From: Proteromonas lacertae
Lineage: Eukaryota
DNA: 64,000 nucleotides
NCBI GenBank assembly: GCA_002245135.1
Contig: NGBS01000015.1
Span: 62,001-126,000 of the forward strand
Direction: 5' to 3'
This document shows, in pieces, positions 1 to 64,000 of the stretch. Made by a program: the position numbers and the translations under genes. The notes under the pieces were generated by a model. That model was given only the letters and a program-made list of their open reading frames with translations. It was not told the DNA's origin and made no database searches. Every line of letters starts with the position of its first letter. The first letter of the stretch is position 1.

Positions 1-2948
1 TTTTAATGTTTGTATCAGTTCTCGTAATAGGTTTAACTGATCTGGGTGGTTTTGTAATGCTTCATTTAGGTCTTCTAATGTTGAAAATTCATTTGGTTGA
101 TTCTGCAATGCTCCTATCAGTTTTTGTATTGCTATTAACTGTTCTGGGTGGTTTTGCAATATTTGCCTTAGGTGTAGTAATATTGTCAATTCATCTGGTT
201 GTTTTTGCAATGTTTCTATCAGTCCTTGTACTGTTGTTAATTGTAGTGAGTAGTATTGTATTTCTTGTATTATACTATCCACTGATTTGAATTGTTGTAA
301 TGTTTGAATTAGGTCTTGTATTGCTGTAATTATTTCTGCCTGGTTCTGTAATGTATATAATTTGTTTAGTTGTGAAGGATTTTGCACTAATTCTAACAAT
401 ATTATCTGCTTTGGCTGGATTTGTAATGCTTGTATAAAACTTTGTGATACTTTCAATTGTTGTGAATAGTTTTGTATTGTTTGTATTAAGTCTTGTATTG
501 CTTTAAATTTAGGTGATTTGTCTTTTCTTGAAATTTCTATTAAATTCTTCAATAAATTCAGATGTAGTTCTGAATTACTCTGTAAGGTTTGTATTAAATT
601 CAGTAATAATTGAAGTTCAGATTGATTTTTCAACATTTCAATTAAAATATGTAAAAACTCTTTTTGTTGTGGTGGTTGGTCTTCTAACTCTTGTATTAAA
701 CTTTGTAATTCTTTCAATTGTGGCAGTTGTTGATTATTTTCCACTTTCTCCATTACCTCTTCTAATGATGATAATAATGGAACTATTTTCTGTATATAAA
801 CCTGTATAGATTGGAGAAGCTGATAATTGTTTTGTATTATCTGTATTAGATTCTGTAATTCATTTAATTGGTTTTGGTCTTCATATACTGCTAACTGTTG
901 TAATTGATTATTCGATGAAGGAATCTGTTTCAATAATACAGTTTGTAATTTCTTTATTGTTTCTTGTATTACATCTATTTGAGTAGTTACTCTATTACAT
1001 GAACTTTGTGATGTGGATGACAAAGAATTGTATATTTTATTTAATTCTTGTATTTGTTTATCAATTTCTTCTATCATATTTTGAAATGTAAGCAATTGTA
1101 ATATTATTCTATAATCTTCACTATGTAATTTAGACTTGATATTTTTTAATAATTCTAATTGTTCTTCTATATTTTTCAATTGTTTTTCAATTAATTCAAA
1201 CAGTGTACTTTCCGTTATAATGTTTTTATTTCCAAAACATATCAATTTATTGTTTAATTTCTTATATTCATCCATATCACCATTTAAAATATTCTTGAAT
1301 TGATTTATTATCACCTCTCCATAGATATTCTTCAAACCACGTTTAATATTATTGTCAACATCTATTCTATTCTCAACTACGTTAATCAAAAACTATAATA
1401 ACAAATTAATATATATATATATATACATATGTTTCACATAATATTCTCTTCCTTTCATCCATCTGCAATATATAACTTTTTTTTAATTCATTTGGAATAT
1501 AACCATTTTGATAAAGTGACGATATTAAAATCTTTATATTTTCTTCCTTATTATCAATAACAAGACTTTTCAAATAATTAATTATATCAGCTTTATGACA
1601 ATCATAAAACATCTATGTAATAATAAAAATAAAAATATACGTTTAACAAAGCAATTACATTCTCTTTAATAACATGCTTTTCATTAGTTGTCATTTGAAC
1701 ACCAGTTATGTTGAATTTATTAATAATACACCCATCGATGCATGGGAAATTGGATATTTCACTAAAATCTAAATACAATCCTTCAACACTTTCTTCTTTT
1801 TCTGTTACATATTTTGTCTCTTTATTGAGATACTCCATTATTTTATCGATTTTATACATATAATATTTATTCTCTGGAAGATATATTGAATAATAATCTC
1901 CTTTGAAATCCACAAATTCATACTGGTAACTAGTAGTTGATAATATAATATGACATAATCTTTCATATATTTTACCGTCATTATCTTTCATGAATGAATT
2001 ATATAATTCTTTATAATTCTCTTTGCCTATGAAGATATTACCAATTATATAATCTCTAATTGCATTAGATTTAAATATTAATCGATCTGGTATGTCATTT
2101 ATCCTTTCTATATCATATATATAACATTTTTCGTTATATGTTGGTGGAATATATGAAGGCAATTTGTCTGTTTCTGTTTTAAACTCTAAATACATACCTA
2201 ATAAACTTCGAGTAGATGCACCTTTTAAAATATATCCATAATTTTTACACTTTGTTAGCAAATCCTCTTCTTCACTATCTTCATCATCATCTTCTTCATC
2301 ATCATCTCCAACATCCATTAGTGGATTTTTCCCCTCATTAACTTTACCAATTATTACTATTAACTCTTCTTCAGTAAATTGTGGTAAATAAAACTGAATT
2401 GGAGCTCTTTTATTACTCATCACTTTGTACTTATCTGCATTTGGAGAACTTATCATAATAACTACCTCATCATCACTATAATCATCTTCTTTAATCTCAC
2501 AATTATCACTAATTATAATGGTTTTGCTCTTCGTTTCTGGTAAAACATCAGCTGCCTTGAACTTATTACCATAAGCTTCTCGCAGATAATATTTTTTTCT
2601 TTTATCTACTAAACCATAAAATATAATATTATAATCCTTAAAATCTTGATCATGATTAAAGCAATATGCAAGGACAATACATAAACTTGTCTTTCCTGTA
2701 GACTGATTTCCATATATCAAAAAGCATTTCTGATACAGTAATTTTTGGAGCGATGAAGTTTCTTGGGGTAATTGATCTAGTAGTGGTGGTGATGATGTAA
2801 TTTTCTTCTTCATCTCACTATAAATACCAACATAACAATCTCTTATAAGTATGTAAGGATTTTTCATAAAGTATTTGCTATCTGTTTCTTTCACCATCAC
2901 CACATCATTTATACAACCATAACTTACACTTCTATTAATAATACTCAT
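1..2948 (-). CDS. Crinkler/RHS-like P-loop NTPase + PD-(D/E)xK nuclease protein with Gln/Leu-rich helical tail; 3' end runs off the window
   Basis: Walker A GNQSTGKTS; GKIYERLCH and NFPCIDG...GVQMT...H nuclease-like motifs. GT-AG introns at about 1613-1640 and 1393-1426 join ORFs 1602..2948 and 1406..1612 to a frame that stays open toward position 1. Confidence 0.7.
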
Positions 2949-3067
2949 TTTTGATAATCATATAGATAAATTATTTGATAATCAAACAAATATTATGTTC
3001 AGTAAACACAAGTTTCTTCAAGCCAAACAAATTTGAATTATTTGTTTGAAGTTAAAACATTCAATCA

Positions 3068-4093
3068 CTGAGAAAATGTCATCTTTTGGGAAGCTGTAAT
3101 GGAGTTGAAAGGTGCAGAAGGACTTACTGAAGAGTGTTATGTGAATTGTTTAATGCATATTTATAAGAGATTTATATCTGAAAATGGTGATTTAGAAATT
3201 AATATCAATGATTCAATGAAGAAAGAAATAACCAAAGAAATTGAAAAAGGTAATTATACTTTATCAATTTTTGATAAAGCAATGGCTGAAATTGAAGAAT
3301 TAATAAATGTAAATGCGTTTTATACATTCCAATCATCAGCTCATTTTGAAAGTGCTAAAACATTAATGAATTGGTATAACAACTATGCCAAGATGGAACC
3401 ACAAGCTCAAAGTGCAGTATTTATGAAAGTGATGCAAGATGGTATATATATAAGTGCTCAAAACTATTATATCTTTTTTTTTATTATATTATTGTATAAT
3501 TATTTTAAATATTTATTTTTCTTTAATAATGATTACTTATTAATGGATTTGAAAATCCTCCTGTTTTTCATGAAACTGCTACAGCTGGTGGTGGTATTCA
3601 ATCAGCAATTGTTTCATTCGTTTCAAAGGGTAATCCTAATCTAAGTAGACCTCCCAGTATGTTTGCAGGTACAGTGAAACTATCAACTCATGAATCATCT
3701 CATAACCAATCATCATCCAATGATCTTTCAAGACAAATTCGTTCAAGTAGAACAGGAACTTCTCCTCAACCTCCTCCTTCTAGAAAAGCTTCTCATGTTG
3801 TTCAACAATATGCTTCTGCTAATAGGATATCAGGTTTAAAGACGAGTATGAGAATGTATAATAGTAATGCAAATAGTCCAAGAAGATCAAAGGTAATTAC
3901 ACCAACTGAAATGCCTGGTGCAATTCCTGTTACTGTTTCTACTCCTCTTACAAATTCTACTCTACTTACTACTTCTGCTATAGGTGCTTATACTCCAGGT
4001 GGTACTTCTACTCCAGTTACTAATTCCTTCCATATTGCTCCAATTTCAGAGAATGTACTTCCTCCTGTGAAGAAATCACCAAACGATGTGTAA
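3068..4093 (+). pseudogene. 5'-truncated paralog of the 7TM-RGS receptor (RGS C-terminal half + Ser/Thr-rich tail)
   Basis: Starts abruptly at ENVIFWEAV, matching EENIIFWEAV of the 19727-23003 gene. ORFs 3099 and 3659 are joined in frame by an AT-AC intron at 3469-3536. No TM or ectodomain sequence upstream. Confidence 0.7.
3469..3536 (+). other. U12-type AT-AC intron (68 nt)
   Basis: 5' ATATCTTT, branch-like TTCTTTAAT about 10 nt before the terminal AC. Removal gives in-frame NYFINGFENPP. There is no AG acceptor. Confidence 0.8.
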
Positions 4094-4227
4094 GTTACTC
4101 ATATTATTTATATATTAACCCTAAAATTAATATTTTAATATATATTATATGATGTTTTTTGTGAATATATCATATAATTATCGATTGTTAGACTAATAAC
4201 ACAGTTTAATAATAGAATAATAATAGA

Positions 4228-5838
4228 TTAATATGAAAATGATTTAGGAACAACATTTCTCTTTGTTAGTTTGGAACTTATATCATACTCATTTTTATCT
4301 AATCTACAATGATAGTAAAATATATTAGCATTACCATGCTTCTCCATACTATCACATGAATATTTCTTTGTTTCATTCTCTTCTTCATCTTTGATTGTAT
4401 TTACTTCGATTGTTTTTATTCCTATGAAATGGGATACTAGATTTGGTTCATTTGATGGTTGTTGATTTGATGGTTGTTGATTTGATTGTTGTTGATTTGA
4501 TGGTTGAGCAATATTTCTATTTGATGATACATAAATATAATGAAATTCTGACCAATCAAATAAAATGTTCAAATGTATCATACAATCTTTAATTATATCA
4601 TTGCATTCTCTACTCTCATCTATAACATTTACTACATGAATAAAACAATTATTCAACATATAAATCATTTCTCTGTTTTCAGTTGCTAAATGAACTAAAT
4701 ACATATTACTATCCTTTTTACAATATATATCACCTTCAAATAATTGTTTAAAATATGCAAATTTATTTATATCTATTTCTTTTAATCTAATTCCACAACC
4801 ATGATATAAACAGTTGTAAAACATTAGTTCATCAAATAATAATTTAAACAATTGGGTATTTTTTCCTTTTTCATAAATATCATTAAATATATGTTTAAGT
4901 TTTTCCACATCTTCTTCTCCAGCTTTATGCTTTATACAATCATAAATATAATCAAATACATCATCAGATATAAATTCCATTTCATATTCATTGATTCTGT
5001 CATAGTATTTGATTTTATTCTCTTCATCTTTAAAAGGGATAGAATATTTAATAATATAATGACTTAACGTACTATCAAATGTTGTTCTTGCTTTATCGGA
5101 TATTCTATCATCTTCTGTTTTGTTTGGATATAAATATGTCATTAGAAATTCCATATAACCAAGATCACCAATTATTCTCTTTATACCATTTGTATATAAT
5201 TCTTTCCAATAATCTTTACCATAACATTCTTTATAAATTGAGGCATAATAAATATGCCTTGGCACATTTCCATATCTACTATTATAACCTTTTGCTACTT
5301 CTAATAAACAACCTGGTAAACAATTATCTTCCCATTCTACTATTTCATCATCACTAAATACATCCATAAAATAAAAATACATTTTACGAGATGTATCAAA
5401 AAAATTATCATAATTTTTATGATCTGGAGATGTAATATATAATATTATATTAGAATTTGCTGTTTCAGCATCAACATTATATGAATCAGATATTGCTATA
5501 TCACAATTATCTTTATCCTTACCTTCTACCACTTTTTTCTTATTTAAATGATAAGCATTAAAAGGATTATTATCAATTGCACTTTTAAATATATTCACTT
5601 TGACTGGATCTTCAAGATCACTATTTAATTCATTAATTTTCATTAATAGATATATAATGAAGGATGTCTTACCACATCCTGGATTTCCTCTTAATAAGAA
5701 GTTAAAATCACTGTCAAATAATACTTTGGAAATATCATCTATTCTTGGTAATTTATTTATTCTATCTAGTATTTTATATATATTATTCGTAAATGTTTTC
5801 TTTTTATTCACTTCAGTATATTTAAATTCTAACAACAC
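4228..5838 (-). CDS. Stand-alone copy of the second NTPase module (P-loop + degenerate nuclease-like region); no ATG before the P-loop, possibly a truncated duplicate
   Basis: LLRGNPGCGKTSF; strong similarity to 5925..7505 (YITSPD, NSRYGNVPRHIYYA, GIKRIIGDLGY, FDSTLSHY). In-frame TAA at about 5851 and no upstream Met. Confidence 0.6.
   Translation of the reverse strand: MLLEFKYTEVNKKKTFTNNIYKILDRINKLPRIDDISKVLFDSDFNFLLRGNPGCGKTSFIIYLLMKINELNSDLEDPVKVNIFKSAIDNNPFNAYHLNKKKVVEGKDKDNCDIAISDSYNVDAETANSNIILYITSPDHKNYDNFFDTSRKMYFYFMDVFSDDEIVEWEDNCLPGCLLEVAKGYNSRYGNVPRHIYYASIYKECYGKDYWKELYTNGIKRIIGDLGYMEFLMTYLYPNKTEDDRISDKARTTFDSTLSHYIIKYSIPFKDEENKIKYYDRINEYEMEFISDDVFDYIYDCIKHKAGEEDVEKLKHIFNDIYEKGKNTQLFKLLFDELMFYNCLYHGCGIRLKEIDINKFAYFKQLFEGDIYCKKDSNMYLVHLATENREMIYMLNNCFIHVVNVIDESRECNDIIKDCMIHLNILFDWSEFHYIYVSSNRNIAQPSNQQQSNQQPSNQQPSNEPNLVSHFIGIKTIEVNTIKDEEENETKKYSCDSMEKHGNANIFYYHCRLDKNEYDISSKLTKRNVVPKSFSY
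4445..4506 (-). repeat. 15-nt tandem repeat encoding QQPSN units
   Basis: Repeated tttgatggttgttga; protein QPSNQQQSNQQPSNQQPSNEP. Confidence 0.8.
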
Positions 5839-5924
5839 TGCTTTTTCTCCTTATGTATCGCAGTCAAAGAATTATATAATGAGTGTTTTAGAAAAGAAAT
5901 TATAAAATAATAATAATTAGTGAA

Positions 5925-8900
5925 TTAGAATTTCATTTTTCTTTCTGCTTTAACTTTTGGGGAAAAACCTCTTCCATACATATCTCTATTTAATTGACAT
6001 TTACTTAAATGAAAACTTATATAACCAGATAATGGTATTTCTGTTTCATCTATAAAGAATTTTGTTATTTTGCTATGTTTTGTTGGTGAAAATACTTCTT
6101 CTACTGTCATTTTTCCTTTGTTTTTATTTTGAGGATTCTTTATTCCTATTAAGTGCGATGATGATATATGATTTTCTACTGGTGCGATACTGGCTTCTTT
6201 TGGAGAAAAAGAAATGTAATAGAAGTCAGACCATTTCATTTTTATTTTCAAACATATCATACACTTTTTAATTAAGTCATAACGATCTTCTACATTTTCA
6301 TTTTCATTTTCATTTTCATTCATTATGTGAATAAAACAATTATTAAATAAGTAAATCATTTCTTTGTTCTTTAGAGTAGCTAAATGAAGTAAATATAATT
6401 CACCTTCATTTTCTTTTGAAACCTCATTTTCTTCCTTTTTAGTAGAATATATATCTCCATCAAATAATTCTTTAAATTCTTCAAATTCATCATCTTTTAT
6501 TCTTTCTAATTTAACACCTAAACTTCCTTCTAACATATCTGTATGATACAAACAGTTGTACCATACTAATTCTTGAAACAATAATATAAACAATTGATGA
6601 TCTTGTTCATAAGATACATCTTTTAACAGTTGTTGTATTGTTTTTACGTCATTTTCTTCAGCTTTGTGTCTTATACAATCATAAATATAATCGAATACTT
6701 CATCTGATATGAATTCCAGTTCATATTCATTGATTCTATCATAACATTTGGTTGATTCATCTTCTACTTTGAAGGGAATAGAATATTTCACTAAATAGTG
6801 ACTTAATGTACTATCAAATAATACTGTCCTTTTTTCAGATATCTTTATCTCTTCTTCTTCTTTATTTTTGTTGGGTTCATTAAGATATAAATAAGTAATT
6901 AAAAATTCAATATAACCAAGATCACCAATTATTCTTTTAATACCAACTGTGTATATTTCATCCCAATAATCCTTTTTATAACATACATCATATATTGCTG
7001 CATAATAGATATGTCTTGGAACATTTCCATATCTACTATTATTACATTTTGCTATTTCTTTTAAATCGTCTGGTAAACAATATCTTTCCCATTCCTCAAT
7101 TTCTTTTTCACTAAAAACGTCCATATAATAATATACTTTTTTACCATCAGTATCATAAAAATTATCATAATTCTGATAATCAGGTGAAGTTATATATAAT
7201 GAAATTTCAGCATCAATATCTCCCTTTTCAAGATTATATGAATCAGATATGGCTAAATCACAATATGTATCACCATATTTTTCATATACTCTTTTGTTAT
7301 TCAAGGCATATCTATTACACTTTACATCTCTTCCTTTTTTAAATACCAATGTTTGAATTGGAAATTTTAACACTTCATTCAATTTATTCATTTCTTTTTC
7401 CAATTTATCATTTAAATCGATAAGATTTTGTAACAAATATATTATAAAGGATGTTTTACCACATCCTGGATTACCTCTCAACAGAATATTTATTTTTTCT
7501 CCCAAGTCTATATTTTCTTCATCTTCATTTACAATTTCTATATATGCTGTTTTTACAGTTTCGTTAAACTCCTCAAAATTGGATATGTTATTGAGAAGTT
7601 TGATGTTATTTCCAATACTATATTTTGTGTAATACTCATTCTTTTCTTTAATCCATTCATTTAATTCATTTATAATAATATTGATGGTTAATAACCTATT
7701 TTTATCAATTGTTTCAAATACTTCAGAGAAAAACCTTAATTTAACAAATAAAATATATTTCTTTATTTCATTCCATATATCTTTATATATATCTCGAATA
7801 TATACTTTCTTTTGAGGATATTGGTAAATATCACAATCAATATTTATTATATTATCACCATCTATTGTAACAGGGCGATCAAATACTTTACATAAAGAAT
7901 TAGTTTCTATATTTAATATACAATAATAACAGTAATAATATACTTGTACAGGATTTACAATATTTGTATAAACTACCTTTCATTTCTTTAATAGTATTAA
8001 AAGCAACATCTAATTCTTCTGAATTACATGAATTGAAATTTAATTCTTTTAATTTTTTTACTTTTTCATTATTTGGATCTAACTCTATACTATCATTGAT
8101 TTTTCTCCACTCATCATTAATTATTGTTCTTTTATCATCATCTGACATTTTATTTACAATACAATTTGTTAGATCTCTTTCAATTGTATTTGGATGGTAA
8201 AAGATTTGGCTAAATGTATTTCTATCAATAACAATTTCAGGAATATCTTTCTTCTGTTCATATTTCTTAATAAGCAAACTTGAATATTCTTTAGGTTGGA
8301 ATTCTAATATTTTCTTTTCTCTTATATATCTCTTTTCTATTCCTTTATCACCTACAAAAAATTTGAGATACTCACGTAATTCTATTAAACCCATTCTTAA
8401 TGTACTAAATCGGAGTCTTTTTGATTTTATAGCTATAATAATTTTCATTTGATCTACACTCAATACTATATTTCCTGTATTAATTCTTTTTGTATCATGT
8501 TGAGCTGAATCAACAATCCAATTATAATTGTTTTTCATCTCCATAATCATTTTATTTTTAAATTTTCCATACAAATCAAAATTAACTGAGCCTTCTTTAA
8601 ATGAATCTCTTACTTGATCGCTGTCATATGAAACATACACTATATTGAATATTGGATTAAACATTTCTAATTCATTTATAGCTTCATTTATATTACTGTT
8701 TGTTATTGACTATAATAATAATAATAATAATAAACAATACATTTATTATTTCTATTTTCATTTTTCCTTTCCTATTAACATCCAAGTTATTGTAATACTC
8801 ATCAACTAAATAATCATTTAAATCATGTAATATTTTTCTGTTATATAAATTAATATTATCGTTTTGAATAGTTTCTACCACTGTATTTAAACTAATTTTT

Positions 8901-11900
8901 ATTAATTCATTTGCTTCTTCAATATCATACATATCTACTAACTGTAATTGTTTCTGACAGAACAACAATTGATAATCTAGTGAATATAATGCATATTTTG
9001 TTTGTTTTAATAATTTTTCCTCATATGTATGTAAATCATTAGATAATTTCTTTACTTCATCATTCTTTATTTTTTCTTCTAAGTATTTCTGTAGTACATT
9101 GTATAAACCATATAATTTACTCTCAAATAATAATTCATTACTGTTTGTCGTATCTAACAATTGCAATAATGATCTGAACTGCTTCTCCATTATGTAAAAC
9201 TCATTCATCAACTCATCTAATTGATTTAATTCTGGAATGTTACATAATTTCTGTATTTCATTCTGCAAATTTATATTTGAGTGTGATAGTTGATTCTGTA
9301 ATGTCTGTATTTCATTCTGTATTGTCTTTATTGAATCTTCTGGTAGTTGACTCTTTAATTTCTGTATTTCATATTGTAATATTTTCATTTGAACTTCTGG
9401 TATTTCATTCTGTAATTGCTGTATTATATTTGGTATCATTTCTATTTGATCTGGTGTTATTTTTTTCTGAAACTCGTTTATATGACTTTGTAATATTTCT
9501 ATCTGAGCTTGTGGTATTTCATTCAGTAATCTCATTATTTGATTCTTTAATACTTCTATTTGAGATGGTGATATGTTGGTTTTCGTTAATGTTTCTAATT
9601 GATTTTCTAATGTATGCATTTGATTTGATAACTGAAATAATATCTGTAACATATTCATTTGAACTTCTGGTATTTCATTCTGTAATTCTTCTATAATCAA
9701 ATCTAATGTTGTTACATAAATTAATGGAAATCCTGGCTGAATATTATCCTTTAACTCTTTTATATGACTTTGTAATATTTCTATATGAGCTTGTGGTATA
9801 TCATTCATTAATCTCATTATTTGATTCTTTAATATTTCTATTTGAGATGGTGATATTTCATTCATTAATTTCAGAATTTGAACTTGAGGAATTTCACTCA
9901 TTTGATTTTGTAATATTTCTGATAGGGATTCTGGTAATTGCTTATATAATTTAAGCAACATTGGGATTTGAGGTGGATGAAGAAGAGTTTGTAATGTCAG
10001 TACTTTATTCTTTACTGTATATACTATGTCTGATAGTTTTTCTTGTAAAACTAAAATCAGTGTTGAATATAATTTCAATTGTTTTAATATTAAATCATTC
10101 ATGAAGGGAATATGTAATATTCTATCTTTTAATGATATTAATAAGTTGCTCAATTCTTGTGGTTTTCTATTTAATACGTCTAATCGAGTTTGTAATTCTA
10201 GTAATTGAATTGATAATACATAAGGTTGTATATTCAGTGTTTGAAACTGTTTAACAAATGATTCTCTTGATGAAGGTATTTCATTTGATAAATTAGTAAT
10301 AAATTTATCTGTAGTAATTTTCAATTCTTCTATTTTGGATAGTAATAATACTATTCTGTTCTGTAACCCAATTGAACTAAAATTATTCAAATGTATTGTT
10401 AATTTAGATAATAATGTTTTAATTGTTTCTGCTATATTATTCCATATCAATAATTGGTTTTTGTATTGGTATTTTCCATTATTTAATATTTCTATTTGAA
10501 ATGTCAATGTATTTATTCTTCCTTCCATTAGTGATATTATATCATTATCTTCTATTTTTTTCTCTATTATTGGATATAATTTAACCATATTTTCATTATT
10601 CAACTTGGAATTAAGCTCATTAAAAGTATTTACATCACTATTTATAATATTCTGGAATTGCTTTATCCTCTCTACCTCATAAATGTTTATCAAATCTGAC
10701 TGAATGTATTTTCTACAGGTAATTTCATTTATCAAAAACTATAATAGTAATAACAATATTAAATATACATAGCTTTCACATAATATTCTCTTTCTTTCAT
10801 CCATCAATAGAATATATTTTTCTTTTAATTGACTGGGTATATAACCATTCTGATATAATGAAGATGATATTACTTTTCTATATTCATCATTAGAACTATT
10901 AAATCCTTTCAAATACTCTTCTTTTATTTTATCTTTACGATGATTAAAAAACATCTATTCAAGTATAATATTTATGTTTATACATTCAATAACACTATTA
11001 CTGTATTTACTGTTGGATGATCTTTATCTATAGTCATTTGAATAGGAGTAACATTAAATCTATTAATTATACAGCCATCAATAGCTGGAAAATTTGAGAT
11101 TTCGCTAAAATCAATATATATTTCATCCTTTTTGCTATCACTTATATGATCAAAATCTATTTTGTTATGTATCGTAACACTTATTATCAGGAATGAATAT
11201 CAACTCATTATCCATTCTGCAATTAGCAAAAATAATATGAATCATTCTTTCAAAAACATTACCATTTCTTCCCTTCATAAATACATTATATAATTCTTCA
11301 TAATACTTAGTCTCATTAAAATGGTAATATAAAATTTGTTTGGCTATTTCATCTGACAAAAACTTTAATCGATCAGGAATGGCATTAACTTTATCTACAT
11401 CATAAATGAAACATTTTTGGTTATATTTTTGTGGAATAAATACAGGCAATCCATCATTTTTATCAAATCTTGCATTAGCATATTGAAATGAGGGTAATCT
11501 AGATCGAGTAAAGCCATTGTAGATTTTTCTTTCTTTATCACTGAATTGGGTTATATAAAACTGTATAGGTGCTCTTTTATTACTCATAATCTTATATTTG
11601 CTTGAGTTTGGAGAGCTTATCATTATCACTACTTCATCATTGCTAAATTCGTCTTCTCTGATTTGAAAATTGTCACTGATTATTATTGTTTTTCTTTTCG
11701 TACTGGGTAACTTTTCTGTTTCTTCAAATCTTACTCCATAAGCTTCTCGAAAATAGTAACATGTATGTTCATTTGTTGAAACATAAAACAGGATGATGTT
11801 ATATTCCTTGAAATATTTATCCATGTTGAAACAATATGCTAGAAAACAACTCAAAATGGTCTTACCAAGCTTTTCATTACCATATACCAAGAAACACTTC

Positions 11901-12088
11901 TGAAATTTAGAATTACTACCAATCTGAATTATTCTTTTCATCTCACTATATATTCTCATGAAGCAATCTCTCATTAAAATGAATGTTGTGTCATCAGCGC
12001 AAATCAGTTTCCCATCCTGAATATACTCAGCTTTTACCTTTAAATCGTTAATATTACCATAACTTGATGCAGTGTTATACTTTTGCAT
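5925..12088 (-). CDS. Giant (about 2000 aa) Crinkler/RHS-like protein: NTPase-nuclease-coiled coil/repeats-unknown domain-second NTPase
   Basis: Five ORF-track pieces are joined by GT-AG introns (about 10955-10983, 10739-10768, 8710-8740, 7907-7943) plus one +1 frameshift or 22-nt intron at about 11165. Motifs GNEKLGKT, GNVFERMIH, NFPAIDG...PIQMT...H, then LLRGNPGCGKTSF. Confidence 0.7.
9370..9860 (-). repeat. Internal duplication of about 90 aa in the coiled-coil region
   Basis: ISPSQIE(I/V)LKNQIMRL(M/L)N(D/E)IPQA(H/Q)IEILQSHI...LQNEIPEVQM occurs twice. Confidence 0.8.
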
Positions 12089-12404
12089 TATTCTATAACT
12101 AAAAATGTGAATTATATAATTATCAAGAAAATGTACAGTTATTTATTACAGTTAGGCTTGACAGAATAAATTTATATATATTTTTTAATGTTTGAATAAA
12201 TTTATGGGTTAAAATTTATTTTTATGTTTTTAATAGTTTATCATATAGGATAGTAGAAATAAAGTGTAAAAATAGATATGTAGCTAATTGTTCTAACTCA
12301 GCAGGGTTGTTGATGACTGTAATTGCTTTTATAAAGAGACTCACAAGCTTAAAAATAGCATAAATAGTTTTTATGAAATAATAAAAATTGTAAACACATC
12401 AAAA

Positions 12405-13967
12405 TTGCTAAAGAATTCATTTGAGAATGTTATTCAGGAGATTATTGAAATTAATTCACTTAATCATTTAGGATTGATGAAGTATAGTTTAATAAGTCAG
12501 AAGACATTTTTCGATATAATAAATACTATATCTTTTTTCAAAGAAACAGGTTATTATGAAGTTTTAATTGGAATATGTAGTAGTATAAAGTGTATACATG
12601 ATAATAATAACTTTCATGGTGATTTAAAACCTTCAAACATTTTTTTAAATGATAAAAATGAAATTATAATCAGTGATTATTTTAAATAATGAATTATATA
12701 AAGGAAAAGAAGATGAAAAAGTAGAAAAGAAATATGATGTGTATTTTATTAGCAGAGAAGAATTATTAGGAGAAGAAATAAGTAAAGAAAGTGATATATG
12801 GAGTTTTGGATGTATATATTTCTTTATAATAAATGGTAGTTATATATTTAAAGGAGAAAATAGAATGAAAACGTTGAATAATATAAATGATATTAAATAT
12901 AGAAGATTCGATGGAGAGTTTAATGATGTATTAAATAGTTTGTTAGAGAAAATATTCATAAGTGAAAATAATAAAAGAATAAATATTGATAGTGTAATTG
13001 ATGAATTAAAACAAATTAATAGTGTAGGACATCTTCCTTTGTTATCTACAAAAGTAAAAATGATAGCTCCAAAACAACGTAAACTTAAATTGCCTTCCAA
13101 TGTATCACCATCAAACATGCAGCAAAAGAGTCAACCTCCATCACCGCCCAAATTTACACCTTTACCTCCATTTCAACCACCTTATCAACAGCAACAACAT
13201 CTATTTAATAACTCACCTCCTCCTCAATATCAATATCAATATCAATATGATGTATATGGTGATGTAATACCTCCTCAATTATCATTTGGTAATGAAATTC
13301 CACCACCTCCACTTCCTCAACATAAGCAACAACAACAATATTTTAATCTTCCACCACCATCTCCTACATTTCCATCATTCAATAACCAAAAACCACCTTA
13401 TTATCAATCACAATCTCAACAATATCCTCAATTAAAACAATATGACAGATATGGTGATGTAATTCCACCTCAAATGCAATGTAATAATCAGCAACTTCCT
13501 CAACCTTATTTTCAACCTCCTTCTCCTCCTGTTTATAGCAAACCACCTTCCGCAACCTCCAATTCAACAACATTTTAAAGAAAATCAAAAAGAAACTTCA
13601 TATTCATCTTCATCACCACCTTCTGATTCTTCTGATTCTTCTTCAGTTTCATCTTCTTCAGATAATGAAGATAGTGGTAATGTATTTCGAGCTAATGTTC
13701 CTTCTAATGCAAAATGTAAACAATGTGGTATGAATAAAAATCAGCTGAAAAGAATGGGTTGTACAATAGCAAAATTGAATGTATATTTTGATATTTATTA
13801 ATTTGTAGTGTGAACATTATCTATGTTCAGCATGTGTTAAAGAATTCTTGTTTAATAATCATGATAAAGATGGCAATTTTTATTGTCTTTCATGTGGTAA
13901 GGCAAAAAGCAAATTTAGACCAGCTGAATTGGTGGAAAGAGGGATTTTATATGATTTTGATGTTTAA
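12405..13967 (+). CDS. Protein kinase-like domain + Pro/Gln-rich linker + C-terminal C3HC4 RING finger (frameshifted; 5' end unresolved)
   Basis: HGDLKPSNIFL, SDIWSFGCI. +1 shifts at about 12687 and 13550. After an intron at about 13781-13808 it reads CKQC...CEHYLCSAC...CLSC. Confidence 0.6.
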
Positions 13968-14070
13968 GCATCCTTAATATTATATCATTTATTATATTCA
14001 TATGATTTGAATAAAAAATATAAAGTATCAGAAACTGTTTATATAACGTAATTTAAAGTAAAAATTTCAG

Positions 14071-14142
14071 TCCGCTATAGTATAGTGGTTAGTATCCCCG
14101 CCTGTCACGCGGGAGGCCCGAGTTCAATTCTCGGTGGCGGAG
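14071..14142 (+). tRNA. tRNA-Asp(GTC)
   Basis: Acceptor stem TCCGCTA/TGGCGGA, D arm TAGTGGTTA, anticodon arm CCCGC-CTGTCAC-GCGGG, T loop GTTCAATTC, downstream T-run. Confidence 0.95.
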
Positions 14143-14266
14143 ATATTTTTTATTTCTTTTTCACTATTGTATTTATATTTTATATTAATTTTTGTTGCTA
14201 GTGTGTTGAAGCATTGAAAAATAAAAATAAAATGTTGAAGTATAGAATGCTTGTTTTAAGAATGAA

Positions 14267-14790
14267 ATAGATTTAAGTATGAATGACTTTACTATTCCAT
14301 TAATCAAACAGATAAACTTTTCATAGCTTTAATTATCTTGTAATAATAATACATCAAAAGGATTAAAAGAATTCTAAACTTCTTTCCTAATGATATATTT
14401 CAATTGCTAATAATACAATTGGAGATGAAGGAAGAGTAATATGTGAAATTTTGGATAAATTTGATGAAGAATTTTAATCAAATATGTCTTTCAAGTATTA
14501 GTATGAGAGAAAAAGGTATTAATAACATTGATAGAAAGATGAAAATTATTATAATCAATTAGAAAAGATAAATATATCTAGTAATGAATTAAAGGAAAAT
14601 GAGTTGAATTTGATTAAAGAAAATAACCAAATATTTGATTGTTTAGATAAATTATCTGTAACAGTGAAAGAAGATATAAATAAACGGACTTAAAATAATT
14701 TGTAGAAAATTTTTCCACATTTAATATGAATCAAAATAGATGGAATATGAAATGAAAAAAGCATTATCAAAAGAATTTGAATTTGTTTAA
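14267..14790 (+). pseudogene. Degraded remnant of the LRR 3' end of a kinase-LRR family gene
   Basis: Collinear similarity to 39912-40498 (ATTCCA.T..T.AAACAGAT, AT.GGAGATGAAGGA, ATGAG.GAAAA.GGT, TTGAT.AAAGAAAA) with several stops and frameshifts. Confidence 0.65.
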
Positions 14791-14804
14791 TAAACATTAA
14801 TTAA

Positions 14805-17800
14805 TCAATTACAAAAATGTTTTAAACTATCATATTTGTTTTCAAGCGAAGTTAATTCTATTTTCAACTTTTCTAATAAATCTTTCTTTTCATTCTTTTT
14901 CTATTAAACAATATTAATAATCACAATTATAATAATACTTCTTCATTTAAATGATTGATTTTATTGTTTAATAAATCATCAGTTTTATTCATTATTTCAG
15001 TTATCTTTTTCATTTTATTCAATACTTTATCTATCTCATTCTTTAGAAGATCTTTTGTATTGTCATTAATCATTATTGATTCATTTATTGATATATCATC
15101 TGATAACTTTTGACAATATGATAAAAATATATCACAATCATCACTATTTTCATTCTATTTATATAAATATATTAAATATATACAATTGAAAGTTTATTAA
15201 TTTTTGTAACTGATTCTATATATGGTTTATATTCTTCATATAATCGTAATAAATCTTTATTATTACATATTATATTTATTGAATATTCACTCTTCACACT
15301 TTTACATAAGACTTCAAATGATCGAATATGATGAACTAAATCTAATATTTTCTAATTATTTATAACATATATTATATATATATATTGATATATACTTCAA
15401 ATTCATTTTCTATATCTTTATTATGATAGTCAAAATTTTCAATTTTTGGATAAGATTTTTCATTTAATGAATCAATATTATTTCTCAATTCTTTTCGTAT
15501 TAATATCTTATTATATAAATATTCGGTTATAAATGGCATAAATGGTGTTAATATTAATAAATAGTTATACATCACAAATCCCAAGATTTGATTTGTTGTT
15601 GTACAATGGATATTTCTCAAATCAACTTTGGAAAACTCCAAATAACTAATAAACAATAAAATAAATATAAAATAAATAGAATATATACTTATCACAAAAA
15701 TCATGTAAAAAGAATTCAACAATTTCATTTGTTACATTATAAAATGAATAATTATTCATATTATTATTTACATTTTCAATTAAATGACTCAATCTTGATA
15801 AAATCCACATCGAATGTAAAGGTAATGGATAATTATCACATATTTTCATACTACTCAAACTTTCTACACAATAGATATTATTCATTTCATAATATTTCAC
15901 ACAATTCCATAATTTATTACAAAATCTTTTGGAAGATAAAAATCTATTTATATCTATATTTATTGATTTTGATTGTTTTAAATAAGAAAATAAACAGAAT
16001 CTTAAACTATCCAAACCAACTGCTTCAATACCATTTGGATATTGTGATTCGATTAATTTTATTGATTTTTGTATTTCTTTCATTGATAAATTACCATTAT
16101 TCTTTATATTCTTTATCATTTCTTCTTTCTTTATTCCATTCATTATATTCAATGGATCTATCACATTTCCGACACTTTTTGACATCTTTCTACCACTTGA
16201 ATCTCTCACTAATGGATGTAAATATACATTTTTGAATGGCAATTGATTTGATAATTTCTTACATAACATTGCTTCTCGTAAGACCCAAAAGAATAATATA
16301 TCACTTCCAGTTTCCATTAAACTTAACGGATATCTTTTATTATCAAGTTCATTAGGCCAATTACAACTTGATAATGGTAAAATACACGACGAAAACCATG
16401 TATCTAAAACATCATCATCTTTTATTATATCACATTCATTTAATGATTTATTGAATTTATTTTTACACTCTTTTTCTATTTCACTTTTACTATTATTACA
16501 TACAATCCAACCTAACATCTTATTATTATTATTATTATCTAGTACTTTATAAGCTGGGATTCTATGTCCCCATTTAATTTGACGGGAAATACACCAAGGT
16601 TGAGGATTAGATAACCATCTTATACAAGCATTCTTATAGTTCGATGGATATATTCTTAATTCATTATTATTTATTGATTCTAATATTGAACTACTAAGTG
16701 TAGGTGTGTCTATAAACCATTGAGGTAGTAATAAGGGTTCTATTATATCACCACTTCTTGAACATTTGCTTATTGTCATTCCATATGATTCAATATTGCT
16801 TAATCTATATATCATTATTACCTTCATTATATTATATATACAGTTTTTTATCATTTAAATATCTAATTACTTCATTTCTTGCTACAAATCGATCCATACC
16901 TTTAAACTGCAAACATTTTTCATTTAATGTTCCATTTTTATTCATTATATTAATCTAATAAAATAAGTAAAAGATATATATATATATATACCATATTCAA
17001 TTTATTTCTTACTCCACATTCATAATCATTTACATCATGCGCAGGTGTTACTTTTACAGCTCCAGTACCAAACTTTGGATTAACCAATAGATTATCTTGA
17101 ATTACTGGAATGATTTGATTGGTTATTGGATTCTTTACATATTTGCCAATGTATTTGTGATATCTTTCATCTTTACTATTCACTGCAAGTGCTGTATCAC
17201 CAAATAATGTCTCTGGTCTTGTCGTTGCTACAGTAATATAGTCGTTATTATCATTTTGTAACGGATATTTTATAAAATAGAGTAAACCCATTTTGATTGG
17301 CTTATTATGATTTGGTAAAGTAATATAAGAATTACCTTTTATTTCTTCATAATCAATTTCTATATCCGATATTGTTGATTGTAATGCAGGACACCAATTT
17401 ACTATTCTTTTATTTCTATATATTATATTATCATTATATAGCTGAATAAATGCAGTTTTTACAGCATTTGAATGTTTTTCATTCAATGTAAAATATTCAT
17501 TTTTCCAGTCTAATATTGTGCCCATTTTCTCTAATTGTTTGTGAATAATGTCTTTATGCTGATTTGATAAGTGATGTATCTATTAATTACAATTAATTAC
17601 AATAATCATACTTTCTCAAGAAATTCTTCATCTGTAAGACTATTTTTATCAATTCCATTCTTATGTAATACTTTTTCAATTACTGCCTATTAAAATATAG
17701 ATAAAAAAAGAAAACATGCTTGTGTGGCTATACCAGCATGATCAAAACCTGGAATATAAGACACATTATATCCAGACATGTATTTATATCTTGCAATTGA

Positions 17801-18063
17801 GTCTTCTATCGAGAGTGTCAAAGCATGACCGATATGAAGAACACCAGTAACATTTGGAGGAGGTAATATCTAAAATTTTATATTATCAGTGTTTTTACCA
17901 TTGAATAATAAGGTGCATTTGGATTATGTTTCTGAGTAACAAACTTATTAATATTTGAGAAATAAAACTGTTCAACAACTTCATGATCAAATGTCTTAGG
18001 TATAGAAGAGACTAATACACGATATAATAGAGATATACATGACCTTCTGAAGAGAAATTGCAT
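14805..18063 (-). CDS. VARS: Valyl-tRNA synthetase, probably organelle-targeted
   Basis: [14 protein letters not shown] (HIGH), [40 protein letters not shown]-terminus [15 protein letters not shown] looks like a presequence. Multiple short introns. Confidence 0.93.
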
Positions 18064-18219
18064 TTTTTTAAATTTTGGCTTGAATGAAAAGCTTGGTTCT
18101 AACATCAACATATCAGCCATCTATTATTTTAGAATAAATAAAAACATTATGTAAAGCAATTAAAGATCAAATTCACTAGACAAAAATGAATAATAAAATA
18201 CAATTAAATATATATCTAA

Positions 18220-19334
18220 TTAAAAGATCAAATCCTTTCTATTTTTCATTCTTTGTGTCTCTCTCTTCTGATTAAGTTGTTTATACAACGTCTTTTGATA
18301 TATTTCTGGCTCAACTTTAATATAATCCGGTATTTTTAGCTTAATAGGATGTGGATAAATAATCTCATCATCAACATCATGAAATTCTGCCAAATACGGA
18401 TGTCTCAATGCATTTTCAACAGTCATTCTCTTATCAGGATTAAACACCAAACATTTAGTAATAAAATCTAATACTTCAGCTGTACCAGTTGTAGTAAAAA
18501 TGTGTGATAATGGTATTTGAACTGTGTTTGATAAATCTTCTAACATCACTTTCGCATAACTTGAATGAGTATGAAATATATCTTCGTTACTAGGGAATCC
18601 TGTAACGGATAATATTCTTTCTAATTGGTTCATTGTGCTGGTACCAGGGAATAACGGTTTTTCTAACAATAATTCCGCTAATAAACAACCAACTGCCCAA
18701 ATATCAACTGAATAATCGTAATATGTACTTCCTAGTAATATTTCGGGAGCTCTGTACCATCTGGTGGCAATGTAATCTGTTACTATTGCTTTTTCTGTAG
18801 GAGATTCTTCGTCTGGGATGATGGATCTGCATAAACCAAAATCACATAGTTTAATTACACAATTTGGATAAACTAATATATTGGATGGTTTTATATCACG
18901 ATGTATTAATCCTGCAGAGTGTATATACTTTAATGCTTTTAGAATCTGATAAATAATATACTTTCTATGGATATCTTCGAGTATATGACTTCTAATTATT
19001 GTATATAAATCTGTATCTAATTGTAATATATAATATGAGAAATAATACCAATATATTCAAATACTAAATATATATCTTTCTTATTCTCTGCTTCAATCAC
19101 TTCCAACAGCTCAACTATGTTCTCATGACCTTTAAGTTCTTCTAAATACATTATTTCACGATAAGTCCTTTGAGCATCAGTTGAATTCCTAAAAGCATCA
19201 TAACATTTCTTTAAAGCAACAGGATTTCTAGTTCTTTTGTCAAGAGCTTTCCAAACAACTCCATATGCACCTTTTCCAAGCATTTGAAGTATTTCATATT
19301 TTCTTAACACTGCTACTTCAACTATTTCAGTCAT
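18220..19334 (-). CDS. MAPK15: MAP kinase, ERK7/MAPK15 subfamily
   Basis: GKGAYGVVWKA, DAFRNSTDAQRTYREI, HRDIKPSN, TDYIATRWYRAPE, PLFPGTSTMNQLERI. One intron at about 19017-19048. Confidence 0.9.
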
Positions 19335-19726
19335 TTTCGTTTTTGGTAACGAATATAATTTTAGAACTCTTATCTCGCTAAATAGTAATAATATGGGGGT
19401 GAAATAAAACACATATGAAAGATGTGCTAATGTTAAAAAATCTGTTGATATTTACACTTACAATGAGTGATATAAATCTGAATGAGTAGTTTTGCTTGTT
19501 ATATCTCATTTATCTCATGGTATTATAAACAAATGTAAAGAGAAATTAAATGATAAAGGAAGGACAAGTTTTAATTTTCAAAATCTCTTTTCAACCACAT
19601 AAAAATAACTTATGCTTATTTCGAATTTAAATTCGATATAAATATTAATATTCAAATAATATTGTCTTGAATTGTGTTTATAGATAAAAAAAACTAATCG
19701 TTTTATGTCGTTTTTTATTGTTTTGA

Positions 19727-22700
19727 ATGATTAAATACTCATTACTGTTAGCGCTTTTTATTTTATCTCTGGTTTCAGGGTATTATATTGCATATATACG
19801 ATATTTAGCGAGGACTTTTGTGCAGTTTCAAAGATAAAGAGGAAATTATCGAACGAAATGTTTTCTAAGACTAGTGATTATGATGCTACACAGAGATTAG
19901 TAGAACAGACTGCCAAAAGATTGATGAAAATGAAGTATAGAGATCATACAATGTCATTTATGCAATGTTCAGTATTATCTCCAGAAAAAGGAGATCCTGA
20001 AGTTAAAATTGCATTTGATTCCAACCTTAGAATATCCAATAGGTTATTTAAATGATTCTTTAGCTAGAAAAATGTTAAATAGTGATAAAGTGTTAGAAAT
20101 TTTGAAAGGTGACAAAGTAGATTCAACATATTTTGACGATCCATTCGAAGATAACTTTGAAGAAAAAATAATGAAAGAAATAGGGTTAAATGCTGTGGAA
20201 ATGTATATATATATATATTATTAAACAATAGACTTCCTCAAGTATTAGATTCAATGAATGGTGGATTATCTGTATGGTTACTAATTGGAATAAATCAATT
20301 AATAGCAATGAAAGTATACTTTAAAGAAGCAGATTTTAGTTATTTAAAAGGATGTGGATTTGAACAAGCTAAAATGTGGTATCCTATGCTTGTTCCAGCT
20401 ATTCCATTTTTACCTAGAGCAGACGGTACAAAACCAAACGCTTCATGGACTCGTCCTACTGCAGATCTAAACATTGGTTTATTAATGACTGAATATGTTG
20501 TACCACTCTATAAAGAAAGTGCTGCTCATAATAATGAAAAGAGATATTATGGTCAATTAATTGCTGATATTGCTATAGAAATGGTATTTGGAACTGTTAC
20601 TAGAGTAACACCAACTGCTAATGGATTTTATTTCTTAATGTCAATGGAGAATGGAGCTATAGTTAGTACTAATGATTATGTTATGGTTGAATTGTTTCAC
20701 AATGAAACTGCTAATGTCTCATATTTTTACAGTAAGGATATTTATTTAACTACATCTGACTCTGGTTGGAAGAATTTATTTCAAATAGTTAAAGTTGGAA
20801 AAGAAGATCATTATGAAGTTCCAAAATGGAAAGATAATAAAATTGTTTACTATATAACCTGGGAAGTTGTTGAGAAGTATAAATATGCATTAGTTGCTGC
20901 AATACCAACTAATGAACTATATGGTGCATCTTGGACAGTTGAACCATCTGTTATTACATTCAGATATACAACAGGAGAGAAAAAATCAACAGCAAAATTG
21001 ACTGTAAAGAATACTGGTTTATATGATGGTAAATTCACTATCACCACTAATGATAAAGTGTCTTTAAGTCAAACAGCTGGTCAACAATATGATTTAAATA
21101 AGGACAAATCAATTGAATTCACTTTCACTTATGATTTGACTAAAGGGTACGATGATAATTTAGTAATTACATTCTCACCAGCTGGTGACAATATTGAATG
21201 TTATACTGCAATTCTTACACCAGTAAAAACAGAGAATATTGATTGTGTTCCTAATGATTATTCAGTGGAATTAGGAGAATGTATAGATTACTATAGAGAT
21301 GTTATTTATTCAAAGAAAAACTCTAGTTATTGTAGAGATGGAATGCCATTACCTGATAAAGAATCAATTCCTTGCGAGTGGATGGATGGAGCTGCATTTA
21401 TCGCAGTGACTATAATAGTAAGTGCTGTAGTCTTATTTGTAATGATTTATACTGCTGTAAAACAAATTAAGAATTTCTCTGAATTGAGAGCTTTATTAGC
21501 ACCATTATTCTTTTATACTTTTGCTGTTGGAATGATTTTATTGGTTGTTTCTGTATTGGTATTGGCTTTAGGAAAGTTGAATAAAGCTGATTGTGCAATG
21601 TATGAAGTGTTCAGAGGTATTGGTTATTCATTTATTGCAACAGCCGATGTGGGTTACTTTAATGCAAATTAATACTGTATAAGATATATTTTTAAATCTA
21701 TTTTTATTAGAAATTTGTGAATAATGATATTATCTTCATTAGAGATATCTTCTATCTCCTTGAGTTTCTTGTTCCTGTTGTTGTTCTTGAAGCAGTTATA
21801 CTTTATTTAACATCTCCATTCTTTGATGATTGGAATAAAGAGTTAAATGGTAAAACAATTGTTATGACAACCTGTATGAATTCTGATGATTTAAAGAGTG
21901 GTTTTATGGATATTCTCATTGTATATATATGTAAATATATATATATTTATTTTATAGTTGGTAATTGCAGTTATTAATATAGGATATGCCATAAAGATTC
22001 TCACTTCCAAAGCTGAATTAGGTAAATCAACACTTCAAGTAACAAGAGCTTGTGGTATTGGTAGTTTTCTTCTATTAATCAATCCATTAACTTCATTTGT
22101 GACAAAGAATGGATTTCCAAACTTCGCTATAATTAGTTATATTTATTTAGCAATCATCTTGTTATTGACATTTGTTATGATTGCTTTAACTCCATTCAGA
22201 CAATGGTTCTTCTGTAAAAGTCCTGAAGTTACTCCTGATACTAAAACCATGTTTTCTCAAGTACTTAAAAATCCAATCACTAGATTATATCTACAGAAAC
22301 ATATGAAAGATTTATTACAAGAAGAAAATATCATATTTTGGGAAGCTGTGAATGAATTAAGAAACGCACCAGATCTTCCAGAGAATATAATGCATGAATG
22401 TATAATGCATATTTATAAGAGATTTATATCTGAAAGTGGAGATTTAGAAATCAATATTAACGATGCAATGAAGAAGGAAATCACTAAACAAGTTAATTCT
22501 AATATATTAACATTAGATATCTATGATAAAGCAATGGCTGAAATGGAAGACATGATTAATGTAAATGCATTTTATACATTCCAATCATCAGCTCATTTTG
22601 AAGGTGCTAAAACATTAATGAATTGGTATAACAACTATGCCAAGATGGAACCTCAAGCTCAAAGTGCAGTATTTATAAAGGTGATGCAAGATGGTATATA

Positions 22701-23003
22701 TATAAGTGGTAGAGAATATTATATCTTTTTTATTTATTGTATATTTATCAATTGAATTGTATTTCTTAATTAACTGTTTTACTCGTTGATGGATTTGATA
22801 ATCCTCCAAGATGGGATAATGCTGGCTTTGGTGGTGTATTTAAGAATAAAATATCAATACCTACTGGTGGTAATGGAAATAGTAGATCAACATTAGCTGC
22901 TGTTCTATCAGGATCAAGTGCAACAGGATTAGGAGGAAATGGAAGTCAAAGAGAAACTAATACAAGTTATACTACTCCAGTAACACCAGTAGATGAAGAT
23001 TAA
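19727..23003 (+). CDS. Signal peptide + dCache-like sensor + Ig-like + Cys-rich + 7TM + RGS receptor
   Basis: Spliced start MIKYSLLLALFILSLVSG. Cache-like WY...WTRPTAD...VPLY...YGQLIADI, GFYFLMSMENG and YALVAAIP. About 7 hydrophobic segments. RGS EENIIFWEAV...IYKRFISE...EININ. GT-AG introns, one AT-AC intron and two +1 frameshifts (about 20030, 21647). Confidence 0.75.
22721..22782 (+). other. U12-type AT-AC intron (62 nt)
   Basis: 5' ATATCTTT, branch-like TTTCTTAAT, 3' TTAC. Removal gives EYFVDGFDNPP, open to TAA at 23001. Same position and phase as 3469-3536. Confidence 0.82.
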
Positions 23004-23206
23004 ACACCAGTATTCTATTTTTATAAAATAATCTAGGTTATAATTGATATTATTATGATAATTATTATTTTATAGTATTTTTTCAGATGTGTTTATTGGC
23101 TAATTCACTTTCTTTTTAATTTTTAAATATATATCCGTTTCGCATTCTATTCTTTTGTTGTTTTCTCGCTTGTTAATAAATATATTTATTTAAAATATAC
23201 AAGAAA

Positions 23207-24361
23207 ATGAATTATATATCATGTTTATATCAAAAAAGAGGAATAAAACCCAAATTACTACAGTATTTAGAGGAATCTGTTCAGTCACTTAATAGAGTAA
23301 TGGCAACTTATCATACTCGTTTCAATGAGCTATTATATTCCAACTGTTCATCGCTAGAAAATGCTATTGGTGAAAATGAGGATGTAATAGAAAATAATGC
23401 TATTAATGAATATAATATCAATAATATAATCAATAATATATTATATAGACTGTTGATATATGATAAGTTATGTATGTATCATGTGGAATTGAGAATTAGT
23501 TCAAATAATTTCTTAGATAATGATAATATTAAGATAGATGATGATTTTGTGTGGAACATAAATGTAAAACATGAAAATAATAAAGTGAAAGAATTTATAT
23601 CATATGTAAATGAAAAAATTCAAAATAAAAACATACAATCAAATGCAATGATATTGGAGGAATTGCAGTTAGAATTGGAAGATGAAAACAATGATTCTTA
23701 CATGGATAATAAAATAAAATCATATGTAGACTTTTATTTCATTAAAATAAACACATTAAATGAATTAATTAGTATATATTATCTGTTATTTTATATAATT
23801 AATTAGGAAAAAGAGTAAATCGAGAAATACAGAAATATAAAGCTGCAAATAGTGTTGAATTAGAAATGAATGGATGTATATTATATATATATATATATAT
23901 AATTAAAATTAATAGATAAACATCCACTCTTTATTAGTGGAGCAGAATATTTAAGTTTTTGTCTTTTTTCACTCAATAATATCAAACTGTTGGATATATC
24001 ATGGTGTGGAATAGAAGATGAAGGATTTAAATATATTTGTTTAAATTTCAATAAAATGAAGAATTTGGAAGAATTACATTCATGTTGTAATAAAATAACA
24101 GATATAGGAATTCAGTATTTTTGTGATTATTGTCATAATATTAGAAGTTTACTTTTACTTGATTTGAGATGCAATATTATTAGTATTGATGGATGCAATA
24201 TAATATCAGATAATATAGCAAAATGTCCTAATTTGAATAATCTGTGGTTGGATAGAGATATTTTTAATAATAATGAAAAGATAATATCCAATATAAAGAA
24301 TAAACATCCCAATAAAGATTTGAATGTAACTTTATCAAATGTGTTTACAGGATTTATTTAA
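23207..24361 (+). CDS. Leucine-rich repeat (RNI-like) protein
   Basis: LDISWCGIEDEG, LEELHSCCNKITDIG, LDLRCNIISIDG; two short introns. Confidence 0.7.
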
Positions 24362-24446
24362 TTTTAATTATTTCTTTTTTAACGTTTTATCCTACTATTT
24401 ATCAATTAAAAAAAATCATATTAAAAAATATATATATATTAATAAA

Positions 24447-25834
24447 TTAAACTAAAGATGAATCATTATTATTCTTCTTTTCTTCAGCAGCAATTTTCTT
24501 ATATCTTTCAATAGCTGCTTTCTTTGCTGCTTCTCTATCAGCAATTGCTTGTGCAGTTGATCTACTTTCAGAAACAGGAGGTAAGTCGACTAATGTATAA
24601 CCTGGACCACTGAATAATGATCCACCATTCTTATTAGATGCACTTCTATTACCAGAATGATTAGAATTGTAAGTCCCTCCATCATTTGTCACATAACTAT
24701 AAACATTATATTAATATATATTATGAAATATAAGAAAAGTGAAGTAATAATAATAAAAATAAAATATAAAATAAAAATACTTAGAAGAATTATATCGATA
24801 TTTTGATCGATAAAAAAACTTATTTCTATATTTATAAATAGTTTTAATATGCTTATAAATATTAATAATTATACGATTGATTATCATGTAAATCATCATA
24901 ATCCATGTTATTAACAGAATCCATTGGAATATAATATGGTAATGAATAAATATATTGATAATATGGATGATTTTCAACAGCACTTAATAAGGAAGGTGAA
25001 ACCTCCATGAATTTAAACCAACCAGCAGAATCTATAAATATAATATAATATAATCAATATTATTATTATTATATATAAATATATATACACATATAACCCA
25101 ATGAAATAGCTGTAAAGAAATAAAAACCTGATGGAACATTTAAAGCCAAAAACAGTAAGAATGGTAATGCAAAAACCAGTGGAATGTATTTACTCTTAAT
25201 TTGTACAGGAAAGCAACATAATCTATTAGAATAATACAATAATACAGGTGTATTAATACTGTCTTGGAGTTTCAGGATCTTTGCATGATTGTAATACAAA
25301 TAATATTATAATAACTGACATTGGTCCAGAAGCACCATTTTCATAATATATCTTAGAATCCCATATTGATGTTATAATAGTCATTATCATTAGATATGAA
25401 ACTGAGAGTAATGAATAGAAGTAAACTAGCATTATTACTAGATAAGTACTTCCGTACATTTGTTCCATGGATTTACCAAATATATAGAGGAGATAGACTG
25501 TTATTAATCCATCTAAAATTCCCATTACACAGAATGGTGAAGTAAATATTCTCCAATCTATGAATATGATATACAAAAAAATTAAATTACATTGATAATA
25601 ATATAAAACTCTTCCTGGGACTAAAGTAAAATACTTCTCAACAAAATCGTAGAATATGAAACCAAACTATCAGTATATACCATAATACTATATAATAATT
25701 TATACAATTGCTAAGGCAATGTATAGTTGCATAAGAAATCGAGTAATAGCAGGAGTTTTCTCACACCAATCATTATACCATCGTGTTACAGGGTTTTCGT
25801 CTGTATTACTGTTACTTTGATTATCTCCACTCAT
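24447..25834 (-). CDS. Rhomboid-superfamily membrane protein, probably catalytically inactive
   Basis: TPAITR, WRIFTSPF, G.SME..YGS, NGASG, IKSKYIP. The usual TM6 His position reads FYFFTAISLGY. Confidence 0.7.
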
Positions 25835-26018
25835 TCTTGTATATTATAATTTCTGAAATAAAGAGAAAAAAAGAAGAAGATGTTTTTATGGTATTATTTT
25901 TCACACAAAATTTTTGAATCACCCCAAAAAATAAAAAATCACAATTAAATGTTCAAGCAAATTAAAATATGTATTAAATAAATATATAACACTATGAGTA
26001 CGTAAAATCTAAGAATAC

Positions 26019-27107
26019 TAATCACTTTTTTCTTCCTTTCTTTCACCTCTTTCATAAGAAATATGTTCATTTTTATTGTTCATATAAACACACTTCTCCA
26101 CTAAAGGATTACACCCAGGTTTAACTGCCTACAATAGGTAATTCAGCTTTGACCTGAAAACGGTTCATTTTCTTTGACTTTTTCACAGTGAAATACTTAT
26201 TATCAAATGTGTCAATAATATTACTCATCATTGTCACTTTCTGAGGTCGTAAATCATTACTTAAATAAAAATCAAATAAATAAGGTGGTGGTAAGTTAAA
26301 TAAATATCTATAGAGCTTATGAAACATTGATTCACGAGGGAATGATACATTTTTTATATCACTTTTATCATCGATTTTATCAATTATTCTATTTCTATTT
26401 TTTATATTTTTAAACAAACTCTTTCCTATAATTCCACCTCTAAATAGATCCTTTAGATCTTTTATTCGGCTTTTAAATATTTTACTATGTTTGTATATGT
26501 CTATAATATCGTCAAATTCGATTGTTTCTTTTTCACTATTTTATGAATTATTATTCATTAAAATATACTTTGTATGAGCTGTGAACATAACCATTGAATC
26601 TTTGAATTCTATACCACTCACTATACTCATAAATCTGCTATAATCATCCTAATTGATAATTATATTAAACTATTAATAAATACTCTATGCAGTGATTGGT
26701 ACGGTGATATATTTATGCTTTTCAATAGCAATTTACATGTTTCTTTAAATGGGAAAAATGCTAACATCACTACAATTGTGAAAAATGTGTTCCAGTCTAA
26801 TTTACCATCTAAAAATTAAATGAATGGCTATACCTAATTTTTCAAATATTGAATACAAGATAGAAATCGATTGCGCTCCTTCTAGCTGAAGAATTGAAGA
26901 AACTGAAATCTGTGAACTTCTTTGTCTATAAATGTTAACATGCGCATTTATACGATGGTTTCTTTGAACAGAAAAATCTGTATATCCGAAGGATCTCAAA
27001 TTGATTTACTATCACGTTAATAATTACTATATACAATAAAACATCTCAGCAAGCATTTTTGCTTCGTCTTTCAACTCCACACTCTCCGGTTCCACTTTAT
27101 TCTTCAT
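26019..27107 (-). CDS. Hypothetical protein with degenerate EF-hand-like segments
   Basis: A continuous frame can be built through five short GT-AG introns; FEKLDGKLDWNTFF; C-terminal LFNLPPPYLFDFY. Confidence 0.5.
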
Positions 27108-27600
27108 TATTGAAGATTCAAAATAATTTAACGAATATGAGTTTTTGATTATCAAGGAGTAAGACAAGTATAGTGATTTTTTAATTTGAAGTTTGAAAAA
27201 GAATAACACGTGCATTCTAACTATATTTTCTTTCTCAAAATCATATTTATTTGATACATTTCTATTTATGGAGTAAAAATGAAGAGAGAATGTCATTATC
27301 TCTAATATTGATGTGTATAGATAATAAAATGGCATTTATATTTCTAAATAGTAATTTTATTACAGTTTAATGAACCAATTTCAATTGGTGAGGTAAAATT
27401 CAAGAGAAGAAAACTTCATCTCTCATATTCTCCTATTAGCTTATGTAATAGATAAATTTATTTTTTGAAGATTAATTGTTGATTTTATAATCCATCAAAA
27501 AGTAATTTTACGATAGAATTCTTTGAATTTCTAAACAAGCTTGATTCCTTTTCAAACCAAGCCAAACTATTTTAAAAATAAATATTAAAAAAAACGATTT

Positions 27601-29764
27601 ATGAGTGGTTGGTATAGCTTTTCAATATTATGCAATAGGTTCGCTGAAGATAAACCATCTGTAGGTGATGAAGTAACACAGGTTTTACCATTTCAAGTTG
27701 AAGAAGAGTATAATTCCATTTTTTATAATGTATAGGGAAAAGAAAACTGAAATTGATGTTCCAGAACAATATGATGAACCAAATGAAGGAGATCTAGCAT
27801 TGGATGATTACAATCCTGACAGTATTGTTTATGGTATAATATAATAGCTGATGATTTATGGGAAGGTCCATTAGATGGAGATTATGATTTTGATGAACAA
27901 GCAATTGACAGAAAACTCCACAATAGAAAAAATCCAATTCAAATTCCAGAAGAAGCTCAGCATCCTGAATTGCAAGATAGAAAAGAAAGTGAGTCAAAAG
28001 AAGAAACATTAGTACCAGCTGTAATAACTCGAACTCCCAATAGACCTGAAAGAAAAGCACCTTCAGGTCCAAAACCACCACCTGGTGCTCCAAGAGGACC
28101 TCCCAGTGCTCCAAGAGGTCCTGCTCGACCACAAGTTGGCAGAGGCCGTCCAATGGGAAGGGCACGACCAATTCCAGGTCAATCTAGACCACAACCACCA
28201 CCTCAACCACAATTACAGCCACAATTACAGGAATATAAAATGTCAGAACAACCTGCACCTCAACCATCACCTTCTCCACCTTCATATATCCATAATGCAG
28301 CACCTCAACCACATTTAGAACCAGTAATTCAACAACCAATCTACCAACAACCTATTATACAACAACCACAACCACAACCACCAATAGAAGAACCAATAAA
28401 ACCCAAATTACAAATCCAAAGTCAGGCAATAATAGAATCAACATATGAAGAGAAGAAAGATGATGTGATATTACATCCCCAACCACCTCCTACACAGCCA
28501 CCATCACAATTACAACAGCAGCAAATGTTATATCAAGTTCCAATACAGCAACAACAGGTAGTAATACAAAATCCAGCTCCAAAGATTATACATCATGTAC
28601 AAGAAGTGATATTTGGTGAAATATCCATACCTCCAGTGGAGAAAAAACCTGTACAACCTGTACAACCTCAACAACCAGTGCAACAACAACAACAACCACA
28701 GCAAATAGAACAACAGAAACAACCACCAAAACAGAAACATCAAACAATAATCAACAAATCATTTCAACAACCTCCTCCACCACCACAACCATCTTCATTC
28801 TTTGATTCTAAGGATATGAATGAAAGTGGAATGGTTGATGGTGAACCACTAATCTCACCATTTGAACCAACACCACAATTTCATGAAGGTAAAGAAGAAA
28901 CAAAAGAAACACATATTTCACCACCTCCTCCAATGATGAAACAACAAATAAAATTTACAGTATATATTTATATATTATTATGTATTTATATAGAATCATA
29001 ATACCCCTAAAGGTCCTGAATTATTAATGACATTCCCAGGTACAATTCAATGTACTTTAACAAGAATGAAAAAGAATATATTAATGTCAGTAACAGAATA
29101 TCAATTAGCAATGTCACTAGAGAATGGTGATGAACAATTATTGATGGTCGCATTGAAACAAGCTTGTCGTACACCAAACTATCATATATTTGATATGACA
29201 AATAGTAATACAACAGATCATACAAAATTGAGTAAAAAAGATGGTAATTATTTAGGTAAATTAAGATGTAATTTTACTGGTTCAGAATCAGTGATTTATG
29301 GTAATTCTTTACTAGATATTGAAGATAAATTCAAACCAGAGTTTGGAGCTGGTAGATTTATAAAACCTCCTACTAGAAAGACTGAAAATAGATCAGCTCA
29401 ACCAAGAAAGATAGATATTCTATTACCTGCTGTATCTTCTGATAGGAGAGTCATTCCACATAAGCCTACAAGAGAAGCTGATACGTTATTGAGTAGAGTG
29501 ACTGATTTACAACATATTCCAGATGGGTATTATTTGTTGCATAATAAGGCACCTGTATTTACACAAGGATCATATAGATTGAATTTTAATGGTCGTGTGA
29601 ATGTGTCTTCTGTTAAGAATTTTCAACTTGTTATGCAAGGTAATGTGGATACAGTGCTTTTACAGTTTGGTAAAGTGGATGATCAACATTTTCATTTAGA
29701 TTTTTCTTCGCCTTTTTCTCCATTTCAAGCATTTTGTATTGCATTGTGTCAATTTATATATTAA
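27601..29764 (+). CDS. Tubby-like protein with long Pro/Gln-rich N-terminus
   Basis: YLGKLRCNFTG, LHNKAP, YRLNFNGRVNVSSVKNFQL, LQFGKV, FHLDF..PFSPFQAFCIAL; four short introns give a continuous frame. Confidence 0.88.
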
Positions 29765-29991
29765 CTAATAGAATGAATATATTTTTATTGTTTAATTGAG
29801 GAAATAATTTGAAAATATGAAAATGAGACTCAAACTGTTGGCTTGATTTCTATATTTAATCATTTGTTTATTTAGAGGTATATATCAATCTATTTGCATT
29901 AATTACATATATATATTTTTATTTGGACATTTTTCTATTCATTTTAAATACGTCATTCTATTTATTTTCAATTGTACTATATTTTATAGAA

Positions 29992-30373
29992 ATGAATTCT
30001 ATCAGAGCTGTATCACGATTAGCAATGGTATCTAGACGTTTACCAAAAACTGTCGTAATAGTTCGTCCATTTTCTAAAGCAGCATTAGAAACAGTTGATC
30101 CTAACGCAAAAAAACAAGCAGTACCACCTCCACCTCCTCCTCCAAAAGACTAAGAGTGGATCACGTAAACAAAGAATCAATACATTCCTTCTTGGATTTG
30201 GTTTAGCTGCTGTTTGCTTTTTCTATGAATTAGGAAGTTCATTATGGAAATCAACCCAACAGATGGATGTTGCTGTAGCTGGACTAAGATCTGACGTAGT
30301 ACAAGCTAATGCAAAACTACAAGAAAGAGTAACTATATTAGAAAAGGAAGTAAAAAAATTACAAGGTAACTAA
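29992..30373 (+). CDS. Small putative mitochondrial/MRO single-pass membrane protein with coiled coil
   Basis: Arg/Ser-rich presequence-like MNSIRAVSRLAMVSRRL, TM FLLGFGLAAVCFFY, heptad tail. +1 shift in an A-run at about 30146. Confidence 0.6.
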
Positions 30374-30495
30374 AAATCCGTCAATTTATTATTATTGTTT
30401 ATATTCTATCTTGCTGTTGTTTTAAAAATCACTCATTAAAACAAAAATATATAAAATAGCCAAAGATATTATTTTTATTATTATTATTTCCAGTT

Positions 30496-32088
30496 TTACA
30501 ATTTAGCAGCACCTTCACCAGCAATTCTTCCAAATACTACACATTCCATCAAACTAGCGCCAGCCAATCTATTAGCACCATGCAATCCACCAGTAACTTC
30601 ACCAGCACCATATAAACCAACAATTGGATTACCTTCAGTGTTTAATACCTCACAATTCGTATTAATCTTTACACCACCCATTGTATAATGTAAAGAAGGA
30701 GTAACAATACCATAATCTATTAATAATATAATAATATATATATACAATATGGGCCATTTATATCAAATGTATTTGGAAATACTGTCTTGTCAAATTCATC
30801 ATGTTTTTTTTCAACCGAATCAATATATTTCTTAATTGTATTAGTCAAAGCATCCTCAGGTATTTTAGTCTTTTCACATAATTCTTTGATACTTTCCACT
30901 TTATTAATTAGTGATTTTGACATATAGAATCCTATATCACCTCTTCCTAATAATTCCACCATAGTATCACTCAATATTACATAGGCAGATGGATAATGAG
31001 TTTTTATACCATCTTTTACTTCAATTGCTTCACAATTCTGTTGAATTCCTTTTGTCACTGCATCTCTAGTATTTAATTCGTTAATAAACCTTAAACCTTT
31101 TGTATTGACTAAAATACCACCTACACCTCTTAAAGCCTCAGGAGCTAAGAATTTGGTTGTATTATTAACATCATTAGGATCAACAAATCCAGTAGGATGT
31201 AATTGTACTTGATCCATTAAGGTTAATTGTGCACCAATCTTTCTAGCTAATTTTACACCATCACCTGTTGCGAATGGACCATTTGTAGTTGGTAAATCTG
31301 CAATTTGTGGAACAAACTCTTTTAATAAACTGTCTTCTGTATGATCATTAGCATACCCACCACTTGCAAGTATAACAGCATTAGCATTAAGTGTAATGAG
31401 TTTATTTTCTTCATTTTCATATTCTACACCTATTACATGCTTTGATTCATCTTGTAATAATTGTTTTACACAGCAACCACATAATACCTTACAGTTTGGT
31501 CGACTTTCTACTTCTTTACGTAATGTACTGACTACAGTCCATCCAACTGGCGGTGCTTTTCCTTGTGCATCTTTTACAAAACGATGAGTTCTTGGAAACT
31601 ATATTTTACATATATATATGACAATTATACTGAATGACCTCCACATTGTAATACTGTGCCTAATATTAATCCATGTTTGTCTAAGAAATCAATAGCTGAA
31701 CTGGAGTGAGAAGTTGCTAAATCAACAATATCTGGTAAACTTTTGCCTTGACCTGATCTACATAATTATTATGATTATGTATATTGTAAATAGTTATACT
31801 TTAATAAATCTTTATTATAAGCTTCATTAGTATCTGCAATACCCTTTTCTGCTTGATAATGAGTTTCACTACAACTGATTCCTGAGGATGCTTTGGTTGA
31901 ATTACCTCCTCCACTATATTAAAAATATTCTTACTTTTTTATACCGTTTATCTTTCTCTATTACTGTTACATTAGCTCCATTATCACTAGCTTCAATAGC
32001 AGCACATAAAGCAGCTAATCCACTTCCAACGACGATTACATTATGAGTTCCTGTTTTAGATTAGCAATCAAGTATTTATACCAGACAT
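30496..32088 (-). CDS. Soluble FAD-dependent fumarate reductase (flavocytochrome c/Osm1-like flavoprotein)
   Basis: [58 protein letters not shown]; five short introns. Confidence 0.9.
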
Positions 32089-32174
32089 TTGAGGCTTTTA
32101 AACGAAAAGAAGGTTCTTCGGTTTTCTGGTATTTTGGACTATATTTCAATTTTTCTCATCATATAAAGCGATAA

Positions 32175-33352
32175 ATGTCAAGTGAAACACGAGTTAGGTA
32201 TTTATTTCCATATTATAATATAATAGAGGTAAGAGAGCTACAATGGGCACTTGTCCAATCTGTCTTGAGGAATATCCAATGGCTACATTACCACAACATG
32301 CTGAAATATGTGCATCTAGGAAATTTGATCCTGATCCAGTAGGTGGTGATGATTCAGAAGGTATTATTATTAATATTATCTGTAGATGAGATGTATAGAA
32401 GACCACCTAAAAAATATGCATCACCACCAACTAGAAGAATGGAAAAGAAAGTAAAACCAGTTTTGACTCTACCAGCTCCACATATAGCTCCAGGAAATAA
32501 GTATAGAGAACTTTAATATATAATTTAAATAGCAATCAACCAGTTCGTATAGAAAATTACACAATAATCCCACTAACTACAACAGCAGAAGATAATGAGA
32601 ATATTAAGAAGAATGAAGTATTAGCAAACACAATATCACTAAAAACAGTAAGTGAAGCAACCAATGCATTTCAAGAAGAAACAATATCATCATATACAAG
32701 CCAATGTCGAACAGAAATAGCCAAATTATTACATACCTTTTCAAATGGTAAATATAAATTAAGTGAAATACATAGTTTTGTAGATGATGTATATTATAAT
32801 ACTCGTACAATTCCTAAATTTCTATATATTTTTTATAACATCTTATTATATAAAGTGGAAGGTGTACCAGATACTTCAATTTCAATATTTTTAGGATATT
32901 TATTTCAATGTCAGAATTATTATTTAAATAATCTTGAAATTATGTTGAATATTGATTTAAGTAAATATAAAAATGATAGAAATATTGAAGAAGATAATGA
33001 TATAGATACAGTTAAAGAATCAGTTAGTTTATCAATAAAAGATGAAAATAATAAAGATTTTACATTCAATTTTGATGAAATTATACAAATTTTAGAAAAT
33101 ATTCAAAAAATCATACCAACAGCTTATACAAATCCAATATCAGAAGGAATATGGAATATTTTAATGAATAAAATACAACGTACATATTCTAAGGAGATAT
33201 TAGCTGAATTTTTAATGAACTTAGAGAAATTGAGTATATGTAATGATGATGAAGAATATAATACTATATGTAATGAAATTAAATCATCACTGGGTGATTC
33301 AATATATGAAGATTTATGCAAATTATTTATATTTGAATCTAATAAGGAATAA
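32175..33352 (+). CDS. Protein with N-terminal UBZ-like zinc finger and helical C-terminal domain
   Basis: Spliced frame gives TCPICLEEYPMATLPQHAEIC and continues into ORF 32855..33352. Confidence 0.55.
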
Positions 33353-33403
33353 TAATAAACACATTTATTTTTATAATAATTAATTAGTTTTTGTACAGTG
33401 TGT

Positions 33404-33946
33404 TTATATGAATTCAGTCACTTCTTCAATTGGTTTTCTGGGATATAATTGATCTACTTTACCATGCCCCACTGGCATAGCAACAACTGGATTTATAGTA
33501 TTATCATTCAATACTTTTGCTACACCTGGCAAATCCGCACCAACTATACTACTATCTAAATAAACATGAAAAATATAAAAATAATACTCCATCCTAAGGC
33601 ATGAGCAGATAATTGAGCATAAGCAGCAGCGAATACTGCGTCTGTCTTACCAAGATCACTACTTTTCAATCCACTGAATACGATATAACTGGAGCTGTAG
33701 CTATCCAGGATTGATTATAAACTGCAGATGCAAATTTCTTCTTCATTTCTTCTTTTTGAATAACTGTTATCTTGTAGTCTTGCTCATAGCCATATGGCGC
33801 TCTAATAGCATCTTCCAGTATTGCCATTATCTCTTCTTTCGATATTGTTTCATTTTTATACCTATAAACCATCACTAATATACATTGACATACATCTTAA
33901 CTGAATGACGACTATGTGCTAGCTCTGAAAAGGCTGTTTTTATCAT
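33404..33946 (-). CDS. Nitroreductase-family flavoprotein, copy 1
   Basis: SRHSVK, ILEDAIRAP, QSWIATAPV, DAVFAAAYAQLSAHALGW, PVGH...RKPIEEV. Two introns; 1-nt deletion at about 33683. Confidence 0.82.
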
Positions 33947-34141
33947 TTTAGTTGAATTGTTATATATATGGATGTTTGATAAGCTTAGACAGAAAACTTC
34001 ACAATAGAAGTATAACTATATATAAATTAATCTAATATCAAATACAAATAAGAAGATTAATTGTTTATTCGTTTCAAGTTTTGTGTTTTTGTTAAATCTC
34101 AAACAAACCAACATCAAACCTATTCTCTATTTATTTATCAT

Positions 34142-34681
34142 TTATTTAAACTCTACAATTTCATTTTCTGGTTTTCTTGATGCTATTCCATCTGGCTCAC
34201 CATGTCCTACTGGAATTACACAAACATTATGTAAAGAAGAATCACCTAGTATTTTACCTACATCAGGTTGACCACCAACCCAACAAGCATCTAATAATTA
34301 TAAATATAGAATATATATATACTCCATCCTAATGCTTGAGCTGATAATTGAGCATAACTAGCAGCTATAGTAGCATCTGTTTTGCCATAGCTATTATCCA
34401 GTCCACTAAATACAAACAAGACTGGAGCAGTTGCTATCCACATCTGACTGTAAATTGCTGAAGCAATCTTTTCTTTAAGTGCTTGATCTTTTACTACAGT
34501 AATTCGGTATTTTTGTTGATTCAGAGCAGAAGGAGCTCTTTGTGCATCTCCCAATATTGTCTTTATTACATCGTCTGGTATATTTTCTTTCTTAAAACTA
34601 TTACCAATAATTTTATTTTCGACAATACCTTCTTACTGAATGACGATTATGGACTAATTCTGAAAAAGCAGATTTAAGCAT
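34142..34681 (-). CDS. Nitroreductase-family flavoprotein, copy 2
   Basis: NRHSVRSF, AQRAPSALNQQ, QMWIATAPV, DATIAASYAQLSAQALGW.ACWVGG, IPVGH...RKP; two introns. Confidence 0.9.
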
Positions 34682-34883
34682 TGTTGATATATTACTCTTA
34701 TATTCAATATTCACAAGTTCACAGGAACAAAATTCACAAAGGAATAATATCTATTCAAAATAATACACACATCATACAAAAAACAGAAACAATCTTTCTC
34801 AAAATGTGAAACGAATTTATTTTTTAAATCATCAAACTAGTAATCAAACCAAACCCGCCTTTCAAATTTAAAAATTCAATAGA

Positions 34884-37074
34884 ATGCAAACCCCGAAATC
34901 CAGAAGATTAAGTGCTGCAACATTTTCTCCACCTTCTGGTGGTAGTTCTCAGTCAATAGAATCATCGCCAGCCAGTAACAGGGGATCTCCTTCAAAAATA
35001 AATGAAAGAAAAGAAAGAGAAGAGAGGTATTGCCAAATTATAATTTTATAGGAGAAAATCAACTTTAGAAGTGCAAAGAAGAAAGTCATTCGCAGCTGCT
35101 CCAGAAGACTCTCCAGTAGTTTCTCAAGAAAAGGTTGCATCAATGTACAGTCAAATTATAAAAATGTCACAGGAAAATGTATTAAAATATTATATAATTA
35201 TTAATAAATAGAAAATCAACCAGAAGAACACTTGGAATTTACATTTAATCGATTATATGAAAGATGTCATAAACGAAGATGGTGAGCAAACCAATTTTCA
35301 AAAAGCAAGTTGTACTTTAGATGCAAGTGTGAAGATCTACGGTTATAGAGTGGATGATACATTATATTCGTCATTCAGAGTATTAGAAAACTTAAATAGA
35401 AATGAAACAGAGACAGAACAAGTGACTAAAAAAGTCCAAGAAAAAGATAAAAGTTCCAAATTACATGTTACTGAAACAATCGAAAAAAATATAAATAATT
35501 TAAATATTAAAGATTTTGGATTAATGAAAGTAGTAGATCCTTTATTTAAACATATGAGCAAACTGTTTGATGCTGGTGGTACAAAGGGAATGTTGTTGAA
35601 TAATTTACAATGTTATAATGGTTGTACATTAATATTTGATTCTAATGAAGATATTAAAAAGTTAGAAAATGAAGATAAAAATGGTATAATATATATATAT
35701 TAATATGTATTAGAAGAAGGTATTAATATTGAGATAGATGATGACGATATTAATTTAATAAATAATATGATAAGCAATAATAATAACATTGATATCTGTC
35801 CAGAATTAAACGAATTAAGAGATGAAAGTGGTGTAGAAAAGAAATTAAGAGTATATATATATATATATATATATATTTATTATTATTATTATAGCCATCA
35901 TTAATTAACACTGAACCAACTCAAGTTGAATATGAAGCTGATGAATCTGTATATAATAATAACAATAATAATACAATTGACTTTGATGATGATAATGACA
36001 ATGATAATATACCAATTATGAATGATAATGATTATGATGGTGATAATGATAATGAAGTAGAAGAATACGAGACAAATAATAATAACCATAATAAAGATAA
36101 ACAAAATAGTAATTGTATTAATATATGTTTATATTAATTTATTTATATTAGATCCTGAGTTTGTTTCAATTATTGATAAAATTAGTGAATATGGATATGT
36201 CAATACACAAGCTATTTCATCCTTAAATGAATGGAAATTTAAAAAATCAAAGAATACATCTTCATCCTCAACAACAGGAATAAAATCAAAATTAGATAAA
36301 ACAAAAAAGCAAGAAAAAGAGAGAAAAACAAATATGATAGACTTCACATCTGAATTTACAAAAACAACTTTTAATATACTAAAATCAACTAATAAAAAGA
36401 AAAATGATTCAGTTTTTACACATCATTTACTACCTGAAACACCTTATGATCCAAAGAACTTAATAAAATTCTTCTTAATTCCCAATTTAACACTCAAAAT
36501 AAACGCTTTAGATAATTATTCAAACACTATTAATTCTACAGATAACAATTTAAATGAATATCAATATAATAATGAACTAGACTCAAATTATATCGCCCCA
36601 ACTGATATGATGATGGATGATGATGATGATGATGATGATATTAATATGAATAATAACACGACAATCAATAATACATCAACATTAATAAATATGAGTCAAA
36701 ATATCGTTCATAATGAGATCAATATCCATGATTTAGTAGCTCCTGATCATATTGTTAGAAGTATTGATATAAAGTACGCTAAACAAGCGTCTAATGTAGA
36801 TGTAAGGAAATTAAAATCTACTATTTGGAAAGTGATTGATGAAGGAATTAAAGAAGAAATGGAGGATAATAATAAAGTAGAATTGTCACTGTCAAACACA
36901 TTGAAACATATAAATGTAAATAATTTGAAAGAGAAACCGTTAAATCCTCCCAAACAGAATAGTTCATCTGTTGCATTTAGTTTTATTTGTTTACTGCATT
37001 TGGCAAATGAAAAAGGCTTGACTTTAGAGAATGAATCTGATCTATCTGATGTTAAAATTATTGAAATTCATTAA
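34884..37074 (+). CDS. NCAPH: Condensin complex kleisin subunit H (Barren/Brn1)
   Basis: KINQKNTW, NFQKASCTLDASVKIYGYRVD, VDPLF, VDVRKLK, FICLLHLANEKGLTL. Confidence 0.92.
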
Positions 37075-37161
37075 TATATATATTATGTAGTATTGATTGA
37101 TGTTTTGTGTGTGAAAAAACAAAAAATATGAATATTGAAACGGATCTATTTTCATCAAATA

Positions 37162-39489
37162 ATGTTTTCCTTGAAATCTCTGCTTGAAAGTAAGATATAT
37201 TCAATCTTACCATCTGATACCCAAGTATTTTTATGAATTTATATTTTGTAGATAAAAGATAGAAGAAAGAAGAGTAATACTGAAGTAGATTTGGTAGTAG
37301 AACATAATAGTGATGTTAAGATGATGAGAGTGTTGAATGTATGTGGGATAAAAGAAAAAAAGATATTGAAATTCGATGAGAGTAACAAATTGTTGTTAGA
37401 TAGTTGTTTACCCTTCATATATCATTCAAAAATGTTTTATATGAAATATAGCAGTGAATATGTAATAATATATCGAGATTATTATTTGTGTGATTTAGAA
37501 GAATTAATTCAGAGTAAGTCACTTTCAAGCTTTGATATTAGTAATATGATATGTTCTATATGCAGTATTTTAATGATATTGAATGAATATAATTTAGTGG
37601 TTAGTAATTTAAAGAGTAGTAACATAATATATGAAAGTGAAGGTGAAATAAAGTTATGTGATTTATTTTTGAACAAATTAAGAAAATTTGAAGATATGGG
37701 AATATATGACGTGTGTTTTAAAAGCCCTGAAGAATTGAATGGATTAGAAAGTAATGATGGAAGTGTGATATGGTCAATTGGTTGTATATTATATGAAATG
37801 ATAAACAAGAAATTACCATTCAATGAAGATGATAATATGAATAAAACAAAAGAGAATATTCTGAGATGTAAATACAATTGTGATATAGAATGTGATATAA
37901 CAATGAAAGATGCTATAGATAGAATATTGAAAGTGAAGAGTGAAAATAGATTAAGTTTAAAAGGGTTGAGAAAAGAAATGATAAAAATGAGTGAAATATC
38001 GAGAAATAAACATAATGATTTGATGATGTGTAATGAAAGAAAAGAATTATTATGTAACAATGATTGCACACTGGAAATACCACCGCTTAATGTTATAACA
38101 GAATATTACCTACAGTATAATAAATGTGAAGTAATTCGAGATGGAATGATAAATATATACAATGACAAACCAAATGAGAGATTTCTCTCTATATTATTGA
38201 TGATGAAATTGTATAAAGGAGATGAATTAATAAAAGATAAACTGAAATTTAAAGTTTATCACAAATGTATAGAAAAAGATAAAAACTGTTATTTAGATGA
38301 AATGATATTTACTGTTTATACATACAATGACGAACAAACTATTGTAATTACTGTAAGAAGTATTTGCTTATGTGAAGAAGGTATGAATTATTTTTTCAGA
38401 ATAATGAAATTAATAAATCCAACAAAACTCAAGTTTAGTATATAATTCATGTTATTTTTTATTTATTTAATATAGATTGGCTTAATATTCCATTTCAACA
38501 TCAATCATTATTCGGATCATTCTTTAATCAGTTATTAAATCTACGAGAATTGCACTTATCAGATTGTAATCTTACTTCCCACTTCATTGAATCATTTATT
38601 GAATCAATTCCATTGATGAAATTAGAATGTGCAAATTTCCAAGGTATTTATTATATATTGTAATAAAATAGTTAATCCGATTGGTCCAAAAGGATTCAAA
38701 TTATTGCATCCATATATACATATATTAATCAACGAAGAAAATGAATTGAATTTAGTAGACATGCATTTAAATGATGAATCAATGATACTGTTATCACAAC
38801 AGTTATATAAATATCCAAATATTAAGAAAATAAATATCACTACTAACTACAACATTCATTCAAAAGGGTTGAAAGCATTATTTTCCAAATTCCCCATTTC
38901 TCAAATACAGTTTTATTTCAACGGCAGTAAAGAATTATTGGTTGATAAAGATATTCCAGAATTGATAAAATACATTCATCTAAGTAATGAACTATATCTG
39001 AGAAATATAGATATTGGAGATGAGATATTCATACCATTTATTACATTAAGATTGAATGAATTTCGAAAAATAGAGAAGTTATATTTGAGTAGTATTGATT
39101 TATATTTTGTATATTATTTTTAGATAATAGACTAACACATCGAAGTATAGAAATATTTGTAAAGAATCTATCATCATTTCCAAATTTTAAAGAGATTCAT
39201 TTAGAAGGAAATGAAATAGGAGATGAAGGAATGAGATTACTATCACCTCATTTACATTTGCTGCGTAGAGATTGTTCAAGTATTATTTCTATTATTTTGT
39301 ATTGAATAGAAATGGGATTATCTTCAACTGGATTAAAATACTTGCTTGATGGTTTAAAGACTATTCAAACAAAAAGGAATAAAAAGGTTTCAGTCAATCT
39401 AAGTAACAATAACATTGATTCAACAGGAATAGAATATTTTATGAATTATATGAAAGAAAAAGGTAATATATCTTATTTAACAATTCAAA

Positions 39490-39524
<35 letters not shown>

Positions 39525-40498
39525 CTTCTTTTTAATTTGCTTAATAGATAATCCTATTTGTAACAATGGATTTAAAATGTTGGAGAATAATCTGAACATG
39601 TTGGTAGATTATTTTGAGATGAAATTGAGTAATATATCAATAGATGATGAAAGTATTATGTTACTGGCGAATAAAATGAAGTTAATTAATCATTGTAGAA
39701 TAATAAACCTGAATGGAAATAAGATTGGGATGAATGGATTAAAATCAATTTGTTCAAAATCATTGGAAAAAAGGAAGAATCCATTCATTAAAATGAAGTG
39801 TACATCATGGACAGATGAAGAGTTGAGGTATTATTTGGATTACTGTGTTGAAAAGGAAAGTTATTATAAAGATTATGACTTTTCAAGTATAGTTCATCAA
39901 TTTATAATGAAATAGATTTAAATATTAACGATTCACTCATTCCAATTGTTAAACAGATTAATTATCAAAGGATAGATTTATCCAATAACAAAATTAGTTC
40001 TAAAGGATTGAAAGAGTTAATGGATTCTTTACCAGAGAGTTCAACGTTAATAACAATATTTAATAACCAAATAGGAGATGAAGGATTAGCAATTTTATGT
40101 ATATATTTCCATAAATTCACTGATTATTATCCAGCATTATTGAATCTTTCAGGTATATTTTATAAATATAATAATAATATCTTAATATATGTATAGACAT
40201 TGGAATGAGTGAAAAGGGTTTGAAAACGTTAATTGAAAGGCTAAAAAATTATAAGCGATTAGATAAGTTGAATCTTCAAGGAAATGAATTGGATGAAAAA
40301 GGGTTAAGATTGATAAAAGAAAACAAAGATGTGTTTTATAAACTGGAAGAATTATCAATAACTACAAAGAAAAACATAAACAAATTAGAGCTTAAGTCAT
40401 TTCTAGATGTTTTTTCTTCAATTGGAGTAATTAATCTAAATGGAATTTCAGAAGAAGAAAAGAAAGAAATTTCTAAAGATTTTTATAATGTAAAATAG
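37162..40498 (+). CDS. Pseudokinase + long RNI-like LRR protein
   Basis: Kinase fold (SPEEL, IWSIGCILYEM) with HRD replaced by VSN and DFG by DLF; many LxxNxIGDEG repeats; about 8 short introns. Confidence 0.75.
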
Positions 40499-40593
40499 AT
40501 AATGATATATTTATTGTTATTGCATTTATTGTTTGCTGATTTTGTTAAGAAAAAAGACAATGAAACGAATATATTTTTGAAACAAAATTTTAA

Positions 40594-42704
40594 ATGTCAA
40601 AATCTATCTTCCCTAATTGCAGAATATCCAGTGTATGTTGATAAATGTCTATAAATAAATGAATAGATACGAGCTGCTGAAAGGTGCATAATAGAAGACG
40701 AGTGGGACGAAGATAGTTGGAGAGAAGTGATGGAAGAGTTACCTCATCACCCTATGAATGAGGTTGAACCAATTTATGACAGAATTATACAACAGTTTCC
40801 TACTTATTCACAGATTTACATTAGTAAAATAGAACACTATCTACGGGAGAATCTACATGAACGAGCTGAAGAAGTATAATATAAAAGTATTTAATTATTA
40901 AATAGATTTTTAGAAAAGTGTTATATAGTTACCCAAATACAAATCTATGGGAGTATTACCTGAGATATAAAAATGATTGCTTAATGCCCAACAATTTCAG
41001 TCAATTATTACTCGAAGAACAAAGACAAAATGTAAAAGAGATGACTGAGTGTTATAAAGCAGCAACTGAAAGAATAGGTTTTTGTGTGAATAGTTATAAG
41101 ATATGGAAAGATTATATCGAATTTATGGAAAGACTAATGAAAATGAAATTTTATACTGAACAAGAAGGGTATTATTATTATTATTAACATCAATAGAACT
41201 GAAAAATTAAGGACAATATATGAAGATGCTATAAAGAATCCAATAAGTGATGTTGATAGTTTATGGATAAGTTATAACAAATTTGAGAAACAATATAAAG
41301 GGAAAAATGCAGAAAAGAAATTGAAAGAATTGTATCCTTATTATAAAAAAGCTTTAGCGATGTATAATAATATATAATATTTGTTTATTATGTTTTATTT
41401 TTTATTTTTTATAATAGTTATCAAAGTAAAAGAGATATATGGAATTCAATAATCACAGCAAATGTATTAGCAACTCCTCCAAGAGGAACAAAGACTGAAA
41501 GAGATCAGATATTATTATGGAGAAAAGCAATTCATTTTGAAATGTCAAATCCTCAAGATTTATCATTAGAAATTCATATATTTCGTATTAGAACTTTATA
41601 TTTACAATGTTTAATGGTATTAAGATTTCATATTGATATTTGGTATGATTTTAGTCAATTTGAAGTTTCTCATAACAATTTTGATGAAGCGGAGAATATT
41701 TTAAACAATGCTTGTGAGGTATTAAACAATTCCTTAATCATTCATTTTTATTAAGTGATTTCTTAGAAAAACATAACAAATTGAATGAAGCAAAAAATGT
41801 ATTTGAGAAATTGATCGAAAAGTATAAAGAAAATGAAGAAGAAGATAATATTGATCGATTAACACTTGTATTTGTAGAATATGAAAGATTTCTGTTAAGA
41901 ACAGAAGGTTTGAATGAAGCACGAAGATTCTTTCGTTATATAATACAAACAAGGAAGTGTGGTTCTCAATTATATATTACTACTGCCAACATGGAGTTGG
42001 AAAATACAAATAGTATTGAAATAGCAAGAAAAATATATCAACTTGGTTATACTTACTTTTCTGATGATCCAATTTACTTATTAAAGTATATATAAATTTA
42101 TATATTTATTAACGAATAGTTTTATTTCATTTTTGGAACATATAGGTGATGGAGATAATATAAAATCAATATTTGAATCTGCATTGTCAACTTTACCAGA
42201 AGATAAAGCAAAAGATATTTGGCCAAAGTATTTGGAGTTTTTATGTTGGAAAAATGCAGAAGGAATGAATTTATTAACACTTTCTCAAGTAGAAGAAAGG
42301 AGAAGTAAAGCATTGTCGAATTTAGGTGATATTTCTGGTTTATTAAACCATTTACATAGATATGAATGTCATGGAGTATATTTCATTATTATTTATATTT
42401 TGATTAGTTGCATTCAGATTCTATAACAGATATATCATTGTATGAAAGATATAACACTTTGACTGGAATAACATTAGGTAATCATACTTTAGAAGATAGA
42501 ACAATCGAATTAGAGAATCAAAGAATTTCATTTAAAGAAGCAAATACAAAGAAAAAAGAAGCAGGACCTAATCTACCTAAGTTCATATTTGATATGATTA
42601 ATAGATTGCCACAATTAGATATTAGAATGACTCCTGAAGAGATTAATGATGTGATGGAAAAACTAAGAGGAGACTTACCACCATTTCCAATAGATCAAAA
42701 CTAA
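40594..42704 (+). CDS. CSTF3: Cleavage stimulation factor 77 kDa subunit (Rna14/Suf, HAT repeats)
   Basis: YDRIIQQFPT, LWEYYLRY, IWKDYIEF, W...I.FEMSNP, IWYDFSQFE, ARKIYQLG, GDGDNIKSIFE. Confidence 0.85.
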
Positions 42705-42788
42705 TATTATTATATTCTTTTTATATTTTTTTTGTTATTTCATTAAATCAAAAAAAACATTTATAAATGAATATCAATATCGTTTAAC

Positions 42789-45689
<2,901 letters not shown>

Positions 45690-45794
45690 ATTAACCTTCT
45701 TGATTCTAATCTCATTTTTTATTTATTTGGGTTTTAAATAATTTAAAACAATACAAACACATCAATAATATAATCTAAATAATAAACAATTGAA

Positions 45795-46653
45795 TTAAGG
45801 ATTTGTTTTTAAAGACCAAAAATAAGAGATTGAAATACTAAATGCTTGTAGTATATTCAACAAACAATCTATTGTGATTAAAAATGAATGAGATTTAATT
45901 TTTCCAAATTCCATTATGATTTTATCTTCATTATCAACAACGCAGAAGTTTTTATTTGATCTTTTGTATTTTTTATTTGTGGTATAATGTAACCTATGCA
46001 TTCCACACTTACTATCATAATAAGGTATTTCAGACTGTAACATTTTGAAATTATTCGTTTTGGGGAATCTAGGGCACCATACATCAGGAATATTGTTATG
46101 TAAAGTTGGAATAGATATTGTAACACTATGATATGGAAATACAGAAATGTACTATTGCATAAATTACATAATTTCATACTTTGTGAGATATCTCCATATA
46201 ACACTGTCTATCTTCTGATAATGAACTACATGAATATTTTCCTAACTCTGTATCACATTTTTCACACATAAATGACATTAATTTATAATGATTCTTTTTA
46301 TCATTCTTCAATACAGCACAAGGTGATTGAATTTGAGAATCCGATGATTTAGAGTATTGGTAAAAATAATATGCGTTTTCTATGAATGATGCACATAATA
46401 AAGGCTGATTATTTTCACTGAGTAACATAAATGTATCATCTTCTCTATATAATTTAAGCATTATTGAATGCTCAATTCCTCTAATCATATATATTAATAT
46501 CTCTTATATATACATAACAAAACTGGTTTTAATTAGATTTTGTGATTCACCTTGTTCCATTGTTTCTGTTAGTATATTAACATTATTTTTATTGTTTTTT
46601 TCTATATCTTCATCGCTATCATCATCAGAAAAGAAATAGTCACACATATTCAT
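45795..46653 (-). CDS. Divergent Tubby C-terminal-domain protein
   Basis: SNKNFCVV, IMEFGKI, FLITI...LNILQAFSISI resemble the Tub-domain end; two introns and one 1-nt deletion at about 46058. Confidence 0.6.
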
Positions 46654-46935
46654 TTCACTTCACACGAATCAAAAGGGATGAAGAAAGAAGAATATATAAT
46701 TTAAATTGCACCTCTCGTTGTATATATAAATATCATCACAATACATTATTATGTATGTGATTAATTTAAATTGTTGTGTAATAACTTGTACTATAGACAT
46801 TATATATCATTACATGATTGTATGAATCGTGCTATTGACAAAAATGCTATTAACTGAAGGTTAACATCCTGCTCATCTCATACAATGAATTAAAATAATG
46901 AAATAGTCGTTTTTTTTAATTTTTAATTGAAAAAC

Positions 46936-49581
46936 ATGTCAAGCAAGATTTCTCCTGAAAATACAGAACCAGGTATATCTACTTGAATAAATACTATAGT
47001 GGTAAATCCAAGACTAAAAGAACTTAAAATAATCTCAAAATCTCAATCTACAAATGAACAATCGATGTTAATACCAGAAGAATATGAAGAATCACCAGTG
47101 GGTGATGCTGATGACATATTGGAGGAAAATAATTTAATTAATCCTATTGTTCGTAGAGTAGCATCTGTAGACACAATAGCATTCTCATTCTAAGAAGAAA
47201 GTTACAATCGATCCTAACGCTGAAGCAGTTTCAAGTGGCGGATCAACAGGTAGAAAGAAGCCAATGTCAACGTATCTTTATTAAATATAATAAAATAGTC
47301 GATGGAAGAAAGTAAAAGGAGCTGCAGAAGTAGTTGGATGTTTAAACGAATATAAGTATATATTATTCTAAATGATAATTAATAGAAAGGAGATATTACT
47401 ATTTGGATCATCTAAAGTAGATTTACCTCGAGAACCTCCACCACCACCACCTCGACCCAAATATATTATTGCACATGATAATAAAATCAAGATATGGTGG
47501 GATAGATTCTTAGTTGTTGTATATATTTATTTAGCTTCAGTTATGCCAGTATCAATATGTTTTTTCCGTGAAGAACCAACAGTTTATTATGTACTAAATA
47601 TCGTTATAAGTGTAATTTTCGGTATTGATGTAATTCTAACATTTTTCAAGTATTTTAATATATATATATATTATATAGAAGTTATGTAGATGTAAATAAT
47701 CAACCTGTGTATGATATGAAAAAAATTGCTATTAATTATTTAACTGGTTGGTTTATAGTTGATATAATATCAATTATCCCTTGGAGTTCTTTTTTTAGTA
47801 GCAGTGATAATAGACGATATACTCAATTATTTCGGTTATCAAAGATACTTAGAATAATTAGACTTATTAGAGTGTTTAAAATAAACCATATATTTAAATC
47901 AAAGACTAGTCTTGGAATATCTGATGTATATTATTATTATTATTATATTTTATATAGTTAATATTAATGAATCGTAATGCTGGTTTATTTAGATTATTAA
48001 AGTTTTATATGTATACAATAATTTGTATTCATATATCATCCTGTATTTGGTTTTTATTAGCACAAGCTTCATCTTTTACACCAGACGTATATATATATAT
48101 ATTATTATCTTAATATAGACATGGATCTATCGAAGATATTGTTCATCATTAATTACTGAATGTAAAGAACCAACCGATAAGAGTGAAATGATATTACCCG
48201 GTTTCTATGTATGTACAAAAGAAGAATTATTAGCTGCTGAAAATGCATGCAGTGAATATGCGTTTAGTCATAAAACTTCATTGTATTTTGATGGATTATA
48301 TTTTGCGCTTTCAACTATATTAACAGTAGGATATGGTGATATAACTGCATTTACAGATATTGAAAGAATTTTAGTAATATTTTTGATGTTTATAGGTGGT
48401 ACTTTATATTCAATTCAAATCTCTAGTCTTACTTCATTTATCTCCACTTTAGATGACAAAGAAAACATCTATCAAAAGAATTTAGATCGAATTAATACAT
48501 TTTGTAATGAAACAAATTTATCTTCTGAAGTTCGAATGAAAATGAAAAGAGATTATACTTATGCATTCAAATCTGGAACAAGTAGTGTATCAATCGCTGA
48601 AAGAGATGTATTATTACAATTAATCTCGCCAAGTATATTGTTATATAATAATTAATAGAATTACGAATGGAAGTATTATCTTATATGTGTAAACATGTAA
48701 TTGATCGAATTCCCTTCTTTCGAAATAAAGATGTAATGTTTGTAGCTAAAGCAGTCGATTTATTAAAGCCAGTAGAATATAAAAAGAATGAGTATGTAAT
48801 GAGAGAAAGTCAATACACTTGTGGAATGTTTTTTGTAGTGAAAGGAAGCGTAGTTTTATTAGCTGATGATAATTCCAAAGAATTACGAATAATAAATGAA
48901 GGAGGATTCTTTGGTGAATCAGCTGCATTTTGCCCATATAATCGATATTCAGCTAGAGCCAAAGGTAATTGTGAATTATTTGTATTAAGTCGAAGATCTA
49001 TGAAGGAAGTATTATCTGAATTCCCTCAAATGGCTCAAGAACTAAGAGATATTGCTGAGAAACGAGAGCAAAAGTTGTTTCAAGGATTGATATCTAATCA
49101 TAATAGTAATACCAATTTATCAACTGCTGGTGTTACTACTCCAGTGAGACAATCTAATAATTCTTTGAATCCAAATAATTTAAAAATGTCTGCTCCATCT
49201 CCTTCTCAAAGATTTAGAAATTTAACTCCATTAAAGAAATTATTAATAAATTCAAAATCAAAGGATAATATAGAAAATGACAGTGATAAAAATAATGAAG
49301 AAAGAGAAGGAAAATCTGAATCATATCCATCTCCACCACCACCACATCCACCTCCAAACGCTTCTTATAATTCCCCTTCTACTGAACTTAGAAAACATGT
49401 AAAATCTTTACCTAGATTACAAGCTTTACCAAGTGATTTGACTGATTCTCCGAAATTGATGAATCCAATAGATGTAAATGTAATCCAAGCTGCTATAGAC
49501 AGTTTACAAGAATTATTAAGAAGCCAATATTTTGTTGAAAGAGGTTTCACTCCTCCTCATAGTCCGTTAAATCGTAAGTAG
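46936..49581 (+). CDS. Voltage-gated K+ channel with cyclic-nucleotide-binding domain (KCNH/CNG-like)
   Basis: YLTGWFIVDIISIIP, S4 RLSKILRIIRLIR, pore TVGYGD, CNBD GGFFGE...SARAKGNCELFVL. Confidence 0.9.
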
Positions 49582-49843
49582 ATATTTATTCTAATTTATT
49601 ATTATATTATTTCATTTTACTTTTTGTTTATTCGAAATAATGCAATATATGTAATGAATTGAAGTTATGCGATTTATGCTTGAATAAGTTGAGAAAAGAA
49701 GAAGATATGAGATTATTTAAAATAGATTATTTGTATAAAAAGAAAAGAGAGAATAGAATAATATATAATATAATTTATAATTTGTTGTTTTGTTAATATT
49801 GAAAAAATAAATAAAATAAAAATAAAAATAACCTAATTATACT

Positions 49844-50970
49844 TTAAACTGTCGCTTTTGATAAATTTGAGTCAGGATTTAACATACACAAACTACTGTC
49901 TGTTAAAGAAGATAAACTAGATCTAGGATGAACAACACATGGTTTAACAAATGAATGAGAACTTCCCACTCGTTTCAACTTCAATATTGTTGAATTCACT
50001 GGTATTTGTAATAACTTTATTGAATTGGCCTTTGGTCGGATTGAAGTATATTTTCTATATACTTCACCACATTCTAAAAATATAGACATCAATTTTCGAT
50101 CATCAGTAATCATATAGTCATGGGCATATGGATGAGGTAAACAAAACAAACCAAGTTTAACCGTCTGAATACAACTTAATGGAGGTAAACTATTATATTT
50201 TATATCATATTCCATTATAAGATGCTTATGGCTCATTCTATAACTAATTGAACTGTGAACTACGAATGAAAATATTCGATCAATTATTATATCATGAATA
50301 GTTAAGAAATTATTCATCACTGAAGTCTTTTTGAATAAAAAATTACTAAAATCTCGAATATTGATATCTTCCACGGTATTACGGAATTCTTCAGGTATTT
50401 GGATCATATTGGTAAAAGACGAATTGGGCGATCCTTTCACTGAACCTGAGTTTAATTCGTAATTGAAAAAATCAATGATTTTCTTTACATAAACATGGTT
50501 TATTAAATTACTAGAGGGTAATTCTGCTAAAATTAAAATTAATTTTAATAAATTATATTGAGGTAAAAGACCAACTATAATTACAAACTGAAAAAACATG
50601 TCAAATGTAACACTGCTGTGTAAGGAGTTAAATTTATGATCATTCATCACACCTATTACATATATATTATACTTATTTACATACATATTGCTTTGAAAAG
50701 CACTTCTACTTGCTCAGAGACTGGATTTACAAAATGGTTTAATATTGTCGATATCCTTAGTGACGAACATACTCTATGGAAATAGATGATATTCCTAATA
50801 CGTTGTTTTCATTGTCTTATAGTATTCATATACACAGAACGCTTCACACTCTCTCACTATATTAATAGAATTGTAATTTAATATACAAAGCATATAACCT
50901 GCCATTTCTTCTGACTTCCTGTTCAATTCGAATGTTTGTTCAGGATCACTTAAAAAGACTTTATTCACTA
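49844..50970 (-). CDS. Hypothetical protein, distant paralog of 26019-27107 (start uncertain)
   Basis: Spliced frame leads into the 280 aa ORF; VTFDMFFQFVIIVGLLP and LFCLPHPYAHDY. Confidence 0.5.
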
Positions 50971-51112
50971 TTCCAATAAATATATAAAGAATATACTAAA
51001 TAAAATAAATATATATATAGTGTAATGTATAAACTCAGGATATAACTGAATGAAACATATATGGTTTTTGAAAATAATTTTGATTAACCATATTGAAGTT
51101 TTCATTAAAATC

Positions 51113-52590
51113 ATGTGTATGGAGGTTGTTGTTTATATTAATTATAGACCCTACAAGTCTTACAGCTATTACACAGTACCCTCAAATGCAAATGATGTCT
51201 GCCAGCCCTCAGATGTCAACTCAACTGTCTCCTCTTGATCAACAGTATATTAGTCAAGAAGATATGGGTGTATATATATTTGTTTGATGGATTATAGGAA
51301 TTATCTGAAGATATGTCCGATGAAGATATAAAATCTCTGAAGGAACGTCGAAAGGCCCTATTGAAAAAGCTGAGACCACCTAAAAGGGCTAATAGTGCGT
51401 ATGCATGTTTTAGTAGGAGTGAATACCCTCATATGAAGGAAGAATTAGGATCAGCAGCAACACAACCTGAAATTTTTACTGCAATTGCTAGAAAATGGCA
51501 TGATCTCAGTGAATATGAGAAACAACCATTTGTACTTCAAGCTGATGAAGATAAAGAGAGATATAACAAAGAAGAAGAGGAGTATAAGAAGAATAGAAGA
51601 AAATGGGAAAAGAATTTGATGTTACTGGAAGAAGTACCAAGTAATTATAATCCAAATAATTTACCATCAAATAATAACAATAATAATACAATCTCATTAA
51701 TTAAAGGTATAATAAATAAATATAATATATATAATTATAATGTATTAAAATAGCAAGTAATAAAAACATACAGAAACTCATATGCCAACATGATTATGAA
51801 AGATTATGTCACCTTATTAGTAATTCACAATAACGGAAATGTAAAAAATACAATTGATATGTTGGCTCAAACATACCGTGTTCTAACAGAAGCTGGAACA
51901 GCTGTATAATAATATATATATATATTTCTATCAATTATAGTTATTGCAACCAAAAGAAGTCCATGATGATGTATTTGTAGATGGAATGAACAACACCAAT
52001 AATGCTAACAACAATAATAATCTAATTAATGGAAATAACAATGAAAAAAATCTAATACCGTTCGATATAGGTGTAAAAAAATATAAGTGTAATTTCCACG
52101 GATGTAATCGAATATTTACATGGAAAAGCAATATGAGGGTTCATTTTCGAACTCATAATACCAGCAGGCAAAGAACATTCGTTTGTGATTTCCCAAACTG
52201 TGGTCGAGCTTTTTATGATAGACAACATTTGAAACAACATCATATTATACATACAAGATGTCCACAATCGTATGTTTGTCCTCATTTGGATTGTGGGAAA
52301 AAGTATGATACTGCTGCTGGGTTGAAATTACATATTAAATCTCATCATGAGGTATATTATGTTATATATATATTATGAATATTAAATAGATTGAAAAGAA
52401 ACATGTTTGTAATTTTCCAGATTGTGATAAAGCCTTTGTTAGACAAACTGATTTAAGAATACATCAATTAAGAGTTCATAGTGAAGAAAAACCTTATCAA
52501 TGTCTATATCCTGGTTGTTCAAAAGGATATGTTACTTTGGGTGAGTTAAGAAGACATTATTCTTCTCATACTGGTTCTCAAATAGTATGA
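51113..52590 (+). CDS. HMG-box + multiple C2H2 zinc-finger transcription factor
   Basis: PPKRANSAYACF...IARKWHDLSEYEKQPF; five C2H2 fingers (CNFHGC..H..H, CDFPNC, CPHLDC, CNFPDC, CLYPGC). The join near 51706 needs a 1-nt correction. Confidence 0.7.
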
Positions 52591-52719
52591 ATTTAATTTG
52601 ATTTGGATTAATCTCGTTTTTTAAATTATAAATATTGTTTCATTTATTATATTGTTTATGAAGCATTATTTTAATTTTTATAAATATAGTCGTTTCAATA
52701 ATACATTTTTTCTTGTTTT

Positions 52720-54208
52720 ATGCTCAGTTTATTGTTTTTTGAGAATATTGTTATTTATTTTGCAATTATTATAAACTGTAAAAATGATATAAGTATTACA
52801 AGTTCAATTGCATATCTCATGTCGTTTATTCCTTTCGTATGGTTTAATTGCATCAATAATACAAATATTGAAAAGAATGACTATTTAATACAACAATTAT
52901 TTCCATCTATACTATTAATTCCAATTCTATTTTCGATTATTCAAAGATACGAAGAAATATATGGATATGTGTTATTTTATGGATGCATTTGTATATTGTT
53001 TAGTCATATATATATTCAATCTATGAAATATCGGTTGTTACTATATTTTATATGTGTTTTATGTCAATATTTATTCTTCTCAGTTAATGTATATTATTCA
53101 TTCATTTTCATACTCAATTTTCACTTATTTTATTATTTTATCAAACAATCCAATTTAAATTTCCCATTAAATGAAATATATACTATATCATTCCTTCTAA
53201 GTTCATATTTAACATATTTGTTTTATCAATTTAATACATTTTCAATATTATTATCACCACATTTTGAGATACAATTATCACATTTCATATTTATGTTATC
53301 TTTGTTCTTATTTGTTATGATTTATTTATTGAGAAGACAAAATTGCATATACATTTATTCAATTATAATTATTTCTGTAATTGTATTTTTATTTACTTTA
53401 AGTGTGTTTTTTAACAAAGCAAATATAATTTTATATTTGATTGAAGAAGTAATAATAAAAGACAATCATGTTTATATATTATGTTATTGGTTTTCTCTAA
53501 TATTTCTAGTTATTTATGTTCATCCAACTACAGATTCAATGAAAATACAGAATATAATTGTAAGGAAGTTTTATCACATTCTAACGATAGTATTATTTGT
53601 TCCAATAATTTTAAAAGATACAAAATTCATAAGTTTATCGTTCTCAATAAGTTTAAGTTTGTTTTCATTATTAGAAATATTAAGATATGAAAATATATAT
53701 CCATTTAATTTGATCAATAATTATATAGGAAGTTATATAGATGATAGAGATAAAAATCGATTAGTTATAACTCCTATTTATTTATTATTTGGAAATAGTT
53801 TACCAATTTTCTTATCAATATTACTGTCTATTGATGATGACGATAATAATTATAAGAAAATAATTGAATTTGGAGGAATATTGACATTAGGAATAGAAGA
53901 TACTTGCGTATTATATTATATTATATATATATATATATATATAGGCTGCAATCTTTGGAGTATTGTATGGAAACCATAAGATACTTAATACAAAGAAAAG
54001 TTATGAAGGTTTAATAAGTGGATTTGTTTGTTCATTTATCTGTGGAATGATTATATTGAAGTTGTTATTGAATATGTCATTGAATGTAATGGAATTAGTA
54101 AAAGTGATAATAATATTTGCATTGAGCAGTATTTATGAAAGTGTAACATCTCAGATTGATAATTTATATCTACCATTGTTATTTATAGTCTTAGTGATGG
54201 TGATATGA
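52720..54208 (+). CDS. DOLK: Dolichol kinase (Sec59)
   Basis: Polytopic; RKFYH, DDRD...TPIYLLFGNSLP, GNHK...TKKSYEG, QIDNLYLP. Confidence 0.88.
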
Positions 54209-54293
54209 AAGAAATGGCAAAATGATTACTGTATATATTTTTTGTTTTTGTGTGTTTTTTTAAAATTAAATCAATTGAATAACTAAATATAAA

Positions 54294-54929
54294 TTAAAAT
54301 AAAGAAAAATCAACTATTCTGAAAGATTTTAACACATTACTAACCACTTCATTATTACAAATTTCATCAACTGTGATATTTTGGCTAATATTATTAACAG
54401 GCGTGTTGAATATAATCATTACATCATTAGAATATGGAATTAATCTAATAGTTACAATAAACATTAGCATAAAAGAATTTTCATTTTCATTTACTCTAAC
54501 ATCAGGTTGAATGCCTATACAATATGATAGAGGAAACTGATTACTATGATTAAATATAATAAAATACATATACTCTACATTTGGCAAATAATTATGTGGA
54601 AATATACCTTTTGCATACACTTTCGTATATTGAGATGTAGATACATTATTCACTTCAGCAATATCATAAAAACAAAATGAGGATATGTTTTCATTTGTTT
54701 GCGTAGATTCAAGACTATTACATTCAAATATCTAAATATCATATTCATAATAGCTATACAACAGAGCCATTCATATCAGAATCACCATACACTTCTTGAT
54801 TATCTGGTAGTGGCCTGATCAAACTAAAAACGCATTAAAATAGTGTATATAATACCTCACATCCATATACGTGGATGGTAAGATTGTCTTCATTGTACCA
54901 CCATACAAATCAATCTCTTTATAATTCAT
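54294..54929 (-). CDS. MOG1: Mog1 Ran guanine nucleotide release factor
   Basis: LYGGTM...LP...MDVS, IRPLPDNQEVY, IRL...DVMIIFNTP, SFRIVDFSLF. Confidence 0.82.
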
Positions 54930-55090
54930 TTTTTAATAAGAAATTACAAAAAGATTTGATTCTTAGTTTGAATTAAAATTGTCATTTATTACTGACATAA
55001 TTAAGAAATATATAGAAAACTATTATTCAAAACTAAACAAAACAACAATAAAAAGATGAAACAATATTATAGAAATAACATATTTGTTGT

Positions 55091-56327
55091 TTACATAATA
55101 CAACACCATCCATTTCCACCATTACTATCTTCCACTTTATCTGACTCCTTATACTTCAATGGGAATTTGCTTTGAAGACCTTTAATATCTTTATACCCAG
55201 GGAAACACTCCGGATGTCTCAAAATATAAAATGCACTATCTTCGGTGATTTTTCTACCTGTTAAACAAGCAGCTAAATCTTCTAGACCTTTTATTACATT
55301 TTCATTAACAGTCTTGTTATATGGGAAGAATTCATTTATTACTATTCTTAAACCATTAATATCCAATCTATTATTTGGCTATATATATTATATATATTAA
55401 AATATAATCATAATATTGTATATGTTATACATTTGTTAATACAATCTTACAATTTATTCCAGTTTCTTTCATTGGTTTTAATTCATCAAACCACTGTTTA
55501 AAAATAAAAGAGAATATATATACATGCAATATTCTAACAAAGTTAGTAGTATTTATTCCACTTTCACATTGAAGATACGGTAACAATTCAGAAACATACG
55601 GCATAATGAACTTTGAGGTAGGTACAATATTGAATTTATCAACTAGTAATGCTAAATATAAATTAATAGGAATGGAATGTGACATTGTTGTTATTCTTAA
55701 AGGATCATCAGATTCTACTTTTTTTGCCTTTCCTTTGAATATATGTTTATTGATTAATTGTTCCACTTCCTCCCAGTTTTCTACATTGTATTTTTCATAG
55801 AATTGATTCTCTATATCCTGCCAATCGACTAATTCAGGCTATTTTAAATGAATTAATAAAAATATAATAAAATACATGATTGTCTATTGATTTAATGAAT
55901 GTATAAGGTATCTTAAGGTTTGGTATTAATGAATTTAACATTAGATATTGAGTATAATTACCATTTTTACCTGCATAGTCTATATAATATAGATCTGCAG
56001 CACAAACTACACCTACTCCCAAAACAACAGCAATAACTTTTCCTAACACTCCATGCTTTTTTGGAGGAGGTGGTGGAGGTGGTAATTTTGTTTCAGGGTT
56101 GATTGTTCCTTCATGTGGTTTAGGAATTGTTGATCCAATATTTTTATTTGGAATGCGCATATTCGATTTTGGTTTGATTGGTTCATCCACGAAACATCTC
56201 TAATGAAGTGAATAACACAAAAAATACTTTCAAAATGCAAGAATATTTTGAATTGAGATGTGTATTACGGAATGATTTGACTAAATTACACTAGAATGTA
56301 ATAGAATATGAAGAATACTCGAAGCAT
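55091..56327 (-). CDS. Putative mitochondrial/MRO-targeted single-pass membrane protein
   Basis: Spliced N-terminus MLRCNLVKSFRNTHLNSKYSCILKRCF, poly-Pro, TM VIAVVLGVGVVCAADLYYI. Confidence 0.55.
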
Positions 56328-56471
56328 TTTTAATTTCAAGAAAAAAGTTTGAGTGATAGTTTGATACTATTTTTTTTCTCAATCAAAAAAACTGATGAAT
56401 AAGACTATATAATTAATTAAAATAAGATGTATAATTGATAAAACACACATAGAACGCATTTTTTGTTTTTG

Positions 56472-56936
56472 TTATGCTAAAACATTTGGAGGTTCTGGAT
56501 TAAATTGAACTGGTGAAGAAGTTATTGGAGAAATCCTAATTCCACTTTCACTCACAGCTGCTGGAGAAGAACTCATAACGCCACGATCCATTTCTTCTTG
56601 ATACTTTCTAAGTTTCTCTTCATTCATCTCACTTCACTTCTCTTCCCTTTCTAACAGCCATTCCTCTTGTTTGTACCTTCTTTGCTCTCTTCAAATGAGT
56701 GACTCTTTCAGAATGATCATCAGGAACACCACCATTTTGTGAAATTGTCAATTTATTTGAATAAACTCTCTCAGCATAACTCAGAGTTCTACTAGCAACA
56801 GCTTTCTTCCTATTTTCTTCGATTTTTCTAATTCTTTCTTGTGTTATTTTATCTTTCAACACTTTACCCATTGTTGGTTTAGTATAAGTAGTTAATTTAT
56901 TAACTGGTTGCCTTTCTATCTTATCCTCCATCATTA

Positions 56937-56989
<53 letters not shown>

Positions 56990-57911
56990 TCTCTTTCCTT
57001 CTGCTTTTTAATTTCTCTATGTTCAATTTCATGGGTCAGTTTTGTTAGAATTGCTTCACAAATAGGTTGCGTTTTTAAAACATCATAAATATCATAATTA
57101 TCAAATATTTCGCTGTTTAAATAATTATAAAATGTTCTTAATTGTACAGTACTGAAGTATTTCAAACCGTTTGTACAAATATCTTTTTCAAAACCAGTAG
57201 ATCTCTGACTGGCATATAAATAAAAAGGTAAAATAAAACGACTATATTGTGGATCTCCAATTTTGCCATTTATTCGAGCTATGTTTGTTGAAATCAATAA
57301 TAATTTCATAGCTAATATCCTAATGTCATGATCCATATCCGTTTCAGGTTTAGCACTATCTTCGCTGATTAAATCAGGAAATCTAAACTTTCCAATATTC
57401 TTAATAATATATTCAATAATATCATCAACAGGTGGCATTTGTAAATCAGTTCTTGGTCTACATTCTTGATTTATCTGTTTAATTAAAGCATCAATCGCTG
57501 TCATGGATAGTTTTCTAGTTGAAGGTCCTAATATTGGTTCTCCTAATGGATTAATAGTATCCCATAACACTGAAAATGCACTGTTTCTAGCAGCATATAA
57601 CCACAAGTGTGAATGTTCACATATACTAACTAAAGTATCACAACAATGTCTTCCTTTCTCTTCTAAAGTAATATCATTACGTGGAGATATAAAATCATTA
57701 TTAATAATTGTAGGTAACATTGAATGAGATGATATGCTTTCATTGGATAATTTAGCATTACGTTGGATTAATTGTTTCTTTTTATCTGATAATGCATCTG
57801 TTAATTCTGAGATCCACCATTGACATCTTTGACGAGGACTATCAGGCTCACAACTTAACCATTTCTTACGCAATAATGATCTGCCAGGATACATTTTACT
57901 AGTATCAATGC

Positions 57912-57945
<34 letters not shown>

Positions 57946-60026
57946 GTGATGATGATGATTGTTATTATTTCTGATTTTGAATGTTGTGGTAGTTTAATAG
58001 GTGGAGGTAAATCATCTGTTGGTTTTCTCAATATATCATCATCATCATTATTATCATCATTACTATCATTATTACTTTCATCACTATTTCTATTATTATT
58101 ATTGTTATTGGTACTCTTATTTCTTGGTGAATGTTTAATTAACATCAATAATTTCGGTTGTTTAGGAGGTTTTGACATTTCTAATTTTCTTTCTTCTGCT
58201 TCTTTCTTTACTTCCTCTCGAGTCATTGGTTGCATTATTCTATCCCATTTCTTCTTATTCAAATCTTCAGGAATACCACTTGGATATAGCCAATGCACAG
58301 TTCGATGGGTTGTATATTCATAATTAATTATATCTTTTTTCTTATCTGCGTTTAATGTATATATCATCTCCCACCAATTGGGTAATTCTTTATGATATTC
58401 TTCATATCCTTCTGGTTTAGGGAATAATGGTTCAATTATTAATTCAACTAAATCATCTGCCATATGATCTAATAGACTTTGATGCCAAGGGTTTTGTACA
58501 CCTAAGAATGGATTTGTATTCACTTCAATTAACCATATTCTAAAGTCTTCATCTACCATAAAATCATAACCATATAATTCAAAGCAATTTCTACCTTTAT
58601 TTCCATTATTTAATTCTCCTTGACATGCTAAAATACTATCCAATACTAAGTCTTTCATTCGAGGAACCATATCTTTAAATACATCAACATGTTTATCTGG
58701 GTAATTCTCATTAATATATTCTTGAAATTGATCAAAACTAAGTGTATTTCCTTCTTCAAATTTTCCAATATTTTCACTTTTTACTTGCATACAGTAGTTT
58801 GTTAAATGAACCATTTGTTTTTCAGCGTCATCTTCATTCCCTATATCTAATGTGAATAATTCTGAACTTGTTCTTAAATAACCTTCGTGATATAAATATA
58901 CATCGAATTTATCTGTAACTACACACCAGATTCGAATATCGAATTTTCTTCCCCACAAAAGTAATGGTTTTTCTATATATTTTTGTATAACAAATTCAGT
59001 ACCTTTACCACAGGAATTAATAAATCTTTTGATTGGATCAATCTTGTCAAATACCATTATTCCTCTTCCACAATTTAAACCTGTAGGTTTGACAATCCAA
59101 ATATTTTTCCCACAAAATTTTGCGGGGCATAATTCTTTTGTATAATCACTTATACTCAATTCATTATATCTATTTACAAACAATGTCCATTCTGTATCTT
59201 TATTTGTTTGAACATAACTTGCTTTCTTAATATGAAAACGTCTCTGGTGTATTTATAAACACTCTTTCTCCTCTCTTAGAATAAAATGCTTCTAAACTTT
59301 TCAATATTCCCACCTTTGTCACCAAACAACCTATATTGGGAAAATGATTCACTAATTGTTTCTTTGGAGATGATCCAAATAGTTTTCTATATGCAGGACT
59401 ATGTACAGTTACTGGTAAACTACCTGGAATACGGTAAACCTCAAGGGTTTGCTTCCAAACAAAATCAAATTCTTGTTTGTCAAATGTTTTCTTATGTAAT
59501 TCAAATATTTTAGTGTAAACTTCTCTGGACTTTTTAATATATTCTTCATTTGGTTTTCTAGGGGATTTTTTCTCTGGCAATTTGGATTTTTCTTCTTTTT
59601 TATCTTCTTGTTTAATTTCATCCTTCATTTGTTCTTTTTCTATTTTTGTTTCTGGTTCAACAGATGATTGAGGTGTATTTACATCAGAAGTAGTGTCTTC
59701 TGGTTTAATATCATCCGTTCTACCTTCTCCTTCAGGTTTACCTTCTTTATTTTCATCGTCACTTCCAGTAGATGCTTTTTCTACAGCATCATTGTCTGTT
59801 GTTACAGGATCTTCTTCATCCTCTTTTTCTGGAATTGGAGTTTTAGCTCTATATATTTGCATTTCACTATCTAATGCGTTCTCTTCAGTTTTACATACAC
59901 TCTATTCAATACTGAGAATAAATATTATACTTCCCACCAAGGTCTTTTATCCAACGCCCTCTTGATAAGAGATCCGTTGTTAGGTCTAAAAACCAAATAT
60001 TTATACTTATGTAGTGTTTCTGTCAT
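56472..60026 (-). CDS. Tubulin-tyrosine-ligase-like (TTLL) enzyme with long C-terminal extension
   Basis: NNGSLIKRAL..RPWW, LVNHFP, WIVKP...GRGI, VIQKYIEKPLL..GRKFDIR, HLTN, FELYGYDFMVD, WLIEVNTNP. Frameshifts at about 59236, 57968 and 56634. Confidence 0.82.
56936..56987. repeat. (AAT)n microsatellite encoding poly-Asn
   Basis: About 17 ATT units within the TTLL frame. Confidence 0.9.
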
Positions 60027-60177
60027 TTATAAACAGATCATCAAATTTCAAACGGTTTTTGTTTCGATTCTTTCGCTCAGATCGTGAATTGAAAAATTTA
60101 TTCGTTATTCCCAATTTTTTATTTTTGTTAGTTTTGAATAAATCAAAGCAATAACAATAAAATAATATTTTTCATTA

Positions 60178-61438
60178 CTATTCTTCACTCCTTGCTAATC
60201 TTCTAATTGATATAGGATTATGTTCTCTATCATATTCAGGTTTCTTTCTCTTCAATTTCCATGGTTTGTTATGCCCTAACAAGAAGTAAGTACAAACACC
60301 ACCTTTTTCTTCATTTGGATTGAATTGAAACACATATCTATCAGGATCATTGACAGATTCTTTGGAATATGTTAATTTATACTCTCTAATCCATTGATAC
60401 TGTACACAATCAGGTGTTGGATTGGGTAAAGGAACCATATAATGTACAACCAAAGTAGAATCTGATGTTTTAATCTCTTGCTTTTTATTCTTTTTATTTT
60501 TCTTCTTTTCTGAACTTTCATCATGTGGTTTGACGATTGCATAATTTAATTTTTCATCTTTTACCATTCCATTAGCTTCTGGATCTTTTCCTGGATAATC
60601 ATCGAATTTCTAAATAAAAATAAAAAAATAATTTTTATATACGAAATGGATTAATGAATTATCACCTCCTTCTCTCTTAAATAATTCAAAATTAGGAACA
60701 ACATCCCATACAGCAACAGGTTTCAATCCTTTACTATTCACTGGTGTTTTCTTTGCTATTTTAAATGAATCTTCAATCACTTCAGTCAGTGTTCTATTAC
60801 CTCTTACACTATCTATTTCAGATTTGACTTGCTTAATTTCTTCTTCTACTAATTGCTTAGGATCTGCTAGGGATACTGGTGCATCTAGATTGTTTTCTAA
60901 ATAGGTTGTGTTTTTTAACCAAGTTGCATCTGATACTATTGAATCTGCATTTACATATTTCTTATCTTGTTCTGTAAATAAATCTTCATCTTCTGGTGCT
61001 AAGGATACAGCTGTGTTACCTTCTGTCTGTGAATCTATGAACATCAACGATAGCAGTTCGGTTGAATGAAAATTGACTGGATCATTATGAATTGAATATG
61101 GATAATTCTTTTCTAAACCCAGTGTTTTATATTGTGTATAGTCTGATGGATTTATTGGGATGTCTAATAGTACTGGCTCAAATGGTAGTCCTGGTAAACT
61201 AATAGAAATAGAAAATAATTAATATGCTCATTCTTAAATGTATTATCTGCTAATAACTGTGTTTCACCCTTTAAATTTGCTCTATTCTTATCTCTTTCCT
61301 AAAAACATCAGAAAATATGATGATACAGCATCATTTATTATTGACGTGGGTCTCTTTAGAGATAAAATCTTCTCTTGCATTGTATATGGAGATTTTGTTG
61401 GTTTCGACTAGATTATAAAAATATTATACTCATACCAT
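60178..61438 (-). CDS. PAF1: RNA polymerase II-associated factor Paf1
   Basis: FKNDLPGLPFEP, WLKNTTYL, IEDSF, LKPVAVWDVVPNF, YQWIREY. The first exon is ATG only; GC-AG intron at 61199-61227. Confidence 0.75.
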
Positions 61439-61549
61439 GATGAAAAATTACAAACAATAAAAATAATACACAAAATCACTTGTATTAAATACTAAAAATA
61501 CACTTGTATTTCATTTTTGTTTTGAATTTTCCTTCTTTAGGTGTGTTAA

Positions 61550-62677
61550 ATGTTGAGCCAAAAATTACAAATTGCAGTAGTTGCTAGCTCTTATGTTTTT
61601 GTATCTATTACAATGGTGTTTACCAACAAAAAATTGATGGCAACCTCAAATATTAGTATTCCTGCTCCATTTTTCTTAATTTGGTTTCAATGTGTTGTCA
61701 CAGCATTAATATGCTGGTTTTTAGGAGAAATTAGATCAAAACATAGTATATTGATTTTATTTATTATTGTGTAATATAAAGATGCTTTACAAATATTCCC
61801 AAAACAGAATTACCATTTAGCTATTGGATTACAAATCCTTCCATTGAGTTTAATATTCGTTGGTATGATTGCTTTTAATCAACTTTGTTTGAAGTATTTT
61901 TACATATTTTACTAATAAATAGATATGTTAACGTCTCATTTTATTTAGTAGCAAGATCTTTAACCATCTGTTTCAATGTAATCTTTACATTTGTAATTCT
62001 CAACACAAGTACATCTTGTCCAGTAATTGGATGTTTAGCAGTAGTTGTATCAGGATTTATAGTAGGATCTAATGGTGAAATTGACTTTTCCTTAGCTGGT
62101 ACAATATTTGGAGTAATGTCATCCATCTTTGTTAGTCTCAATTCAATATATACAAAGAAATTAGGATTTGTAGTAAATAATAATGAATGGACTTTAGCAT
62201 TTTACAATAATATGAATGCATCAGTTTTATTTATTCCATTTATGATTGGTTTTGGTGAAATATCTATTCTATCCAATCATATTCCTCAACTAATGTCATT
62301 GAAGTTTTGGTTGTTTATGATGATAGCTGGTGTATTTGGATTTTTAATTGGTATTATAACAATTAAGCAAATAGCACTTACAAGTCCATTAACTCATAAT
62401 GTGGTATAATTTATAATATTTTATATCCATTATTATATATTTTCTATAGGTTGGAACAGTAAAAGCTGCATTACAGACTGTATTAGCTTTCTATATATGG
62501 GGAAACCCTGTAACATTTGGTGCTGCATTTGGTGTTGTATTAGTATTAGCTGGTTCATTATTATACTCGTATGTGAGAAATATAGAAATGGATAAAAAAG
62601 CTGAGGTGAAAACTCCCAAATTACCTTCAGACGAAGAGCTTGAGCCTTTGAATGATAAAAATAAAGTGAATATTTAA
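61550..62677 (+). CDS. SLC35C1: GDP-fucose transporter (SLC35C1-like)
   Basis: VSITMVFTNK, APFFLIWFQC, FNQLCLKYV.VSFY.VARSLT, TSPLTHNVVGTVKA. Confidence 0.88.
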
Positions 62678-63054
62678 TTGGTTATGATATTTAGATATTA
62701 TATAATAATTATTCTAATATTGTTAATGTTTTTGGTTTTAAAAACTGTATTAATCACCTTTAGATTTATTTGTTGTATATATTGTATATGCAAATGCGCA
62801 GTCACAATTAAGCTAAATTTCTACATAAAACCATATAACTAACAATTAAATATATATTTAATATACTTTTTACAATGATATCCTCTTTCATCTACACTGT
62901 CCTATATCTTAATGCAAAAATAACGCAATAAAAATATGTGTATAGATAATGTATAACAAAAAATATATAATGTTTTAAAAACCAATTCTTTTAATTTAAC
63001 AATTTAAATCATAAGTGTCCTGAATAAAAATATCCATCTCATTTTTTCAACATA

Positions 63055-64000
63055 ATGTCGAACCAAGCTTGAAACGGATATTGATTTAATTGAATGGAGA
63101 GTGAAGCAAATGTATATCATATAGACTATATATTTAGCCAACATATTGGTGTATTGGTGATCAATACAATGGAAAAATTACTAAGTCTAATGTGAATAAT
63201 ATGATAATCAAAACAATAATTATTAAAGATGCAAGCAAAAAATTGATACAGAGTTTTATTCACAACATTACATTAGTGAATACATGTTTGTTTTACCTTT
63301 CTGTTGATTATTATTGTACTTTTTCCTTAAATGAGCTAATTCTTACTTCAAGAAGAATGCACTATAATTTAGAGCAACTACTTTATGTGGAAGGTATTAC
63401 ATTTAATATGCGTGCTTATAGTTTCAAACAAATATGCCTGGTTGCCAAAATCTTCCATTCTTATAATTTAATGCATGGTAATATAAGGCCAACCAATATT
63501 TTTCTTACTAAAGAAAGAAAATTTTGTACTTCTGATTATTTTCTAAATGAAATTAGAGAAAATTGTAATCATCCAGCCAGCTACTACAACTACTCTAGCC
63601 CTGAACAGATATTGGGCAAAGAATTGAGTACTCAGTCTGATATATGGAGTTTAGGTTGTATATTGTACTTTATTTTAACTCATAATCTTTTATTTTCATC
63701 TCATACATTATACAATTTATTACACCTTCAACAATATAAGAAAGATGTAAAATTAGCCGGCCCATCGATATATAATAATATAATAAACGGCACTTTAAAA
63801 TATGAAGCTGAAAAAAGAATGAAAATTAATGAAATACTTCAATTATTAAGTAATAGTATAGTTCATATTTTAAAATTATTTTAAAGTAGATGATACACAT
63901 TTAATGGATTTTTATAACGTTAACAATAAAAGAGATGTAATTTTAAGAATAATAAATAATGTAACAACAAATCCTAATGATGAAAAAATGATAGTGTTAT
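63055..64000 (+). CDS. Pseudokinase of the same expanded family; runs off the window
   Basis: MHGNIRPTNIFL (catalytic Asp replaced by Asn), SDYF, YSSPEQ, SDIWSLGCILY. Confidence 0.65.

Follow-up and report, generated by a model that had tools for sequence, protein, structure and literature searches.

A predicted single-chain family of dCache-Ig-7TM-RGS proteins in Proteromonas, possibly ligand-regulated GTPase-accelerating receptors

In the metazoan class C GPCRs GPR158/mGlyR (the brain glycine receptor) and GPR179, a Cache sensor and a Cys-rich stalk are followed by a seven-helix (7TM) bundle that acts through an RGS partner recruited in trans (RGS7-Gbeta5) and not via G-protein activation; in mGlyR, glycine bound by the Cache domain inhibits the GTPase-accelerating (GAP) activity of RGS7. 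A double Cache (dCache) fold is also found in bacterial dCache_1 sensors (PctA, Mlp24/Mlp37, mmHK1S-Z2/Z3) and, extracellularly, in alpha2delta and CACHD1, proteins in which we know of no 7TM or RGS domain. All eukaryotic dCache_1 proteins examined in one study carry a VWA insertion (PMC8915833), and a 2025 opisthokont-centred survey found Cache in none of the class C receptors from outside the Metazoa (PMC12716839). In Arabidopsis RGS1 and Naegleria 7TM RGS1-4 a seven-helix bundle leads into an RGS domain, and control of G-alpha via a gated GAP has been proposed. The Naegleria RGS domains are GAPs according to PMC9283941, in which ectodomains of EGF, lectin and GPS types are described, the word "Cache" does not occur, and whether protist 7TM-RGS proteins are true ligand-responsive receptors, and by what route a ligand would change their GAP activity, is posed as an open question. 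Among the literature titles and abstract openings searched, no architecture combining 7TM-RGS with Cache is described.

Here, in a 64,000-nucleotide stretch of the Proteromonas lacertae assembly GCA_002245135.1 (contig NGBS01000015.1, positions 62,001 to 126,000; hereafter, the window), the locus at 19727-23003 is one predicted chain, belonging to a gene family, that joins dCache lobes, an Ig domain, a Cys stalk, a seven-helix bundle and an RGS domain (Table 1). The initial annotation had already placed Cache-like, Ig-like, Cys-rich, approximately seven TM and RGS regions in this order within a single chain, and the relative P0011, collinear and encoded by one 1049-aa ORF, bears this out. The motifs that it quoted (MWY at 20374, WTRPTAD at 20446, YYGQLIADI at 20545, GFYFLMSMENG at 20623 and YALVAAIPTNEL at 20884) all lie where it had put them, as do the Ig start (20926), the Cys module, the RGS domain and the stop codon (23001-23003). 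The gene model comprises 1028 residues, with TM5-7 and the RGS within the same ORF.

Table 1 Features of the receptor locus and of its truncated duplicate (positions in the window)
Feature	Position	Strand	Basis or remark
Exon 1: start codon, then a hydrophobic N-terminus resembling a signal peptide	19727..19779	+	sequence; hydropathy 2.0
Intron 1, GT-AG, 29 nt	19780..19808	+	21% GC
Exon 2: N-terminal ectodomain, likely dCache helices; holds frame junction 1	19809..20202	+	
Frame junction 1: probable +1 break near 20029, or atypical GC-rich intron	19972..20030	+	
Intron 2, GT-AG, 29 nt	20203..20231	+	intron-like in-frame read-through at the same site in P0001
Double Cache (dCache) lobes	20232..20925	+	predicted structure, fold searches, family profile
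ASH/MSP/PapD-like Ig domain	20926..21243	+	VIA Z 10-11.6 to CEP192, HYDIN, VAP and MSP domains
Four-Cys ELAPOR1_C-like stalk module	21244..21375	+	profile match to ELAPOR1, E 7e-6
TM1-TM3, Cys at top of TM3 (21592)	21391..21676	+	7tm_3 E 0.003, under cut-off
Frame break 2, +1, inside TM3	21646..21652	+	seven bases in place of the two codons of relatives
Intron 3, GT-AG, 34 nt	21677..21710	+	the same QINT is followed by intron-like sequence in P0002 and P0014
Exon 4: TM4, extracellular loop 2 (ECL2) with Cys (21873), start of TM5	21711..21920	+	collinear with P0011
Intron 4, GT-AG, 37 nt	21921..21957	+	
TM5-TM7 and short linker	21958..22248	+	
RGS domain; EEN and I-N contact residues kept, DSYxRF-type motif altered	22249..22611	+	Pfam; alignment to solved RGS domains
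Candidate AT-AC (U12-type) intron, 62 nt	22721..22782	+	frame restored
Last exon: tail of low complexity (Gly/Ser/Thr), closed by a TAA stop	22783..23003	+	
Duplicate truncated at its 5' end: RGS starting with the EN motif, then an AT-AC intron and a longer tail	3071..4093	+	

The likeness to GPR158/mGlyR and GPR179 with RGS7-Gbeta5 extends over the Cache sensor, the Cys-rich stalk and a 7TM bundle that here would likewise act through an RGS, and a TM3-ECL2 Cys pair is common to this protein and GPR158/mGlyR. In contrast to GPR158/GPR179, the sensor here is two-lobed, the RGS lies in the same chain, and an ASH/MSP Ig domain with a four-Cys ELAPOR1_C-like module takes the place of an EGF-like linker with ten Cys. 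The initial annotation knew this architecture from no characterised protein. That holds for the fusion; the same logic in two components has been characterised in GPR158/mGlyR with RGS7. As neither GPR158 nor GPR179 appears among the PDB matches (E<=10) of four family profiles, convergence is likelier than orthology, and the RGS fusion seen here probably arose convergently with respect to GPR158-RGS7. Unlike in the bacterial dCache_1 sensors, an Ig-Cys stalk stands in place of a direct TM helix, the output is an RGS and the amino-acid motif is not kept. CACHD1 is a weak match (E 0.18; Foldseek rank 24), and the ectodomain gave no match to VWA.

The Cache-like reading of the ectodomain was upheld by fold comparison. 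Residues 151-621, modelled with AlphaFold at a mean pLDDT of 80, retrieved dCache structures with Foldseek, the top match being HK-Z3 (3lib, E 8e-7), which is also among the closest reported structural matches of the GPR158 ectodomain; VIA against 3li8 gave Z 9.9 (rmsd 3.6, 172 aligned), and the fold was found again with the P0011 model (Z 10.4, rmsd 3.7, 180 aligned). Both Cache lobes are present and the best matches are ligand-bound chemoreceptor domains. Among sequence methods, the family profile matches the Cache structure 9hvj (E 5e-9) and P0011 matches Pfam dCache_1 (E 1.4e-6); the exon ORFs of the window gave no match to dCache_1 at its curated cut-off (45 bits; the best relative reaches 28.5 bits), and a PDB search with the single ectodomain sequence returned 0 matches. 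In the InterPro table, Proteromonas is given 0 periplasmic-sensor-like domains and a row for Cache is absent, which suggests that standard annotation misses this sensor. Mapped by eye onto the dCache_1AA motif YxxxxRxW...Y...D, the sequence retains the Trp and the last Asp and has other residues for the Tyr and Arg, in a stretch of low confidence in the AlphaFold model, and the Arg is missing from all six of the closest sequences. The ligand, first put forward as a gut metabolite, is unlikely to be one of the standard amino acids recognised in the dCache_1AA manner. Further along the chain, the proposed Ig-like segment proved to be of ASH/MSP/PapD type by structure comparison (best VIA Z 11.6, rmsd 2.4, 97 aligned; Cep192_D3 exceeds its cut-off in P0001), and the Cys-rich module was found to be ELAPOR1_C-like, with ELAPOR1_C exceeding its cut-off in P0002 and P0010.

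Searches among 1.84 billion representatives recovered 22 homologous clusters (E<=1e-3). The Cache region is covered in 12 of these and the Cache-to-TM span in five, while the RGS is reached in one (P0011), the sole full-length relative; most of the remaining clusters finish in intron-like read-through. P0011 carries Cache, Ig, Cys, 7TM and RGS regions without interruption (RGS E 3.1e-8), each of the eight proteins in its cluster has a length of 1049 aa, and the window gene model aligns with it collinearly over 800 columns (E 2e-41). Word-indexed homolog searches of two exon pieces against longer proteins gave no match, and the profile version retrieved P0011 alone; two metagenome scans yielded 155 and 220 candidate stretches, of which 0 loci were confirmed. 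Atlas matches, all <0.9 and taken as leads, were to Cache clusters for the ectodomain and to RGS and 7tm_3 clusters for the bundle. The claim of a family stands on the 22 clusters, instead of on the "paralog fragment" at 3068 first invoked for it, which is a truncated RGS-plus-tail piece and not a paralogous receptor. This duplicate begins abruptly at 3071, shares 82% DNA identity with the main copy over 499 nt and covers positions 26-115 of the Pfam RGS profile plus the tail, with no TM and no ectodomain upstream. Its identity to the RGS of the main copy is 76% at the amino acid level, and the dN/dS of 0.37 over 132 codons indicates purifying selection on the RGS after the duplication.

The membrane portion is less sharply defined. 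The P0011 model has seven long helices in the bundle, at a low pLDDT of ~40-65, in keeping with the approximately seven TMs initially counted, but a hydropathy scan (threshold 1.6) gives five strong segments besides the signal peptide, and five strong peaks in P0011 also. As for the bundle being class-C-like, the placement of the Cys pair agrees: Cys occurs at the top of TM3 and in ECL2 (C604 and C686 in the gene model), both sites are Cys in P0011, where ECL2 is modelled as a beta-hairpin, and we infer a TM3-ECL2 disulfide. The profile matches, however, fall below thresholds, i.e., Pfam 7tm_3 reaches E 0.003 with TM1-3 alone and 16.7 bits with a slightly longer piece (cut-off 33.5), one of 14 aligned members matches it at E<=1 (the spliced bundle being scanned in pieces), and GABA-B2 matches at E ~5. 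Inspection by eye found no ionic-lock Lys in the cytoplasmic half of TM3 before the loop, and TM7 reads LTPF, keeping the Pro alone of FxPKxx (class C motifs from PMC8611064). Three fold searches with the P0011 model, in which the bundle is poorly modelled, returned no GPCR bundle among matches filled by Ig and Cache folds, and the alignment of the TM pieces was misaligned and its profile uninformative. Taken at this strength, the evidence hints weakly at class C membership.

The RGS box, by comparison, was recovered by Pfam at E 5.1e-15, above the curated cut-off. It reads NAFYTF in place of the DSYxRF-type motif, and two of the residues replaced are ones that we take to be G-alpha contacts in RGS4. 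EEN is retained, as is an Asn 43 residues further on; in a Selaginella RGS, the Glu and Asn required for GAP activity sit 44 apart (PMC11061236). In P0011 the two Asn are replaced by Lys and Arg, and some family members, e.g., P0011, may be without GAP activity.

That the locus yields one protein after splicing, as first proposed, holds for most of its length, with four GT-AG introns and one AT-AC intron explaining most junctions, but the sequence as written keeps one or more frame breaks, which the initial annotation did not note. At intron 1, three relatives (P0001, P0010 and P0043) start with intron-like read-through just ahead of the same first Cys. No GT-AG intron linking the RGS exon to the tail frame was found, and the last intron looks like an AT-AC one, a candidate call based on position and frame in both copies (3469-3536 in the duplicate) and not on the count of the pattern, which is not above chance alone (4 in the window vs 2.8 in shuffles). 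At junction 1, 51 aa of exon 2 align at 37% identity to P0001 in one frame and YPIGY follows in the next; the five candidate introns that retain the conserved Cys and YPIGY are all of 33-39% GC, compared with 8-21% in the other introns of the gene, and a +1 frame break near 20029 is probable. At break 2, both flanks align gap-free with P0002, P0005, P0011, P0014 and P0043, and all seven candidate introns lose conserved TM3 residues; the gene as written opens as one frame only if these are dropped. Because of the +1 break in TM3 and the probable second one near 20029, the window copy is likely an assembly error or a pseudogene with one or two single-base frame breaks.

Of these two, a decayed pseudogene of a genuine receptor family, with real frame breaks, is a serious possibility to which we give a little less than an even chance, and it concerns this locus only. 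One firm and one probable +1 break fall within a single gene, the truncated sister copy at 3071 shows that genes of this family are born and lost, and neither tubulin ORF is broken. By eye, the inspected stretches of the ValRS, MAPK and fumarate-reductase-like neighbours are free of frame breaks too, so indels are not rife in the assembly. However, no exon contains an in-frame stop, the Cys pattern and splice sites are preserved, and single extra bases are typical of long-read consensus errors. A 62-nt AT-rich GT-AG intron (21649-21710) would, moreover, hold the frame at break 2, at a cost of about ten residues conserved in relatives.

We lean, with slightly better than even confidence, towards a single-chain receptor family that serves as a ligand-regulated GAP for G-alpha, of which the window copy likely carries one or two frame breaks. 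The ligand-gated GAP receptor first suggested for this locus is also the best reading here, its domains and single chain holding up. Possible partners exist in Proteromonas, for which 7 G-alpha and 75 RGS proteins are listed (PMC12129017 Table S5). A small molecule would bind the membrane-distal Cache pocket, the stalk would relay the change to the 7TM bundle, probably one of class C type, and this would move the tethered RGS and alter its GAP activity, most likely downward. Lower GAP activity would let G-alpha-GTP accumulate, the "inhibit the inhibitor" logic of plant RGS1 and of mGlyR-RGS7, and different family members likely sense different ligands.

It is rather unlikely that the RGS is instead a docking or scaffold module of little GAP activity and that the Cache-Ig region binds a protein or surface, not a small molecule. 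Scaffold RGS domains do exist (PMC3971589), the Cache of GPR179 binds the protein pikachurin and shows no glycine response (PMC11437087), P0011 has lost both Asn residues and the C-terminal contact motif is changed in the window RGS; against this, the window copy retains EEN and the distal Asn, and its two lobes resemble ligand-bound chemoreceptor domains best. Less probable still is a G-protein-activating class C GPCR in which the fused RGS merely shortens the signal. Proteromonas is rich in class C 7TM proteins (116; PMC12129017 Table S5) and GEF-type activation may occur in heterokonts (PMC3971589), but the TM3 and TM7 motifs noted above are wanting, and characterised 7TM-RGS proteins are GAPs. 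That ectodomain plus TM1-3 and TM4-7-RGS are two separate genes joined by the initial annotation, as the in-frame stop closing the long ORF at 21670-21672 might suggest, is very improbable, given that P0011 holds both parts in one ORF collinear over the junction and P0005 runs gap-free from TM3 into TM4.

Building on the ligand-regulated GAP, we postulate, more tentatively, an independently built, one-piece counterpart of the mGlyR-RGS7 switch, i.e., an expanded dCache-Ig-7TM-RGS family of gut stramenopile flagellates that reads small molecules with a bacterial-chemoreceptor-type pocket and frees G-alpha by turning off its own tethered GAP. If true, evolution reached the "ligand inhibits the GAP" design, known from the brain glycine receptor, more than once, and that design would gain a simpler, single-chain model. 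These proteins would also be the first 7TM receptors with a Cache described from non-animals, and the first protist 7TM-RGS proteins with a defined ligand. A dCache domain, being soluble, lends itself to ligand screening, which makes the receptor question of protist 7TM-RGS proteins directly testable. No G-alpha was found among the 40 window ORFs scanned. At 27.2% GC and with a TTL-family gene, the window fits Proteromonas and not Blastocystis, for which G-alpha, class C 7TM and TTL proteins are each listed at 0 (PMC12129017).

The RGS domain proposed in the initial annotation is recognised by Pfam (E 5.1e-15) and matches 23 PDB sequences at E<=0.01, and the dCache-like sensor proposed for the ectodomain is likewise borne out by modelling. 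With a model of residues 151-621 (22 sequences, pLDDT 80), dCache structures rank first in Foldseek (3lib, E 8e-7); the predicted fold compares by VIA with dCache (Z 9.9, rmsd 3.6, 172 aligned) and, in its Ig part, with the ASH/MSP/PapD type (Z 11.6, rmsd 2.4, 97 aligned). A model of the homologous protein P0011, the only full-length relative, reproduces both matches, and a profile of the four-Cys module picks up ELAPOR1 (E 7e-6). The bundle between this module and the RGS has five strong hydropathy peaks; in the low-confidence P0011 model it forms seven helices, the fourth of which is followed by a hairpin. It is probably a class C 7TM, as its sequence gives 7tm_3 on TM1-3 (E 0.003), a GABA-B2 match (E 4.8-6), a TM3/ECL2 Cys pair, and atlas neighbours carrying RGS and 7tm_3 (0.79-0.84). 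However, 7tm_3 is matched by only 1 of 14 family members and, by eye, neither the ionic-lock Lys nor the FxPK motif of class C is retained.

A full HMMER search of 1.84 billion representatives (E<=1e-3) returned 22 matches, the best at 38-42% identity, all aligning to the gene model; 12 include the Cache, nine reach the TMs, five have both, and P0011 alone reaches the RGS. The majority seem to be ORF predictions truncated at introns, and all ten that were looked up came from Logan or ENA assemblies. Because the eight members of the P0011 cluster are uniformly 1049 aa and the gene model aligns with P0011 over residues 240-1001 (E 2e-41), these predicted proteins settle the single-chain question for the family. 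That ectodomain and 7TM-RGS belong to two genes is thus very improbable, given that P0011 carries both in one chain.

For the window copy itself the one-protein claim fares less well, owing to a frame break in TM3 and probably another. Relatives P0002, P0005, P0011, P0014 and P0043 align without gaps on either side of 21646-21652, where seven bases occupy the place of two codons. All seven candidate introns there (33-43% GC) would remove conserved residues, and a 62-nt AT-rich one (21649-21710) keeps the frame but is an unlikely explanation because VTLMQINT, conserved in relatives, would be lost. Between a conserved Cys and YPIGY the five candidate introns are all 33-39% GC, and a second +1 break is therefore probable, if less certain than that in TM3. 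When each break is filled with X, the model is stop-free over 1028 residues. The portions of neighbouring genes inspected by eye seemed intact, so the copy may be a pseudogene, to which we give a little under an even chance, or may contain a local assembly error.

Four other junctions are accounted for by GT-AG introns of 29, 29, 34 and 37 nt (8-21% GC), three coinciding with points where relatives read into intron-like sequence. Between the RGS exon and the frame of the tail no GT-AG intron fits; the two are joined by a candidate intron of 62 nt that begins ATATCTTT and ends AC, an AT-AC arrangement that recurs in frame in the truncated copy. Taken by itself, the pattern does not exceed chance (4 seen vs 2.8 in shuffles of the window); frame-restoring and at a matching site in both RGS copies, the intron is a candidate for the U12 type and would point to a minor spliceosome in the lineage. 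The related Blastocystis is known to have AT-AC introns (PMC5608401 and PMC10639083). The annotated paralog fragment at 3068 is indeed a second RGS copy, but a remnant, starting abruptly within the RGS 114 bases from an opposite-strand ORF. Since dN/dS between the two copies is 0.37, the comparison shows past selection on the predicted RGS.

The main-gene RGS keeps EEN and, 43 residues further on, the distal Asn; in Selaginella RGS, a Glu and an Asn 44 apart are required for GAP activity (PMC11061236, in part). The amino-acid-binding dCache motif, as described in part of PMC8915833, is not retained. We lean slightly towards a ligand-regulated receptor-GAP, of which the architecture is observed and all signalling steps are ones we infer: a ligand would occupy the Cache pocket, its signal would travel through the stalk to the 7TM, and the change there would reposition the RGS, whereupon G-alpha-GTP would rise. 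A scaffold or protein-binding role, which we regard as unlikely, is favoured by the altered C-terminal DSYxRF-type motif of the main gene (a motif whose role is known from RGS4 work) and by P0011, which has lost both conserved RGS Asn. That protein ends in an E/K-rich repeat tail (regions concerned: residues 640-780 and 930-1049). An activating GPCR with the RGS as built-in timer seems less probable still.

7TM-RGS proteins are common outside animals (PMC3971589, PMC3718340 and PMC9283941, each in part), and PMC9283941 leaves ligand control of the protist forms open. For the receptor-GAP reading, the nearest functional model is the metazoan GPR158/mGlyR, in which glycine bound at the Cache leads to inhibition of the recruited RGS7 (PMC11437087, PMC8611064, PMC12834959). 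The main gene differs in its fused RGS, double Cache and Ig-Cys stalk; four family profiles retrieved neither GPR158 nor its relative GPR179 from PDB. The gene likely works in the manner of mGlyR-RGS7, while not being a member of that family. An opisthokont-centred survey reports that none of its non-metazoan class C receptors has a Cache domain (PMC12716839). No description of a Cache-7TM-RGS chain was found in the literature, a scope excluding subscription papers and the supplements of PMC3971589 (RGS architectures) and PMC8915833 (protozoan dCache list). The family is a real variant of 7TM-RGS, apparently undescribed; it parallels mGlyR and makes it possible to test whether ligands control receptor-GAPs in protists. 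Weak points of the case are the broken window copy, the degenerate RGS of the lone full-length relative, and the class C evidence.

Coordinates of the receptor gene, its truncated copy and other features of the window
Feature	Position	Strand	Remark
Main receptor gene	19727-23003	+	ATG 19727, stop 23001-23003
Candidate AT-AC intron, main gene	22721-22782	+	62 nt
Truncated RGS copy	3071-4093	+	
Candidate AT-AC intron, truncated copy	3469-3536	+	
Beta-tubulin	42792-44153	-	head to head with alpha-tubulin; one unbroken ORF
Alpha-tubulin	44325-45686	+	one unbroken ORF
Cyclic-nucleotide-binding ion channel	48119-49578	+	Pfam-scanned ORF
TTL-family enzyme	57858-59252	-	Pfam-scanned ORF
Tubby protein	28994-29761	+	Pfam-scanned ORF
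FAD_binding_2 flavoprotein, like soluble fumarate reductase	30490-32050	-	several short introns
P-loop-like ORFs	1605-2957, 4231-5850, 5928-7979, 11168-12142	-	no Pfam match at E<=0.001
Q/N/E-rich ORFs	1-1392, 8696-10738	-	long, repetitive; no Pfam matches
GC-donor intron candidate in ValRS	17687-17719	-	33 nt, in frame

The window's eukaryotic DNA is AT-rich (27.2% GC), with short, AT-rich introns, and carries genes for alpha- and beta-tubulin, ValRS, a kinase, TTL-family and Tubby proteins and a cyclic-nucleotide-gated channel. By the InterPro counts tabulated in the PMC12129017 supplement (S5, with Table 1), Proteromonas (27.0% GC) has 31 TTL, 7 G-alpha, 75 RGS, 116 class C 7TM and 182 periplasmic-binding-protein-I proteins, against none of the TTL, G-alpha and class C 7TM proteins in all eight Blastocystis strains, 2-3 RGS and 0-1 periplasmic-binding-protein-I; the main text mentions neither 'GPCR' nor 'G protein'. 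GC content and gene content together make a Proteromonas-like lineage of gut flagellates the probable source of the window, the TTL gene speaking against Blastocystis. The truncated RGS copy seems to lie in a region of gene duplication. Bordering that copy are the P-loop-like ORFs, which look mutually related and carry motifs such as GNPGCGKTS.
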